64,000 nucleotides of DNA from Actinomycetota bacterium (GTDB lineage Bacteria > Actinomycetota > Acidimicrobiia > IMCC26256 > PALSA-610). The notes beneath the pieces were generated by a model. That model worked only from the letters and a program-made list of their open reading frames with translations. It was not told where the DNA came from and searched no databases. Positions 1 through 64,000 of the stretch are shown here, piece by piece. Within the stretch, counting starts at the first letter, position 1; every line of letters begins with the position of its first letter. Where the stretch lies: assembly GCA_005773635.1 (NCBI GenBank), contig SXHN01000079.1, forward strand, positions 36,568 to 100,567. Reading direction: 5' to 3'. Both the position numbers and the translations under genes were made by a program.

Positions 1-1277
1 GTCGCGAGTTCGCCGATGGCAAAGAGCATTCCGCCGTCGCCAACGAATGCCGCTGCCGGTCGACCGCTTGTTGCGGCTCCGATTGCCGCTGGGAACGCCC
101 AGCCGAGTGTGCCCCAACCCATCGGGTAGTGCAAACCTCGTGGTTCGGCAACGGCGTAGTGGCCAGCCATCCAATACCCGGCGATGCACATATCAGCGAA
201 TACAACTGACTTCGCTGGGAGTGCCGACTCCGTGTGTTCCAAAAACTCAATAGATTCAGCACTATTCGAATCTTGGCGGAGTTCTTCGCGAATTTCTCGT
301 CCGAGTAGCGCGAGGTGGCCAAACCATGGTTTGTTGCTTGGCAACTGGGCGACGATTTCATTTACTGCTTGGGTATCGGCCGCGATGACCTGATCGAACG
401 TGTAGTTCTTGGCAGCATCGGTCGCGTCGATGTTGATCGCCACCCGGCGAGCGGGCAGCGGCAGCCGCCAAGCCATTGTGTTCATTGCATCGAGGTCGGA
501 TCCGATAACGATTGCGCCCGTTGCGCGTGCGATGAGCGACGTCACTTGTGGTTCGTGTGCCGGTGCAGGTACTAGGTGGGGATGTCCGGCTGGGAGCACG
601 CCCCGCGCGGAAAAGGTCGTGACGACGGGTGCTCCGAGATGTCGTGCCGCGAACTCTATTTGTCGTCCTGCATCTTTTGCCCCACCACCGACAATCAATA
701 TTGGTCGGTCGCCGAGCGCAATGTCGATGCGCTCGGGGTTGTCGACCACGGGTTCCCTTCGCGGTGCGTCAGGAGTGGCCCAGGGTGCCCGCAACAAATC
801 GGTTGGAATTTCGAAGTATGTAGGTCCGTGAGGTGGTGTGAGTGCAGCGTGAATCGCTGCGTTGATCTCTCGCGTTTGTGCCTTGGTAACTGCCGTAAAC
901 ATTGATGCTTGGTCGGTGCACTCGTGCAGCACCCCTCGATATACATCGGGTGTGCGCTGAGTGCTTGGAATGTCGGTGGCGATGACGAGTATGGGGCTTT
1001 TGCTCGCCCACGCCTCGCCGACTGCTCCCAAAGTATTTGCTGCCCCCGGCCCCGTGGTCACGAGTGCTACTCCGAGTCGACCAGTACTGCGCGCGTACCC
1101 ATCTGCGGCGTATGCACATCCTTGTTCATGCCGAGATCCCACGATGCGAATACCAGCGGCTTTGAAGGCTGGCCACAGAGCCATGTTGTGCACGCCCGGC
1201 AGTCCGAACGCGACATCGACATCGACAGCGCGCAATGCGGCCGCGATCACTTGCGCGCCGGTTGCGCTCGTATCCAT
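1..1277 (-). CDS. Thiamine-pyrophosphate-dependent enzyme, acetolactate-synthase-like; C-terminus runs off the window
   Basis: Manual translation of the minus strand gives one continuous frame from ATG at 1275-1277 to the window edge: MDTSATGAQVIAAALRAVDVDVAFGLPGVHN...GDRPILIVGGGAKDAG...GDGGMLFAIGELA, with the TPP-binding GDG motif. It is missing from the ORF track because it is edge-truncated. Its ATG overlaps the TGA of the upstream ALDH gene (ATGA). Confidence 0.75.
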   Translation of the reverse strand, partial: MDTSATGAQVIAAALRAVDVDVAFGLPGVHNMALWPAFKAAGIRIVGSRHEQGCAYAADGYARSTGRLGVALVTTGPGAANTLGAVGEAWASKSPILVIATDIPSTQRTPDVYRGVLHECTDQASMFTAVTKAQTREINAAIHAALTPPHGPTYFEIPTDLLRAPWATPDAPRREPVVDNPERIDIALGDRPILIVGGGAKDAGRQIEFAARHLGAPVVTTFSARGVLPAGHPHLVPAPAHEPQVTSLIARATGAIVIGSDLDAMNTMAWRLPLPARRVAINIDATDAAKNYTFDQVIAADTQAVNEIVAQLPSNKPWFGHLALLGREIREELRQDSNSAESIEFLEHTESALPAKSVVFADMCIAGYWMAGHYAVAEPRGLHYPMGWGTLGWAFPAAIGAATSGRPAAAFVGDGGMLFAIGELA

Positions 1278-2725
1278 CACGCGATCGAATCGCGATTGTC
1301 GATTTGAGCTTTTTGTAGGCGACCGGAGTAGTCGATGTACACAGACTTCGTCTCGCTGAACTGTTCGAGCCCACGTGATCCTGCTTCGCGATATCCATTG
1401 CCAGTGAATTTGTTGCCGCCAAACGGGAGATGGATTTCGGCACCGATTGTTGGAGCATTGATGTATACGATGCCGGTGTCGAGATCGTGAAGGGCCCGCA
1501 TTGCATGGTTTACGTCGCGTGTGTAGATCGATGATGAAAGTCCGTATTCGCAGTCATTAGCAGTTTCAATCGCTTCGTCGAATGAGTCCACTTCAAGAAC
1601 TGCGAGCACCGGACCGAATACTTCGTTGCGAGTGATGAACGAGTTGCGGTGCGCGCCACTCAAGATCGTTGGCGCGTAAAACGATCCGCCGTCGCAGCCT
1701 GTTGCAGCAATTGGAGAGCCGCCAAGGAGGAGTTCGTTGCCTTCGCTCACCGCGGTTTGCACCATGTCGTGAATACGTGCAACTGAGGCTGATGTGATCA
1801 CGGGACCAACGTCGGTAGTCGCTACTAGTGGATCGCCGACCATCAACTGAGCGGCACGGCTGGTGACTCGCTGTATGAGCTCATCGATGATCGCTCGGTG
1901 TGCAACGAGACGCGATGTCGAAGTGCACCGTTGGCCCGATGTACCAAAGGCTCCGAAGATCACGCCATCGACCACGAGATCAAGATCCGCGTCGTCCATT
2001 ACGATCATCGCGTTTTTCCCACCGAGCTCCAACGACACGAGTTTCGGGCCGACTTCCATTGCGGCTGACGCAACTCGCCTGCCGGTTGCGACTGAGCCGG
2101 TAAAGGAGATCGCGCGCACACCAGGATGCACAGTGAGCGCGGCGCCTACGTCACCGAAGCCGTGCACCACGTTGATGAGCCCTTCAGGGGCGCCAGCTTC
2201 GATGCACGCGGCGACGAATTGTTCGCAGCACATGGGTGCGAACTCTGAAGGTTTGATGACGACGCCGTTTCCAGCGAGCAGCGCGGGGAAGATTTTCCAT
2301 GATGGAATCGCGACTGGGAAGTTCCAAGGCGTGATCATTCCCACGACGCCAACCGGGTGCCGCGTTGTGAACCCAAACTTCTCCGGCATCTCGCATGGGT
2401 GCACCGTGCCCCAGGCGTTGCGAGCTTGGCCTGCGACGAAATGCGCCATATCGATCGCTTCTTGCACGTCGCCGCCGGCCTCCACCAGGATTTTGCCAGC
2501 CTCTCGTGATACGAGGTTCGCCAATTCAGCCTTGCGGCGCGTGAGTACTTCGCCGATCGTGGCGATCACTTCGCCTCGCGCTGGCACGGGAAGCTTGGCC
2601 CATGACCGTTGGGCTGCCGTTGCGAACCGTACGGCTGTCTCCACATCAGTCGCGGTATGGATTGGCATTGATGCCACGATTTCAGCCGGTCGGGCCGGGT
2701 TGGTGCTGTCGAACGTCATTGCCAT
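1277..2725 (-). CDS. NAD(P)-dependent aldehyde dehydrogenase
   Basis: 482-aa ORF with ALDH hallmarks: the catalytic-Cys region GQRCTSTSRL, ELGGKNA, and the Rossmann motif FTGSVATG. Confidence 0.9.
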   Translation of the reverse strand: MAMTFDSTNPARPAEIVASMPIHTATDVETAVRFATAAQRSWAKLPVPARGEVIATIGEVLTRRKAELANLVSREAGKILVEAGGDVQEAIDMAHFVAGQARNAWGTVHPCEMPEKFGFTTRHPVGVVGMITPWNFPVAIPSWKIFPALLAGNGVVIKPSEFAPMCCEQFVAACIEAGAPEGLINVVHGFGDVGAALTVHPGVRAISFTGSVATGRRVASAAMEVGPKLVSLELGGKNAMIVMDDADLDLVVDGVIFGAFGTSGQRCTSTSRLVAHRAIIDELIQRVTSRAAQLMVGDPLVATTDVGPVITSASVARIHDMVQTAVSEGNELLLGGSPIAATGCDGGSFYAPTILSGAHRNSFITRNEVFGPVLAVLEVDSFDEAIETANDCEYGLSSSIYTRDVNHAMRALHDLDTGIVYINAPTIGAEIHLPFGGNKFTGNGYREAGSRGLEQFSETKSVYIDYSGRLQKAQIDNRDSIA

Positions 2726-2809
2726 TAGGGCCTTTGCAGTCGATTGTTTGCGGGATGTCAGGTGCGGGAATTGTTATTCCGAAGTCTGCAACAGTGTAAC
2801 GTATGTTCC

Positions 2810-3667
2810 ATGACATCGACACGATCCGTCATGGAATTGATTGCGGATGCGGCGTCGTTGCTGACCGTGTCCGAACGCAAAGTGGCCGAGGCGATCCTTG
2901 AAGACCCCAAGATTGTGGCATTCGGGACGGTGGCGCAGCTGGCGAGCCGGGCGGGGAGCAGCGGGCCGACGGTACTTCGCCTAGCAGCGAAGCTTGGTTT
3001 CGTAGGCTTCGTCGATCTTCAAGCTGCGGTGCAGGAAAATATCGCTGACCAGCTCCGACCCGCGACGCAACGAATTCGCGAGCGCCGCTCGGGGGATCTC
3101 ATTGCAAATGCTCTGCATGCCGATCTCGACAACGTGCGGCGCACCCTTGAGCAGATTGACCCGAACGACTTTGCTGAGACCGTCGAGCTAGTTGCTGATC
3201 GGCGTCACAAGGTATTCGTGATGGCGAGTGAATTGTCTGGTTCGGCCGGACGCTTGTTGGCGCAACAACTCGATTTGTTGCGAGATGGCATCGTGCTGAT
3301 TGATGGGCCAGGACCGAGCGTGAGTCGCAAACTCGTCGACGTCGAAGCTGGCGATGTTGTGCTGGTATTCGATCTGCGCCGCTACGAGCAGTGGGTGCTC
3401 GCCGCGACCGAGCGTGTTGACGAGCATGGAGCACTGGTTGTGGCGATTACCGATTCGCGTTTGTCGTCGCTCGCGCAGCACGCGCGATATGTCTTTACGA
3501 TTGCTGCGCGCGGAGCCGGGCCCTTTGATAGCGCGACCGGTGGCATGGCGTTTGTGCACGCTTTTGGTGCCGCAACCGCCGCACGTCTGCGGCGCAGCGC
3601 GACGGTGCGGCTTGATCAAATTGAAGCGAGCTGGGCGGCCGGCGGCGACCTCATCGGCGACCGGTAG
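2810..3667 (+). CDS. MurR/RpiR-family transcriptional regulator (HTH plus SIS domain)
   Basis: N-terminal HTH region (LTVSERKVAEAILEDP) followed by a SIS sugar-isomerase fold. The start was moved to the internal ATG MTSTRS; the upstream extension looks spurious. Confidence 0.75.
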   Translation: MTSTRSVMELIADAASLLTVSERKVAEAILEDPKIVAFGTVAQLASRAGSSGPTVLRLAAKLGFVGFVDLQAAVQENIADQLRPATQRIRERRSGDLIANALHADLDNVRRTLEQIDPNDFAETVELVADRRHKVFVMASELSGSAGRLLAQQLDLLRDGIVLIDGPGPSVSRKLVDVEAGDVVLVFDLRRYEQWVLAATERVDEHGALVVAITDSRLSSLAQHARYVFTIAARGAGPFDSATGGMAFVHAFGAATAARLRRSATVRLDQIEASWAAGGDLIGDR

Positions 3668-3694
3668 CGCACGTAACGACACTCCCAGCGCGAC

Positions 3695-5374
3695 TCAGCA
3701 ATTGGTGATCGCGCCGGTTTCCGCCCCTTGCGCGAGCTTCGCGTACTTCGCGAGGAAGCCTGAGGTATATAGCGGTTCGGGGATCTTCCAGTGCTTGCGG
3801 CGCTCAACGAGTGTGGCTTCATCCACCATGAGATCGATCGTGTAGTTCTCGGCGTCGATCAGGATGCGGTCGCCGTCTTCGACGAACGCGATCGGGCCAC
3901 CATCGACTGCTTCCGGGGCAACGTGACCCACGCAATACCCGTGCGTGCCTCCCGAGAAGCGACCGTCGGTAATGAGTGCTGCGTCTGCGCCGCGGCCAGC
4001 GCCTTTCATTGCGCCAGTTACCGCCAGCATCTCGCGCATGCCGGGCCCTCCCTTCGGGCCCTCGTAGCGAATCACCACGATGTCTCCGGCATTGATCTTG
4101 CCCGCGAGAATTGCTTCCATTGCGAGTGGTTCGCCGTTGAACACCCGTGCCGTGCCGTCGAAGTGCAGGTTGTCAATACCTGCCACCTTGACGACGGCGC
4201 CTTTGGGGGCCATCGTGCCGTGGAGAATCGCGATACCGCCCTGCGCGTGGATTGGCGCGTTCAGTGGATGCACCACATCGCCATCGGCGCCAGGAGGCGC
4301 GAGTGCTTCGAGGTTCTCCGCCATCGTTTTGCCGGTCACGGTCATGCAGTCGCCGTGCAGCAATCCCTCATCGAGCAGTATTTTCATGATGACGGGGATC
4401 CCGCCAATTCGGTCGACGTCGGTCATGTGATATTTGCCGTGCGGTTTGGTGTCGGCGATATGGGGGACACGCTTGCCAATCTTGTTGAAATCAGCAAGCT
4501 CGAGTTCGACGCGGGCTTCGTGCGCGATCGCCAACAGGTGCAGCACTGCGTTGGTGGAACCTCCGAGTGCCATCACCACTGCAATTGCGTTCTCGAACGC
4601 TTCCTTCGTCATGATCTGGCGAGCGCGTAAATCTCGTTCGATGAGGTTCATCACGGCACGACCCGATTCGTACGCGTAGTCGTCGCGACGACGGTCGACT
4701 GCGGGCGCGGATGCTGACCCTGGCAAACTCATACCGAGTGCTTCGCCTACCGCCGCCATCGTGTTGGCCGTGAACATTCCCGCACAGCTTCCCTCAGTGG
4801 GGCATGCACGTTTTTCGATCTCACCGAGTTCGTTGAGGCTGAGAGTTCCGGCGGCGCACGCGCCGACTGCTTCGAACACGCTCACGATATCGAGTGCTTG
4901 ATCTTTGTAGTGCCCTGGCAGAATCGAGCCGCCGTACATGAAGATGCTCGGTAGATTGAGGCGCGCCGCGGCCATCAACATTCCGGGCAGGCTTTTGTCG
5001 CATCCTGCGAACGTCACCAATGCATCGAGCCGTTCTGAATGCATGACGCATTCGACCGAGTCGGCAATGATCTCTCGACTTGCAAGGGAGCCCCGCATGC
5101 CCTCATGCCCCATCGAAATACCGTCGCTTACTGCGATTGTGACGAATTCGAGTGGGAAACCACCAGCGTCTTTGACGCCGCGTTTCGAAGCTTTCGCAAG
5201 TCGGTCGAGCGGAAGATTGCAGGGCGTCACCTCGTTCCAACTCGAAGCCACTCCAACCTGGGCCTTACCCCAGTCGTCGTCGCCCATTCCTACCGCTCGA
5301 AGCATGGCGCGGGCCGGGGCGCGTTCCATCCCGTCGGTGACTTCGTGGCTCATGGGTTTCATCGGGTTCGACAT
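3695..5374 (-). CDS. ilvD: Dihydroxy-acid dehydratase
   Basis: Near full-length similarity to IlvD, including the [27 protein letters not shown] and [10 protein letters not shown] motifs. The start is set at [15 protein letters not shown]; the longer ORF-track extension would overlap the upstream peptidase gene. Confidence 0.9.
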
Positions 5375-5408
5375 GGCCGTCAAGGGTAGTAGCGGCGCTC
5401 GCTGATCT

Positions 5409-7373
5409 CTACATGAGATTGCGTGCGAAGAAATCGAGGATGATTTCTGCACGCTGTACTCGGTGTTTTGGAGCGCCGCTGCGCGACAGTTCGTGACCCT
5501 CCCCAGGGAATCGCCAGAACTCGGGGGTCTTGCCGAGCAGACGCAGTGCGACAAACAGTTCTTCGGCTTGGTCGATGGGGCAGCGAAGATCGTTCTCACT
5601 GTGGAGTATTAACATCGGAGTGTTGATATTGCGTACGTAGGTCATCGGGGAGCAACGCACGTACGCCTCGCGGGCATCGAGATGCGAAGCTCCGACTTGT
5701 TCGATGAATGATGTTGCGACGTCGGAGTTGTGCTCTTCGGTTATGAGGTTGTTCACCGAGCGTTCGCTACAAGCGGCGCGGAATCGGTCGGTGTGGCCCA
5801 CGATCCACGTTGTGAGGTAGCCGCCGTAGCTTCCGCCTTGAATTCCGAGCCGGGTGCCATCGATCCAGTCGAACCGCGCGACCGCGGTGTCGACGCATGC
5901 CATCACATCATCGAAGTCGATGCCGCCCCAACCGGTGCCAGGATCCACTTCGCATTCGGGCCACCGAACCGCTCGACCCCACGCCTCTGAATATCCAGCA
6001 GATCCCCGAGGGTTGCAATACAGCACTGCGAATCCCGTGGCGACTTGTGTTTGAAATTCGTCGAAGAGTTTGTGGGTGTATTGCGTGAACGGCCCGCCGT
6101 GGATATTGAGAATGGTGGGAAACGGACCGGTGCCGTCGGGTCGGATCGCCCAACAATCGACGACCTCGCCGTCGGTGCTGGTTGCGGTGTATGCGATTGG
6201 TATTGCTGCTTCGCTTTGGGTAGCTGTTTGAAATTGTTGCGTGATCGTCGAGCACTGCGTGTGGTTGACGAAGAGTTCAGGCAATGACGATGCATCTCCG
6301 ACGATCGTGGCGAGCACGCCTGCGCGTGAGTCGAAATCGATGACGCAACGGTCGCCGCTCACGACGTCGACTATTTCAGTTGAGCGGATATTCGCCTGAG
6401 CAAGCGCATTCGAACCGCGATTCTCGTATGCAAATAGGAGATGGTCTGGGTCTTGCCACAACAACAACCGATTGTTGCCTGGGGGCGTGCAATTGCGGTC
6501 GAGTGCGGACGTGATGGTTCGTTGTGTTTGGTCACCCAGATCGATGACGACGACGTGGTTGTGGCACGGCCCCGCGAGTGGCGTCGCGTAACGAAAAGCC
6601 GCGATGCGTTCGCTGTCGGGCGACCAAATAGGTGATGCGTACATCGAGTCGGTTGGCGTGATGACTCCGACTGCTTCAGTCGCTAGGTCAAGGACCCATA
6701 GATCGCGCAGAAGGTCGAGATCCCAAGTTGTATGACGAGCCGAAGCAAACGCGATCTTGCAGCCGTCAGGAGACCACGAGATTTCGTTCACATCGAACGG
6801 ACCAAGGGTGCGCGCTATCAGAGTGGCTCCTGGTCGTGCCGCAACGGTGAACGCGCGGGATGGGCGATCGAAGAGCCATCCTTCGCCATCGAGGCGCGAG
6901 TAGAACCGTTCGATCTTGCGGGCGGGAGTGTCCTTGGGCTCGCGCGATTCACCGGGCGCGGCGTAGTAGGCGAGGTCTGGATCTCGGGCGACGAACGCGA
7001 GCGTTGACCCATCAGGAGACCAAGCGAGCTCGGTTGGACCTTCTGGCGGCGTGCAAATTTCGGTGACTTCAAGTGTTGCTATGTCGATGAGCGCCAGCTT
7101 GGTAACAGCATCATCGTCGCCGAGCGCTCGTAAGGTGCAAGCGACGACCGTGCCGTTGGGCGACCATCGTCCGAGGCTGCAGGCGAATCCGGACGGGGAG
7201 ATTGTGGTCAGTTCGCCGGTGGCTGTCGCGCACCGACGCAACGCAGATTCGTAACGATTTTCTGCGCTGTTCATTGTGGTTTCGGCGAAGATCACCGAAG
7301 TTCCGTCGGGGCTCACTTGTACATCGGTGAGCGAAATGAGATCGGTGATGTGCTGCGCTGTGAATCCCGCCAC
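5409..7373 (-). CDS. S9-family serine peptidase (prolyl oligopeptidase / acylaminoacyl-peptidase type)
   Basis: N-terminal beta-propeller repeats (WSPDG repeats) and a C-terminal alpha/beta-hydrolase domain with the GGSYGG nucleophile elbow and His/Asp triad context. Confidence 0.85.
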
Positions 7374-7431
7374 GGCGGCCGACCTTACCGGTCATTTGGG
7401 TCGGTGAGGAGGCTTTCGAGTCGAAGTGCTC

Positions 7432-9126
7432 TCAGCCGAGCGTGACGGGGATTCGCAGCAATCCAGCCTTCGGATGGCGGACGGTGACGAGAATTTCCGC
7501 GTCGGCGTCGCCCTCTACGACCCACTCTGCGACTCCGACGTCGGGTGTTTCGTCCGACGCTGCTCCTCCGAAGTCGGAAATCATGGTGGTAACCCGCGAA
7601 TGCCCTTGGAGTTGACCAAGATCGATGCGCGTAGTGCCTGATACAGCGCTGATGCCGGTGGGTGTCGAGATCGTCGCTTCCACGCCGATCGCGATTTTCT
7701 TGTCGATCGCTCGTTGCGTCACGTTGGTTGGGAGCCAGCCACAGTTTTCGATAGCGACGCGGACACGCCACGTCGTTTCGCTCAGTCGATCAACCTTCGT
7801 TTCGCGATGGCGCAACTGTGGCGCCGAGAGCGCGCAGTAGATCTGCCAGTCAGCGTGAGGTTTGACTACGGCTTCAAGAAGGTGGTCGGGTGGATTGCAC
7901 CAGAAGCGAAGCGTGTCCCAGCCGCCGATTTCGATGGCACCCAACTGAGGATGATCAAACGGGTACCAATCGACGAAACCAGTGCCGCCAAGTTCGTTGT
8001 CGCTGTACGCGAGAAGTTGGATGTCCTGTTCGATGGGGTGATCTGCGAACCAATCGACCAGGTGGTAGTCGGTGATGCCTGCGTGGGGTAGCGGGCTCCA
8101 AAATTCCGTCGTCCATCCAAACACGCCGAGGTGGTCGTAGACCCAAGTGTCGGCACCACCGGTGATGACGTCTTTGGGGTCGTAGCGAAAGTCGTTGTAC
8201 ACGCCGACGTGGCGATATCCCGTGATTTCTGCACCGCGGGCGCCGAGCGCGTTGTACATCTTGAGGTCGACCGTCGGGAATTCTGTATCTGGTCGGTCAT
8301 CGAACGGGCGCAGCAGCACTGCGCTGAAGGTGTGGTACGCGAAATAGCAACACACGTTGGTCCGGGCAATGAGGGCTTCGGCCAGCGTCCGAGTTTCGGG
8401 TTCGCTCAAGGGAAACGGTCCTGCACCAAACTGCTCGCCGTGCACGCGCCAGCCCGCCGGGAATTGACGGTTCAAATCAAGGCTTCGGCGCTCAGGAGCT
8501 GTCGCGAATTTCATGCCGTCGTAATCGCGAATGATGCCTTCGTACAAGAGGCGGTAAAACGGTCCATCGCCAATATCGTTAGGTGTTCTTGCGACCAGGA
8601 GCCTGGGATCGCGATCACTGACTTTCCATGGTCCGTTCGAATCGGGCACACGCATCGTGAGGAGGCGTCCATCGCCGTCAATATCGTGTTCGACCAACCC
8701 CGGTTGATCGTCGGTGCGTGGCCACTTGCGCACGGAACTGCGCAGGAACTGGGGTGAATCTGCAAGGACGAGTTCAGCACCATCTGGATTGACGCGGGGC
8801 ATGACGTAGAACGTGCGACTGTCGAGCGCTTTGGTGATGAGTGGATCGGTGCCGTAGCCATGCACGAGTTTGTCGATCAGGTAGAGCGCGGCGAGCGAGC
8901 CAGTGTGCTCGATCGAGTGGATATTTGCGTCAGCCCAAATCGCGGGCTTCTCACTGTGACATCCAGTATTGGTGTTCGTTACGGTTGCGAGCCAAATGTC
9001 GCGCCCTTCGTACGACTTCCCCACACTCTCTACGGTGAGCGGAGTTGGGAACTGCGCGGCGAGGGAATGCAACGCCGTTGTGAGTTCGTCGTAGCGGTAC
9101 AGATGATCAAACGAAATCACGGCCAT
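7432..9126 (-). CDS. M14-family zinc carboxypeptidase
   Basis: HSIEHTG zinc-binding HxxE motif and the RVNPDG motif typical of carboxypeptidase A/M14; 564 aa. Confidence 0.8.
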   Translation of the reverse strand: MAVISFDHLYRYDELTTALHSLAAQFPTPLTVESVGKSYEGRDIWLATVTNTNTGCHSEKPAIWADANIHSIEHTGSLAALYLIDKLVHGYGTDPLITKALDSRTFYVMPRVNPDGAELVLADSPQFLRSSVRKWPRTDDQPGLVEHDIDGDGRLLTMRVPDSNGPWKVSDRDPRLLVARTPNDIGDGPFYRLLYEGIIRDYDGMKFATAPERRSLDLNRQFPAGWRVHGEQFGAGPFPLSEPETRTLAEALIARTNVCCYFAYHTFSAVLLRPFDDRPDTEFPTVDLKMYNALGARGAEITGYRHVGVYNDFRYDPKDVITGGADTWVYDHLGVFGWTTEFWSPLPHAGITDYHLVDWFADHPIEQDIQLLAYSDNELGGTGFVDWYPFDHPQLGAIEIGGWDTLRFWCNPPDHLLEAVVKPHADWQIYCALSAPQLRHRETKVDRLSETTWRVRVAIENCGWLPTNVTQRAIDKKIAIGVEATISTPTGISAVSGTTRIDLGQLQGHSRVTTMISDFGGAASDETPDVGVAEWVVEGDADAEILVTVRHPKAGLLRIPVTLG

Positions 9127-9430
9127 GGTTGGAACCTACTTTCCGAACCTGGTGAGCGGAGGGTGGCCTGGGTGTTTTTGGATCTGCGCTCATCGACATT
9201 CCGTCTGAATGCGAGACGATGAGATGGACTGTGCGGATATACGCGTATTGTTCGGATGTGTTGCTGCCAATATCGATGACTATCGCCTGGAATCAGCGAT
9301 GCGCCGCAATGGCGTGCACGCTGAGACACAAGCCGTGAGCGTCGGTTGTCGCGCTGGAGCACAGTTGGGCGAGTTTGATATTGAGTTCGAACGGATTGCA
9401 TCGGTGGTTCCATCGTGAGTTGCCTTCGTT

Positions 9431-10213
9431 ATGCCTGAGTGCTTGGAAGCCGAAGCGACGCGCGTCGTGATCTCCGAGCACGCAGTGGGTCGCACAGTCA
9501 AGAAGGTGGAAGCACCCGACGAGTGGTTCTTGAAACGTGGTCTCACGCCCGCGCTTGTTCGTGCGGCTTTGAAGGGTGAGACATTTGTCGGGGCACGACG
9601 CGTCGGTAAACAACTCCTTGTTGATACGGAGCAACACGTACTCGGGTTGCATCTTGGAATGAGTGGGCGCGTGATCGTCGACGACGTTGCCGCCGGCGAC
9701 CCCTTGCTCTACGCCAGCAATCGCAACGCGCCCGAGTGGCGTCGTTTCGGTGTGCGCTTCGACGACGGAGGCTCGCTGTGGCTGCGCGACCCTCGCCGTC
9801 TCGGTGGAGTGGAACTCGACCCCGACGAATCGCGATGGGGCCCGGATGTGTTCACTATTACTCATAAACAGGTGCTCGCCGCGCTCGGCCGATCAACTGC
9901 ACCGCTCAAAGCCGTGTTGATGGATCAAGCGCGTATCGCGGGGCTCGGCAATCTGCTGACTGACGAAGCCCTGTGGAGAGCGAAGCTCGACCCCGCACGC
10001 CGCACGAACTCCTTGACCGCAGACGACACAGTCGTGTTGCACAAAGCGATTCGCTCGACGATTCGGATCTGCCTTAAACGCGGTGGCTCACACACCGGCG
10101 ATCTGCACGCACATCGCGAACGGGGTGGTCGATGTCCGCTTGACGGTGTTGAACTAGAACGCCGCACCGTTGGGGGACGCACCACCTATTCGTGCCCGCT
10201 ACACCAGAGGTAG
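9431..10213 (+). CDS. Fpg/Nei-family DNA glycosylase/AP lyase with a variant C-terminal metal finger
   Basis: N-terminal MPE (catalytic Pro2/Glu3), a H2TH region, and a C-terminal C-P-L-D...(17)...C-P-L-H motif in place of the canonical CxxC-x16-CxxC finger. Confidence 0.75.
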   Translation: MPECLEAEATRVVISEHAVGRTVKKVEAPDEWFLKRGLTPALVRAALKGETFVGARRVGKQLLVDTEQHVLGLHLGMSGRVIVDDVAAGDPLLYASNRNAPEWRRFGVRFDDGGSLWLRDPRRLGGVELDPDESRWGPDVFTITHKQVLAALGRSTAPLKAVLMDQARIAGLGNLLTDEALWRAKLDPARRTNSLTADDTVVLHKAIRSTIRICLKRGGSHTGDLHAHRERGGRCPLDGVELERRTVGGRTTYSCPLHQR

Positions 10214-10225
10214 TCGGATCGATCG

Positions 10226-11530
10226 CTAGTGCTCGGTTGCGTCGATTGCTGCTAGCTCGCCGGTGACGAGATCGATGACTGAGGTTGCAATGTGCACTCG
10301 GTTGCGTCCTTGACGTTTTGCTGTGAGTAACGCCGAGTCGGCTGCGGCTAGCACAGTTGCAAGGGAACACCCACTAGCGCAGTCAGCGATGCCGAATGAC
10401 GCTCCGATTTCCGGTAGCCGCGCAGCAGCCAATGTGCGGGTGAAATGTTTGCGGACGCGCTCAACTGCTCGCTCGGCTTGTGCAGCGGTGCAATCGCTGA
10501 TCACCATCACGAATTCATCACCGCCGAAACGAGCGACGAGATCTTCGGGATGCAACGCGCTGCGCATGGCCTCTGCGAACGCGCGCAACGTTTGATCGCC
10601 TACCTCATGCCCGTGGGTGTCGTTGATGGCTTTGAAGTCGTCGAGATCGGTGATCGCTACCGCAAATGGAGTGTTGGCATCGACAAGGTCGCGAACATGG
10701 GTATCGAGGCTGCGGCGGTTGTAGGCGCCGGTGAGTGGGTCGGTTGCGGCACGTTCGTTGGCGTGTTCGACGGCGCGTAGCAGCGATATCCGGCCCGCGG
10801 CTTGTGACGCGAGTTCCTCGAATCGAACAATGTCTTCGGACGTTGCGGCATCGTCGGGAGTCGACGTGATGTGCAGCACTCCGACGTTGCGGCCCGCGAC
10901 AGTGAGCGGAACGCAGACCGATGAAATTTCTCCGCAGCTTCGCCCGCGAAGATACGCGCAGGCGTCGATGGCCTCGCTGGAGTCGAACGTCTCGGTGTGC
11001 CCATGCTGTACGGCTCGACAGCCGCGAAGTGTCGTGACGTTGCATCCTGCGCCGTCTGCAACAGTGGGTGTGCTCGCAGCACACGCGAGCTGATCGGTTC
11101 CCGTTTCGTCGACGAGTAGCAACTGGCCAGGTTTTGTCGGAACGATTTCCTGTATTGCTCTGGCGACGACATCTACAACTCCAGACTCTGACGTCGTTGC
11201 TTCGATTGCCCGCCAAAGCCGAGCATCGAACGTACGCCGCGCGAGGCTGTGTTCGAGGCGGGCGATCCGAGCGTCGCGTTGGGCGACCTTGCTGGTGTAT
11301 TGCGCGTGGACCGGCCGTTGAATCAGCCAGGTGTTGAGCGCGATGATGGTCGCGATTCCAGCCACAATCGTGAGCGCCAGGGGAATGGCTCCACTCGATG
11401 GTGCCACGCCACCGATGAGCATGCCGACGGCGAACGACGCGATGGAACCCGTCGTGATGCCGAGGAACAAGTTGGTGTTGGTGTTGGTGCTCTGAGGTTG
11501 CATCGTGAGCGATCCTGATGAAGCGTCCAA
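10226..11530 (-). CDS. Membrane-anchored diguanylate cyclase (TM, coiled-coil, Cys-rich GAF-like sensor, GGDEF)
   Basis: The GGDEF motif is present exactly (RFGGDEFVMV), with the upstream RxxD I-site region. The N-terminus has hydrophobic helices. Confidence 0.85.
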   Translation of the reverse strand: MDASSGSLTMQPQSTNTNTNLFLGITTGSIASFAVGMLIGGVAPSSGAIPLALTIVAGIATIIALNTWLIQRPVHAQYTSKVAQRDARIARLEHSLARRTFDARLWRAIEATTSESGVVDVVARAIQEIVPTKPGQLLLVDETGTDQLACAASTPTVADGAGCNVTTLRGCRAVQHGHTETFDSSEAIDACAYLRGRSCGEISSVCVPLTVAGRNVGVLHITSTPDDAATSEDIVRFEELASQAAGRISLLRAVEHANERAATDPLTGAYNRRSLDTHVRDLVDANTPFAVAITDLDDFKAINDTHGHEVGDQTLRAFAEAMRSALHPEDLVARFGGDEFVMVISDCTAAQAERAVERVRKHFTRTLAAARLPEIGASFGIADCASGCSLATVLAAADSALLTAKRQGRNRVHIATSVIDLVTGELAAIDATEH

Positions 11531-11678
11531 AGTGGGCGGCGGATGAAATTGCGCTTCTACTGATCGGTCACGTGACCGTGGTTCTGACCTATGGTGTCAC
11601 GTAGTGCACTATTCGAGGTATTTGTGCCATTGCGTATTGGAGTAGACGAATCTCGAGCTGTGGTCTATACTCCGGCCG

Positions 11679-11717
11679 ATGTTGTTTTCCACGACCCTCG
11701 TAGTAGTAGTTACTTAG
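11679..11717 (+). CDS. ilvB leader peptide MLFSTTLVVVVT (branched-chain amino-acid attenuation)
   Basis: A 12-codon ORF with four consecutive Val codons plus Leu/Thr codons lies about 95 nt upstream of ilvB and is followed by alternative hairpins and a terminator. Confidence 0.6.
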   Translation: MLFSTTLVVVVT

Positions 11718-11750
11718 CGCACGGGCCGTCTCGCGTCCGTGCGCTGCCAA

Positions 11751-11776
11751 CCCCTCCAGTCGGAGGGGTTTTTGTT
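11751..11776 (+). terminator. Intrinsic terminator of the ilvB attenuator
   Basis: cccctcc-agtc-ggagggg followed by ttttt. It is preceded by a competing hairpin, gcacgg...ccgtgc (11719-11740), directly after the leader stop codon. Confidence 0.55.
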
Positions 11777-11810
11777 TGCCAAAAATGTTCACCCCAACCG
11801 GGAGCATCAC

Positions 11811-13544
11811 ATGAAACCAACTGGAAAAATCACAGGCGCCCAAGCCCTCATCCGGAGCTTGGAAATGGAAGGCGTCGAAGTCATGTTCGGCCTTCCGGGC
11901 GGGGCGATTCTCCCTGTATACGACCCGCTGATCGACTCATCGATTCGCCACATTCTCGTGCGTCATGAACAAGGCGCGGGGCACATGGCAAGCGGATACG
12001 CGCATGCGACCGGCCGCCCAGGCGTGGCGATGGTCACGAGTGGCCCGGCGGCGACCAACATTGTGACGCCGTTGGCGGATGCCTACCTCGACTCAGTGCC
12101 GATGGTGGTTATTACGGGACAGGTGCCATACGCCGCGATCGGGACCGACGCGTTTCAAGAGTGCGACACGGTCGGCATCACGATGCCCGTCACGAAGCAC
12201 AACTGGTTGGTCACCGATGCCCGCGACATTCCCACCATCATCCGCGAAGCCTTTCACGTCGCTACGACGGGTCGCCCGGGCCCTGTGTTGGTCGACTTCC
12301 CGAAGGATGTCGCGACGCAAATGATGGATTGGTATTGGCCAGATGGCGTGGATATGCCTGGTTACAAGCCAACTACCAAGGGACATCCGAAGCAGGTGAA
12401 AGATGCGGCGCGACTGATTGTTGCCGCGCAACGTCCTGTTATCTACGCCGGTGGCGGAATCTTGAAGGCGCGCGCTGCCGATGCGTTGAAGACATTTGCT
12501 GAGCTCACCGGGATTCCGGTCGTGACCACGCTGATGGCGCGCGGCGCGTTCCCAGACAAGCATGAACTGTGTCTCGGTATGCCCGGGATGCACGGCAATT
12601 ACACGGCGATCACTGCGCTGCAGCAAAGCGATTTGCTCATCACCTTGGGCGCTCGCTTTGACGACCGGGTTACCGGCAAGGTTGGCGCGTTTGCGCCCGA
12701 CGCGAAAATCATTCACGTCGATATTGATCCTGCGGAGCAAGGCAAGGTGCGTCGCCCTGATGTGCCGATCGTCGGAGACTGTAAGCAGGTCATCGAAGAA
12801 CTCATCAAAGCGACGAAGGCCGAGATCAGCAAACACGCCGCAGCCAATATCAGTGAGTGGAAAGCGACGATTCAGCAATGGCAGCTGGACTTTCCGCTGT
12901 ATTACGAACAAGAAGAAGGTGGCACGCTGAAGCCGCAGTTTGTGATCGAAAAACTCCGTGAAAACACGCCTGATGATTGCATCCTCGCCTCTGGCGTGGG
13001 GCAGCATCAGATGTGGGCGAGCCAGCACTGGCAGTTCAATTACCCCTACACCTGGATCAACTCGGGTGGCCTCGGCACGATGGGATACTCAGTGCCAGCA
13101 GCGATTGGTGCGAAGGTTGGTCGTCCCGACCGCATGGTGTGGGCCGTCGATGGTGATGGTTGCTTCCAGATGACCGCGCAGGAACTGGTCACCGCGGCTG
13201 CGGAACGCATTCCGGTGAAGATCGCGATTCTCAACAACGCGTATCTCGGCATGGTGCGCCAATGGCAGGAACTCTTCTACGAGGAGCGATACAGCGAGGT
13301 GTACCTGTCGCCTGACCTCCCCGACTACGTGAAATGGGCTGAGGCCATGGGCTGCGTCGGTATGCGCTGTGACAACGCCGACGACGTGGTTGCCACTATT
13401 GAAAAGGCCAACGCCATCAACGATCGTCCAGTCGTGATCGACTTCCGCACGGACTATCGCGAAAAGGTCTACCCGATGGTCGCCGCGGGGACATCTAACG
13501 ACGACGTCATCCTCCATCCTGCCCTCAACGAGAAATCTCGATAG
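11811..13544 (+). CDS. ilvB: Acetolactate synthase large subunit
   Basis: TPP enzyme with an AHAS-like N-terminus ([32 protein letters not shown]) and the C-terminal [10 protein letters not shown] motif. The start is at the internal ATG with an upstream GGAG. Confidence 0.9.
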
Positions 13545-13546
13545 CC

Positions 13547-14080
13547 ATGGCCTATAACGCTCGTCATCACATTTTGTCAGTCCTCGTCGAGAATAAAGCA
13601 GGCGTACTCACTCGCGTCGCGGCGTTGTTTTCTCGACGAGCGTTCAACATTGTGTCGCTCGCAGTCAGTCCAACTGAAGACGAACGGTTTTCGCGCATGA
13701 CCATCGTGGTCGACGCAGATGCATCGCCGTTGGAACAAATCGTGAAACAACTCAACAAACTGATCCCCGTGATCAAGATCAGTGAGATCGCGCACAGTGA
13801 GGGGGTCGAGCGTGAGATGATGTTGCTTACGTTGAAAGCCGGTTCGGAAACTCGTTCGCAGGTGACGGAGCTTTCATCAATCTTTGATGCCAAGATCATC
13901 GACGTTGGCTACGAAGCGATGACGATGATGGTGGTTGGAGAGCCTGACAAACTCGACGCGTTTAGTGACTTGGTGCGGCCGTTTGGCATTCTCGAAATGC
14001 AACGAACTGGCCGCATCGCGATGCCAAAACTGGCCCGTCAACCGGTGAAACTTCGCGCCGTCAGGGCGGCCCGAGGCTGA
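13547..14080 (+). CDS. ilvN: Acetolactate synthase small (regulatory) subunit
   Basis: ACT domain ([28 protein letters not shown]) immediately downstream of ilvB. Confidence 0.9.
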
Positions 14081-14139
14081 CATCGTGGGCTGGCGCCCGT
14101 AGCCTTGCATCTGTTCATTTTCCTCAAGGAGACCATTCA

Positions 14140-15168
14140 ATGGCCGCAACTGTGTACTACGACAAAGACGCCGATTCGGCGCTGCTCGCCACCAAGAAGG
14201 TAGCGATTCTGGGATACGGCTCTCAAGGCCACGCCCACGCGTTGAATTTGAAAGAATCTGGTGTCGACGTCATCGTCGGGTTGCGGGAAGGGTCGCCTTC
14301 CAAGGCCAAGGCCGAAGCTGCAGGGCTCAAGGTGCTACCAACCGGCGAAGCGGTGGCGGCCTCGGACATTGTGATGGTGTTGCTCCCCGACACTGAGCAG
14401 CGCCATGTGTTCACCTCCGACATTGCTCCCAACTTGAAGTCGGGCGCATCATTGGCGTTCGCTCACGGTCTCAACATCCACTTCGACCTCATCAAGCCTG
14501 CCGCCGACGTCGACGTTTGGATGATCGCGCCGAAAGGGCCTGGCCATCTCGTACGCCGCACCTATGAAGAAGGCGGCGGCGTGCCGTGTTTGGTTGCGGT
14601 CGCCCAAGACTCAACGGGCAAAGCCAAAGAAATTGCGTTGGCCTACGCGCAAGCGATCGGTGGCGGTCGCGCTGGAATTCTGAACACCACGTTCCAAGAA
14701 GAAACCGAAACCGATCTTTTCGGTGAACAGGTCGTGTTGTGTGGCGGTTTGGTCGAACTCATCAAGAATGGTTTTGAGACTTTGGTGGAAGCGGGCTATC
14801 AGCCAGAGTCGGCCTACTTCGAAACGTTGCACGAAGTGAAGCTCATCGTTGATCTCATCTATGAAGGTGGTATTGGTGCGATGCATTACAGCATCAGTGA
14901 CACCGCGGAGTACGGCGACTCCACCCGCGGTCCGCGTATCGTCACCAAAGCCACCAAAGCGGAGATGAAGAAGATCCTGAGCGAGATCCAAACTGGCGAG
15001 TTCGCTCGTGAGTGGATTAGCGAAAACGACAACGGTCGCCCAAATTTCAATCGGTATCGCACCGAGACCGACGCGCACCCGATCGAGAAGGTCGGTGCGG
15101 AACTTCGTGCAATGATGCCGTGGATTTCTGCGGGTAAGACCCGTCCTCAGGACGCGTCTGGCGGTTGA
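14140..15168 (+). CDS. ilvC: Ketol-acid reductoisomerase
   Basis: Class I KARI: [17 protein letters not shown] Rossmann region and conserved C-terminal knotted domain. An AGGAG RBS lies upstream. Confidence 0.9.
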
Positions 15169-15196
15169 TTCGCCGGGCAGCCGCCATGTAGTTTCT

Positions 15197-15234
15197 GTGC
15201 ATCGCCCGGCGCCTGTTGGTTCCGGGCGATGCAC
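15197..15234 (+). terminator. Perfect 13-bp inverted repeat downstream of ilvC (putative operon terminator with no U-tract)
   Basis: gtgcatcgcccgg / ccgggcgatgcac with a 12-nt loop, 29 nt after the ilvC stop. Confidence 0.45.
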
Positions 15235-15264
15235 GTAATAGCCCTGCAGCAATAGGAGACGCGT

Positions 15265-16002
15265 ATGCAACTCGGGACCGTGACTGAGCTTTGGCAGTAT
15301 CCGATGAAGTCGTTGCAAGGTATTGTGCGCGATTCAGTCGAAGTTGTGGCGTCGGGGATTGTCGACGACCGTCGGTGGGCGTTGATCGACGGAAAAGGTC
15401 GGCTCTGCTCGGCGAAACGTCATTCAAAGTTGTTTGAAGCGACCGGCCGTCCAGATGGCGCGGTGCAACTTCCGGACGGCTCGATCACTCGCGACGACAA
15501 TGTCATCAGCGCGTGGCTAGGCAGCGATGTTCGGTTGATGGAACGCAATGACGATACGCAAGTCGAATTCGAAATGACGTTCGAACCGCCCAACGATGAC
15601 GCCGAATTCATTCAGTGGCCTGCGCCAGCTGGGACGTTCTTTGACCTCGCGGCCTTGCACATCATTACGACGGCCACGTTGGAACACTGCCGGTCGCTTC
15701 GGCCCGAACTCGACTGGAACATTCGTCGGTATCGGCCCAACATTGTCATTGACGTCGACGTGGAACCGTTTGGCGAAGATGCGTGGGCTGGCACCGATAT
15801 CCAGATCGGCAATGCGGTGATTCGTGTGGATTCGCCAACGATCCGTTGTGCAATGCCACTGCGCGCGCAACCCGGAGGCATCGAACGCCAACCCGAGCTG
15901 TTTCACGCCCTCGATGCAATCCACAGCAATTTTCTAGGCGTGTACTGCAGCGTAACCACACCGGGCTCCATCACCCTCGGCGACGCAATCACCCGCAGCT
16001 GA
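15265..16002 (+). CDS. MOSC-domain protein (MOSC N-terminal beta-barrel plus MOSC)
   Basis: Conserved Cys in the PTIRCAMP context, typical of MOSC sulfur-carrier domains. Confidence 0.75.
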   Translation: MQLGTVTELWQYPMKSLQGIVRDSVEVVASGIVDDRRWALIDGKGRLCSAKRHSKLFEATGRPDGAVQLPDGSITRDDNVISAWLGSDVRLMERNDDTQVEFEMTFEPPNDDAEFIQWPAPAGTFFDLAALHIITTATLEHCRSLRPELDWNIRRYRPNIVIDVDVEPFGEDAWAGTDIQIGNAVIRVDSPTIRCAMPLRAQPGGIERQPELFHALDAIHSNFLGVYCSVTTPGSITLGDAITRS

Positions 16003-16137
16003 CTTCGCGACGTGCGGTTGGCGCGTTTGTATACCGCGGGCGGTGCACTTTCGCGCCGTCGCGCCGTCGCGCCGTCGCTCCGTCGCGGCGTCGCTCCGTC
16101 GCGGCATGGGGCCGGGCGAGTTGGCGTGTTTGAAGCG

Positions 16138-17370
16138 TTATGCCTCGCTTGCTGCGGTCTTTGCGACGATGCTGCGCGCCGCCATGACCGCGGTGCTGAG
16201 GGTTGCCTGCAGGAGATATCCGCCAGTCGGTGCTTCCCAGTCGAGCATCTCACCGACGGCATAGACGCTTGGCCGTTTGCTCAGCATGAAGTCGGCATCT
16301 ACTTCCTGTTGGGCGATGCCGCCGGCGGTCGATATGGCGCGGTCGATCGGCTGAACACCATCGACTTCGATGGAGAGGTTCTTGATGAGATGCGTGAGCT
16401 GTGCAACGTCATGAGGTACGGAATTCCCCGTCTGTTCTCGCAGGAGTGCCACTGCGGCTCGCGACAACCTCAACGTTCGCCGAAGCCAGTTGGATGTTGA
16501 TTCCTTCGGGCGTCGAGATGAGAGTTTTTGGCTCACTGCCTCGGCGGTGCGATCGGGTTGGAGGTCTAACAGGATTGTGGACTCGTGACCGCCTTCGATT
16601 CCGGTGCGTAACGGACGGGCCAAGGCGTAGATCGCGCCGCCCTCGATTCCATTGGCGGTGATCATTGCCTCCCCGCGAACGGTTGCGTTTTGGTATCGCA
16701 ATGCGATGTTCTTGAGAGGTATACCCGCGAAACGCGACGCGAAGTGGTCTGACCACGTAGTCAAAAAGCCACAGTTAGCAGGGCGTAACGGCACAATCTC
16801 GATCCCCGCTGTATTCAGCACCTCGGTCCACGCACCCGTTGCGCCCGTGCCTGGCCATGATGCACCCCCTAGAGAAAGAAGTGTCGCGTGCGGCGAGAAT
16901 TCGGTTTCTCCGAGTGATGGGTGCACGAAGCGCAACGCGTGGTTGTGATTCCAGCCCGTCCATCGGTGTTGGGTGCGGAATTCCACCCCTTGAGTCCGCA
17001 ACCTTTGCAGCAGTTTTCTGAGCAATGGGGTAGCGCGAAACGATGCAGGGAACACCCGGCCGCTCGTGCCTATGAATGTCGTTTCGCCGAGTTCGTTGCA
17101 CCAATTGCGCAGAGCTTCGGGGTCGAATGCCCGAATCGCTGGTTCCAGAAATGACCGATCCGGACCGTATCTATTGAGGAATTCTTCGATTGGCTCACTG
17201 TGGGTGATGTTGAGACCGCCGCGACCGGCGAGGAGAAACTTTCGGCCGGGAGATCGCATCTGATCGAACACCGTGACCGCTAGGCCTGCGCCAGAGAGCA
17301 AGTCTGCAGCAATAAGTCCGGCCGGGCCCCCACCGATGATGGCGACGTGTTGGGTGGGAATTGAGGTCAA
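16138..17370 (-). CDS. FAD-dependent oxidoreductase, HI0933/BaiN (aminoacetone-oxidase-like) family
   Basis: N-terminal GGGPAG dinucleotide motif, NITHS, and C-terminal STAGGIA motifs of the HI0933 family. Confidence 0.75.
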   Translation of the reverse strand: MTSIPTQHVAIIGGGPAGLIAADLLSGAGLAVTVFDQMRSPGRKFLLAGRGGLNITHSEPIEEFLNRYGPDRSFLEPAIRAFDPEALRNWCNELGETTFIGTSGRVFPASFRATPLLRKLLQRLRTQGVEFRTQHRWTGWNHNHALRFVHPSLGETEFSPHATLLSLGGASWPGTGATGAWTEVLNTAGIEIVPLRPANCGFLTTWSDHFASRFAGIPLKNIALRYQNATVRGEAMITANGIEGGAIYALARPLRTGIEGGHESTILLDLQPDRTAEAVSQKLSSRRPKESTSNWLRRTLRLSRAAVALLREQTGNSVPHDVAQLTHLIKNLSIEVDGVQPIDRAISTAGGIAQQEVDADFMLSKRPSVYAVGEMLDWEAPTGGYLLQATLSTAVMAARSIVAKTAASEA

Positions 17371-17918
17371 TCGATCAGCCCGAGGTAAGCACGTACGGCT
17401 TCGAGATTCTCTGCGATTGGCTTGGCCGCGTCGATGAGGAGCTTCGGCTCTGGAAGTGGTTCATACGCACTTCGCGACGCCGCGACGAAGCGCCAGTCGA
17501 GCTCGTCCCATCCGGGGATATTGCGCTGTCTACCGGTGATGCGGGTTTTGTGCACCGCTGCGTCTTCGAGGAAACATTCAATGACAAAGACGGGCGCCGC
17601 GTGTGCAGCGGCCAGATCTGACCACTGCGCGAGTGCTCGTGTTCGAGCGACACAGTCGGTGACTGACGACTGGCCTAGTCGCAGGCGAGACTCAATCATC
17701 CGTGACATCAACTCGTATCCGATGTCGCGTCTCGTGTCGACGTCGGGCGCGGCCGCCCAAACCTCTGGGAACACTCGCAACGCTGACATGATCCAGTCCC
17801 AGTTCAGTAGTGCGGCGTTGGTTTCTTTGGTGATTGCTTCGGCGAGCGTGGACTTGCCGGTGCCAGGTACTCCCGAAAAGACACAGACGAATGGGTTGTT
17901 CACGCCGTGAAGAGCCAT
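17367..17918 (-). CDS. P-loop NTPase / AAA-type kinase-like protein
   Basis: Walker A motif GVPGTGKST; about 180 aa; 4-nt overlap with the downstream flavoprotein gene. Confidence 0.6.
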   Translation of the reverse strand: MALHGVNNPFVCVFSGVPGTGKSTLAEAITKETNAALLNWDWIMSALRVFPEVWAAAPDVDTRRDIGYELMSRMIESRLRLGQSSVTDCVARTRALAQWSDLAAAHAAPVFVIECFLEDAAVHKTRITGRQRNIPGWDELDWRFVAASRSAYEPLPEPKLLIDAAKPIAENLEAVRAYLGLID

Positions 17919-18406
17919 CGAGTGGCAGTGAGAGGGAAATCTGGGTCTCGATCAATGAAGCCAAACGCTTTGTTCGGTACGACGCGAAAGTGCGGTCCGG
18001 GGTGCATTTCGGCAGCGTCCATGTCGTACTTTGCCGCGTACTGCTCCCAGTACGGCACAATGAGATCGGTGGGAATTGCTTCGATGACACCTTCGAGGAT
18101 GACAGGTTCCACCGTGTCGTCAACCGCGATTGAAACGTGACGATTCGTCTCGAAATTTCGGGCCTTTTTCGATAGAACGTCGGTTCCGAAGCAGAACCAA
18201 CGCTCGTCGACAAGGACGCCCCAAATTGGCATCAACTGCGGTCGTTGGTCGGTAGCGACCGAACAGATCCAATATCCACGGGATGCATTGATGCGGTCGA
18301 CGGCCCACGACCACGGCAAGAGTTCGCCTTCAGTTTCGGGTTTGATGCCATATGTAGATGCGGTCACTGGACGAGACGCGGCTACGAAATCGTGTTGCCG
18401 ATTCAT
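17900..18406 (-). CDS. Pyridoxamine-5'-phosphate-oxidase-like (split-barrel, possibly F420/FMN-binding) protein
   Basis: PNPOx-like split-barrel signature region (SVATDQRPQLMPIWGVLVDERWFCFGT). The start is set at the internal MNRQ so it abuts the upstream gene's stop. Confidence 0.65.
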   Translation of the reverse strand: MNRQHDFVAASRPVTASTYGIKPETEGELLPWSWAVDRINASRGYWICSVATDQRPQLMPIWGVLVDERWFCFGTDVLSKKARNFETNRHVSIAVDDTVEPVILEGVIEAIPTDLIVPYWEQYAAKYDMDAAEMHPGPHFRVVPNKAFGFIDRDPDFPLTATRWLFTA

Positions 18407-19779
18407 ATCGAGCCGGCATTCGTCAGACCGACTTGCGATTGTCGACGCCTCATGACGAAGGCGTCGATAGCGAAGGCAGTAGCTGTCCATACGAAGATGC
18501 GCGCTTGCACCGCGGCGCCCAATGAATGGCGCGCAAGCTCGAGGGCATCACCGTGAAACGCGGCCAGGGCGTGAGGAATCACGATACAGCCAATGGCAAG
18601 AATTGTGCATCCAAGACCGCGACGCGCTCGGTCTCCAAACCACAATGCCATTGCCAATCCAACCGATGCCAACGCCGCCCAGGCTGCCGTTATACGAAAT
18701 GGTGGTAGTCCGAGACCGCCGATGGCACGGGTGATCGGACCAGGTCGCATGCCTTGGGCAATTGCAATCGGTTCAAGGTTGGGGGTGAATTGATCGGACA
18801 TCATTGCCAGTGGTTTGGTTGCGACGAACCAAGGATGGGTCAACAGATACTTCATATAGACCGCTTGCCCGTGATCGTCGAGCCACCGTCGAAGCGGTTG
18901 GTAGTACGGGTCGTCACTTTGGAACGCCGGATATGTCAGGAAGTAATTGGCTTGCAACGTTTGTATCGCGCCGTCGTTCGGCAGCCCTTCATCGAGCAGC
19001 CATTCGTACGCGACTGGGTCATCTGCGATTCGCAGAACGATTGTTTCAGCAATTGGCCAGTACGAGCGATTCGCCGTTGACGACCATGTCATCGCAGTTG
19101 CGCCAACGATCACAAGCACCGTCGCGCTCGCGAAGAGGCGGGCACCGTGGGTTGCGCGACAACGTGGCACCATCCACGCCGAGAACGCGACCAGACCTAA
19201 ACAACCAGCAATAATGGCGTTGATGTCGCGAACAAACGAAGCGAAGATCAGTGCTGCAACGAATGCGATGGTCGTGCGGGTGTCAGCCCGCATCGCTAGT
19301 TGAATCGCAAGTGCGATTACCACGCAAGTGCTGCTGATAGCCAAGCTTTCTGTGGCAATTGCGACGTCGTACATCACAAACGCGGGCGTAAGTCCGGTTG
19401 CCAATATCCCGATGAATGCGAGCCATTGCGCGGTAGCGGAACGCATTGCGTGACGAACGCTGAGCGCGACACCCAACCAAGAGGCGATGGAAATAGCGGT
19501 TTGCGCGATCACGATGAGGCGGAGGTTGCGGCCGAGCACTTTGAGCATCAATGGGAAAATAAAAGGTCCCGGCGCTGTATAGAAATCCAACGAAAACAAC
19601 GAGGTCTGTGATGCCGTCGTATACGTGGGAGTGTCGGACCCAACGATGACGTGAATCCCACCTGTGTCGGTCGGTAACATCGCTCGAATCGCGTACCCAA
19701 TTTTGAGCGCAACAAAGATCGCTCCGATTGCAATGATTGCGGGATGGGGCTTCAGCGTTCGGGAGTTCGTCATGATCAT
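18403..19779 (-). CDS. Polytopic membrane protein, candidate GT-C-type glycosyltransferase
   Basis: The ~459-aa product starting MIMTNSRTLKPHPAIIAIGAIF has more than 10 predicted TM helices and periplasmic loops. Its ATG overlaps the TGA of the upstream membrane-protein gene (ATGA). The ORF-track N-terminal extension to 20565 is an Arg-rich artefact that overlaps the neighbouring gene. Confidence 0.6.
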   Translation of the reverse strand: MIMTNSRTLKPHPAIIAIGAIFVALKIGYAIRAMLPTDTGGIHVIVGSDTPTYTTASQTSLFSLDFYTAPGPFIFPLMLKVLGRNLRLIVIAQTAISIASWLGVALSVRHAMRSATAQWLAFIGILATGLTPAFVMYDVAIATESLAISSTCVVIALAIQLAMRADTRTTIAFVAALIFASFVRDINAIIAGCLGLVAFSAWMVPRCRATHGARLFASATVLVIVGATAMTWSSTANRSYWPIAETIVLRIADDPVAYEWLLDEGLPNDGAIQTLQANYFLTYPAFQSDDPYYQPLRRWLDDHGQAVYMKYLLTHPWFVATKPLAMMSDQFTPNLEPIAIAQGMRPGPITRAIGGLGLPPFRITAAWAALASVGLAMALWFGDRARRGLGCTILAIGCIVIPHALAAFHGDALELARHSLGAAVQARIFVWTATAFAIDAFVMRRRQSQVGLTNAGSI

Positions 19780-21245
19780 TGGGGGATTGTTTGAAGGATT
19801 TTGACAAAGTAGGAGGGGTATACGCCGAACGTAACAGCGTAGACAAGCACGGCCATGAGCCCCGTGTGCGCCACCACGATGAAGGCTCTCGGAATGCGAA
19901 GCCGTGGCACTGTAGGAATTGCGATCATCAGTAGCGGCAGCAGCGGAGCGAGGTAGCGGCCTTGCATGCCTGTGATTTCGAGTGAATCTTGAACTGTCAC
20001 CGTGTCGTACACGAACAAACTGAGCAACATGAACCCGGCGAGCAGCGCGAGCATCGCGGACATGAGGAATCGCTCGGTGCGGCTGAAATGAGCACGGTCT
20101 TGTTCCGGGGTTGAGAACCGGACGGCGAGTAACAGCAAGAAGCCTGCGAGCGAGAGCCACCACGGAGGCACCCACAGGCCGTAGTCGAATAGCGCGGTGG
20201 CTCCGATACGTTCGCCTTGGCGTGTGGCTGTATGCCAAGTCGCGGCAACGAAACGGCTCGGGTCGTCGCGTAATCGTTCCCACTGCAGTGTCGGGTCGAG
20301 CGTGCCAGGGTGTGGCAAGCCTCCGAGCATCTTCTCGATTGGTGATGCGTTTTCCGACCCGACGTAGGCGCCCAACACGAATCGATCGCTGAAGGCTGTA
20401 ATCCAAATACCACCGATGACCATGGTTGTCGCGACGACCGCAGCTACGAGCATCCGATGCGCACCTCGCGCTCGGAGCCAGGGAAGCGCGAAGACGCCAA
20501 TAACAAAGAAATACGGTGCTTTGGCATTGCCGAGTGCGAAGGCCGTCGCAAAAACTGCAAACCACTCGGTTCTGCTGATGGGCGCATCTCGCAGCTTGCG
20601 ATCACGAATGAGTAACGCCAAGCCAATGGCCGCGATTACCATCGCTACCGCGAAGGCATCAGGCGAGGCGTTCGCCGCAACGAACAGCGCGCTCGGGAAT
20701 ACGCCGATCCAGGCCAGTGGCCACTTCAGCACGGGCACGACTCTCAAGATTGCCGCGACAATCGCGACATAGAACAGTAGGTTGGCGATCCGCGCGAGTA
20801 TCAACAGGACGAGTGGCGACGCACCGAAAATACGACCAACGCCGATACCCACGGCACTCGGGATATGACCAGCGGGCGACAACGTGGCCATCGGGTACGA
20901 CACGAATTCATCCGGGCCGTCGGCGACAGCGTCATTCCATCGTTCCCAAGTGGCTGAGCGACGCTCGGTCCCACCAACCACTCGTAGTTTGGTCATCTCT
21001 TGTGTCAATCCGCTTGGAAGATCTGAGCCCACTCCGAATCCGCGCACTTCCAATATGAGGTCGCCTCGCGTGATGGCATAGGAACGTGCGAAGTGAGTTT
21101 GCTCGTCGTCTCCTGCGAAAGGGCGGGTTAAGACTGCGACCGCGAACCCAATAACGAGCGCGGTCACACAAAAGAAGCGGACGGGTGTGGCGAGTGATCT
21201 AACGCCCCGCGCGAGCTGGTGCGTCAAGGGCGTCACGGGGCGCAT
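19776..21245 (-). CDS. Polytopic membrane protein (DUF2142-like / putative GT-C glycosyltransferase)
   Basis: The product starting MRPVTPLTHQLARGVRSL has multiple TM helices. The ORF-track 5' extension (21246-21563) is Arg-rich junk. The gene is divergent from the epimerase gene, leaving only 45 nt between their start codons. Confidence 0.6.
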   Translation of the reverse strand: MRPVTPLTHQLARGVRSLATPVRFFCVTALVIGFAVAVLTRPFAGDDEQTHFARSYAITRGDLILEVRGFGVGSDLPSGLTQEMTKLRVVGGTERRSATWERWNDAVADGPDEFVSYPMATLSPAGHIPSAVGIGVGRIFGASPLVLLILARIANLLFYVAIVAAILRVVPVLKWPLAWIGVFPSALFVAANASPDAFAVAMVIAAIGLALLIRDRKLRDAPISRTEWFAVFATAFALGNAKAPYFFVIGVFALPWLRARGAHRMLVAAVVATTMVIGGIWITAFSDRFVLGAYVGSENASPIEKMLGGLPHPGTLDPTLQWERLRDDPSRFVAATWHTATRQGERIGATALFDYGLWVPPWWLSLAGFLLLLAVRFSTPEQDRAHFSRTERFLMSAMLALLAGFMLLSLFVYDTVTVQDSLEITGMQGRYLAPLLPLLMIAIPTVPRLRIPRAFIVVAHTGLMAVLVYAVTFGVYPSYFVKILQTIPQ

Positions 21246-21290
21246 CGTACTGTTATTCCCGGTCCTAAGCCTCGTATAGGGTTGGCGCTT

Positions 21291-22280
21291 ATGGCATCTC
21301 TCGACTCGGTGTTCGGCGGGCGCCGTGTGGTCGTGACGGGTGGCCTTGGGTTTATTGGCTCCAATCTTGCGATTCGCCTCAGTGCAGCCGACGCGAAGGT
21401 GACAATCGTCGACGCGTTGATTCCGCGCCACGGTGGTAATAAACGCAATGTCGATGGGTTCCCCGTCGACGTTGTCATTTCGGATATTGCCGATGCCACC
21501 ATGCTTGCGCCGATTCTTGCCAATGCGGAATTCGTGTTCAATCTCGCAGGGCAGGTGAGCCACATCGACTCGATGGAAGATCCACTCACGGATTTTGACC
21601 TCAACGCGCGGAGCCAGCTCGCGTTCCTCGAACTTCTGCGCCGCGTTACTCCCGAAGCTCGCGTCGTGTACGCATCAACCCGACAGATCTATGGGCGGCC
21701 CCGGTACCTCCCCGTTGATGAGCAACATCCGGTTGCGCCCGGCGATGTCAACGGCGTGTCGAAGTATGCAGCAGAACAGCTCCACATGTTGTATTCGTCG
21801 ATTCATTCGATGCGCACAACTGCGCTTCGCCTGACCAACACCTTTGGACCTCGCCAGCGTCTGCGAGGTGAACATATGGGCTTTATGCCGGTGTTCGTGG
21901 CTCGGGCACTTGAAAACCGCTCGATCACCGTGTTTGGCGACGGCTCCCAAGAACGGGACTGTCTGCACGTTGACGATGTCGTCGACTCGTTTCTGCTCGC
22001 GGCCCAGTCGGATGCCGCGATTGGGCAGGCGCTCAATATTGGTGGTGACGAACGATTTACGCTCGCTGATATCGCTAACTTGATCGTCGAAATCGCCGAC
22101 GCGGGAACGGTTGAATTTCGATCGTGGCCTCGCGAGCACGAACGTATCGATATTGGCTCTTACCAAGCCGACTCAGGTTTAGCGAAACAAATGCTTGGTT
22201 GGAACCCCAAGCTGCAACTCCGCGACGGGCTGCGATCCACGATCGACTATTACCGTGAACATCTGGGTTGGTATTTGTGA
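21291..22280 (+). CDS. NAD-dependent epimerase/dehydratase (extended SDR; nucleotide-sugar-modifying)
   Basis: GGLGFIGSNL Rossmann motif; the YxxxK catalytic pair in the VSKYAAE context. Confidence 0.85.
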   Translation: MASLDSVFGGRRVVVTGGLGFIGSNLAIRLSAADAKVTIVDALIPRHGGNKRNVDGFPVDVVISDIADATMLAPILANAEFVFNLAGQVSHIDSMEDPLTDFDLNARSQLAFLELLRRVTPEARVVYASTRQIYGRPRYLPVDEQHPVAPGDVNGVSKYAAEQLHMLYSSIHSMRTTALRLTNTFGPRQRLRGEHMGFMPVFVARALENRSITVFGDGSQERDCLHVDDVVDSFLLAAQSDAAIGQALNIGGDERFTLADIANLIVEIADAGTVEFRSWPREHERIDIGSYQADSGLAKQMLGWNPKLQLRDGLRSTIDYYREHLGWYL

Positions 22281-23338
22281 GCGAGGCGCTCATACCGGTC
22301 ACGAGTATTGCGCGACGGCTGGCACGACTCGAGCCGTCGATCGTTGCGGCCGCTACGCGTGTGGCTCGTTCGGGAACTGTTTTGTTAGGCCCCGAAACCG
22401 AAGCGTTTGAAGCCGAGTTCGCGCAGTACGTAGGTAAACAGCGATGCGTCGCAGTTGCATCAGGGACAGAAGCGCTCCGCCTTTCGCTGGTAGCCCTCGG
22501 TATAGGTCACGGCGACGAAGTGATCGTTCCTGCTTTCACCGCGGTGCCGACCGCAGCCTCGGTGTGTGCGACGGGCGCGACTCCGGTGTTTGTGGACGTT
22601 GACGAGTTCACGGGTGCGATCGATCATGAATCTTGCGCCGCCGCGATGAACAGCAAGACTCGAGCGGTCATAGTCGTGCATTTGTATGGGCGGCCTGCCC
22701 CGTTTCCTGAACTTGGCATTCCGATAATTAGTGATGCCGCGCATGCCCATGGTGCGCTGACGGGAGCGAACGGGCTCGATGCGGGGGCAACGCTGACTGC
22801 ATATTCCTTTTACCCAACCAAGAATCTGGGCGGCATGGGCGACGGTGGGGCCGTCGTGACCGACGACGAGGAACTCGCAGCCAAGGTCAGACTCCTGCGT
22901 ACTCACGGCATGACGGAGGGCTACGTCCATCGCGAAGTATCAACGAACGCTCGGATGTCGGAATTCGAAGCGGCGGTGTTGCGGTCGGCGCTCAGGGTGC
23001 TTGACGACGACAATCGCGCGCGCCGTCGGGTAGCCGAGCGCCTTCGCTTGGCGGCTCCTATGTTGCGGTGGCAAGAATCACACCCCGATCACGTATTTCA
23101 TTTGCTGGTGGCGCGCGTAGCGGATCGTGAGCGCTGGCGTGCTTCGCTAGGTTTCGCGACCGGTACGCATTACCCAGTTGCGCTCACTCGCCAGCCCGCG
23201 TACCAACGGTTTGTGCGTGCTGAGTGCCCTCGTGCTGAGGCCTGGGCTGAAGAATGCGTTTCGTTTCCGTGTTTTGCTGAACTGACATCGAGCGAGATCG
23301 CGGTCGTGGCCGAGTCGTTGGAGCGATGCCAATCATGA
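22268..23338 (+). CDS. DegT/DnrJ/EryC1/StrS-family PLP-dependent sugar aminotransferase
   Basis: Characteristic DegT fold with the lysine region SFYPTKNLGGMGDGGAV. The start overlaps the epimerase stop (GTGA at 22277-22280 or TTG at 22268). Confidence 0.85.
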   Translation: MVFVSEALIPVTSIARRLARLEPSIVAAATRVARSGTVLLGPETEAFEAEFAQYVGKQRCVAVASGTEALRLSLVALGIGHGDEVIVPAFTAVPTAASVCATGATPVFVDVDEFTGAIDHESCAAAMNSKTRAVIVVHLYGRPAPFPELGIPIISDAAHAHGALTGANGLDAGATLTAYSFYPTKNLGGMGDGGAVVTDDEELAAKVRLLRTHGMTEGYVHREVSTNARMSEFEAAVLRSALRVLDDDNRARRRVAERLRLAAPMLRWQESHPDHVFHLLVARVADRERWRASLGFATGTHYPVALTRQPAYQRFVRAECPRAEAWAEECVSFPCFAELTSSEIAVVAESLERCQS

Positions 23339-24078
23339 ACATGCCATCCAATCCAGCGGTGCAAAGTGTTTCAGCGTTCTTTCCTTGCTATAACGACGAA
23401 CTTTCAATCACGCAGATGGTCACGGGCGTTCACGAGACTCTCGAAAGGCTCGGCATTGATCACGATGTAACGGTGGTTGATGACGCTTCGGTCGATGGAT
23501 CACTCGGAGTATTGCGCGCCCTTGCAAGTGAAGTTGGCGAACTGCGGATCGTTGAACATTCGGCAAATCGTGGCTACGGTGGCGCGTTGCTTTCCGGATT
23601 CGCGGCAGCGCAGAAGCAGTGGGTTTTTTATACCGACGGCGATGCTCAGTACGATCCTCGTGAAATTGCACAGCTCATAGCGTTGGCAACCGACGATATT
23701 GATGTAGTGCAGGGCTACAAGATCCGGCGGTCTGATTCGCTAAAGCGGATTGTGATCGGCCGGGTGTATCACCACACGGTCGCAGTGATGTTCGGATTGC
23801 GTTTACGTGACGTTGATTGTGATTTCCGCCTTATGCGGCGCGAGGTTCTGGACACCATTCAGCTCAAAAATGCCAGCGGCGTGATTTGTGTTGAACTAAT
23901 GCGCAAACTGCAAGACGTCGACGCACGGATCGTGCAAACGCCCGTGTCGCACCTTGCACGCCCTCATGGTAGGTCGCAGTTTTTCCAACCCCGGCGAGTA
24001 GCCCGAAGTCTCTACGACCTCGTTCGGCTTTGGTTGTTGTTGGTTGTTGTCCCGAAGATGCGTTGGATCCGCACGTAG
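23326..24078 (+). CDS. Family-2 glycosyltransferase (DPM1/ArnC-like polyprenyl-phosphate sugar transferase)
   Basis: GT-A fold motifs: FFPCYNDE, VVDDASVDGS, and the D-x-D region in YTDGDAQ. Short, about 250 aa, typical of polyprenol-phosphate glycosyltransferases. Confidence 0.8.
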   Translation: MPIMNMPSNPAVQSVSAFFPCYNDELSITQMVTGVHETLERLGIDHDVTVVDDASVDGSLGVLRALASEVGELRIVEHSANRGYGGALLSGFAAAQKQWVFYTDGDAQYDPREIAQLIALATDDIDVVQGYKIRRSDSLKRIVIGRVYHHTVAVMFGLRLRDVDCDFRLMRREVLDTIQLKNASGVICVELMRKLQDVDARIVQTPVSHLARPHGRSQFFQPRRVARSLYDLVRLWLLLVVVPKMRWIRT

Positions 24079-24084
24079 CCGAAG

Positions 24085-24852
24085 CTAGGGCTGCAGCAGA
24101 CCGGTAGAGGCTCGTTGTGCAACAACAACCGCTGAGGTGCCAAACGGCAAATTGATTCGTCGCAGTATGTGGTGCTCCAATTCGGCGAGCTTTCGCATGA
24201 TTGGTGTCGCGATGCGGTCGGCTCTGCGGGCTTCTAGGTCGGAGCGTGGCGGTTGAGACGCACGTTTGCGTTTCACGATGCGCTGCGAACCGGCGATAAC
24301 GGCAGCCGGTGGGAAGAGAAAGGACTTCGCGTACGTAGAACGTGTGACCTGTAAGCCTGCGTTGACTGCGAGTCGTTCTAAGTCACCGGTTCGATAACGC
24401 CGGATTCCGTGCGTTAATACGTCGTGTTCGCGATGCAGTACGTTGAACGCGGGTTCAATGAACAACACTCGACCACCTGGACGCAATACGCGCGCGAATT
24501 CATTCACCGCAGTGCAGTCGTCATCGACGTGGTACAACACTGTTAGGGCCAGGACGAGGTCGACCGAGTGGTCAGCAATCGGTAGCGCAACGGCCGACGC
24601 CTGCAACGGAACCAACTCGGGGCGTCGAGTACGCACATATTCGAGCGCGATCGGTTCGTAGTCGAGCGCGATAACCGGCCCGTATTGTGCGAGCCACGCA
24701 CCGTTGCCTCCGGGACCGGCTCCCACGTCGAGGCTGACGATGCCGGGCTGCAGCGTCTCGACGAGAAGTTCGCGCAAGAGGCGACGCGTCGAGACGTACC
24801 ACCAATGGTGGTCTTCAGCCTGGGCAATGCGGTGGTATTCAGAGGAATCCAA
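24085..24852 (-). CDS. Class I SAM-dependent methyltransferase
   Basis: Motif I LDVGAGPGGNG and the post-I acidic residue region; Methyltransf_11-like. Confidence 0.8.
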   Translation of the reverse strand: MDSSEYHRIAQAEDHHWWYVSTRRLLRELLVETLQPGIVSLDVGAGPGGNGAWLAQYGPVIALDYEPIALEYVRTRRPELVPLQASAVALPIADHSVDLVLALTVLYHVDDDCTAVNEFARVLRPGGRVLFIEPAFNVLHREHDVLTHGIRRYRTGDLERLAVNAGLQVTRSTYAKSFLFPPAAVIAGSQRIVKRKRASQPPRSDLEARRADRIATPIMRKLAELEHHILRRINLPFGTSAVVVAQRASTGLLQP

Positions 24853-25026
24853 GGGTTTCTTACTAGTCGAAAATTAATGCAACGGGTTGATTGGCGCTCA
24901 CCTTTGAGAGACAGAACCGTTCGCCCGTTATGACTCCGGCTCCGGTTGAAAAGTCGTAGCGCGGCAAATCGAAATCATAACGATGCCCGCCTTGTGTCAC
25001 CGGGTTGGAACAGTTGGTGGAGTTGG

Positions 25027-25812
25027 TCATTTCAGTTCGGTGCGCAGGACACGGTACGTGCCCGCGGCAAGCGGGATCCAGACCCACCAGAAACTGGTCA
25101 CGAGGATTTGACCCCATGCTTCCCACGTCACTTCAGAACCGTCGAAGTCGAACAACGGCCCTTGGGCGGTTCCCGCGTCGATCCAAGGTGCCGCACCGCT
25201 GAGCCCTGGAACGATGTTCACGACGACGCCCATCAGAGTCGGAGCGATGAACGACAGGACAATTGCTGGTGCGCTATTGAGCAGGATTGTCCCGAATGCG
25301 AGGCCGCCGAGCAATCCGAGGATTTGTAACACGAAAACGTTGCGAATGACCGCTGCGTTTCCTGCCCAACTCCCGGCTTCATCAGTCAGCGTGCCACCAA
25401 TCACGTTGGCCAACGCTGCCAGCGTCAGCATGAACAAGATGGCACCGAATCCGAGCAAGAGAACCGCCACGATCTTCGAGGTCAGCACTCGCTGACGACT
25501 CGGCTCGAGCGTGAAGGTCGTGAGACCGGTGCGCTGGGACCACTCACTTGTAATGGCCAAAATGCCAAGCACCGGAAGGAGAAATCCTTGCGGTGTCCCT
25601 GCGACGAGTACGAGAGTCCTGAACTTGAGGTCTTCGGCTTTTGCAAACGCGACGAACAATGCGATTGCAATAAACGTGATTGCACCAATCGCGATCAGCA
25701 GCCATCGACCAGCACGAGTGTCGGTCGTTTTCCGAAGCTCTACTTTGACGAGCCGCGAGAACGGGATGGGCGTTCCTACGCGTGCGTTCGTCGATATCGT
25801 CGTCGCACTCAT
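25027..25812 (-). CDS. ABC-2-type transporter permease
   Basis: Six predicted TM helices; ABC-2 family architecture; 4-nt overlap with the upstream ATPase gene. Confidence 0.75.
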   Translation of the reverse strand: MSATTISTNARVGTPIPFSRLVKVELRKTTDTRAGRWLLIAIGAITFIAIALFVAFAKAEDLKFRTLVLVAGTPQGFLLPVLGILAITSEWSQRTGLTTFTLEPSRQRVLTSKIVAVLLLGFGAILFMLTLAALANVIGGTLTDEAGSWAGNAAVIRNVFVLQILGLLGGLAFGTILLNSAPAIVLSFIAPTLMGVVVNIVPGLSGAAPWIDAGTAQGPLFDFDGSEVTWEAWGQILVTSFWWVWIPLAAGTYRVLRTELK

Positions 25813-26708
25813 GGTGTCACCGCCTCCCGGCTGTCTTCGGCGGTCAATTGCATAAATACTTCTTCGAGCCCCTCGCTGTCGGCAGGTCGGAGTTCAACAA
25901 GTACAACGCCAGCCATCGCAGCGGCACGACCAACTTGTTCCGCAGTCCCGTCGACGATGAACGTGTTTTCGTCTCGCCGCGTGGCCGCCAGACTCGCGGC
26001 CATGATTGCAGTACCCAAAGCCTCGGGATCGAGACCTCGCACCAATGTTCCTGCGTTTGCAAGCATGTCGGTCTTCGAACCCTGCGCCACGATTTTGCCG
26101 CGGCCGATGACTACTAGCTCGTCGGCGATGACCTCGATCTCGTGCAACAGGTGCGACGACAACAACACCGTCCCGCCTTGTTCCGCGAAGCCACGCAGTA
26201 GGCCGCGCATCCAGCGAATGCCCATAGGGTCGAGACCGTTCGCAGGTTCGTCGAGCACCAACACTTCAGGCGCCCCCAAGAGTGCGTGTGCGATGCCTAA
26301 CCGTTGACGCATCCCGAGGGAATAGTTCGCGACGCGACGTTTCGCTTCGGTCGGCGTCAAGGCCACAACCTCAAGCATCTCGTCGACTCGCTCCGTGGGT
26401 AACCCCATCACCAACGCACCAAGCGTCAGGATTTCTCGACCGGTGCGCCCTGCGTGTTGGGCCGACGCGTCGAGCAAAATTCCGACTCGAGTGCCAGGGT
26501 TGCCGATGCTCGCATACGGGACGCCGAAGATGGTGGAAGTGCCGCTCGTAGGTGGGGTAAGCCCACACATCATGCGCATCGTCGTAGATTTTCCGGCGCC
26601 GTTTGGACCAAGAAATCCAGTCACGGTCCCCGGACGCGCCGAAAACGACACGCGGTCTACTGCGATGAAATCGCCGTAGCGCTTCGTGAGTTCGCGGACT
26701 TCGATCAT
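25809..26708 (-). CDS. ABC transporter ATP-binding protein
   Basis: Walker A GPNGAGKST, the LSGGQ-like YSLGMRQRL signature, Walker B LVLDEP, and the H-loop. Confidence 0.85.
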   Translation of the reverse strand: MIEVRELTKRYGDFIAVDRVSFSARPGTVTGFLGPNGAGKSTTMRMMCGLTPPTSGTSTIFGVPYASIGNPGTRVGILLDASAQHAGRTGREILTLGALVMGLPTERVDEMLEVVALTPTEAKRRVANYSLGMRQRLGIAHALLGAPEVLVLDEPANGLDPMGIRWMRGLLRGFAEQGGTVLLSSHLLHEIEVIADELVVIGRGKIVAQGSKTDMLANAGTLVRGLDPEALGTAIMAASLAATRRDENTFIVDGTAEQVGRAAAMAGVVLVELRPADSEGLEEVFMQLTAEDSREAVTP

Positions 26709-26734
26709 GGCTGTCCTTTGTGCACGTGTAGTTG

Positions 26735-27958
26735 TTAGCGCGGTACTTGGCTCCACGGCAACGTCTTGTCGACGCGTGGTTCTCCAGGAAGACCGAGGAT
26801 TCGTTCGCCCAAGATGTTGCGCATGATTTCGCTTGTACCGCCCTCGATTGAGTTCGCGCGGGCTCGCAAGAACATGTGGCGGCTTGCTCCGGGCACGCCT
26901 TCAAGGCCGACGTCGGTAGGGCGACGGAACGTGAAGTCGAATCCGTCGAGTGCGCGCGCTCCGAGCAGATTCATGCAGAGTTCGTAGATTTTTTGATGGT
27001 TGATCGCAAGTGCGAGCTTGGCGATCGAACCTTCGGGGCCGGGGTTTCCCGATCGTGCTGCAGCTACTGCTCGCAAGTTGGTGAGCCGCAATACTTCGGC
27101 GTCTACCCAACCTTTCATCAGCTGGTCTTTACGCGCCGGCGACTGTGTGGTTGCCTCGTCGTTCCAGATGCGCACGGCTTCCGCGATGGCCCCAGCACCG
27201 CGCTTCGGGCCTCCGCCACCGCCGCCTCCACCACCGATGGAGGTACGTTCATTCGCAAGGGTGGTAAGTGAAACTCCCCACCCTTCGCCTACAGCACCGA
27301 TGCGATAGCTGTCGGGGATGCGAGCGTCGGTGAGGTACACCTCGTTGAATTCCGCTTCGCCGGTGATTTGCCGTAGCGGTCGTACCTCTACTCCTGGTTG
27401 GTGCATGTCGACCGCGAAGTAGGTCATGCCTTTGTGCTTTGGCGTTTCGGGGTCGGTACGCGTGACGAGCATTCCAAAATCGGCGAGGTGTGCGAGCGTG
27501 TTCCAAACTTTCTGACCGTTCACCACCCATTCCTCACCGTCTCGTTCGGCACGAGTGGCGAGCGACGCGAGGTCCGACCCCGCGCCCGGTTCGCTGAAGA
27601 GCTGGCACCACACTTCTTCGCCAGTAAACATTGGGCGTAGAAATCGTTGTTTCGCCCATTCGCTGCCGTGGGTCACGATCGTTGGTGCCACTAAGAACAA
27701 ACCGAAAAAGAGTTTGCTTTCGCCGCCCGGCGCGCCAGCGGCGCGTACTCGCCGGTCTACCTCGCGTTGCAAGCCCGGGCGGACGCCGAGCCCGCCGTAG
27801 CCGGCTGGGAAGCTGATCCAGGCAAGACCCTTGTCGAACTGTGCGCCTCGAAATGTGAAACTGTCGACCTTCGCGGGATCACATTCGGCGAGGAGTTCTT
27901 CGGTCAGAGCAATCACTCGTTGAGTATCGGCGTCGACTTCGCTGGCAGTTGTATGCAT
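26735..27958 (-). CDS. Acyl-CoA dehydrogenase
   Basis: ACAD N-terminal, middle and C-terminal domains (GAQFDKGLAW..., FSEPGAGSDL, ...IEGGTSEIMRN). The start is set at MHTTASE to avoid overlapping the divergent plsY. Confidence 0.8.
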   Translation of the reverse strand: MHTTASEVDADTQRVIALTEELLAECDPAKVDSFTFRGAQFDKGLAWISFPAGYGGLGVRPGLQREVDRRVRAAGAPGGESKLFFGLFLVAPTIVTHGSEWAKQRFLRPMFTGEEVWCQLFSEPGAGSDLASLATRAERDGEEWVVNGQKVWNTLAHLADFGMLVTRTDPETPKHKGMTYFAVDMHQPGVEVRPLRQITGEAEFNEVYLTDARIPDSYRIGAVGEGWGVSLTTLANERTSIGGGGGGGGGPKRGAGAIAEAVRIWNDEATTQSPARKDQLMKGWVDAEVLRLTNLRAVAAARSGNPGPEGSIAKLALAINHQKIYELCMNLLGARALDGFDFTFRRPTDVGLEGVPGASRHMFLRARANSIEGGTSEIMRNILGERILGLPGEPRVDKTLPWSQVPR

Positions 27959-27983
27959 GGCGTTGAGCGTAGGCTCCGAGCGC

Positions 27984-28583
27984 ATGACTGCGCTCAGCGT
28001 GGCCGCGGCTGGTGCGGTCGGATATTTCTGCGGAACGTTCCCGACGGCCGACCTCGTCACGCGGATCGCCACCAAGGGTGCGATGAACTTGCGGTCACAA
28101 GGCAGCGGGAATCCGGGCGCGACCAACGCCGCCAAAGTGCTCGGCACCAAGTGGGGTCTTGTTGTGTTGACCGTCGACATCGCGAAGGGCGTCGCCGCGG
28201 GATTTGCAGGAATGGCGATTGGCGGCGACTCGGGCGGCTACCTGGCAGCCACATTGTCGATTGCGGGGCATATTTTTCCAGTCTGGAGCCGTTTCCAGGG
28301 GGGCAAAGGGGTTGCAACGTCTGCCGGTGCGTGTTTGGCAGTGTTTCCTTTGTATTTCCCGATTGATTTGGCTGTCGCTGCGATTGGCGCGGTGGCGGCA
28401 AAGAAGGCCGAACGAGCGACCCAGATCAGCGGCGTGGTGTGGACCGGCGCTGCGCTGTTGTGGTGGCGCGCGGACCTTCCGAACGCTTGGGGACCCGACC
28501 CGAGTTGGGGGCTGTTGGCATTCGCGGCAATCAGCACAACAATGATTCTCGGAAAATTCTTGCACGCCCGACAGACGGCTTGA
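27984..28583 (+). CDS. plsY: Glycerol-3-phosphate acyltransferase PlsY
   Basis: The diagnostic GSGNPGATN motif and five TM helices. Confidence 0.85.
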   Translation: MTALSVAAAGAVGYFCGTFPTADLVTRIATKGAMNLRSQGSGNPGATNAAKVLGTKWGLVVLTVDIAKGVAAGFAGMAIGGDSGGYLAATLSIAGHIFPVWSRFQGGKGVATSAGACLAVFPLYFPIDLAVAAIGAVAAKKAERATQISGVVWTGAALLWWRADLPNAWGPDPSWGLLAFAAISTTMILGKFLHARQTA

Positions 28584-28585
28584 AC

Positions 28586-29410
28586 ATGAAGATCGCGCTC
28601 GTTACAGACTCCAACGCTCAACTCCCTGCTCAGCTACGCGAGCGCTACAACATTCAAGTAGTGCCGCTTGGCATTACCCTCGACGGTTTGCCCTACAAAG
28701 AAGGCGTCGATGTCACGTCTGAAGAGTTCTATGCGCGACTCGCGCAAGGCGCCAATGTATCGACGAGCGCGCCGTCGCCGGGCGACGTTCTGGAACTGTA
28801 CGAAGCGGCCGCTGCAGATGGTGCGGACGCCGTACTGTCAATTCACGTCGGATCAAATACCTCGGCGACCTTGAATTCGGTCAAGATCGCGCAAGGCCTA
28901 TCGCCCATTCCCGTTTCTATCGTTGACACTGGAACTGCCTCATTCGCAATCGGCTGCTGCGTGTGGGCGGCTGCCGACTCGTTGGCTGCAGGGCACTCGT
29001 TGGCCGACGCAGTGCAGCGAGCCCAAGACGTGGCTGCCACGGTCGGCAATGTGTTCATCGTCGGCGCACTCGATCTTGCCGAGCGCGGTGGCCGGCTCGC
29101 CGCGGTCGAGCGTGATTCGACGTTGCCCGTGCTGGCATTGGAATCGGGCCAGATGCGTCCCGTTGGGAGCGTTGTAGATCAAGACGCAGCTGTGGATGCG
29201 ATGTGTGAATACGTTGTTGATCGGTCGGAGCACAGATTGCAGTGTGTGGGTGTCGGCAATGCTGGGAGCGAGCCGCTCACACTGCAGCTCATCGAACGGT
29301 TAGTTGCCTCGGGGATTGCTTCGGAGATCGTGCGCTACGAAATCGGTCCCTCGGTTGGCGCGCATACTGGTCTCGGAACGGTTGGCTGCGTGTTTTTTCC
29401 GAAGGATTGA
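28586..29410 (+). CDS. DegV-family fatty-acid-binding protein
   Basis: DegV fold (MKIALVTDSNAQLP...); follows plsY by 3 nt. Confidence 0.85.
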   Translation: MKIALVTDSNAQLPAQLRERYNIQVVPLGITLDGLPYKEGVDVTSEEFYARLAQGANVSTSAPSPGDVLELYEAAAADGADAVLSIHVGSNTSATLNSVKIAQGLSPIPVSIVDTGTASFAIGCCVWAAADSLAAGHSLADAVQRAQDVAATVGNVFIVGALDLAERGGRLAAVERDSTLPVLALESGQMRPVGSVVDQDAAVDAMCEYVVDRSEHRLQCVGVGNAGSEPLTLQLIERLVASGIASEIVRYEIGPSVGAHTGLGTVGCVFFPKD

Positions 29411-29543
29411 AATGCCAACGAATACCGCAGCCTTGGCAGTTCGACGTGGCGAAATATCCCTTTCGTTCTTCAGGTTTGCGCAGGTAATGCCAGATCACTG
29501 GCCTCTTCACAGAATCTTCGGATTTCGTTGCCGATGAATCACT

Positions 29544-30770
29544 ATGCCTCGCGTGAACCGTCCTAGCGTTGCAGCAGTGACCAGCACTTGGGAACGGCCC
29601 GGCTACCGCTTCGACGCGGAGGGCGTGGCGTCCATCCCCGCATCCGATTTCGGTGACCCAGCCGTATATGAGCGCGAACGGGCGGCGATGTTTCGTCCGG
29701 GTACTGGAATGATGTACCTCGGCCACGACCTGCTGCTGCCAGGGAAAGGTCATCGCCTTGCCGATGGCGACGGTCGTGTGCTGCTGACCCGCGATGAAGA
29801 CGGCCAAGTTCGTGCCGTCGCCAACATGTGTACGCATACGTTGCGACCGCTCACCGACACGTCAGAGTTTGTTGACAAGTCGTGTATCACCTGCCCATTT
29901 CATCAGTGGTCGTTTCGGCGTGATGGCTCACTGATCGGTGGGCGAGAGATCACCTTCGGATCCGGCGACGAGGGGGCGGCTGTGAGAGCAAGCCTTGCCT
30001 TACCGAGTTTCGAAGTGCTCTCGTGGCAAGGTTTTCATTTCGGCATCGATCCGCAACGGCGAGCCGAGTATGAACTTGATTTTCAACGCATCTCTAACGA
30101 TTTCGCGGAACGCGGCTTGAGTGATCATCTCAACTTTGACGGTTGGACCATTTACGCCAGTGAAGACACGCACTACGCAGCAGATTGGAAGGCCTTCCTT
30201 GAGGTTTTCGGCGACTGCTATCACGTGCCGCCGTATCACCCTGGTCTGGCTTCGTTTTCTGATTGCGACACATTGCAGTGGACGTTCGGCCCCAACTATC
30301 ACGTGCAGTTTCTCGATCTTCACGAGACGCGTGGCGGTGGATCCGAGATGTACACGCAATGGGTGCAAGGTCTCGAACGATACGCCGAGGTGCGCGGCGA
30401 ACCAATGAGTGATTTCGCCGTTGCGTGGCTTGGTATCTACCCCAACATCATGATTGAGCTCTACGCGGGATTACGTGTCTTATCGATTGTGATTCCAACG
30501 GGCCCAGACACTCATATCAATCGCTCTCACTATCTGGTGCCCACGGATATGGAGTCGGTAGTTCCCGGACTTCCCAACGTCATGAAGACGGCGTTCGATG
30601 AAACCGGCGTAGAGGATTACGTGCTCATTGAGAGTCGCCATGCGGGCGCGATGACTGCGAAGTCGCTCGGTATCGACATCGAGTCCTACCACGTCAACCT
30701 CTCGGGCCCTGCACCTGAAGCGGGTACCGCGCATTTCTACGAGTGGTACCGCGCCCAACTTGCTCGTTAA
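29544..30770 (+). CDS. Rieske [2Fe-2S] non-heme-iron oxygenase alpha-subunit-like protein
   Basis: Rieske CxH...CxxH motif (CTHTL ... CPFHQW) and a C-terminal catalytic domain with His ligands (DCYHVPPYH). Confidence 0.8.
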   Translation: MPRVNRPSVAAVTSTWERPGYRFDAEGVASIPASDFGDPAVYERERAAMFRPGTGMMYLGHDLLLPGKGHRLADGDGRVLLTRDEDGQVRAVANMCTHTLRPLTDTSEFVDKSCITCPFHQWSFRRDGSLIGGREITFGSGDEGAAVRASLALPSFEVLSWQGFHFGIDPQRRAEYELDFQRISNDFAERGLSDHLNFDGWTIYASEDTHYAADWKAFLEVFGDCYHVPPYHPGLASFSDCDTLQWTFGPNYHVQFLDLHETRGGGSEMYTQWVQGLERYAEVRGEPMSDFAVAWLGIYPNIMIELYAGLRVLSIVIPTGPDTHINRSHYLVPTDMESVVPGLPNVMKTAFDETGVEDYVLIESRHAGAMTAKSLGIDIESYHVNLSGPAPEAGTAHFYEWYRAQLAR

Positions 30771-30913
30771 CAGCCACCGATTTATGTGATTCATCGAAAT
30801 CGGAGCCTTTCGGGCATAACTGAATGCCCTGTTGCGGTTGCCTTGAACTGATTGACTGAAGACATCAGTACTGCGTCGTCTCATGGGAGTCGACGTTCAA
30901 GGGAAAGGGAATC

Positions 30914-33088
30914 ATGGGGCCTGCAGTAATTGCGGCAATAGTTGTTGGGGTCATTGCGTTGTTTGTGGTTGCGCAGTCGTTTACCTCGATAGGGGCGAGC
31001 GAGATCGGTTTGGTTACCAAACGGTTTTCGTTCAAGAAGCTTCAAGACGACAACCCGATTGCGTTCAATGGTGAGGCCGGTTATCAAGCCGACCTCTTGA
31101 TGGCGGGGCTCCGATTCAAGCTCTGGCCGATTTATGGGGTGAAAAAGCATTCGTGGGTCCAGGTGCCTGCCGGGGAGATCGCTGTTGTGGTTGCCCAAGT
31201 TGGAATGCCGTTGCCGATTGGTAACAAGAGTGCGGTGTACGACTTGAAATTCGGCAATTTTTCGAATGTGCGAGCCTTCGTCGAAGGTGGCGGACAAAAG
31301 GGTGTGCAGCGCCCGGTGTTGCCTCCGGGCACCTTGGTGCCTATTCACCCGGTCGCGTTTCTCGTGTTGACTGCTCGCCAAGCGTTCGGCGTGCCGGTTG
31401 CTCCCGAAATGCAACAGCGTGCCAAAGCCACCGGCGGGGTTTTACGCAGTGAATCTTTTGGTTTGAGTGCCGATCAACTCCGCGTCGTAGTGATTTCGCC
31501 CAATGGGCCACAAGACACCGTCGGCATCGTGACCGCACTTGAAGGCGAGCCGTTGCCTTCTGGCGATATCGCGAGCCGCCTTGGAGCGTTTGAAGACGTG
31601 CTGGCCGCCGAGGCAGCCGACGCGACCGACGCCGACATCATCGAACTGTTGTTGGGCAATAAGAACAACCTGCACAACAACTATCAAGACTTTCAACGAT
31701 TCATCGATAACGGCGGAAAAATCGGTTTGCAACACGATCCGTTGTTGTATGGCGCGTATTTGCTCAACCCATTTCTAGTGCAGGTTGAGACTGTGCCGAT
31801 GCTCGTGGTGAATCAAGGTGAAGTAGCCGTAGTTAAAGGTTATGTTGGTCTGCCCACTTCCGACACTTCGGGTGTTGAGTTCAAGTTTGGTTCGATTGTG
31901 CAACCCGGCCATCGTGGCATCTGGCAAGAACCTTTGCGTACGGGCAAGTACGCAATCAATCCGCGGGTGTATGCGGCAGAGATCGTGCCGACCTCGATCT
32001 TGACGCTCAACTGGAGTGATTCAGTGTCAGCCGCGCACAGCCTTGACGTGAACCTCCAGCCAATCTCCGGCAAGAGCCGAGAAGGTTTCGTATTCGGCAT
32101 CGAACTACAAGTACAGATACATGTGCCCGATACGAAAGCGCCGAAAGTCATTTCTATGGTTGGCACGATGCTCAACCTCGTCAACGAAGTGCTGTCGTCT
32201 GCGGTCGGCAATCATTTCCGTAACACGCTGCAAAGTCTGGAAGCAGTGAAGTTCATCGAGACGCGTATGGACGTGCAACAAGCCGCACTTCTGGCGGTCT
32301 CGCAGTATTTGTCTCTCTACGACGTTGAAACCAAGGGTGTGTACCTTCAAGACGTTGTGTTCCCACCGGAACTGGTGGAAGTGCTCACCAAACGAGAGAT
32401 CGCTAACCAGGAAAAGGCAACCTTCGCCGAAGAAGAACGCGCCCAGGTCGTGCGGGTCGAAATGGAAAAGGCCAAGGGCACTGCAGACATGCAAGCTTCG
32501 TTGGCCCAAGCACAAGTGTCGGTAACGATTAAACAAGCACAGGCCGAAGCACGTAAAGCTGAAGCCGACGGTGAAGCCACCTATGTGGAGCGCACCGGTA
32601 TTGCTGAGGCCACTCGCCGCAAGGCAGTTGGTGTCGCAGATGCTGAGGTGCTCGAACGCACGGGTTCTGCCGAAGCCGAAAAGCAGCGCAGCATTGGTCT
32701 TGCTCAAGCAGAAATTACCGAAAAGATAGGTGCCGCCGAGGCAACCAAGACTCGCGCAATTGGTCTGGCCGCCGCGGAAGCTACTCAGGCGCTCGGTGAA
32801 GGCCGGGCTCGTGGATATGCAGCACAGGTTGTGTCGCTTGGTGCTGGCGCGACGGCGGCCGTGGCCGTGGCTGATGCTGTCGCCACGGGCGGCATTGACA
32901 TCATGCCCGAGGTGCTCGTGACCGGCGGAGGTGGTGCTATGGATGGCCTCGCCGCAGTGTTGATGCGAGCCTTCGGATCAGGCGGCGCCGCGAAATCGTC
33001 ATTGGCCAACCTCATTGGTGCACCAGCGGCCACGGCTGCTGTCGACGCTGGACTGCCCGAGGTCAGCGAAATGGTGGACGCCGAATAG
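30914..33088 (+). CDS. Flotillin-family protein (SPFH/Band-7 domain plus EA-repeat flotillin domain), long 724-aa form
   Basis: N-terminal TM helix, an SPFH region, and a C-terminal run of AEA/EAxxxA heptad repeats (ERTGIAEATRRKAVGVADAEVLERTGSAEAEKQRSIGLAQAEITEKIGAAEATKTRAIGLAAAEA). Confidence 0.8.
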   Translation: MGPAVIAAIVVGVIALFVVAQSFTSIGASEIGLVTKRFSFKKLQDDNPIAFNGEAGYQADLLMAGLRFKLWPIYGVKKHSWVQVPAGEIAVVVAQVGMPLPIGNKSAVYDLKFGNFSNVRAFVEGGGQKGVQRPVLPPGTLVPIHPVAFLVLTARQAFGVPVAPEMQQRAKATGGVLRSESFGLSADQLRVVVISPNGPQDTVGIVTALEGEPLPSGDIASRLGAFEDVLAAEAADATDADIIELLLGNKNNLHNNYQDFQRFIDNGGKIGLQHDPLLYGAYLLNPFLVQVETVPMLVVNQGEVAVVKGYVGLPTSDTSGVEFKFGSIVQPGHRGIWQEPLRTGKYAINPRVYAAEIVPTSILTLNWSDSVSAAHSLDVNLQPISGKSREGFVFGIELQVQIHVPDTKAPKVISMVGTMLNLVNEVLSSAVGNHFRNTLQSLEAVKFIETRMDVQQAALLAVSQYLSLYDVETKGVYLQDVVFPPELVEVLTKREIANQEKATFAEEERAQVVRVEMEKAKGTADMQASLAQAQVSVTIKQAQAEARKAEADGEATYVERTGIAEATRRKAVGVADAEVLERTGSAEAEKQRSIGLAQAEITEKIGAAEATKTRAIGLAAAEATQALGEGRARGYAAQVVSLGAGATAAVAVADAVATGGIDIMPEVLVTGGGGAMDGLAAVLMRAFGSGGAAKSSLANLIGAPAATAAVDAGLPEVSEMVDAE

Positions 33089-33178
33089 CCCTCGCCCGGG
33101 TGGTCACACGATGTAGTGGTTTGCGCTGCTTCTGTGTGACCGCGGCCGGGCGTCGGGCGCGGCGTGTAGACATTGGTG

Positions 33179-34315
33179 ATGACTGACGTTTACGAACCAG
33201 AAGCCGCGGGCCTTGCCCGTGACAAGACCGATACCCTGCTGGAGCGGGTGCAGCGCGAGGTGATGGTTGGGCACCTACCGTCGTGCCAAATCGCGCTTGT
33301 GCGCGACGGTGTGGTGGGTATCGCGAAAACCTTCGGTGCCCCAGCCGAGTCGCGGTACACGATCTTTTCGGCAACCAAACCAATTGTCGCGATGGCGTTT
33401 TGGACATTGCTCGATGAGGGCCTATTTCGTCTGGATGATCCGGTGAGCGATCACATCCCCGAGTTCGCGCTCAACGGGAAACGCGATATCACGATCGAAC
33501 AAGTGATGTTGCACACGTCGGGGTTTCCGCACGCGCCGCTTGGTTCACCCTTGTGGGACACGCGCGAGTCGCGGCTCGACGCGTTTGCCCGGTGGCGCAC
33601 GAATTGGGAGCCAGGGACGCGTTTTGAATATCACCCCACATCTGCACATTGGGTACTCGCTGAACTGATTGAACGAGGTTCAGGCCGGGATTATCGCGAG
33701 TACATCGCGGCGGCCATATGCGAACCACTTGGCTTAACTCGTTTCCAGCTTGGTGTGCCGCTGCACGATCAAGGTGACATTCGCCAACTCGTCGTAACCG
33801 GTGAGGTGATGACGCCCGACGAGATCGAAGCCGTGTTCGGGTTTCGTGAATTGCCTGTGAGCGAAGTGACGACGGAGGCATTGCTACAATACAACCGAGC
33901 GGATGTGCGCGAAGTAGGCGTCCCGGGCGGTGGCGGCGTGTCGACTGCTGTTGATCTCGCGATGTTCTATCAATCGTTGCTCGAAGGTGGGCGAGGTTTG
34001 ATATCGCCCGAAGCGATGAAGGATTTTTCAGCCAACGTTCGCAACACGTTCAGCGACTTCCTTGGCACGCCAGCTAACCGGGCGCTTGGCTTGGTGGTCG
34101 CAGGCGACGACGGCAAGAGTGGCATGCGGGGGATGGGCAAGACTGTTTCTTCGCGTGCGTTTGGGCACAACGGTGCGGGTGGGCAGATCGCTTTCGGCGA
34201 CCCGGCGACGGGGGTGTCGTTTGTGTACCTCACCGACGGACTTGATGAACACGTCGTGCGATCTGCTCGCCGCACTACTGCTATTGCTTCCTATGCCGGA
34301 GCGTGCGCGAATTAG
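33179..34315 (+). CDS. Beta-lactamase-family serine hydrolase (class-C-like / esterase)
   Basis: S-x-x-K active-site motif FSATKPI, a YxN-like region, and the GHNGAGGQ KTG-box equivalent. Confidence 0.8.
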   Translation: MTDVYEPEAAGLARDKTDTLLERVQREVMVGHLPSCQIALVRDGVVGIAKTFGAPAESRYTIFSATKPIVAMAFWTLLDEGLFRLDDPVSDHIPEFALNGKRDITIEQVMLHTSGFPHAPLGSPLWDTRESRLDAFARWRTNWEPGTRFEYHPTSAHWVLAELIERGSGRDYREYIAAAICEPLGLTRFQLGVPLHDQGDIRQLVVTGEVMTPDEIEAVFGFRELPVSEVTTEALLQYNRADVREVGVPGGGGVSTAVDLAMFYQSLLEGGRGLISPEAMKDFSANVRNTFSDFLGTPANRALGLVVAGDDGKSGMRGMGKTVSSRAFGHNGAGGQIAFGDPATGVSFVYLTDGLDEHVVRSARRTTAIASYAGACAN

Positions 34316-34328
34316 CTAAGTTCGCATC

Positions 34329-35867
34329 ATGAAGGTTGACTTGACGGTTAGTGACTTTTTGCAACGGGCTGAGACGGTGTACGGCGACCGCGTCGCGTTG
34401 ATTGATGAACCCGATCAGCCAGCAACCTCATGGGGAGCGCTGCCATGGCAAGAGATCGCACGGCGCGCCCGAGCCCAAGCTGCAGCGCTCGATCGCCTCG
34501 GCGTTGCAGTTGGCGAGCGGGTTGCGATGGTTTCGCACAATTCGGCGCGTTTGATGACTTCATTCTTCGGTGTGAGTGGTTTCGGGCGAGTGCTCGTGCC
34601 GATCAATTTCCGCCTGCACTCTGACGAAGTGAAGTACATCATCGAACACTCGGGCGCGACGGTGCTCTTGATCGACCCTGAACTTGAGGAATCATTGAGC
34701 GGGGTCACCGCAAAACACCGCTTTATCATCGGTGAGGCTTCGGATGATGACCTCTACGACTACGACCGAGAGCCAGTGGCATGGGCGGTGCCCGATGAAA
34801 ACGCAACGGCCACGATTAATTACACGAGCGGCACGACGGCGCGTCCCAAGGGTGTACAGCTGACCCATCGCAATATTTGGCTCAACGCGACAACGTTCGG
34901 TTGGCAAGCCGGCGTCAACGACCGAGATGTGCTGTTGCATACGTTGCCGATGTTCCACTGCAACGGCTGGGGTATGCCCTACGCGGTGACTGGCATGGGA
35001 GGTCAACATGTGGTTCTGCGCAAGGTGGACGGCGGCGAAATCTTGCGCCGCGTCGATGCGCATGGTGTGACCATGATGTGTGGCGCGCCTGCGGTGGTTG
35101 CCGCGATTCTCGACGCGGCGACGACGTGGGATGGTGCAATCCCTGGGCACGGCCGTACTCGAGTGATTGTGGCGGGCGCGCCGCCGCCGACGCGAACGAT
35201 AGAACGTGTCGAGACGGAGCTGGGCTGGGAATTCATTCAGATCTATGGCCTTACCGAAACGACGCCATTGCTCACGATGAATCGGGGCCGTGCTGAATAC
35301 GACTCGCTCAGCCCGACTGAACGCGCGGCCAAACTTGGTCGAGCCGGCGCGCCGGCATTGGGTGTCACAATGCGAGTCGATGCCCAGGGCGAACTGCTGG
35401 CCCGAGGCAATCACGTGATGGAGGGTTACTGGGATCAACCCGACGCCACGGATGCCGCGATCGTCGATGGGTTCTTTCATACCGGCGACGGTGGAGTGAT
35501 CGACGATGACAATTACGTCGCGATTCTTGATCGCAAAAAAGATGTGATCATTTCCGGTGGCGAAAACGTGAGTTCGATTGAGGTGGAAGACGCCGTGTTT
35601 TCGCACCCTGTAGTTGCTGAAGCCGCGGTGATTGGAGTTCCCCACGAAAAATGGGGTGAGACCGTGATCGCCTTGGTTGTGCTCGTCGCGGGCGCGCAAG
35701 CATCAGAGCAAGAGATCATCGATCATTGTCGCTCCAAGCTTGCGCATTACAAGTGCCCGACCAAGATCGAATTCCGCGACGAACTTGCACGCACAGCAAC
35801 GGGAAAACTCCAAAAGTTCAAGCTGCGGGCGCCGTATTGGGAAGATCGAGACCGACTCGTGAACTGA
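34329..35867 (+). CDS. AMP-dependent acyl-CoA synthetase/ligase
   Basis: AMP-binding signature YTSGTTARPKGV and the C-terminal TATGK motif. Confidence 0.9.
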   Translation: MKVDLTVSDFLQRAETVYGDRVALIDEPDQPATSWGALPWQEIARRARAQAAALDRLGVAVGERVAMVSHNSARLMTSFFGVSGFGRVLVPINFRLHSDEVKYIIEHSGATVLLIDPELEESLSGVTAKHRFIIGEASDDDLYDYDREPVAWAVPDENATATINYTSGTTARPKGVQLTHRNIWLNATTFGWQAGVNDRDVLLHTLPMFHCNGWGMPYAVTGMGGQHVVLRKVDGGEILRRVDAHGVTMMCGAPAVVAAILDAATTWDGAIPGHGRTRVIVAGAPPPTRTIERVETELGWEFIQIYGLTETTPLLTMNRGRAEYDSLSPTERAAKLGRAGAPALGVTMRVDAQGELLARGNHVMEGYWDQPDATDAAIVDGFFHTGDGGVIDDDNYVAILDRKKDVIISGGENVSSIEVEDAVFSHPVVAEAAVIGVPHEKWGETVIALVVLVAGAQASEQEIIDHCRSKLAHYKCPTKIEFRDELARTATGKLQKFKLRAPYWEDRDRLVN

Positions 35868-35951
35868 AGTCGTGAAAGATGCGACTACCACAGGGGCGTC
35901 CATCCAAACTATTATTTGCATGCGTTGTGCAATCGAGACCTGGGAGCGGAA

Positions 35952-36866
35952 ATGAACGTTGTTGCATCGAAAATTCGAGTGGCGGCTGGAGTTGGCGCGT
36001 TAGCGCTGCTGCTCGCGGCGTGCGGTTCGTCAAAAGACGAAGCCTCTCCTCGTGCTGAGGCCGAGGCTGGTAAGGCCTCGACTACAACGACGAAGCCTGC
36101 TGAGCACGACATGGACCACGGTCACGAAGGTGGCTCCCATGACGCCGAGGGCGACGATCATGGCGGCCACGGCACCGTCATCAAGGGCACTGCAAATGGT
36201 GACTCGCCGTGCGAGATTGCACTGGCCAAGCCATCGTCACCGGGTCAGGCCAATGAAAGCGGCGCTGAAGGTACCGACGCCGAAGGCGGTCACGGTGGGC
36301 GCGGCATGGTGAAACAACTGCCCACCACCAACGAAGAGCGCGAGTTGCTAGCGAAGCAAATGATTCAGGCGCGGTCAGTGATCGACAAGTATCCGACAGT
36401 CGCGGTCGCCGAGGCCGCGGGCTATAAGAAAACCACAACATTCTTGCCGTGTATCGGTGCGCACTATTCGAATTTCGCCTACCTACAGTTTGATCCCGCG
36501 AATCCGTCGGAGTTGTTGTTCGACGGTACGAAGCCGGATTCGAAGATTATTGGCCTGAGTTACCTTGTCTACAGCGTTGGTGCGCCGGAGGGATTTGCGG
36601 GACCCAACGACCATTTTCACCAGCACAACGCGAACGGTGGTCTGTGCCTGAATTCGAAAACCGAGGTGATCGGTGGCGAGAGCCAAACTCAAGAGGAATG
36701 CGAAGCGCTCGGCGGCAAAAAGAGTGCGAAATTGACCGAAAACATTTGGATGGCCCACGCGTGGGTGGCACCAGGTTGGGAGTGTACCTGGGGTGTTTTC
36801 GCCGGTGAGTGCCCCGAACTCGGCGGTCGCGTTGGCGGTACCGCTCAGGACCCAATCAAGAAGTAG
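35952..36866 (+). CDS. Secreted lipoprotein with a His/Asp-rich low-complexity segment and a Cys-rich C-terminal domain; function unknown
   Basis: Signal peptide with lipobox LLAAC. The low-complexity segment reads HDMDHGHEGGSHDAEGDDHGGHG. Six Cys lie in the C-terminal domain. Confidence 0.55.
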   Translation: MNVVASKIRVAAGVGALALLLAACGSSKDEASPRAEAEAGKASTTTTKPAEHDMDHGHEGGSHDAEGDDHGGHGTVIKGTANGDSPCEIALAKPSSPGQANESGAEGTDAEGGHGGRGMVKQLPTTNEERELLAKQMIQARSVIDKYPTVAVAEAAGYKKTTTFLPCIGAHYSNFAYLQFDPANPSELLFDGTKPDSKIIGLSYLVYSVGAPEGFAGPNDHFHQHNANGGLCLNSKTEVIGGESQTQEECEALGGKKSAKLTENIWMAHAWVAPGWECTWGVFAGECPELGGRVGGTAQDPIKK

Positions 36867-36967
36867 CGCAACCCGAAGTCGCAAACTCCGATGTGCAAAA
36901 CATCAATGAAATGGGCGCCCTTTGGGTGCCCATTTCTATTCAGTGACCACTAGCCAGTGACCAGATT

Positions 36968-37669
36968 TCAATGCAATGGTGATCGCTTCGTTGTGCGCAG
37001 CAGCTGGCTTTCCCAATCGTCGCGTACTTCGAGCGCGTCGTGCATCCATGTGCCCGGTGCTTTGACGAAGTCTGGAAGATCGCGCGTGAACAACCCAGTG
37101 AGGCGCTCGGGATACACGACCCGTTGCCACAAAAGGACCTCGCGTCGGCGCGGGGCTCCGAGCGCGGCTTGGAATATTGCAACCATGTCGAGCAACGAGC
37201 GGCTTGTGTGTTCTTCGAGGCTTGGTGCGTAATGGGTGCGGGCAGCTTCGATGTACTCGTCGAGTTTGGCCGCATACGGCCATGCGCGATCTTGCATAAA
37301 GAGTGCCTGGCTTCGAGCCCCGGCATCGATGGGGATGGCATCGAACTCGGTGACTTGTGGCCCCCATGCCATGGGCAATAGCAGCGTCCCTTCAACGTCG
37401 TGGCGCAAGGTATCGGCGTGGGCAGCCCAAGCCCGAAGATCACCGGTTTGCACGCGTCGCGCGAGGTTTTCGTAGGCATTGCCATCGCGCAACGCGGTCA
37501 CGGTTACGTGGCAATACGCGCGGCCAGTACCGTGCGCGAGTTTGAGATGCCAGGCCAGGCGGGCATCGCCGGTGGCCGCGAGTGAAGCCATCCAGTCTTC
37601 ATCGACGTGAGTTTCGAAGGCGTCTTCATCTCTGCCAGCAACCCTGTGCACTTCATGGAGATACAGCAT
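36968..37669 (-). CDS. Hypothetical protein (possibly last gene of the serC/Trx-fusion/UGSC operon)
   Basis: 233-aa ORF with coding-like composition, 15 nt downstream of the UGSC-type gene on the same strand. No recognisable motifs. Confidence 0.45.
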   Translation of the reverse strand: MLYLHEVHRVAGRDEDAFETHVDEDWMASLAATGDARLAWHLKLAHGTGRAYCHVTVTALRDGNAYENLARRVQTGDLRAWAAHADTLRHDVEGTLLLPMAWGPQVTEFDAIPIDAGARSQALFMQDRAWPYAAKLDEYIEAARTHYAPSLEEHTSRSLLDMVAIFQAALGAPRRREVLLWQRVVYPERLTGLFTRDLPDFVKAPGTWMHDALEVRDDWESQLLRTTKRSPLH

Positions 37670-37684
37670 GACTGCAGTTTCGTT

Positions 37685-38200
37685 CTAGGCAGTGATCGAA
37701 CGCAACAGTTCGTCGAAACAACCGTCGGCGAGGGCTCGCATTTCGTCGTCAGTTCGATCTTGGATCGGATGCGCGACGAAAACCACAGCTGGATCCGCGC
37801 CGAGCGCACTCGACTGGGCCGTTGCCGCGGTGATGAACTCCGTCGATGCGACGAACACCATTGGGATACCCACTGATTCGAGATTCACGGTGTCGTGCAC
37901 ACTGCACGACGTACACGAACCTCAGTCGGCGAGCGCTTCAATCACGACGTCGCACTTTGCGGCGATCTCATGGCGCAGATCGATTGGCGCCGGCTTGGTA
38001 AAGGTTGGTTTGCTGAATCGTTCGATAGTGCAACCTTGATCGCCAAGCAGAGTTTCGATGCGATCAAGAAAAACGTTTCCGCGTGCCTTGGTGATATCGA
38101 GTAAGCCGACGCGCAAACCTTTGAGTGACGCGGGACGCAATGCCCTGGCGCGCGTTGTGGCAGACCGTTCGCCGGTTGGGTCGAGCAGAACCTCACTCAC
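37685..38200 (-). CDS. Candidate selenoprotein of the UGSC type, read through an in-frame TGA at 37922-37924 (about 171 aa)
   Basis: Two same-frame ORFs (37922-38200 and 37685-37900) are separated only by TGA plus 7 sense codons. The joined product reads ...VVIEALAD-U-GSCTSCSVHDTVNLESVGIPMVFV..., so the TGA is immediately followed by Gly-Ser-Cys. A stable hairpin starts 1 nt after the TGA. There is no SD-supported independent start for the distal ORF. Confidence 0.55.
37882..37921 (-). promoter_or_regulatory. Candidate bacterial SECIS hairpin immediately 3' of the in-frame UGA
   Basis: mRNA UGA-GGUUCGUG-UAC-GUCGUGCA-GUG-UGCACGAC-AC-CGUGAAUC: a perfect 8-bp apical stem (palindrome 37892-37910) nested in an 8-bp outer stem with G-U wobbles. 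Confidence 0.3.
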
Positions 38201-39702
38201 GTTCCTACCTCCTGGGTAACGATTTCACTGCCGACTGCGCCGCTGGCCCAACCAGATATCAACGCAGAGAACATACCGGCTTCGCCACCGGCATGGACGA
38301 TCAACAATCCGCCGTTGCGAAACTTGGGCAGCGTGGCCGTTGCGAAACTCTCGGGTAAGCCTTCCGCCATTCCGTTGGCACCACGAACGAGTTCGGCCCC
38401 CGGAATTTGCAGTAGTGCCATGAGTTCGTCATGTAGCCGTTGTTTCGACCAACCCGCGTCGTGAAATACACGTGCGTGCTCAGGCGTGATGACGAGCGCA
38501 CAGTCCCATGCGAAGACTTGCTTCGGGTGCCCAACAGTGCGCATGCCAGCGGCGAACGAGCGTGCCAAAGACTCAGGCTCACGGCTCAATTGATCAACGA
38601 TGGGTTGTACGCCTGCGGCCGCAAACAACGTAACTGCATTTTGATTTGCTCGCATGCCCGCTCGCGACACGTGCAGCGGTTCCCAAGGCGAGTCGTGTTC
38701 TCGTTCGGCGAAACAGAACGTGTATTTGCCAGGGTTGCCGAGCGCGGCGCGATCAATTTCGCCAGGACGTCCGCCGCCGACGTTGCGAATAACCAGTTGC
38801 AAAGCCCTCCCGATGGATGCGTTTGCTCGGTTTCCTTGGCCGAGTGCGTTGACGCCGCTATTCATTCCGATCGATCTTGTGATCGGCCCATTGACGATGA
38901 CGAGCGGTCCCGAAAAATATGTTGTGCATAAGAGGCCGTGCGCGTTGAAGTCTTCGGTGCAGGCCGCCTCGACGGCTGCAAGCACAATCGGCAAGTACTC
39001 AGGTTTGCAGCCAGCCATAACGGCGTTGACTGCGACTTTCTCGACCGTGCAGTCGACGAGGTCGGGTGGGACGATTGCAACAATTTCTTGCGGGTCGCGG
39101 GTTGTGCCACCGAGCATGCGTGCGACGCGGGCTGGTGTTGGCGGTACGACTGGGAGGCCGTCGGTGAATCCCCGGTCAAACAGCGCTTCCATTTCGTCTT
39201 CTTCGTCGCCGATCGCGAGAGCGCGGCTTCGCAGCAAAGGAATTCGTTCTGCGATGGCTCGTTGTTCGACAAACGCGGGATCGTTGGTGAGCGACCCGCA
39301 GCCTGGACGGAAATCTGGCAGCGCGACTCCCAGGTTGGCGGCCCCGGTGAATCTTTGCCAGTTGTCACGTGACCACCCAACCGTCGTGTCGACGATGGCG
39401 CCCGCCTCGATTTTGAGCAGCGTCGGTACAGTGTCGATGTCGAGTTCTAAGGAGATTTCTAAGTCGCTGTCGAGGACTACTGCAAAGCCATCGACGGAAC
39501 TCTCGGGAAACGCAGGATCATCTTGGGTTACAACAGTCGCGAGGCCGTGAGCGTGCAGTTCTTGCAGCACAGGTGCGATGAGTATGCAGGTTGGGCAATC
39601 CGCCTTCACTACGGCCACGAGCCCATCGGCTTGCTTCGCAAGCCATGATTCGTTTCGTGGTTGCCAATCTGCAGCGGTCATCGGCGTGCAGCTTGGCGGC
39701 AT
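38197..39702 (-). CDS. Thioredoxin-fold (CPTC) N-terminal domain fused to a ~370-aa domain of unknown function
   Basis: LVAVVKADCPTCILIAPVLQEL is a thioredoxin-like CxxC motif. The C-terminal domain is not recognised. Its stop overlaps the start of the UGSC-type gene (ATGA at 38197-38200). Confidence 0.6.
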   Translation of the reverse strand: MPPSCTPMTAADWQPRNESWLAKQADGLVAVVKADCPTCILIAPVLQELHAHGLATVVTQDDPAFPESSVDGFAVVLDSDLEISLELDIDTVPTLLKIEAGAIVDTTVGWSRDNWQRFTGAANLGVALPDFRPGCGSLTNDPAFVEQRAIAERIPLLRSRALAIGDEEDEMEALFDRGFTDGLPVVPPTPARVARMLGGTTRDPQEIVAIVPPDLVDCTVEKVAVNAVMAGCKPEYLPIVLAAVEAACTEDFNAHGLLCTTYFSGPLVIVNGPITRSIGMNSGVNALGQGNRANASIGRALQLVIRNVGGGRPGEIDRAALGNPGKYTFCFAEREHDSPWEPLHVSRAGMRANQNAVTLFAAAGVQPIVDQLSREPESLARSFAAGMRTVGHPKQVFAWDCALVITPEHARVFHDAGWSKQRLHDELMALLQIPGAELVRGANGMAEGLPESFATATLPKFRNGGLLIVHAGGEAGMFSALISGWASGAVGSEIVTQEVGT

Positions 39703-39719
39703 GTGTGCCGGTTCGTCAA

Positions 39720-40847
39720 CTACAGCAATTCTTCGAGTATGAAGTCGATTGCTTCCGTAAGGATTTTGATGTCGTTCGGCTCGATCGCGGGAAACATTGC
39801 CACCCGGAGTTGGTTGCGCCCGAGTTTGCGGTAGGAATCCACATCAAGGATCCCATTGCGACGCAAGACTCTCGCAACCGCAAGCGCGTCGACGCTGTCG
39901 TCGAAATCGATTGTGGCTGTCACGTGACTACGCGCGGATTGCGCGACGAACGGATGCGCAAGCTTGTGCTCGTCAGCCCAGCGGTAGATTATTGCCGCCG
40001 ACTCATCGCATCGCCGAGCGCACCATTCCAAGCCACCATTGGCGTTCATCCATTCCGCTTGGTGCGCGAGCATAAACACAGTTGCGAGGGCAGGCGTGTT
40101 GTAGGTCTGGTTGAGTCGGGATTGCTCAAGTGCGGTCGCGAGGTCGAGCGACGCCGGAATCCAGCGCTTGGTTGCGTGGATTCGTTCGATGCGCTCGACT
40201 GCGGCGGGCGAAACCAGTGCAAGCCACAGTCCGCCATCGCCAGCGAAGCACTTTTGTGGAGCGAAGTAATAGACATCGAATTGCGATGGATCCACGCGTA
40301 GCCCGCCCGCGCCCGAGGTGGCGTCCACCATGACTAATCCGTTCGCGCCGCTCGGACGAACGACGTTGCACATCACGCCGGTTGAGGTCTCGTTGTGTGG
40401 GAAGCAGTAGGAGTCGATCGAAGGGTCCGCCGAATTGGGTCGCGGTACTTCGCCCGGCGCAGTTTCGATCACATCGGGATCTTCGAGGTGCGGCGCCGAC
40501 TTCATCACGCCAGCGCACTTCGATGAGAACTCGCCGATCACGACATGCTGCGATTTCCGTTCGACGAGCCCGAAGCTTGCAGCGTCCCAAAAGGCCGTTG
40601 AACCGCCATTGCCAAGGAGCACCTCGTAGCCATCGGGGAGTGAGAACATTTCGGCGAGACCATCCCGGGCGCGCCGGACGACGTCGCGCACTGTGGCTTG
40701 GCGATGGCTGGTGCCGAGGTAGTCGGTGGCGCGAACTGCGAGCGCACTGACGGCTTCTGGCCGCACCTTTGAAGGCCCGGAGCCAAATCGGCCGTCGCTA
40801 GGGTGCAGATGGGCTGGAAGCACGATGGAATCGGCGTTGGTGGTCAC
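39720..40847 (-). CDS. serC: Phosphoserine aminotransferase (actinobacterial type)
   Basis: SerC family: FGSGPSKV, the PLP-lysine region FAPQKCFAGDGGLW; about 375 aa. Confidence 0.9.
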   Translation of the reverse strand: MTTNADSIVLPAHLHPSDGRFGSGPSKVRPEAVSALAVRATDYLGTSHRQATVRDVVRRARDGLAEMFSLPDGYEVLLGNGGSTAFWDAASFGLVERKSQHVVIGEFSSKCAGVMKSAPHLEDPDVIETAPGEVPRPNSADPSIDSYCFPHNETSTGVMCNVVRPSGANGLVMVDATSGAGGLRVDPSQFDVYYFAPQKCFAGDGGLWLALVSPAAVERIERIHATKRWIPASLDLATALEQSRLNQTYNTPALATVFMLAHQAEWMNANGGLEWCARRCDESAAIIYRWADEHKLAHPFVAQSARSHVTATIDFDDSVDALAVARVLRRNGILDVDSYRKLGRNQLRVAMFPAIEPNDIKILTEAIDFILEELL

Positions 40848-40856
40848 ACAACAACG

Positions 40857-41570
40857 CTATGAGCTATGAGCAATTTCTCCCGAACCGATTTTCTCCGGAT
40901 CCGTCGGAGCGGATTGTGGCGGGTCGGAATCTCTACGGTGGGACGCGGTGGTCATCTCAGCATGCCAGCGAGGGTGTTCGTGCTGAGCCCATTTCGCATC
41001 CACGGTGCCGCGCAGGATCGCCCGCATCGGTTCAGGTCTTGTGATTGCCATGAGGATGTGACCGAGGATGACCGCCAGCAGAAAAATCGCGAACCAACTA
41101 TGGGTGAAGTCGGCGCCTCGGCGCATCCACAATGGAAACACATTGGCCCATCGCATCGCCGTGCCGGTTACTGGAAACACAATGATGCACGCACCGATAT
41201 AGATCGCATTGAGCTTTTGACCAGGATTGAATTTGCCGAGTTTCGCCGACGGTCGTGTCCGTTTCCGCCACCAGCGCGAGTCATCGACGGTCCAACGCGC
41301 GAAACGTTTGCAATCTTTTCGGAACTGCGCCCCGGCCCGGGTGAGTATTGCGAACAGCACTGGAAAGGGGAGCGCGTAACCGACCCACAAGTGCAGATCT
41401 TTGACGGTGCCGCGATATCCGATCCAACGAAATCCGGGTGCGCCGTAGAGGCTGAATCCCGTGATCGTGAGAAAGATGAACAACACGGCATTGCTCCAGT
41501 GCACTGCCCGCTCTACACCTCCGAAACGCAGGACTCTTTGCGAAGTTTCTTGCGAACTAGATCGGGTCAT
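40857..41570 (-). CDS. Cytochrome b / b561-type heme membrane subunit (MsrQ/YedZ-like)
   Basis: Four TM helices with conserved His pairs (VHWSNAVLF..., HSWFAIFLLAVILGHILM). The start is set at MTRSSS, 14 nt into the upstream gene's end. Confidence 0.6.
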   Translation of the reverse strand: MTRSSSQETSQRVLRFGGVERAVHWSNAVLFIFLTITGFSLYGAPGFRWIGYRGTVKDLHLWVGYALPFPVLFAILTRAGAQFRKDCKRFARWTVDDSRWWRKRTRPSAKLGKFNPGQKLNAIYIGACIIVFPVTGTAMRWANVFPLWMRRGADFTHSWFAIFLLAVILGHILMAITRPEPMRAILRGTVDAKWAQHEHPRWHAEMTTASHRRDSDPPQSAPTDPEKIGSGEIAHSS

Positions 41571-42345
41571 CACTGAGGCCGTTGCTCCCGCCAACCCAAG
41601 CGTCGATGTCGTACCCGCGTTCTTCCCAATACCCAGGAATGACTTTGTCGACCACCTCGATGGTTTCGAGCCACTTAATTGACTTGTACCCATACATCGG
41701 CGCGGCGTAGAGCCGCACGGGGCCTCCGTGAGCGGTTGTGATGTCGCGCCCTAGGAGTTGGTAGGCCACCAGCATGTCTGGGCGATACGCCTGTTCGAGC
41801 GTGAGGCTTTCTGTGTATTCGCCATCGAAACTTGTGAAACGCAACGCGGTTGCTGAACTTTGAACGCCTACTTCATCCAACAGGTCGCGTAATAGCACGC
41901 CTACCCACGGCACGTCGTCCACTCGCCACCCTGTAACGCATTGGAAGTCTTTCGTCATGCTCGTCGCTTTGCGCTGCAGAAGATCGTTGTAGCTCAACGT
42001 GAGCGGGCGATCGACGAGCCCACTGATCTTGAGCTGATAGTCGGCCTTGCTGCGTTTGGGATATCCACCAGTGACCGTGAATATTGTCCACCGGTCGTCG
42101 TTGATTGGCAAGAGTTTGGCGATTCCCGTTGGGTCCTTAATTGCAACTTTGCCGATGGTTGCTTTGACTGCGGTTGCTTGCCGGTTGCCGAGGACCACGC
42201 CGAGAGAACCCAGCGCCGCGATTCCCAAAAACGCGCGGCGACCATAGGGTTTTGCGTTTTGATTGAATTCGGGTTCGAGGGCCTCGATTGCGTCTTGGTT
42301 CATCGTTGCACCTTCTACGAAACCGCTAGTGCTTGCGGATGCCAA
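41557..42345 (-). CDS. Molybdopterin-dependent oxidoreductase, sulfite-oxidase family (MsrP/YedY-like), Tat-exported
   Basis: Twin-arginine signal RRAFLGIAALGSL; the Mo-cofactor Cys region DFQCVTGWRV; SO-family fold. Confidence 0.8.
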   Translation of the reverse strand: MASASTSGFVEGATMNQDAIEALEPEFNQNAKPYGRRAFLGIAALGSLGVVLGNRQATAVKATIGKVAIKDPTGIAKLLPINDDRWTIFTVTGGYPKRSKADYQLKISGLVDRPLTLSYNDLLQRKATSMTKDFQCVTGWRVDDVPWVGVLLRDLLDEVGVQSSATALRFTSFDGEYTESLTLEQAYRPDMLVAYQLLGRDITTAHGGPVRLYAAPMYGYKSIKWLETIEVVDKVIPGYWEERGYDIDAWVGGSNGLSDDPI

Positions 42346-42388
42346 ATTCGTTACGAAACACTGAAGTCCAGCGGGCGGATATCAGCAG

Positions 42389-43786
42389 TTACACCGCTCC
42401 GATTGCCACAATCTCGGCGAACCCGGCCGCTATATCCGCAACAAGCTGGCTGACATCGGGGACTGCTGCGGTGTCGGTCACGATACCGATACAGCATGTG
42501 TCGATATGCGACATGAGCGTGACGTTGACTGCTGCGCCAGAAGGGGGGCCGAACGCGAAAAAGCGTTCAACCCGGGCTCCGCCGAGAAATACCGGCACCG
42601 GTGCGCCTGGCACATTTGACGTGACGAAGTCCACGCACTTCAGCATGCCGCCGAATAGCGCAGTGGTGGTGGAAGTGGGGAGTCGGTTTAAGACGCCAGC
42701 GAGCGTGCCGGTGAGCCCGAGGGCGGGTTCTTGGCGCCATTCCTTCACTAGGGCTCCGACGGCCTTCATTCGGTCGACTGGGTCTGCGATATTGGTGGGG
42801 ACTCCAAAGCGTGCCGGAGCGAAATGGTTGCCCGCGGCTTCTGCGCCCTCGGTTCGGATATTGATGGGCATCGTCATGCGCAACTGATCGACCGGGCTGT
42901 CGTGGCGGTCGTGATAGCGCATCAACCCGCCGATGACCGCGGCAACGAATGCATCGTTGAGGCTGCCTTGGCCAGCTTTGGCAGCTCGTTTTAACTCGTC
43001 GAGGGTCAATTCGAGCGTATCGAGACGACGCCCCATGCCCCGTGCAACCATGACGGGCGACATCGGTGCACTTGCGGGCGCTACGGCACGCCCGATTGAA
43101 CGCGCCGCATCTACGGCGCGAACGGTCGAGCCGAACGGATCGCGGACTGCGCTGGTTGCAGTTTCGATAGCGACCGACGGCACCCGGCTGCTAATCCCCA
43201 TGACTCTGCGGGCCGTGTGGGCCATCGATTCGCGTACAAGATCGGTGCCGCCGAGCGGTTCGGGTGCTGGGGCGGCCGGAGCATTCGCAGGCAACGCAGC
43301 GTCTGCGGTGAGGTCGACGAGCTGCGCGAGCAACTCCACTCCACCGACGCCGTCGGTGACCGAGTGATGCACTTTCATTACCAGCGCGGCCGTACCGTCT
43401 TGGAGGCCTTCGATGACCGTTGCTTCCCACGGTGGTCGGGCTCGGTCGAAGCTTGCTTGAGCAATTGGGGCAATAAAATCAAGGAGTTCTCGGTGGGTGG
43501 CACCGGGCGGTAGATGAACGCGGCGCAGGTGATAGTTCAAGTCGAAGTCCGATTCGACGGCCCACCGCGGTGGGCCGAGCCGCAATGGTGGCGACAACAC
43601 CCGCTGACGCAAGCGAGGAATTGTGCGGGTCGCGATTTCGAAGCGTTTCTGAAGGCGCTTCCAGTCAGGCGCCGCATCAAGGATCCCGACCGCCACAATC
43701 GTGGAACGCAGAATTGGATCCTTTTCGATGTTCCACATGAGCGCGTCCGCGTCGCTCATGTGATCGGAGAAATCTTTCGCGCTCAT
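42389..43786 (-). CDS. Wax-ester synthase / diacylglycerol O-acyltransferase (WS/DGAT)
   Basis: Catalytic HHxxxDG motif (HHSVTDGVGG) and two-domain WS/DGAT architecture. Confidence 0.85.
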   Translation of the reverse strand: MSAKDFSDHMSDADALMWNIEKDPILRSTIVAVGILDAAPDWKRLQKRFEIATRTIPRLRQRVLSPPLRLGPPRWAVESDFDLNYHLRRVHLPPGATHRELLDFIAPIAQASFDRARPPWEATVIEGLQDGTAALVMKVHHSVTDGVGGVELLAQLVDLTADAALPANAPAAPAPEPLGGTDLVRESMAHTARRVMGISSRVPSVAIETATSAVRDPFGSTVRAVDAARSIGRAVAPASAPMSPVMVARGMGRRLDTLELTLDELKRAAKAGQGSLNDAFVAAVIGGLMRYHDRHDSPVDQLRMTMPINIRTEGAEAAGNHFAPARFGVPTNIADPVDRMKAVGALVKEWRQEPALGLTGTLAGVLNRLPTSTTTALFGGMLKCVDFVTSNVPGAPVPVFLGGARVERFFAFGPPSGAAVNVTLMSHIDTCCIGIVTDTAAVPDVSQLVADIAAGFAEIVAIGAV

Positions 43787-43876
43787 CCGTGGACGTTACC
43801 CGTGAGCCGTCTAGCTCACAACCGTGGACACGGTTGCCACGGGCCTTCGTGCTCTGGCTGCCTCTAGGCTCGGACC

Positions 43877-44761
43877 ATGCGCGAGAGGTATGTAGCTGCC
43901 AACGGGATTCGATTGTTTTGCTACGAAGCCGGCGATCCCAATGACCCATTGGTCCTACTGCTCCACGGATTTCCCGAAATCGCCTACGCATGGCGGTTTC
44001 AAGTAGATGCGATCGCGGCCGAGGGCTATCACGTTGTAGCGCCGGACATGCCTGGGTACGGTCGCAGTGACAAGCCCGATGTTGTGTATGACATTGAATT
44101 TCTGAATGGAACCATGGCGTCGCTGGTGGGATCGCTCGGTCATGCGCAATGCGTGATCGCGGGCCACGATTGGGGCGGGATTCTCGTCTGGCAGTTCGCG
44201 CGGCAGTTCCCAGAATTGACCGCTGGTGTCATCGGTTTGAACACTCCCGACCTTGTGCGTACTCCGATTGCCCCGGTTGCAATGCTACGGGCGATCTTCG
44301 TTGACACCCCGATCTACATCATTCAGTTCCAAGAACGAGGCCTCGCCGAGTGGGTGCTGAGTTGGGGTCGAGGCGCTGACGATTTCATTGAAATGATCTA
44401 TCTCAACCAAACCACCAAGAACCTCGCGGTGTTTCCGCCGGAAGTGCTCGAGGTCTACAAGCAAGCATTCCGTCCGATTGGCGCACTGACCCCACCGATT
44501 GAGTACTACCGCAATATGGACCGTAACTGGGAGCTTTCAGCCGCGTGGTGCGACCGTACGATTGCAGTGCCGTGCCTGATGATTTCGGCCGCTGACGATC
44601 CGGTGCTGCCGCCCTCGCTGGCCATTGGAATGGAGGACCGGATAGCCCAGCTCACGAAGGTGGTAATCGAAAACTGTGGCCATTGGACTCAGCAGGAACA
44701 ACCTGAGGCTACGAATGCAGCAATAATGCCATACCTCGCATCGCTGCCGCGATGGCCCTAA
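43877..44761 (+). CDS. Alpha/beta-fold hydrolase (epoxide-hydrolase-like)
   Basis: HGFPE oxyanion motif, the GHDWGG nucleophile elbow, and the C-terminal His (NCGHW). Confidence 0.85.
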   Translation: MRERYVAANGIRLFCYEAGDPNDPLVLLLHGFPEIAYAWRFQVDAIAAEGYHVVAPDMPGYGRSDKPDVVYDIEFLNGTMASLVGSLGHAQCVIAGHDWGGILVWQFARQFPELTAGVIGLNTPDLVRTPIAPVAMLRAIFVDTPIYIIQFQERGLAEWVLSWGRGADDFIEMIYLNQTTKNLAVFPPEVLEVYKQAFRPIGALTPPIEYYRNMDRNWELSAAWCDRTIAVPCLMISAADDPVLPPSLAIGMEDRIAQLTKVVIENCGHWTQQEQPEATNAAIMPYLASLPRWP

Positions 44762-44794
44762 GCGATGGGCGCGACGCCGCCGCGCGGAATTCGG

Positions 44795-45289
44795 CTACGG
44801 AAGTGAAGGAAGCAATGCGCTGACTTCGTCGAGGATCCGAAACGTCGTTGTGTGCAGACAGTGCACGCGCACTCCGGCAGTTGTGTGGTCGGCCGCGAGT
44901 CGCAGGACTGCGTCAGAGTCGTTGACCAACACGATTGCACCGCCGCCGGTGTTGTTGATTTCGCTTGTGCCGTACTTCAAAAGGGATGCGAGTTGTGTCG
45001 CCGCGTTGTTGGTGCAGTCGACGATTGCGTGCAAGCCGCCTTCGAATTCGGCGGTGGCTTCGATGAGCGCCGCGACTTCGCCTTCGTCGCTGATGTCGAC
45101 GGTTTCCGCGCTGACTTCGCGGCCCGATGCGCGGAGGTTGTCCGCGACTTGTTGCGCTAAGCGTTCGTTGCTGTCGGAGTCGGCAACGATCACCTTCCAG
45201 CGGTCTCGCGCCATGCGTTCCACTAGGGCCTCACCGACCCCGGAGGCTCCTCCGACAACAATGGCAACGCGTTCCGATGTGTAAGCCAC
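44795..45289 (-). pseudogene. Short-chain dehydrogenase/reductase N-terminal fragment (probably truncated)
   Basis: Rossmann motif VGGASGVGEA but only 164 aa, and it lacks the YxxxK catalytic segment expected in the C-terminal half. Confidence 0.4.
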
Positions 45290-45384
45290 GAAAAGCTCCG
45301 TTCCGAGTGACGTGTCGACCGTACGAAATTACCCCTGACGGTGTCAAGCGCCTGTGACTGAATCTGCGCTCGGTTCCTGTGAAC

Positions 45385-45909
45385 TCAGCGCCGCCAGGCG
45401 TCGGGATCGAAATTGTCGTCGTCTACGGGCGCCGGTGTTCGTTCCAGATCGGCGGCTGACAAGAAAAACTCCTTGTTGCGCAACACCAGCATCGCCGGGC
45501 GACCCTCGAGTGGTGGTCGCAAACCGCCGCGCGCGTTATCGACGCGGACTCGAATGGTGCGTTTGCCCTTTGCGGTCGGCATCGCGACTTTGCCGTCGCT
45601 GCTCCACTTGAATGCACCTGCAGGCAGTGTGAGCGACTGAAAACTGGAAAATTTTGGCTGTTTGCCCGCTCGTCGCGTGAGCGACGCCGCGACCCGTTCC
45701 ACGATTGGTGTGATGAACGGATCTGGAAGTTTCTGTGTGTCGACTACTTCTTTGACGACCTCGCGGAGTTCTTTTCCCGCAAATGCGCTGCGCTGTAACG
45801 CCGTAGCTCGGGCCGCGTTGCTCGCCCGATTCACTCGTTCCAGCGTGGCAGTGAGGAGTTGTTCTGTTTCTGGATCCGCAAGGATCTGCACTTCATCGAT
45901 TTCGGCCAT
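45385..45909 (-). CDS. Hypothetical protein, possibly a truncated remnant; weak resemblance to the N-terminal region of TnpB/OrfB-type proteins
   Basis: 174-aa ORF with basic stretches (PTAKGKRTIRVRVDNARGG). No full-length domain. It is adjacent to another truncated gene. Confidence 0.3.
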   Translation of the reverse strand: MAEIDEVQILADPETEQLLTATLERVNRASNAARATALQRSAFAGKELREVVKEVVDTQKLPDPFITPIVERVAASLTRRAGKQPKFSSFQSLTLPAGAFKWSSDGKVAMPTAKGKRTIRVRVDNARGGLRPPLEGRPAMLVLRNKEFFLSAADLERTPAPVDDDNFDPDAWRR

Positions 45910-45991
45910 AGTGATCGCTGATCGTAGGAGGCCAGAGATGTCGGCCCAAGGCGATATCGGCTAGCTCAAATTCGAGTTTGATGGGTACGGT

Positions 45992-46081
45992 CTAGGACCG
46001 CTTGCCTGCATTCGGCTTCTTGCCGTGGTTGGCCTTCTTACGCTTGGCGTTGAGTTTTCGCATTTTCGTCTTTTGGCTCAC
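45992..46081 (-). CDS. Ribosomal protein bL37 (tiny, 23-29 aa; the actinobacterial ribosomal protein family)
   Basis: Minus-strand translation (V)SQKTKMRKLNAKRKKANHGKKPNAGKRS*. The KANHGK(R/K)PN core matches my recollection of mycobacterial bL37. A GAGAGG SD lies 7 nt upstream of the GTG at 46081; the alternative ATG is at 46063. The gene is below the ORF-track length cut-off. Confidence 0.55.
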   Translation of the reverse strand: MSQKTKMRKLNAKRKKANHGKKPNAGKRS

Positions 46082-46181
46082 GGCATTACCTCTCTGTGGA
46101 ACTGATCTCCCTGAGCGTACTGGCTGGGCTCGGTGTTGCTCCTAACCGCACTGGGTGGGGAGGGTCAGTACCCTGGCGGAT

Positions 46182-46541
46182 ATGAGTGCCGTGGCGACGT
46201 CGCCAGGATGGCTAGTACGAGGCAGTGACGTGGTGATGGCGGCTGAGATCGCCGATACCCGCCGTGCTCGGCGGCGAGGTTTGATCGGCAGGGACCGACT
46301 CGTTGGTGCCTTTGTACTCCTCAAATGTCGCCACGTACATACCTTCGCCCTCAGGATCCCGATCGATGTAGCCATGTGCGACCGCGATGGCGTCGTGCTT
46401 GGGACGGCATCGATCGAGCCGCGGAAGTTCGGGCCGATTATTCGCCATTGTGCGTTGGTGGTGGAAATGCCCCTCGGTTCCATCGACCGACACCGAATCG
46501 CACGCGGCGATCGCCTCGAGATTCGACGCTGCGCGAAATGA
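46182..46541 (+). CDS. DUF192-family protein
   Basis: DUF192 signature region (AAEIADTRRARRRGLIGRDRL...LLKCRHVHTFALRIPIDVAMCDRDGVV). Confidence 0.6.
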   Translation: MSAVATSPGWLVRGSDVVMAAEIADTRRARRRGLIGRDRLVGAFVLLKCRHVHTFALRIPIDVAMCDRDGVVLGTASIEPRKFGPIIRHCALVVEMPLGSIDRHRIARGDRLEIRRCAK

Positions 46542-47404
46542 CCGGTCGCGTTGTGTTGGTTGCAACCCCGATCGGCAATCTCACGGATATCACGCTGCGG
46601 GCGTTGGAGGCCTTGCGTCTTGCTGATCGGATTTACGCCGAGGACACTCGTCATTCCCAGGGACTATTTAACGCTCACGGCATTGCCACCGCGGGCCGAC
46701 TTCGTTCCTTGCATGCACACAACGAACGCGAACGCTGCGCGGAAATTGTGCGCCTTGCCGCGGGTGGGGCCCTAATCGCGTACGTGAGTGATGCGGGCAC
46801 GCCAGGGATCAGTGACCCTGGTGCGGAGTTGGTGAGGGCATGTATCTCCGCGGACGTTCCCGTCGAAATGTTGCCTGGCGCGAATGCAGTGCTACCGGCT
46901 TTGGTGCTGTCGGGCTTGCCAACTGATGCGTTCACGTTTCATGGGTTCTTGGAACGAAAAGGTCCCGCGCGCTCGGGGCAACTCGAAATGATTCGAGTGT
47001 CGCTCGTCACTTCGGTGTTGTATGAGTCTCCTCGCCGCATCGCCGCCACACTCCAAGAACTTGGCGAGGCATGTGGCCTACATCGGCCGGCCGCAGTGGT
47101 TCGGGAACTCACCAAGATGTTCGAACAAGTGCGGCGCGCAACGATTGGCGAATTGCTTGCGTCGATCGGCGACCAAGAGATCCCTCAGCGCGGTGAATGC
47201 GTCCTAGTGGTGGGGCCGACGACAGCTTCCGCACAATCCTCGCCCGACGCGGGACGTATCGCCTTGGACATTGATGATCTACTGGCCAGCGGCATGCGGA
47301 CCCGCGACATCGCGGACTCGCTCAGCGCGCAATATGCGATACCCAAAAGGGACGTATACGAAATGGCAGTACTTCGCAGCAAACTCAGGCCGAAGCGACG
47401 CTGA
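46538..47404 (+). CDS. rsmI: 16S rRNA (cytidine1402-2'-O)-methyltransferase
   Basis: Tetrapyrrole-methylase fold with the RsmI N-terminus LVATPIGNLTDITLRALEAL. The start is at the internal MTGR (ATGA overlap with the DUF192 stop); the ORF-track upstream extension is spurious. Confidence 0.85.
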   Translation: MTGRVVLVATPIGNLTDITLRALEALRLADRIYAEDTRHSQGLFNAHGIATAGRLRSLHAHNERERCAEIVRLAAGGALIAYVSDAGTPGISDPGAELVRACISADVPVEMLPGANAVLPALVLSGLPTDAFTFHGFLERKGPARSGQLEMIRVSLVTSVLYESPRRIAATLQELGEACGLHRPAAVVRELTKMFEQVRRATIGELLASIGDQEIPQRGECVLVVGPTTASAQSSPDAGRIALDIDDLLASGMRTRDIADSLSAQYAIPKRDVYEMAVLRSKLRPKRR

Positions 47405-47633
47405 GCGTGTCGACGCACATCTTGCAGACCTGCTTTTCGCGGTATTCGATGAGCGCGTCGGTTGCGTCGCACAAGACGCAATGGTCCCAAGCCTTGCGCA
47501 GCACGATCTGATCGCCTTGTGCTTCTACCGCCAACAGATCGCCGCTATTGAGCCCGAGTACCTTGCGAAGATCGGCAGGCAATACGACTCGACCTAGTGC
47601 GTCAAGTCGACGGGTGGTTGCAAATGTCGTCAT
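47385..47633 (-). CDS. AbrB/MazE/SpoVT-family DNA-binding protein with C-terminal CxxC...CxxC
   Basis: RRLDALGRVVLPADLRKVLGLNSGDLLAV swapped-hairpin motif. The 3' end is convergent with, and overlaps, the rsmI end by 20 nt. Confidence 0.6.
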   Translation of the reverse strand: MTTFATTRRLDALGRVVLPADLRKVLGLNSGDLLAVEAQGDQIVLRKAWDHCVLCDATDALIEYREKQVCKMCVDTLSVASA

Positions 47634-47844
47634 CTCATCTCCCACTGATTGATTACGAAGCCAATACAAAAGCCAATTGAATGTACTGCATTCGCGCTAA
47701 TTCGATATAACTGACCTTGGTCAGACGCTCGGTTGTCAGTTTGCTGTGCTTGACACGTCATCAGAATTTTCGGTGTGCCCGTCCTTGGTCGTGAGATTTT
47801 GGAAATGGGTCAGGGGCCAAGGCGACTTGGCGACATAATGGGGT

Positions 47845-49368
47845 ATGGCGAAGCCGTTTTTTGTAACCACACCCATCTATTACGTGACCGATGCACCACA
47901 CATCGGGCACGCCTACACCACCGTGGCAGCCGATGTGCTGGCGCGGTGGCGCAGGCTCCACGGCGATGATGTGAAGTTTCTGACGGGTACAGACGAGCAT
48001 GGCCTCAAGATTCAGCGAGCCGCCGAACAGCATGGAGTGACCCCGAACGAATGGGCTGATACGACCTCGCAGCGATACCGAGATACCTGGGCACTGCTAG
48101 GAATTTCCTACGACGATTTCATCCGCACGACTGAACCTCGACACCGAATTGCAGTTCAAGAGTTTCTGCAACGGATATACAACGCCGGCGACATTGAACT
48201 CGGCACGTATGAGGGCGAATACTGCGTCCCGTGTGAGGCGTATTACAACGCAGACGAACTCGAAGCAGGCAATTGTCCAATCCACCTGCGTGCTGTCGAT
48301 CACGTCGTTGAAGAGAACTACTTCTTTCGGCTGTCGCGTTACCAGCAACGATTGCTCGACTATTACGCGGCGCACCCGCATGCCATCGAACCAGAGAGCA
48401 AACGCAACGAAGTCCTTGGCTTTATTCGCGGCGGACTCCGCGATTTTTCAATGAGCCGGACTTCCATCACGTGGGGTGTGCCGTTGCCCTGGGATGAAGG
48501 CCATGTGACCTACGTGTGGTTCGACGCTCTGATCAACTATTGCACCGCCGCAGGGTTGGGTGCTGATGATGAATCGTTCGCTAGGTTTTGGCCCGCTGAT
48601 GTGCAGTTGATCGGCAAAGACATTCTGAGATTCCACGCGGTCTTTTGGCCTGCGATGTTGATGGCTGCGGGGTTGGAGTTGCCGCGCAAGATCTTTGCGC
48701 ACGGCTGGCTGTTGGTCGGAGGCGAGAAGATGAGTAAGACCTCCTTGAATCAGATTGCACCAGAAGCGTTAGTTGAAGAATTCGGAGTTGATGGGTTTCG
48801 CTACCATTTCATGGCCGATCAACGCTTCGGTCCCGACGGCGATTTCAGCTACGAATCGATGGTGACTCGCTACAACTCCGACCTTGCGAACAATTTCGGG
48901 AATCTCGCGAACCGTGTGCTGAACATGGCAACGAACTACTGCGATGCGTTGGTGCCGTTAGGTCGCGCCAACGGTCCGTTGGTCGCGGCATCGGAAGCCG
49001 CAGTGCGAAATGCGAACTCGTGCATGGAATCCCTTGACTTTTCAGGGGCTCTCAGCGCGACCTGGGATTTGATGAGCGCTACCAACGCGTACGTTGAAGC
49101 CAGTGAGCCGTGGAAATTGCACAAGCGAAGTGAGACCGAAGCGTGTGCTGCGGTGCTTGGCGATTGTCTTGAAACTTTGAGGATCGCGACATTGCTCGCT
49201 CAAGCTGTGATTCCTGACGCGACTTCAGAACTCTGGCGCCGACTGGGATTTGGCGATCACATCAGCGCTCAGCGGTTCCCCGACGCGCTGGTATGGGGTC
49301 AACTCCCTGCTGGGAATGTACTGACCAAAGGTGATCCGTTGTTTCCTCGCAAAGACGTTGTTGCGTAG
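47845..49368 (+). CDS. metG: Methionine--tRNA ligase (short form)
   Basis: Class I HIGH motif (APHIGHAYT), KMSKS (KMSKT) and the zinc knuckle CVPCEAYY...CPIH. Confidence 0.9.
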   Translation: MAKPFFVTTPIYYVTDAPHIGHAYTTVAADVLARWRRLHGDDVKFLTGTDEHGLKIQRAAEQHGVTPNEWADTTSQRYRDTWALLGISYDDFIRTTEPRHRIAVQEFLQRIYNAGDIELGTYEGEYCVPCEAYYNADELEAGNCPIHLRAVDHVVEENYFFRLSRYQQRLLDYYAAHPHAIEPESKRNEVLGFIRGGLRDFSMSRTSITWGVPLPWDEGHVTYVWFDALINYCTAAGLGADDESFARFWPADVQLIGKDILRFHAVFWPAMLMAAGLELPRKIFAHGWLLVGGEKMSKTSLNQIAPEALVEEFGVDGFRYHFMADQRFGPDGDFSYESMVTRYNSDLANNFGNLANRVLNMATNYCDALVPLGRANGPLVAASEAAVRNANSCMESLDFSGALSATWDLMSATNAYVEASEPWKLHKRSETEACAAVLGDCLETLRIATLLAQAVIPDATSELWRRLGFGDHISAQRFPDALVWGQLPAGNVLTKGDPLFPRKDVVA

Positions 49369-49389
49369 CTGATGTGGAGGGAATAGCCG

Positions 49390-50199
49390 ATGTGGGTTGA
49401 CGCGCATTGTCACGTGCAATCGGATTACGCGAAAGATCACGACGGCGACACCTTGATTGCCCGTGCAAGAGCTGCGGGCGTCGACTGGATGGTTTGCGTT
49501 GGTACCGATCTCACGTCGTCGCGGCAAGCCATTGAACTCGCACATCGACATCACGACGTGTACGCGACCGTCGGTTTGCATCCCCATGATGCGCAACACT
49601 TCGGGTCGCAATGGAAAGAACTCATCGCATGTGCAAGCCAAGACAGAGTTGTTGGTATTGGTGAGGCCGGATTCGATCTGTATTACGAGCATTCACCGCG
49701 CGACGAACAGCGCACCGCGTTCGTGGCCCAGATTGAATTGGCGAACGAACTCGATCGCGCGTTGGTGATACACACGCGAGAAGCATGGGACGACACGTTT
49801 GCGGTGCTGCAGACCGTGGGAGTTCCTCGTCGTACGGTTGTGCACTGTTTTTCTGGCGGTCCACGCGAAGCCCAGCGGGCACTTGATCTTGGCTGCTGGC
49901 TCTCATATTCGGGAATCGTGTCCTTCAAAGCGGCCGTTGAGCTACGGGCCGCTGCCGCAATCACTCCGCTCGATCGCATTCTGGTTGAAACTGATTCGCC
50001 GTATTTGGCTCCGGTGCCGCATCGGGGCAGGGCCAACGAACCCGGGTTTGTTGGTGCCGTCGGCGTAGCCCTGGCCGCTGCCTGCGGACAGGAGGTCGAT
50101 GTGATCGCTACGGTGACCGCCGCCAATGCCGCCACCGTGTTTGGCGTCTCATCGCAGACCGAAGCGGCGGGGCTCCAGGTTGACATGGGGCCTAGATAG
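49390..50199 (+). CDS. tatD: TatD-family metal-dependent hydrolase/DNase
   Basis: TIM-barrel TatD motifs (VDAHCH, GEAGFD, HTRE, VHCFSG). Confidence 0.85.
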   Translation: MWVDAHCHVQSDYAKDHDGDTLIARARAAGVDWMVCVGTDLTSSRQAIELAHRHHDVYATVGLHPHDAQHFGSQWKELIACASQDRVVGIGEAGFDLYYEHSPRDEQRTAFVAQIELANELDRALVIHTREAWDDTFAVLQTVGVPRRTVVHCFSGGPREAQRALDLGCWLSYSGIVSFKAAVELRAAAAITPLDRILVETDSPYLAPVPHRGRANEPGFVGAVGVALAAACGQEVDVIATVTAANAATVFGVSSQTEAAGLQVDMGPR

Positions 50200-50546
50200 G
50201 CATTCTTTGCGACCGTTGAAGGCGGCCAAACTTGTCGGTCCGACGAGTTGGAGATTACGGTGCTCGCTGCTGCGGGTGGAAGGCCAGTCTGTCTTGTGCG
50301 CGCTCGAATCGCTATCACGGGCAGGAGATCGAAATCCTCGAGCAAGATCTGGATCGTTGTGCACGACTGTCGGTTGATGCATCGAACTCGCAGAGAGTCG
50401 TGTGCCGAGTCGCGCTCGATGCAGTGGAGGCACCAGCAGCCGTTGGCTTGAATCGGCGTACGGCGATTCTGATTACGAGTACACCCACCCCTCGCGCAGC
50501 AGTGCACCCGGCGTTGCGCCCGCTGGGCCGTACCGCCCCCAGATAC

Positions 50547-51167
50547 ATGCGGCGAGTGCGTCAGCGCGATCGCCGCGCACTGACTCGGCGTGGCGCGACG
50601 GGGTTGTTAGCGTTTGGTGTATTGATCTCGGGACCGACGTTGGCGCTATCTAGTGGACCGGATGCTTCCGCGAGTCGGAGTCCGCGCGGATCGTCAGCGA
50701 TGCAACAACAAGTTCCTTCGCGTCCAGCGAGTCTCCCCGAGATAATTGAATCAGCAGCGTTCGTCGCTCCGGTTTCGAGGCCGTTGCCCCCGACAACGGC
50801 GATTCAGGCCCCGCCATTAGACTCCGCGGGCGAGTCGAAATTTGTTGGTGCGTACGCGCGCCGCAATGGCACGAAGTCTTGGGTTGCGTATCCGACTGGG
50901 CGATTCCATCCCTTTTTGGTGTGCACTCGTAGTTTCGAATCCGATACTGCCGGGGGATATGTAGCTGTGAGTCCTGACGGTCGGCATCGGGGGGCATATC
51001 AGTTCAAACGATCAACATGGAATACGGTTGCTCGCAATGTTGGTCGCGACGATCTCATCGGCGTTGATCCTGCGTCGGCCTCGGCTGGCGACCAGGACTG
51101 GATGGCGTTGTACCTGTACAAATGGCTGGGCGCAAGCCATTGGGAGGGGCGCTGCGCGGGAAAGTGA
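50547..51167 (+). CDS. Secreted transglycosylase-like protein (divergent Rpf-type domain; positional equivalent of mycobacterial rpfB)
   Basis: N-terminal basic region and TM/signal segment. C-terminal GAYQFKRSTWNTVA...ASAGDQDWMALYLYKWLGASHWEGRCAG resembles the Rpf/transglycosylase-like fold pattern. The start is set at MRRVRQ; the ORF-track 5' part (50232-50546) is treated as leader. Confidence 0.55.
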   Translation: MRRVRQRDRRALTRRGATGLLAFGVLISGPTLALSSGPDASASRSPRGSSAMQQQVPSRPASLPEIIESAAFVAPVSRPLPPTTAIQAPPLDSAGESKFVGAYARRNGTKSWVAYPTGRFHPFLVCTRSFESDTAGGYVAVSPDGRHRGAYQFKRSTWNTVARNVGRDDLIGVDPASASAGDQDWMALYLYKWLGASHWEGRCAGK

Positions 51168-52003
51168 GTGAATTACTCACACCCGCGTCGATTCAGTCGC
51201 TGTTGGCCCAACATGGCTTGCGACCAAGTCGAGCGCTCGGACAGAACTTCTTGTGTGATCCCAACACTGCTCGGCGCATCGTGCGACTTGCTGGCGTGAC
51301 CGCAGATGAACGGGTAGTCGAGGTTGGCCCCGGTTTGGGCTCGCTCACGCTCGCGCTTTGCGAAGCCGGAGCCAACGTGACGGCTGTAGAACTCGATCAG
51401 TACTTGCGGCCAGTGCTTTCGACGGTGACGCGTGGCCTGAATGTTGATGTCGTTGCCGGGGACGCGCTAGACATCGATTGGAGCGCGTTGCTGACAGAGC
51501 CTCCGTACTCGATGGTGGCAAACCTGCCGTACAACATCGCGACGCCCATGTTGATGCGAGCGGTTGAGATTGCCCCCATGATCGATCGCTACCTTGTGAT
51601 GGTGCAACGCGAGGTTGGTGAACGGCTCGCGGCCCCGCCGGGAAGTCGCGTCTACGGAGCGGTATCGGTGCGCCTCGCGTATTGGTGTGAGGCAAAAGTG
51701 GTTGGAATCGTGCCGCCGACGGTATTCATTCCTCGCCCCAATGTCGAAAGTGCGTTGGTTCAGGTGATCCGAAGGCCATCGCCGGCTGTGGATGTGCCCG
51801 ATCGTCAGCGTCTATTCGCGTTGATTCACGCCGGATTCGCGACGCGACGTAAATCGTTGCGGCAGTCGTTGCGGTCCGTGTTGGGTGCTCGAACTGATGC
51901 GGTATTGAGCGAAGCCAGTATTGCGCCGATGAGTCGCGCCGAGGCTCTTGGTATTGATGAGTTCGCGGCGCTCGCCCTCGCGGATGCAGTGGTCCCGCAG
52001 TGA
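51164..52003 (+). CDS. rsmA: 16S rRNA (adenine1518/1519-N6)-dimethyltransferase
   Basis: KsgA motifs LGQNFL and VVEVGPGLGSLT; GTG start overlapping the upstream TGA (GTGA). Confidence 0.9.
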   Translation: MSELLTPASIQSLLAQHGLRPSRALGQNFLCDPNTARRIVRLAGVTADERVVEVGPGLGSLTLALCEAGANVTAVELDQYLRPVLSTVTRGLNVDVVAGDALDIDWSALLTEPPYSMVANLPYNIATPMLMRAVEIAPMIDRYLVMVQREVGERLAAPPGSRVYGAVSVRLAYWCEAKVVGIVPPTVFIPRPNVESALVQVIRRPSPAVDVPDRQRLFALIHAGFATRRKSLRQSLRSVLGARTDAVLSEASIAPMSRAEALGIDEFAALALADAVVPQ

Positions 52004-52803
52004 GAGTGCGCGCTCCCGCCAAAATAACTGTGTCATTGCACGTGACTGGCGTCCGATCAGATGGCATGCACGAGATCGACGCCGTAACGGTGTTTGCCGA
52101 CGATCTCTACGACACGTTGCTCATAGACACAGGCGCAGTTGGCCTAGTCGTTGAACCGCGAGGTGCAGCGCCCGTGGGCCCTGACAACCTCGTCGCTCGG
52201 GCGCTTGCCAGCTTGAACGTTGCTGCTCGAGTCGAGTTGCACAAAGCGATTCCTAGCGAAGCAGGGCTCGGCGGCGGTTCTGCGGATGCAGCTGCGGTTC
52301 TGCGATCGTTGGGTGGCGAAGTCGGTCCTGATGCACTGCGCCGAATCGCGACATCGCTCGGCGCAGACGTTGCAGTATGTCTGCAAACTCACCCGACTCG
52401 AATGACTGGAGTGGGTGACGTACTCGAAGCGTTGTCACCAACTCAGCCGCTGCACTTGGTAATAGCGACGCCGACCTTCGGCTGCTCGACCCCAGCGGTG
52501 TATAAGGCCTGGGACAGGCTTCATGGCCCCACGAGTGACCGCGCCATCGCCGCGCCGACCGGCTGGGCCGGATGTGCGACTGAGTTTCGAAACGATCTTG
52601 AACCGGCTGCCATCTTGGTAGAGCCACGGCTCGTCGCTTTTCGTGAAGCGTTGGCACTCATAACCGAGGGTGAACCAATGCTGTGCGGCAGCGGTTCTTC
52701 GTATTGCGTTTGGTTCGAAACCCGCGCCGCCGCGGACGCCGCAGCGAGTGAAGCAGCTCGGGTGCTTGACGTGCGCGTTGCGTGTGCGGTGACGTCGCGG
52801 TGA
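52000..52803 (+). CDS. ispE: 4-diphosphocytidyl-2-C-methyl-D-erythritol kinase
   Basis: GHMP-kinase motif PSEAGLGGGSADAAAVL and the APAKITVSLHV N-terminus. GTG start with GTGA overlap with ksgA. Confidence 0.85.
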   Translation: MRVRAPAKITVSLHVTGVRSDGMHEIDAVTVFADDLYDTLLIDTGAVGLVVEPRGAAPVGPDNLVARALASLNVAARVELHKAIPSEAGLGGGSADAAAVLRSLGGEVGPDALRRIATSLGADVAVCLQTHPTRMTGVGDVLEALSPTQPLHLVIATPTFGCSTPAVYKAWDRLHGPTSDRAIAAPTGWAGCATEFRNDLEPAAILVEPRLVAFREALALITEGEPMLCGSGSSYCVWFETRAAADAAASEAARVLDVRVACAVTSR

Positions 52804-53705
52804 CGGCGAGCAGTCAGAGCAGCCCGGCGCCTTTGGCCGCAGCATCAGTCGCGGTGGTGGCCTGGGGTGTTGGGCCATTGTTCGTGACCGCGATCGGCCT
52901 GAGTGGGGTCACGGTCGCGATTTACCGCCTGTGGTTTGCGGTGCCGATTATGTACGCGATCCTGCGCATTATGGGCGGTCAACTCACTTGGCGAATATTC
53001 AAACTGGCGGCACCAGCCGGAGCGCTCTTTGCCGCCGATATCGGATTCGGCTTTTCTTCTTTTCGTCACACCAGCATCGCAAACGCAACGATCATCGGGG
53101 CTTTGTCGCCGTTGCTCGTGCTTGCGATCAGCGGCCCGTTGTTCGGCGAGCGAATTCGCAAGGTCGATCTTGTGTGGTTTGGCGCAGCCTTGGCGGGAAC
53201 GTTGTTGGTTGTGCTTTCGGGTGGATCTAGCGGCGAGCAAGGCCTACTAGGCGATGGTCTGGCGACAGTCAGCCTCTTTACGTGGACCGCCTACTTCGTG
53301 TATCTGAAAAAGAAGCGGGTCGACGGCGTTCCGGCGTTTGCGTTCATGACCGCGGTGATAGCAACCGGTGCCGTCGCGCTCACTCCATACGCCCTCGTAG
53401 CGGCTGACCCAGTAACTGCGTTGCGCGGTTCTGACTGGATTTGGCTCTTTTGCCTCATCCTCGGCCCGGGCGCGCTCGGGCACGGCGCGATGACGTGGGC
53501 GACGCGATTTCTTGATGTGAATCTGACCTCACTCATGACCTTGGCCGGGCCGGTCGTCTCGACGGTTGGCGCCGCGATCTTTTTTCACCAAGGCCTTGCA
53601 CTAGGGCAGATGCTCGGCGCGGCGTTGGTCTTGGTTTCGATTGGGTTCGTGCTGGTCGGGCACCGAGGCTCGAACGTGACACCGCAGCCGCTTGAAGGGG
53701 GATAG
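52800..53705 (+). CDS. DMT-superfamily (EamA-like) transporter
   Basis: Ten TM helices with two EamA repeats; GTG start overlapping the ispE stop (GTGA). Confidence 0.75.
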   Translation: MTASSQSSPAPLAAASVAVVAWGVGPLFVTAIGLSGVTVAIYRLWFAVPIMYAILRIMGGQLTWRIFKLAAPAGALFAADIGFGFSSFRHTSIANATIIGALSPLLVLAISGPLFGERIRKVDLVWFGAALAGTLLVVLSGGSSGEQGLLGDGLATVSLFTWTAYFVYLKKKRVDGVPAFAFMTAVIATGAVALTPYALVAADPVTALRGSDWIWLFCLILGPGALGHGAMTWATRFLDVNLTSLMTLAGPVVSTVGAAIFFHQGLALGQMLGAALVLVSIGFVLVGHRGSNVTPQPLEGG

Positions 53706-53758
53706 CCCGTTTTGTACGCGAGCTATGCACTGAGGTGCGAACGGCGTGAAACGAAACT

Positions 53759-53778
53759 GGCCACCCGTGAGGGTGGCC
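53759..53778. terminator. Bidirectional hairpin between the convergent DMT transporter and bS22 genes
   Basis: ggccaccc-gtga-gggtggcc perfect 8-bp stem; a second GC palindrome ggggcccc lies at about 53797-53806. Confidence 0.4.
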
Positions 53779-53807
53779 AGTGAGCGGCTTCAAGTTGGGG
53801 CCCCGGA

Positions 53808-53909
53808 CTACTTACCTTGAGTCCTGCGCTGCCAACGCGTCTTTTTGAGAAGCTTCTTGTGCTTCTTCTTTCGCATGCGCTTGCGGCGCTTCTTGATCAG
53901 GCTTCCCAT
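53808..53909 (-). CDS. Ribosomal protein bS22 (33 aa)
   Basis: [33 protein letters not shown] is highly similar to mycobacterial bS22 as recalled ([21 protein letters not shown]...). The ORF-track 65-aa call has a spurious 5' extension. Confidence 0.7.
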   Translation of the reverse strand: [33 protein letters not shown]

Positions 53910-54048
53910 AGCGGGGCGCAACGTAGTTGAGGTGCGCGGGTCGAAGCGAATCGGCGACCGTTTATCGTCGCTAGTCGTTGTGGCTGCGCAAAGATCATGG
54001 AACAACGCAGTGAATCCGTAGTGACTCCGCTACCGTATGGAGATCCTT

Positions 54049-54120
54049 TCGGGGGTGGTGTAATGGCAGCACACGGGTTTTTGGTGCCCGTAGGTCAAGG
54101 TTCGAGTCCTTGCCCCCGAG
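54049..54120 (+). tRNA. tRNA-Gln (anticodon UUG)
   Basis: Manual cloverleaf: acceptor tcggggg/cccccga, D-arm gtgt-aatggca-gcac, anticodon arm cgggt-ttTTGgt-gcccg, variable loop taggt, T-arm caagg-TTCGAGT-ccttg, discriminator G. No CCA is encoded. Confidence 0.75.
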
Positions 54121-54236
54121 CTCAACAACGCCATACATGGCATCGGATTGATGGCGTTGAGTGAGCGCCCGAAATTCGACATCCCGAATGTTTCCAATGT
54201 CTCGAAAATCTGTGGCGTCAACACACCAGCTGAGGA

Positions 54237-55691
54237 GTGCGACGGGCCGTGAGTAACTACCGACCGATCAACGCAATAGTGCTGGCGGCAGGTGAGGGCA
54301 CCCGGATGCGGTCTGTCGATCCGAAGGTGCTGCATCCGTTGTGCGGACAACCAATGGTGATGCATGTGCTTGACTCGTTGGCAGAGTTGCCGTTGGAACG
54401 TATTGTTGTGGTGGTTGGACACGGTGCACCCCTGGTTATTAAGGCGCTGCGCGATCAGCCAGCTTCAACCAAACCGGTTGAATTTGTTGAACAATCGGTG
54501 CGCCGAGGCACGGGAGACGCCGTAGGAATCGCGTTGTCGAACGCGGCGTTCGACGACGATGGTGAAGACGACGTGATTGTCGTCGCCGGTGACCAGCCAC
54601 TGTTGCGACCGGAGACTTTGGCGGCGCTCGCAACCGCGCATCGAGAACAAGACGCGGCAGCGACGATATTGACGGCTGTGCTGACCGACCCCAGTGGTCT
54701 TGGGCGCGTTGAGCGAGACCGAGATGGCAAGATCGCCAGAATTATTGAAGACCGCGACGCAACCGAAGCGCAACGCGCCATCAATGAGATCAATACCTCG
54801 ATCTATTGCTTCCGTCGCAACTTGTTGGCGCCAGCGTTGCGCCGGATAACCCCCGCCAACACCCAAGGCGAGTACTACCTCACCGATGTAATCGAGGTAC
54901 TGCGTTCCGCCGGGCACAAAGTCATTGCCGTAGTAGCCGAAGATGCAGGCGAGGCGCTCGGAATCAACGACCGCGCCCAGTTGGCCGCTGCGGATGCTGT
55001 CCTGCGCGAGCGGATCAACGAGCGTTGGATGCGCGCCGGCGTGTCGATGGTCGACCCGGCGCGCACGTATATCGATGCGCGGGTCGAAATTGGCGTCGAG
55101 ACGCGGCTGCTTCCAGGGACAATCTTGCAGGGATCGACGGTTGTCGGCGAAGCCTGCGTCATCGGACCTGATACCCGCATTGCGGATTCGAGCCTCGGAC
55201 ACCGAGTGACAGTCGAGAATTCGGTGGTGCAGTCGTGCGTCTTGGGTGATGACTGCCTAGTCGGCCCATTCGCGCACATGCGGGCCGACACGGTGCTTGC
55301 GGTTTCGGCCAGGGTTGGTGCGTTCGTTGAGACGAAGAACTCCAATGTTGGTGCGGGGTCGAAGATTCCGCACCTTGCCTACGTAGGTGATGCCGATATT
55401 GGCGAAGGTGCAAATATCGCGTGCGGAACTATTACCGCAAATTACGACGGAGCGAATAAGCACCGGACGTCGATTGGCAGCGCTGTGCACACAGGGTCGA
55501 ACTCAGTGTTGATTGCGCCGGTATCCATTGGCGATGGCGCAACGATTGCATCGGGTGCTGTGGTGACCAACGATGTGCCCGCAGGAGCTTTGGCTAAGGG
55601 TGTGCCCGCTCGGATCACCGAGAATTTCAAACGTCCCACGAAAAAAGATGCGCCGAAGGCCCCCGACGCGCCACAATCAAGTGCGCCGTAG
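54237..55691 (+). CDS. glmU: Bifunctional UDP-N-acetylglucosamine pyrophosphorylase / glucosamine-1-phosphate N-acetyltransferase
   Basis: N-terminal LAAGEGTRM nucleotidyltransferase motif and a C-terminal left-handed beta-helix of hexapeptide repeats. Confidence 0.9.
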   Translation: MRRAVSNYRPINAIVLAAGEGTRMRSVDPKVLHPLCGQPMVMHVLDSLAELPLERIVVVVGHGAPLVIKALRDQPASTKPVEFVEQSVRRGTGDAVGIALSNAAFDDDGEDDVIVVAGDQPLLRPETLAALATAHREQDAAATILTAVLTDPSGLGRVERDRDGKIARIIEDRDATEAQRAINEINTSIYCFRRNLLAPALRRITPANTQGEYYLTDVIEVLRSAGHKVIAVVAEDAGEALGINDRAQLAAADAVLRERINERWMRAGVSMVDPARTYIDARVEIGVETRLLPGTILQGSTVVGEACVIGPDTRIADSSLGHRVTVENSVVQSCVLGDDCLVGPFAHMRADTVLAVSARVGAFVETKNSNVGAGSKIPHLAYVGDADIGEGANIACGTITANYDGANKHRTSIGSAVHTGSNSVLIAPVSIGDGATIASGAVVTNDVPAGALAKGVPARITENFKRPTKKDAPKAPDAPQSSAP

Positions 55692-55741
55692 CGCGACGCA
55701 CCGAATTCCCTTCCGCAGCAGTCCCCAAGGAGCGCATCACC

Positions 55742-56734
55742 ATGGTTCGTGAACTCGTCACCCACAAGCAACTCGTGCTCGTGGCAGGCCGAGGCCACAG
55801 CAGCCTGGCGTCGTCGGTTGCCGAAAATCTCGATGTGCCGCTCACCGAAATATCGTTGTCGACGTTCGCGAATGGCGAGATTTATTGTCGTTTTGGCGAG
55901 AGCATCCGTGGTTGCGATGTATTCGTATTCCAAAGTCACTGCGATCCGATCAACGATCGTTTGATGGAGCAGATGCTGATGATTGACGCGGCAAAGCGCG
56001 CGTCTGCGAAACGCATTACGGCGGTATGTCCCTATTACGGGTACGCGCGTCAAGACCGCAAAGCCGAAGGTCGCGAACCCATTTCTGCCCGTCTTGTCGC
56101 CGACATGCTCACAACTGCAGGCGCGGATCGCGTTGTGAGCGTGGATCTGCACACTGGCCAAATTCAGGGTTTCTTCGATGTTCCCGTCGATCACCTCACA
56201 GCCGTTCCGGTAATTGCGGATTACTTGGCTGAGGTACTCACCGGAGAGATCACAGTTGTCGCTCCCGACGCGGGCGGCGGCAAGCTTGCGCGGCGATACG
56301 CGAGCAAACTTGAAGAACAACACGGCCTGGACATCGATTTGGCCTTTATCGACAAGCGCCGTCCGAAGGGCACGCACAATGTTGCGGTTGCTACGGAAGT
56401 AGTGGGCAACGTCGAAGGGCGCATTTGCGTGCTGGTTGACGACATGATCGACACGGCTGGCACGGTGGTGTCCGCAGCTGAATTGCTCATGGCTCGTGGA
56501 GCAAGCGAAGTGCTGATTGCTGCGACGCACGGTCTGTTATCAGGCCCGGCCGTCGATCGACTCAAGAACGGACCGATTCGCGAAGTGATCGTGACCGACA
56601 CACTCCCGATTTCGCCGGAAAAACAATTCGACTCACTTCGAGTTTTATCGATTGCCCCGCTACTGGGAGCGGCGATCGACGCTGTGTTCGGCGATGGCTC
56701 GGTGAGTGGTCTCTTCGGGGGCGACAACTTTTAA
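55742..56734 (+). CDS. prs: Ribose-phosphate pyrophosphokinase
   Basis: PRPP synthetase motifs (DLHTGQIQGFF; the PRPP-binding loop VLVDDMIDTAGT). Confidence 0.9.
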   Translation: MVRELVTHKQLVLVAGRGHSSLASSVAENLDVPLTEISLSTFANGEIYCRFGESIRGCDVFVFQSHCDPINDRLMEQMLMIDAAKRASAKRITAVCPYYGYARQDRKAEGREPISARLVADMLTTAGADRVVSVDLHTGQIQGFFDVPVDHLTAVPVIADYLAEVLTGEITVVAPDAGGGKLARRYASKLEEQHGLDIDLAFIDKRRPKGTHNVAVATEVVGNVEGRICVLVDDMIDTAGTVVSAAELLMARGASEVLIAATHGLLSGPAVDRLKNGPIREVIVTDTLPISPEKQFDSLRVLSIAPLLGAAIDAVFGDGSVSGLFGGDNF

Positions 56735-56809
56735 CCCAGTTGGGCGCCACCGTGGCCGGTGCGCGAGAATCTGGGGTCCATTTTTCGAACATGAGGTCTT
56801 TCGCGCGCC

Positions 56810-57415
56810 ATGGCTGACACGACGCTTACTGCAACAATCCGAGAAGGTCGCGGCAATGGTCCGGCTCGACGCGTGCGCCAAGCTGGCGACGTGCCCGCGG
56901 TTGTATATGGCCTCGGCCGCGACAACGAGGCAGTAGCGGTGAATGCCCACGACCTCGACAAGATTCTGCATTCCAGCTCTGGCGTCAACAGCGTGATCAC
57001 GCTCAAGGTAGACGGCGGTGCCGATCAGCTCGTGCTGACTCGCCAAATCGACCGTCACCCCGTGCGCAGCACGCTGACTCACGTGGACTTCATTCGCGTC
57101 AGCGCCGATGCCGACGTCACCGCTGATGTGCACCTTGAGCTCACCGGTGAACCGGAGGGTGTGCGCCTCGGCGGGTTGCTTGAACAGCTGTTGTTCTCAG
57201 TTGGCGTTTCGTGTCGCCCAGCGGATGTGCCCCAGGTGATCGTTCACGACATTTCTGGCTTAGGTCTCGGTGCCCAACTCCACGTCAGCGATCTCCCCAC
57301 GCCCGCCGGAGTCGTGTTCACAAACGAACCCAACGACCTGATCGTGCAGGTCGCGATTCCCCGTGGTCTGGCCCAAGCTAGCGGCGACGACGGCGCACCC
57401 GCCGAAGGCGAGTAA
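56810..57415 (+). CDS. rplY: 50S ribosomal protein L25 / general stress protein Ctc
   Basis: L25/Ctc N-terminal barrel (REGRGNGPARRVRQAGDVPAVVYG) with an acidic C-terminal tail. Confidence 0.9.
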   Translation: MADTTLTATIREGRGNGPARRVRQAGDVPAVVYGLGRDNEAVAVNAHDLDKILHSSSGVNSVITLKVDGGADQLVLTRQIDRHPVRSTLTHVDFIRVSADADVTADVHLELTGEPEGVRLGGLLEQLLFSVGVSCRPADVPQVIVHDISGLGLGAQLHVSDLPTPAGVVFTNEPNDLIVQVAIPRGLAQASGDDGAPAEGE

Positions 57416-57417
57416 CC

Positions 57418-57993
57418 CTGCGCGTCGACCTGCTTGCCGTAGGGCTCGGAAACCCCGGCAAGCAATATCGACACACGCGCCACAACGTCGGTGCCGAAGC
57501 AATTGAGCTGCTCGTCGCTCGACATCGCGCAGAGCTGCGAATTGAAAAGGGCCTGTATTCGCAAAGTGCAGTCTTCACGATTGGGGGCCGCAAGCTTGCG
57601 GTCGCGATACCCACCACCTACATGAATGAATCAGGGCAGGCGGTAGCGCCGCTCATGCGTCGCTACGAAGTCGAACCGGGCGAGCTCGTCGTCATCCACG
57701 ACGAGCTTGATTTCGACCTGGCCAAGGTCAAGCTCAAAGTCGGCGGTGGATTAGCCGGAAACAATGGTCTGCGATCGATCAAGGCTCACTGCAAAACTGA
57801 TGCGTTTCTGCGTGTTCGCATTGGTATCGGCAAACCTCCTTCGAAAGAACAAGGTTCCAATCACGTGCTGAATCCGTTCTCGAAATCCGACCGCCCCATC
57901 GTTGACAGTGCAATCGAAACTGCGGCTGATGCCGTCGAAGCAATCCTTGTGGACGGCATCGACGCAGCAATGCTGCGCTTCCACAGCGTATGA
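57418..57993 (+). CDS. pth: Peptidyl-tRNA hydrolase; no canonical start codon upstream of the conserved N-terminus
   Basis: The frame is open from the TAG at 57379-57381. Full-length Pth similarity begins LRVDLLAVGLGNPGKQYRHTRHNVG...YMNESGQAV. The only in-frame ATG (57622) would delete the catalytic N-terminal third. The first plausible codon is CTG at 57418. Confidence 0.7.
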   Translation: MRVDLLAVGLGNPGKQYRHTRHNVGAEAIELLVARHRAELRIEKGLYSQSAVFTIGGRKLAVAIPTTYMNESGQAVAPLMRRYEVEPGELVVIHDELDFDLAKVKLKVGGGLAGNNGLRSIKAHCKTDAFLRVRIGIGKPPSKEQGSNHVLNPFSKSDRPIVDSAIETAADAVEAILVDGIDAAMLRFHSV

Positions 57994-58101
57994 ATTGCGC
58001 CTGCTTCGCCCGGCGCGGCGAGGGGCTTCACACCCATTTTGTTCGTCCCTCACTCCTGGGCTGCTGTCGCCCCCGCGTGAATTGCGCCTGCTTCGCCCGG
58101 C
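57991..58101. repeat. Two perfect 24-bp direct repeats (tgaattgcgcctgcttcgcccggc) 63 bp apart in the pth-MFS intergenic region
   Basis: The copies lie at 57991-58014 and 58078-58101. The first overlaps the pth stop codon. Confidence 0.6.
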
Positions 58102-58137
58102 AGGGACGCCGTGGGTAACGGCACGACGTTTCGGTCG

Positions 58138-59319
58138 ATGCGGCATCGCAACTTTCGGTTGTTCTTCTTTGGGCAATTCACGTCGCAAGTGGGCAACTGG
58201 CAGACGCTGGTCGCGCAGTCGTTGCTTGCGCTGAATGTTGGTGGCAACGCCTTTTCTGTCGGCGTACTCGGTGCTTGTCAGTTCCTGCCTGTTCTCGTTT
58301 TTGGAGCGTACGGAGGGCTTCTCGCCGACCGCACCGATAAGCGAAACTTGCTCATCGTTGTGCAATCAATCGCGATGCTGCAGTCGTTTGCGCTCGCTTA
58401 TGTGGCCGCACAGAATCAACCCAATTTCGTGTGGTTGTGCGTCGTTGCATCAGTAGGTGGTGTCGCCATGGCGATTGACAATCCCACTCGTCGTGCCTTT
58501 TTTGTTGAGCTTGTTGAGGAGAACGACGTCAACAACGCGGTCGGGCTCAATTCATCATTGATGACAAGCTCGCGTATCGTTGGCTCGGCGCTCGCGGGGG
58601 TATTGATCAGTACCGTCGGGTTTGCATGGTGTTTTGTTGCCGATGGTTTCACCTACGGCGCTGTGCTGATTGCCCTCATAGCGATGCGCACCGAAGAAAT
58701 CCGATCGGCGCCGATCGTATTGAGAGCGCGGCGCCAAGTGCGCGACGGATTCATATATGTGTTTCGTACGCACGACCTATGGATTTCGATGCTCATTATG
58801 GGCGTCGTCGGAACGCTCGCATTTAATTTTCAGGTCGTGCTTCCATTGTTCGTCACCGAGACGTTCGATGCAAGCGTCAGTGTCTTCACTGCGTTGTTTT
58901 CGGTACTTAGCGTCGGGGCGCTGGCGGGCGCGCTTCACTCGGCGCGGCGCGAGAGTGCGGACCTTCGTTCGGTTGCGACGGCCAGCGTTTGGTTTGGTTG
59001 TTCGCTGTGTGCATTGGCTGCGACGCCGTGGCTTTGGCTTGCGTTTCCGATGTCGTTGCTTGTCGGGTGGTCCAGCATCATGTTCTTGACGGCGTCGACT
59101 TCGATCGTGCAACTGCGCGTCGATCCTGAAATGCGGGGCCGGGTGTTGGCCCTCCAAGCGATGGTGTTCTTAGGTACCACTCCGATAGGAGGGCCGATCG
59201 TCGGGGCCATCTGCGATGCTTACGGCGCTCGCGTCGGCATCATCGTGGGCGGCACAGCAGCGATTCTCGCAGGCATCCTGCCCTTCCACACGCCCAGAAG
59301 ACGTTCTTGGCACGGGTGA
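58138..59319 (+). CDS. MFS transporter (EntS/enterobactin-exporter-like 12-TM)
   Basis: 12 predicted TM helices and MFS motif A-like GGLLADRTDKR. Confidence 0.8.
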   Translation: MRHRNFRLFFFGQFTSQVGNWQTLVAQSLLALNVGGNAFSVGVLGACQFLPVLVFGAYGGLLADRTDKRNLLIVVQSIAMLQSFALAYVAAQNQPNFVWLCVVASVGGVAMAIDNPTRRAFFVELVEENDVNNAVGLNSSLMTSSRIVGSALAGVLISTVGFAWCFVADGFTYGAVLIALIAMRTEEIRSAPIVLRARRQVRDGFIYVFRTHDLWISMLIMGVVGTLAFNFQVVLPLFVTETFDASVSVFTALFSVLSVGALAGALHSARRESADLRSVATASVWFGCSLCALAATPWLWLAFPMSLLVGWSSIMFLTASTSIVQLRVDPEMRGRVLALQAMVFLGTTPIGGPIVGAICDAYGARVGIIVGGTAAILAGILPFHTPRRRSWHG

Positions 59320-59340
59320 GCGTTTGGCAAGGCGGATTGC

Positions 59341-59376
59341 GAGGAAAGTAGTTGACAACGTCCACCATTTGGTGGA
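59341..59376. promoter_or_regulatory. Imperfect 16-4-16 palindrome (candidate TetR operator) ending at the TetR start codon
   Basis: GTTGACAACGTCCACC-attt-GGTGGACACTGTCAAC: 14 of 16 positions are symmetric. It lies between the MFS stop and the GTG start of the TetR gene. Confidence 0.5.
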
Positions 59377-59992
59377 CACTGTCAACGTGCCGCAGACTGA
59401 GACCGACCTAACAACTCGCGAGCGAATTTTGGCGTGTGCAGTCGAAATAGTTGGGAACTCGGGTGTGGGTGCACTCGGAGTGCGAGAGGTAGCGAGGCAG
59501 GCGGGCGTGTCGCACAACGCTCCGTCGCGCCATTTCGCGACGCATCTTGCATTGACTACCGCGGTGGCGACTGTCGGCTTTGCTGAATTTTGTCGCGCGC
59601 TCGAAGACTCGATGGCGTTGCTATCTGAGCCGTTCGACCGCCTCTGCGCCACAGCGCACGCCTACGTGAAGTTCTCCTTCGACCGGCCAGGAATGTTCGA
59701 ACTGATGTGGCGTTGCGATCTGGTGGATCACACCGACTTGGAGTTCGCGACAACCGCGTTGAAGTCGTTTGAAATTCTCCGTGATGCGGTTATTGCCTGC
59801 CAAGCCACTGGTTGGAATGCGATCGTTGAACCCGACGCAATCGCGGGTGTGCTGTGGTCGTGGGTGCACGGTCTTTCACAACTTTGGCGCACCGGCGGTA
59901 TGCCGATCTTCGCAATGCCTCTCGACCTCGACGCGCACTTGCGCGCCGGATTTATTGCCCTTGGGCTACCTCATAAGGAGTATCAACCATGA
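59377..59992 (+). CDS. TetR/AcrR-family transcriptional regulator
   Basis: HTH region RERILACAVEIVGNSGVGALGVREVARQAGVSHNAPSRHF. GTG start; the ORF-track 5' extension covers the operator palindrome and is rejected. Confidence 0.8.
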
Positions 59993-61353
59993 CGATGACC
60001 GAATCACGCCTTACCACTAGTCGTTACCTTTCTGGCAACTTTGCGCCAATAGAAACTGAAGTTGAAGCATTCGATTTACGAGTGCGAGGAGAGATCCCGT
60101 TGGAGCTGACCGGTCGACTGCTGCGCATTGGTCCGAACCCGGTGACCGCGCCCGACCCCGCCACCTATCACTGGTTCACAGGTTCCGGAATGGTGCACGG
60201 GCTACGTCTACGTGACGGAAAAGCCCAATGGTATAAGAACAAATTTGTGCGCAGCGACGGTGTGAGTGAAGCCAAGGGCTGGCCAATAACTGAGGGACCG
60301 CGCCACGGTATGAGCGATGGAACCGCCAATACCAACGTGATCGGTTACGCGGGTAAGACCTACGCAATTGTTGAGGCAGGAGGGCTCCCGGTTGAGCTTT
60401 CGTACGACCTTGACACGTTGCGCATGTCGAATTTCGACGCGACGCTCCCTGGCTCGTTCACAGCGCATCCGAAACGCGATCCGTTCACCGGTGAACTGCA
60501 TGCAATGGTGTACTACTTCGAATGGGATTACCTGCAATACGTAGTGGTCGGTGTCGACGGGAGAGTGCGCAAGACCTTGAATGTCCCGGTACCTGGAAAA
60601 CCGATGCTGCACGATTGTTCAATCACCGAGTCTCAAGTAGTGGTGATGGATCTGCCCGTTACGTTTGATCTCGAAGCCGCGATGAGCGGGCGCTCGCTTC
60701 CATATTCATGGGATCCCGAGTACGGCGCGCGCGTCGGGCTGTTGCCACGCTCGGCAGCTGATGGCAACGAAACCGTCTGGTGCGAGCTCCCAGAGCTTTG
60801 CTACGTGTACCACCCACTGAATTCATACGACCTTCCCGACGGGCGCGTGGTCTGTGACGTTGTCAAGCATCCGAAGATGTTCGATACCGATAAATATGGC
60901 CCTTTTGAAGGGATTCCGGTGCTCGCCCGTTGGACGATCGATCCTGCAACCGCGCGAGTGCACGAAGAAGTGCTCGATGACCGTGGTCAGGAATTTCCCC
61001 GGATGGATGAGCGGCTCATCGGACAAAAGAATCGATTCGGTTATGGGGCTTCGTTCGGCGAAGGAATTGAGCATGGGCCAGCGTTGAAACACGACTTGGA
61101 ACGAGGCACTACCGAGGTGCACGAATACGGCAGCGGTCGCGTGACGCTGGAGCCAGTGTTCGTGCCCCGTCACGATGATGCGGCCGAAGATGATGGTTGG
61201 ATCATGTCCTACGTCTACGACGCCACGACCGACTCAAGCGATGTTGTCATCCTGAACGCCCAAGATTTCACCGGCGAGCCTCTGGCCGTGATCTCGTTGC
61301 CACAACGGGTTCCCTTTGGGTTCCATGGCAATTGGGTCCCCGACGAGGAGTAG
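59989..61353 (+). CDS. Carotenoid-cleavage-type dioxygenase (RPE65/CCD/lignostilbene-dioxygenase family), cytoplasmic
   Basis: CCO-family N-terminus (GNFAPIETEV..., LRIGPNP), four-His iron-ligand pattern across the beta-propeller, and the C-terminal FHGNWVP. ATGA overlap with the TetR stop. Confidence 0.85.
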   Translation: MTMTESRLTTSRYLSGNFAPIETEVEAFDLRVRGEIPLELTGRLLRIGPNPVTAPDPATYHWFTGSGMVHGLRLRDGKAQWYKNKFVRSDGVSEAKGWPITEGPRHGMSDGTANTNVIGYAGKTYAIVEAGGLPVELSYDLDTLRMSNFDATLPGSFTAHPKRDPFTGELHAMVYYFEWDYLQYVVVGVDGRVRKTLNVPVPGKPMLHDCSITESQVVVMDLPVTFDLEAAMSGRSLPYSWDPEYGARVGLLPRSAADGNETVWCELPELCYVYHPLNSYDLPDGRVVCDVVKHPKMFDTDKYGPFEGIPVLARWTIDPATARVHEEVLDDRGQEFPRMDERLIGQKNRFGYGASFGEGIEHGPALKHDLERGTTEVHEYGSGRVTLEPVFVPRHDDAAEDDGWIMSYVYDATTDSSDVVILNAQDFTGEPLAVISLPQRVPFGFHGNWVPDEE

Positions 61354-61809
61354 ATGACCATGCGTCGGGACGTTCTTTTGGTTGCCCATATTGCTGCAAT
61401 ATCAGCTTGGCTTGGCGCAAATGTCGTGCAGTTTGTTTTGACACCTTGGTTCGCACGGCGCTCGATACCCGAGAACTTGGGGTGGATTTCAGCAACGCTG
61501 TTCCTCGGTCGCCGGTACTACAACGTTGTTGGTGCCCTCGTTGCGTTCACCGGCGTGTTGCTGGTGCTCGAATCCGATTACAACTTCAGCGCAGGTTTCG
61601 TCATTGTTGGTGTCGCGATGATCGTGGTCGGAGCTGTCACGGGAGTCGCCGTGTTCGATCGACTTATTAACCAACACATTGTGGCGCTGCAATCGTCTGA
61701 TCTCGTCCTTGCTGCGCAGTTGCGCGCTCGTACGTTATGGGTTGCAGTGGTTGACACGTCGTTGTTGTTGTTGACTGCGTACGCAATGGTGAAGCGGTGG
61801 CACGCGTAA
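61354..61809 (+). CDS. Small 4-TM membrane protein of unknown function
   Basis: 151-aa ORF starting 1 nt after the CCD stop; four hydrophobic helices. Confidence 0.55.
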   Translation: MTMRRDVLLVAHIAAISAWLGANVVQFVLTPWFARRSIPENLGWISATLFLGRRYYNVVGALVAFTGVLLVLESDYNFSAGFVIVGVAMIVVGAVTGVAVFDRLINQHIVALQSSDLVLAAQLRARTLWVAVVDTSLLLLTAYAMVKRWHA

Positions 61810-61834
61810 CCCATGACACTCCAAGGCAGCGTCT

Positions 61835-63358
61835 TCAGTCGCTGGGAACCCATGTGCCATGGAATCCGTACGGGACCCGTTGCGGGAGATGCACGCGCGC
61901 GATCGGGCCACGAGCCACGTCTGATGCATCAATAATTGCGAGTTCGCTGGTATCTGCCGCTGCGTCGTGTACGTACGACAGCAACCAGCCGGCGTCTTGT
62001 TCGTTGGATTCGCCGTCGGGCACGAACAACCATTCGCCGCTATGGATCGATGGTCCGGGTTCCCATGTCGTGCGCGCGTTGGTTTGGTAGTCATGCTTAA
62101 TCACTCCACCGAAATCGACGGTTGTGTCGCTGTCGCGCGTTTGTACGAAGTATCCGTAGCGATGCTTGCGGCCCACCACACGCGGATCGCGAGTCGGTAG
62201 CTCGCCGGGTTGGTGCTCGACAATGATGTCGTCGCTGACCTTCGAACTCATGGTGTCGATGGTCCATCGTCGCAACGAGAGCTCGCCGGCGAAGTTCTCT
62301 CCCGGCTTGAACATTGAGTCGAGCCGGCAAACATCAATGATGACGTTCTCGTTATCGCGATACGCGTTCACGCCGTGAAATACGTAGCACGGATCGATTT
62401 CGTACCAGACGATCTTGGACGTTGGTCCTGCGAGGGGCATGATTCCAATTCGTGCTCCGTAGGCCGGCTTCCATTGAAACGGCATTGTTCCCGACTGAGG
62501 ATCGTCGAGCCATTTGATCGCGGATTGCAGATCAAATACGACGGGCAACTCCCAGAAAATTACGTCCCTGTCGGTAATTGCGAAGTCGTGGATCATCGTT
62601 GGGCCCGCGACCTTGACGCCTTCGCTGCTGATGAGTTTTCCGCTTGCATCGGTGACGTTGTAGGTGAGGAATGGATCAGTGAATCCGTAGCCGAAGGAGT
62701 GCAAGTACCCCGTGGCTGGGTCGATTTTGGGGTGAGCAGTGAACGACGACTTCAATCGGCCGCCGAAGTCGTGCACCCCGACTGTGCTGAGATCCTCGGG
62801 GTTGATTGCGAAAGGAAAGCCCACCTCTCCCGAACTCAGCAGCGTGTTCGCATGCCACAGCACCGAAACGTTGCTTTGGGTCGACTGGCCCCCCGGCGCA
62901 CCGCTTCCACCGAAACCGATGCCTTGTTTGTACAGCGGAGTCTGGACGTATCGGTTGCGATACCACTCGGCCTTCCCCGCATTCAAGCGCACTCCGTGCA
63001 ACATCCCATCTCCGAAAAACCAGTGCGATGAGTCGGCCTTCGATGGATTCGAGCCGTTGCGCACGTACAGGCCGCTGAGTGCTGGAGGGATCGCTCCGGT
63101 GACGGCGAGTTTGGTCGTCGTGAGTTCCTTGGTGACGGGTGCAAAGCCTTGCTGCAACCACCACGGGCGGTCTGGGTCGAAGGCTGAGGTGGTAGGCGAC
63201 AGGCGCGAGGCTGGACCACTCGTCGTGGTGGATTTGGCGGTCACCCCGCCGTCGCTCGAACAGGCGCTGAGGAGTGCTCCGGCGGAAGGCAGGGCGATCG
63301 CGCCGAGTGCCATGGCTCGCAATATGTCGCGGCGGCTGGGTGCTTCATCGAAATGCAT
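61835..63358 (-). CDS. Carotenoid-cleavage-type dioxygenase paralogue, Tat-exported lipoprotein
   Basis: Twin-arginine motif SRRDILRAMALGAIALP plus lipobox LLSAC. CCO-family body ending FHGTWVP, parallel to the cytoplasmic paralogue. Confidence 0.85.
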   Translation of the reverse strand: MHFDEAPSRRDILRAMALGAIALPSAGALLSACSSDGGVTAKSTTTSGPASRLSPTTSAFDPDRPWWLQQGFAPVTKELTTTKLAVTGAIPPALSGLYVRNGSNPSKADSSHWFFGDGMLHGVRLNAGKAEWYRNRYVQTPLYKQGIGFGGSGAPGGQSTQSNVSVLWHANTLLSSGEVGFPFAINPEDLSTVGVHDFGGRLKSSFTAHPKIDPATGYLHSFGYGFTDPFLTYNVTDASGKLISSEGVKVAGPTMIHDFAITDRDVIFWELPVVFDLQSAIKWLDDPQSGTMPFQWKPAYGARIGIMPLAGPTSKIVWYEIDPCYVFHGVNAYRDNENVIIDVCRLDSMFKPGENFAGELSLRRWTIDTMSSKVSDDIIVEHQPGELPTRDPRVVGRKHRYGYFVQTRDSDTTVDFGGVIKHDYQTNARTTWEPGPSIHSGEWLFVPDGESNEQDAGWLLSYVHDAAADTSELAIIDASDVARGPIARVHLPQRVPYGFHGTWVPSD

Positions 63359-63398
63359 GGCCCGTATCCTTGCAGTTCCCTTGCACTAAAGGAAACCT

Positions 63399-64000
63399 GT
63401 GTCGCAACACGCTCCGCTGTACGGCGTACCTCTCATCCTCGATGGCGATACCGCGCTCATGGGCGCGTCGGCTGGGCACGGCAACAGCGTGGCTGTGCCC
63501 GAAGCCGCCCGAGCGATCTTTACAGCCGCACTCGCTCGCACCACGGCCCGTCGTCCGATACTGGTCGCGGTACCTACCGGCATCGAATCTGAACGGCTGG
63601 CGCACGATCTTGGGCTTTTTCTCGGGCCTGAGAGCATTGAGTTGTTTCCGGCGTGGGAAACCTTGCCGTTTGAGCGGGTCTCACCCGCGAGCGACACGAT
63701 GGGCAAGCGGCTCAGGGTGATGTGGCGGCTGCGTGCCGGAGGCGAACATTTACCAGCGGTCATTGTCGCTCCAGTGCGCGCCTTAGTGCAGCGTCTCGGC
63801 CCCCACGTTGAAGACATACGCCCCCTCTTCGTGCGCAAAGGACACCACATCGATCGTGACGAGATGGTTGCCCAACTGGTGACGTCGGGGTACCGCAGGG
63901 AATATCAAGTGGAAGCCCGTGGCGAGGTTGCGGTGCGCGGTTCCATCGTGGACGTGTATCCAGTCACTGCTGATCATCCGGTACGGATCGATCTTTGGGG
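63399..64000 (+). CDS. mfd: Transcription-repair coupling factor, N-terminal part (runs off the window)
   Basis: Manual translation from GTG 63399: ...LFPAWETLPFERVSP...RGEVAVRGSIVDVYP...RIDLWG, the conserved Mfd/UvrB-homology N-terminus. It is not in the ORF track because it is edge-truncated. The synteny with pth-rplY-prs-glmU is as in mycobacteria. Confidence 0.85.
   Translation, partial: MSQHAPLYGVPLILDGDTALMGASAGHGNSVAVPEAARAIFTAALARTTARRPILVAVPTGIESERLAHDLGLFLGPESIELFPAWETLPFERVSPASDTMGKRLRVMWRLRAGGEHLPAVIVAPVRALVQRLGPHVEDIRPLFVRKGHHIDRDEMVAQLVTSGYRREYQVEARGEVAVRGSIVDVYPVTADHPVRIDLW

Follow-up and report, generated by a model that had tools for sequence, protein, structure and literature searches.

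The window, that is, the whole 64-kb stretch of DNA analysed here, belongs to an Acidimicrobiia metagenome-assembled genome (MAG), and its gene arrangement at the locus is identical in four independent assemblies. A major-facilitator (MFS) transporter gene, two candidate operator sites (O1 and O2), a TetR-family regulator, the carotenoid-cleavage-type oxygenase CCD1 and a small four-helix membrane protein follow one another in the forward direction, and the gene of a second oxygenase, CCD2, converges on them (Table 1). An earlier sequence-only reading had listed these features, and all of them are present at the locus, including the MFS gene upstream of TetR on the same strand and the convergent CCD2 with its twin-arginine signal and lipobox. 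The start coordinate 58138 used in that reading falls within the MFS gene.

The GTG start of TetR is also the one placed by independent gene callers. The protein matches Pfam TetR_C_33 at 2.3e-13 and 51.1 bits (cut-off 26.8) and TetR_N at 22.9 bits, slightly below the cut-off of 24. Among solved structures 3on2 is the closest (E 4e-14); it has no known ligand. An overlapping TetR-CCD1 operon with the four-helix protein immediately behind it is supported by the ATGA at 59989-59992, which joins the TetR stop to the CCD1 start, and by the absence of any gap between the CCD1 stop and the alternative ATG of the membrane protein. Of 80 genome loci, 28 have CCD1 directly preceded by a TetR homologue. 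The start listed for the four-helix protein has better Shine-Dalgarno spacing than the alternative and was chosen by the gene callers. The AlphaFold2 model of this protein is a bundle of four long helices (pLDDT 89.4), in line with the four transmembrane segments read earlier; a PDB search with the model gave no significant match, and a Pfam search with the window protein gave none either. DUF2269 is matched weakly by 12 of 20 homologues.

Table 1. Genes and predicted regulatory features of the locus (window coordinates).
Feature	Position	Strand	Remarks
MFS_3 / EntS-like major-facilitator transporter, 402 aa	58111..59319	+	neighbour; membership of the TetR unit lacks support
Putative operator site O1, GTTGACAACGTCCAC	59351..59365	none	degenerate 7-1-7 palindrome containing the predicted -35 box
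Predicted -35 hexamer TTGACA	59352..59357	+	inferred; read from the sequence, invariant in the 20-locus alignment
Putative operator site O2, GTGGACACTGTCAAC	59372..59386	none	7-1-7 palindrome, last base directly before the start codon
Predicted -10 hexamer GACACT	59375..59380	+	inferred; A at -11, T at -7; geometry from sequence and alignment
TetR-family regulator, 201 aa	59387..59992	+	GTG start; TetR_C_33 (WHG) ligand domain
CCD1, carotenoid-cleavage-type oxygenase, 454 aa	59989..61353	+	no signal peptide, predicted cytoplasmic; ATGA overlap with TetR
Small four-helix membrane protein, 149 aa	61360..61809	+	distantly DUF2269-like; alternative ATG at 61354
CCD2, CCD paralogue, 507 aa	61835..63358	-	predicted exported; convergent with the operon
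CCD2 signal region, residues 1-33	63260..63358	-	SRRDILR (S8-R14), hydrophobic stretch, lipobox L30-S-A-C33

Both oxygenases match Pfam RPE65 (CCD1 6.4e-110; CCD2 3.6e-120) and share 36% identity (BLASTP, 4e-91). Conservation of the four iron-ligand histidines and second-shell glutamates had been proposed as a check, and on alignment both proteins keep four His and three Glu. In CCD1 the ligands H160, H208, H275 and H446 and the glutamates E129, E335 and E388 are kept in 78-80 of 80 clade members. In CCD2, H209, H257, H328, H500, E178 and E442 occur without exception across the 121 clade members, and the E386 position holds Glu in 92 and Asp in 29. The best family match of both is NCBIfam NF052295 (8'-apo-carotenoid 13,14-cleaving dioxygenase), full length in each case, at 564 bits for CCD1 and 384 for CCD2; these scores lie below the equivalog cut-off of 675, so that its substrate and cleavage position are not to be assumed for either enzyme. 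An NF052295-type enzyme of Novosphingobium aromaticivorans is cited in PMC5133782; CCD2 additionally bears an export signal. The nearest solved relatives are a plant carotenoid 9,10-dioxygenase, 9luz (6.6e-69 with CCD1, 4.1e-68 with CCD2), and maize VP14/NCED, 3npe (3.9e-57 and 2.6e-57). Their four His motifs align residue for residue with those of the window enzymes, whereas the plant proteins are eukaryotic, cytosolic or plastid-located, and have neither TetR control nor a lipoprotein anchor.

The substrate had been described as apocarotenoid- or stilbene-like. Lignostilbene dioxygenases (LsdA 6ojw, NOV1 5j53 and 5v2d from P. brassicacearum) share the fold family and iron site, with E-values of 1e-45 to 1e-48, but their Lys134/Tyr101 pair, which contacts the 4-hydroxyl group of the substrate in LsdA, is not conserved here. 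Of 80 members of the CCD1 clade, 79 have Val or Ile opposite Lys134, and all 121 of the CCD2 clade have Gly there; the two window enzymes themselves carry Val or Gly. Opposite Tyr101 neither of the two has Tyr, the CCD1 residue being Lys. Consequently the stilbene half of the description is disfavoured, and the apocarotenoid half agrees with the best scores, which are against carotenoid and apocarotenoid enzymes. The operon could still be regulated as proposed below while CCD1 and/or CCD2 act on non-carotenoid alkenes (lignin-derived stilbenoids, isoeugenol-type phenylpropenes or other polyenes), in which case it would serve the catabolism or detoxification of aromatics from plants or soil. 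Such a role would fit the JGI (Ga...) metagenome identifiers of many operator-bearing contigs, the P450-like, alpha/beta-hydrolase and MpaB/Lcp-type oxygenase genes nearby in some clades, the missed apocarotenoid cut-off, and a search for carotenoid-synthesis, blh and rhodopsin domains that found none, crt genes included, among 40 of 42 candidate ORFs (from the list of ORFs of at least 180 aa) at window positions 1-54 kb. It is nevertheless unlikely, given the residues at the two LsdA positions, the carotenoid enzymes as nearest solved relatives, and the NCBIfam lignostilbene models, which reach only 208 and 127 bits (cut-offs 650-800) against the 564 of the apocarotenoid model. In six loci the same operator is flanked, at 25-75 bp, by a divergently transcribed Old-Yellow-Enzyme/FadH-like reductase gene, which fits a processing of conjugated enal/enone cleavage products.

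CCD2 belongs to a large clade of Acidimicrobiia CCDs characterised by a twin-arginine lipoprotein signal. Among 120 homologues, the RR motif is found in 101, the lipobox in 108 and both in the right order in 95; those lacking the full signal are mostly truncated gene calls. In the window protein, a Ser/Thr/Pro-rich tether follows Cys33. The Tat-lipoprotein signal noticed earlier is thus a conserved one, and export of the enzyme is probable. A functional analogue is found in the actinomycete Lcp, a Tat-exported, folded haem oxygenase which splits an isoprenoid polymer extracellularly at its C=C bonds. Both would be extracytoplasmic cofactor-containing oxygenases, but the folds are unrelated, and CCD2 is predicted to be lipid-anchored whereas Lcp is released. 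MpaB/Lcp-domain genes occur within a few kb of seven operator-bearing genome loci.

The sequence-only reading had joined the MFS transporter, TetR, CCD1, the four-helix protein and CCD2 into one TetR-controlled module, in which the same substrate would be cleaved inside and outside the cell and the products exported. The genes are adjacent, with the same layout in the four assemblies and in the nearest relative, L011; the two CCDs are paralogous; CCD1-type and CCD2-type genes occur together in another Acidimicrobiia genome, although on its 3.8-Mb MAG contig they lie about 1.8 Mb apart; and a different small membrane protein leads many TetR-CCD1 operons, so that a membrane link seems to recur. 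The comparative evidence makes such a module improbable all the same. The whole set recurs only in L011, and the next relative, L010, with 83% CCD1 identity, has the order Pth-MFS-CCD1-Mfd, without TetR, four-helix protein or CCD2. The MFS gene follows pth in both relatives, with or without TetR; its product matches MFS_3 (9.5e-45) and MFS_1 (2.5e-33) and reaches none of the NCBIfam equivalog cut-offs. In a weight-matrix scan of the window nothing resembling the operator turned up ahead of CCD2 or of the MFS gene, and CCD2 has its own Shine-Dalgarno sequence, AAGGA, 8 nt before its ATG. No CCD2-type gene (best tblastn match) or MFS homologue stands beside the dual operator in 25 genome loci (L011 excluded) and 57 metagenome contigs. 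The neighbourhoods of CCD2 homologues are unrelated, the three compared having nothing in common. The four-helix protein lies behind CCD1 only in the window and L011; its homologues occur alone or after amtB-glnB and not beside CCDs. The presence of CCD2 and the MFS gene beside the operon is specific to this lineage.

The regulatory site was originally read as a 16-4-16 palindrome abutting the TetR GTG. Such a palindrome is present, 14 of 16 positions being complementary and its end lying at 59386, and a repeat search returned 17-nt arms (59351-59367 and 59370-59386), 88% complementary and 2 nt apart. Judged by its conservation, it is better read as two 15-bp palindromes of the form GTwGACAswGTCwAC, 21 bp apart both start to start and centre to centre. 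With a weight matrix built from other loci only, the window being left out, O2 is the top match in the 64 kb (24.0 of 27.0 possible bits) and has a single mismatch against the consensus GTWGACASWGTCWAC. O1, with three mismatches and 13.8 bits, ranks second; alone it is within the range of shuffled sequences (mean maximum 11.1, highest 18.8 bits), yet it lies exactly 21 bp from O2. Of 80 genome loci outside the window that carry a CCD1 homologue, 26 have the dual site, as do 25 of the 28 in which TetR is co-directional, and no further copy occurs in 1.25 Mb. O1 and O2 stand 21 bp apart in 23 of the 27 dual-site loci, the window included, and in an alignment of 20 loci 22 operator columns are invariant while the flanks and the 6-nt spacer vary. 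Scanning 241 million metagenome records at the DNA level alone yielded 57 additional copies, 55 of them directly upstream of TetR or of a 135-aa membrane protein, after which TetR-CCD1 comes next wherever the contig is long enough; the other two copies run into the end of their contigs. This small membrane protein, of another type than the four-helix one, is the first gene in many TetR-CCD1 operons. The site is linked exclusively to TetR-CCD1, and its conserved sequence and position in dozens of uncultured bacteria support the earlier proposal that it is a TetR operator. A main role of the palindrome as an RNA hairpin (an MFS terminator without U-tract, or an mRNA-stabilising stem) is very improbable: it begins 31 nt after the MFS stop codon and the region folds at -31.7 kcal/mol (z = -2.7 against shuffles), but no T-run follows the stem, a terminator scan made no call, an Rfam search of the region matched no family, sequence rather than pairing is conserved (invariant columns, variable spacer), each of the two arms forms a 7-1-7 palindrome of its own, a feature that is superfluous in a hairpin, and conservation of the site is no weaker at loci with a divergent (FadH-like) gene upstream or with none.

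The operator also seems to contain the promoter. GACACT starts 17 nt after TTGACA and ends 6 nt before the GTG. All 20 aligned loci have T at position 3 of O1, as do 25 of the 27 with a dual site (L074 has A, and L026 is not determinable), and the matching position of O2 varies (A/G/T); the retained T keeps TTGACA intact and fits a -35 element overlapping O1. The -10 box agrees with TATAAT in only 3 of its 6 bases, which explains why a consensus promoter scan did not call the predicted promoter. In 24 of 27 loci, including the window, the first start codon lies at offset 0 from the operator end, in operons that begin with TetR as in those that begin with the small membrane protein, leaving no room for a 5' leader or a Shine-Dalgarno sequence. 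Together with the 17-nt distance between TTGACA and GACAsT, this points to a self-repressed promoter that lies inside the operator and gives a leaderless transcript. QacR on IR1 and the tandem tetO sites provide a comparison, since there palindromic half-sites overlap the regulated promoter, two dimers bind on one DNA face and the regulator is autorepressing. In the window, by contrast, the promoter would lie wholly inside the two sites, with the predicted transcript start at the start codon.

The closest precedent for the gene pair is the mycobacterial ccoR-cco1 (M. kansasii; Rv0653c-Rv0654 in M. tuberculosis), in which a TetR/AcrR-family repressor likewise adjoins an Rv0654-type oxygenase. 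Loss of the repressor in M. kansasii (MKAN_RS18575/18580) raised oxygenase mRNA 100-fold and bleached the cells; no operator or ligand of CcoR is reported there (PMC9861118). Rv0654 accepts carotenoids and apocarotenoids, cutting mainly at C13-C14 and C15-C15' (PMC5133782). The mycobacterial genes are divergent, whereas TetR and CCD1 of the window are co-directional, overlapping and apparently leaderless. Divergent-type TetRs adjoining CCD1 homologues, including one in a Mycobacteriales MAG, share 24-29% identity with the window TetR; the TetR_C_33 domain is common to both, and their palindrome, CATAAC-N3-GTTATG, is unlike the window operator.

The best explanation, to which a probability of about 0.7 is given, is that TetR and CCD1 form a self-repressed operon, with which the gene of the four-helix protein is probably co-transcribed, and that CCD2 is separate. 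Two TetR dimers would bind the adjacent palindromes O1 and O2, whose centres, two helical turns apart, would place both on the same DNA face. They would thereby cover a sigma-A-type promoter whose transcript would start at the G of the GTG, giving a leaderless mRNA, and bound TetR would block RNA polymerase. A hydrophobic ligand in the TetR_C_33 domain would release the repressor; the likeliest candidate is the substrate of the CCD or an (apo)carotenoid-like polyene related to it. CCD1 may then act as a cytoplasmic iron(II) oxygenase cleaving a carbon-carbon double bond of a compound of that type, and CCD2, expressed from its own monocistronic gene, would be exported by the Tat pathway and tethered by a lipid anchor to the outside of the membrane.

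The region, from an uncultured Acidimicrobiia bacterium, is flanked by housekeeping genes, with glmU-prs-ctc(L25)-pth on one side and mfd on the other. Its GC content is uniform, and an identical arrangement is present in four independent assemblies, GCA_005800425.1 among them. The sequence-only reading had listed an MFS transporter, a TetR regulator preceded by a palindrome, a cytoplasmic carotenoid-cleavage-type oxygenase (CCD1), a four-helix membrane protein and an exported paralogue of the oxygenase (CCD2), and all of these elements have been located in the window. The palindrome, formerly described as a 16-4-16 repeat, is here resolved into two 7-1-7 palindromes, the operator sites O1 and O2.

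Positions of the features discussed (window coordinates unless a locus is named; L numbers denote fetched homologous loci)
Feature	Position	Strand	Remarks
Rieske ring-hydroxylating oxygenase alpha subunit	29544-30770
WS/DGAT	42389-43786
pth	57382-57993		frame open from 57382
24-nt direct repeat	57991-58014; 58078-58101		copies 87 bp apart
MFS_3 transporter	58111-59319	+
Inverted repeat	59351-59386		last base directly before GTG 59387
O1	59351-59365		7-1-7 palindrome
O2	59372-59386		7-1-7 palindrome
Predicted promoter	TTGACA 59352-59357; GACACT 59375-59380		17 nt between boxes; 6 nt to GTG 59387
TetR	59387-59992	+	GTG start; TetR_C_33 domain
CCD1	59989-61353	+	ATGA overlap with TetR
Four-helix membrane protein	61360-61809	+	more likely start; alternative 61354
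CCD2	61835-63358	-	convergent
135-aa membrane protein loci	L040, L042, L050, L052, L054, L061, L064, L069		also about 30 metagenome contigs (e.g., L095, L107, L131)
CATAAC-N3-GTTATG loci	L027 640-770; L030, L033, L039, L072, L085 around 9880-10015

The genes preceding this region, in window 1-54000, belong to ordinary metabolism (ilvD, ilvB, ilvC, metG, tatD and others), and several sizeable ORFs (18403-20565, 35916-36866, 38197-39702 and 50232-51167) have no Pfam match. The pth gene is given by gene callers as a truncated 123-aa protein. Its conserved N-terminus, which includes the catalytic His (LAVGLGNPG...YRHTRHNVG), precedes ATG 57622, the first canonical start, in a stretch of frame devoid of ATG, GTG and TTG; only CTG 57418, which follows the L25 stop codon by two bases, is plausible as a start. 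The intergenic region between pth and the MFS gene contains a perfect 24-nt direct repeat, TGAATTGCGCCTGCTTCGCCCGGC; its first copy extends over the pth stop codon, and 9 nt separate its second copy from the MFS start.

The distribution of the operator was examined in 80 loci, fetched from species-representative genomes encoding CCD1 relatives (52-83% identity), onto which the window proteins were mapped. A co-directional TetR homologue lies directly upstream of CCD1 in 28 of these loci, and 25 of the 28 carry two copies of the 15-bp palindrome GTwGACAswGTCwAC upstream of the operon. One Myxococcota locus also has the dual site, directly before the CCD gene. The two copies are spaced 21 bp apart in 23 of the 27 loci, the window included, and 22-23 bp apart in the remainder. 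In a 20-locus alignment, 22 operator columns are invariant, and the flanks and the 6-nt spacer are not conserved. No further dual sites occur in the 1.25 Mb of fetched sequence. When a weight matrix built from the other loci was applied to the window, O1 and O2 were the top two matches, and no operator site was detected upstream of CCD2 or the MFS gene. As an independent test, 241 million metagenome records were scanned with the DNA pattern alone, resulting in 57 matches to the dual site. At 55 of them the next gene encodes either a TetR homologue or a 135-aa membrane protein, with TetR and CCD1 coming after the latter on every contig of sufficient length; at the remaining two the contig ends too early. 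None of the 57 contigs has a CCD2-type or MFS gene beside the dual site. The dual palindrome is always placed directly upstream of the operon, in the 27 genome loci as well as in the 57 metagenome contigs. The core formed by TetR, operator and CCD1 is genuine, and its support now goes far beyond what the sequence alone could have shown.

At the N-terminus of the regulator, the helix-turn-helix profile PF00440 (cut-off 24) reaches 22.9 bits over profile positions 1-39 of 47, and TetR homologues in related loci are clearly above that threshold with 31-56 bits. The C-terminal TetR_C_33 (WHG) domain is well above its threshold, with 51.1 bits against 26.8. A palindromic operator, as expected for a TetR-family repressor, is present in the sequence, and its binding by the protein is predicted. 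The two 7-1-7 palindromes have the arrangement expected for two TetR dimers, which would be bound to one face of the DNA helix at O1 and O2. The nearest solved TetR structure, 3on2, has no known ligand.

The position of the operator relative to the first gene suggests how repression might work. In 24 of the 27 loci, the ATG or GTG start codon abuts the last operator base with a gap of 0 nt, irrespective of whether TetR or the small membrane protein comes first, which leaves no space for a Shine-Dalgarno sequence. O1 reads GTTGACA in 25 of the 27 dual-site loci and the same position in O2 varies, a constancy that fits a TTGACA -35 box. From the gap and the -35/-10 geometry, the best reading appears to be a leaderless mRNA transcribed from a promoter lying wholly inside the operator. 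Leaderless mRNAs are common in Actinobacteria. TetR bound to such an operator would block RNA polymerase. A consensus promoter and terminator scan did not call the embedded promoter, because its -10 box matches only three of six positions, and it called no terminator at the palindrome. The operator region can also form an RNA hairpin (-31.7 kcal/mol, z = -2.7), and a primarily RNA role of the palindrome was considered. Such a role is disfavoured, since conservation applies to the sequence and not to the pairing, both arms are symmetric in themselves, and the site is no less present at loci with a divergent upstream gene. An Rfam scan of 57300-64000 (E <= 1) returned a chance miRNA match and no known RNA elements. 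As a predicted leaderless unit, the operon may be read as an unusually clear case of a dual operator that encloses the whole promoter.

Both oxygenases are members of the carotenoid cleavage oxygenase superfamily by their sequences, and cleavage of a C=C bond is predicted for them. The RPE65 profile PF03055 (cut-off 27) matches CCD1 with 368.8 bits and CCD2 with 402.7 bits over its full length (1-469 of 469). The four iron-ligand histidines (H160, H208, H275 and H446 in CCD1; H209, H257, H328 and H500 in CCD2) align to the His motifs of 9luz, 3npe and 6ojw, and are invariant in 78-80 of 80 CCD1-clade members and in all 121 CCD2-clade members. The three second-shell glutamates (E129, E335 and E388; E178, E386 and E442) are conserved throughout, the second position in the CCD2 clade being E in 92 and D in 29. 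The active-site residues proposed as a check on the sequence-only reading are hence all kept in both enzymes.

That reading had left the substrate as either apocarotenoid- or stilbene-like, and the apocarotenoid side is now favoured. The best family match of both proteins is NCBIfam NF052295, the 8'-apo-carotenoid 13,14-cleaving dioxygenase, with 564.4 bits for CCD1 and 384.4 bits for CCD2; neither reaches the equivalog cut-off of 675 bits, so this is their closest family and they are not equivalogs. The lignostilbene models score far below their cut-offs, with 208.5 and 195.7 bits for NF053778 (cut-off 800) and 127.1 and 199 bits for NF053780 (cut-off 650), for CCD1 and CCD2 respectively. Among solved structures, a plant carotenoid 9,10-dioxygenase and VP14 come closest, before lignostilbene dioxygenases and ACO. 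In the lignostilbene dioxygenase LsdA, Lys134 and Tyr101 bind and activate the 4-hydroxyl group of the substrate. The Lys134 position is occupied in the CCD1 clade by V (76), I (3) or H (1) among 80 members and in the CCD2 clade by Gly in 121 of 121; in CCD1 a Lys stands opposite Tyr101, in a loop where the alignment is less certain. Family scores, nearest structures and the residues at these two positions favour a substrate of the carotenoid or apocarotenoid type over a 4-hydroxystilbene for both predicted enzymes. Of the 42 candidate ORFs in window 1-54 kb (list of at least 180 aa), 40 were scanned, and none showed crt, blh or rhodopsin domains.

Among described systems, the mycobacterial ccoR-cco1 pair comes closest. 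There, a repressor of the TetR/AcrR type lowers an Rv0654-type oxygenase 100-fold, M. kansasii cells that lose the repressor are bleached, and the M. tuberculosis pair Rv0653c-Rv0654 complements M. kansasii mutants; no operator or inducer was reported (PMC9861118). Rv0654 cleaves carotenoids and apocarotenoids (PMC5133782). As in that pair, the TetR gene of the window adjoins an Rv0654-like oxygenase gene. Unlike ccoR and cco1, which are divergent and share an intergenic promoter region, the window genes are co-directional and overlap by ATGA. Divergent TetRs are also found beside CCD1 homologues in the fetched loci, a mycobacterial-type arrangement in which one locus is a Mycobacteriales MAG. 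These regulators have the TetR_C_33 domain in common with the window TetR and are 24-29% identical to it. Their intergenic regions carry a different palindrome, CATAAC-N3-GTTATG, often twice, apparently a second type of operator used by TetRs linked to CCDs. Given the distance between the regulators and the different palindrome, the window shows a second, predicted way of regulating enzymes of this clade. Nothing relevant to the operator sequence was found in the open-access literature.

The genes accompanying the operator vary among related loci. In six of them (L017, L019, L020, L022, L024 and L026), a divergent gene 25-75 bp from the dual operator encodes a 672-aa OYE/FadH-like flavoprotein with Old-Yellow-Enzyme and Pyr_redox_2 domains, resembling 2,4-dienoyl-CoA reductase. 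This gene probably shares the operator control, and its product could fit the reduction of conjugated aldehydes or ketones arising from CCD cleavage. A P450-like gene lies downstream of CCD1 in the same loci. In a large sub-clade, the 135-aa membrane protein is the first gene of the operon, directly after the operator and before TetR-CCD1. It has conserved segments (MELSDASR...FFRAGHAHAG...PNRL) and no Pfam match. Genes for MpaB/Lcp-type oxygenases occur within a few kilobases in several of these loci. Kinship between this protein and the four-helix protein was rejected (BLASTP E 7, hhalign probability 0.1%).

The four-helix protein follows CCD1 directly only in the window and in L011, one of the two nearest relatives. 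Its homologues (43-47% identity) are standalone or follow amtB-glnB, and no conserved neighbourhood was found for it. The window protein has no Pfam match, DUF2269 (PF10027) included, and no meaningful NCBIfam match; weak DUF2269 matches in 12 of 20 aligned homologues (best E 6.1e-06) suggest that it may be distantly DUF2269-like. AlphaFold2 gives a confident model of a plain four-helix bundle, for which a Foldseek search of the PDB returned generic helical bundles only (E > 0.1).

The sequence-only reading had joined all five genes into one TetR-controlled module acting on both sides of the membrane, and this is not supported. Of all relatives, L010 has the CCD1 closest to that of the window (83% identity). 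It retains MFS and CCD1 and lacks O2, TetR, the four-helix gene and CCD2; by this comparison of loci, the five-gene cluster is labile even between near relatives. The MFS gene follows pth in L010 and L011 alike. At L010 9879-9940, O1 alone remains (GTTGACACCGTCCAC), followed by a C/A-rich tract, CCAAAACACCAAAACCCCAACCCCCAACCCCCAAAG. The state of this locus is apparently a deletion leaving CCD1 unregulated. Further points against the module are the unshared neighbourhoods of CCD2 and the missing operator before CCD2 and MFS. The adjacency of CCD1, CCD2, MFS and the small protein should accordingly not be passed on in annotation as a functional module.

The export signal of CCD2 was borne out. 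Its N-terminus, MHFDEAPSRRDILRAMALGAIALPSAGALLSAC, comprises a twin-arginine motif (S8-R9-R10-D11-I12-L13-R14), a hydrophobic stretch, a lipobox (L30-S31-A32-C33) and a Ser/Thr/Pro-rich tether. Homologues were searched for motif matches only, with Tat defined as S/T-R-R-x-hydrophobic-hydrophobic and the lipobox as [LVI][ASTVI][GAS]C. Among the best 120 homologues (54-100% identity, with names mostly from Acidimicrobiia/Acidimicrobiales), the RR motif is present in 101, the lipobox in 108 and both in the right order in 95; most of the exceptions are truncated gene calls. This retention places CCD2 in a large clade of predicted Tat-lipoprotein CCDs, matches to which are mostly Acidimicrobiia MAG and JGI metagenome records. 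No conserved neighbourhood was found for CCD2, and three homologues on long contigs share nothing around the gene. One MAG contig of 3.83 Mb carries a CCD1-type operon and a CCD2-type gene about 1.8 Mb apart. CCD2, with its predicted export, is not demonstrably part of the TetR-CCD1 unit. Nothing relevant to exported or Tat-dependent bacterial CCDs was found in the open-access literature.

Bacterial CCDs are many and poorly understood, and ccoR-cco1 is the one genetically studied case, with neither operator nor inducer defined. The analysis provides a precise, strongly conserved predicted operator paired with its repressor, which makes the inducer question directly testable and might provide a biosensor part. 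A bolder interpretation, given a chance of about one in five, is that the 36-bp dual operator and the TetR_C_33 repressor form an undescribed (apo)carotenoid-responsive switch, widespread in uncultured Acidimicrobiia, and that the Tat-lipoprotein CCDs would be the first extracytoplasmic bacterial carotenoid-cleavage enzymes. The flagging of this large, uncharacterised clade of predicted surface-anchored CCDs is of value as well, since its conservation in Acidimicrobiia points to a putative double-bond-cleaving chemistry at the cell surface. If the interpretation is true, exogenous or membrane carotenoids originating from phototrophs or plants would be cleaved by surface CCDs to give smaller apocarotenoids, which could be imported, sensed via TetR and further processed by CCD1, and might also serve as retinal-type chromophores.
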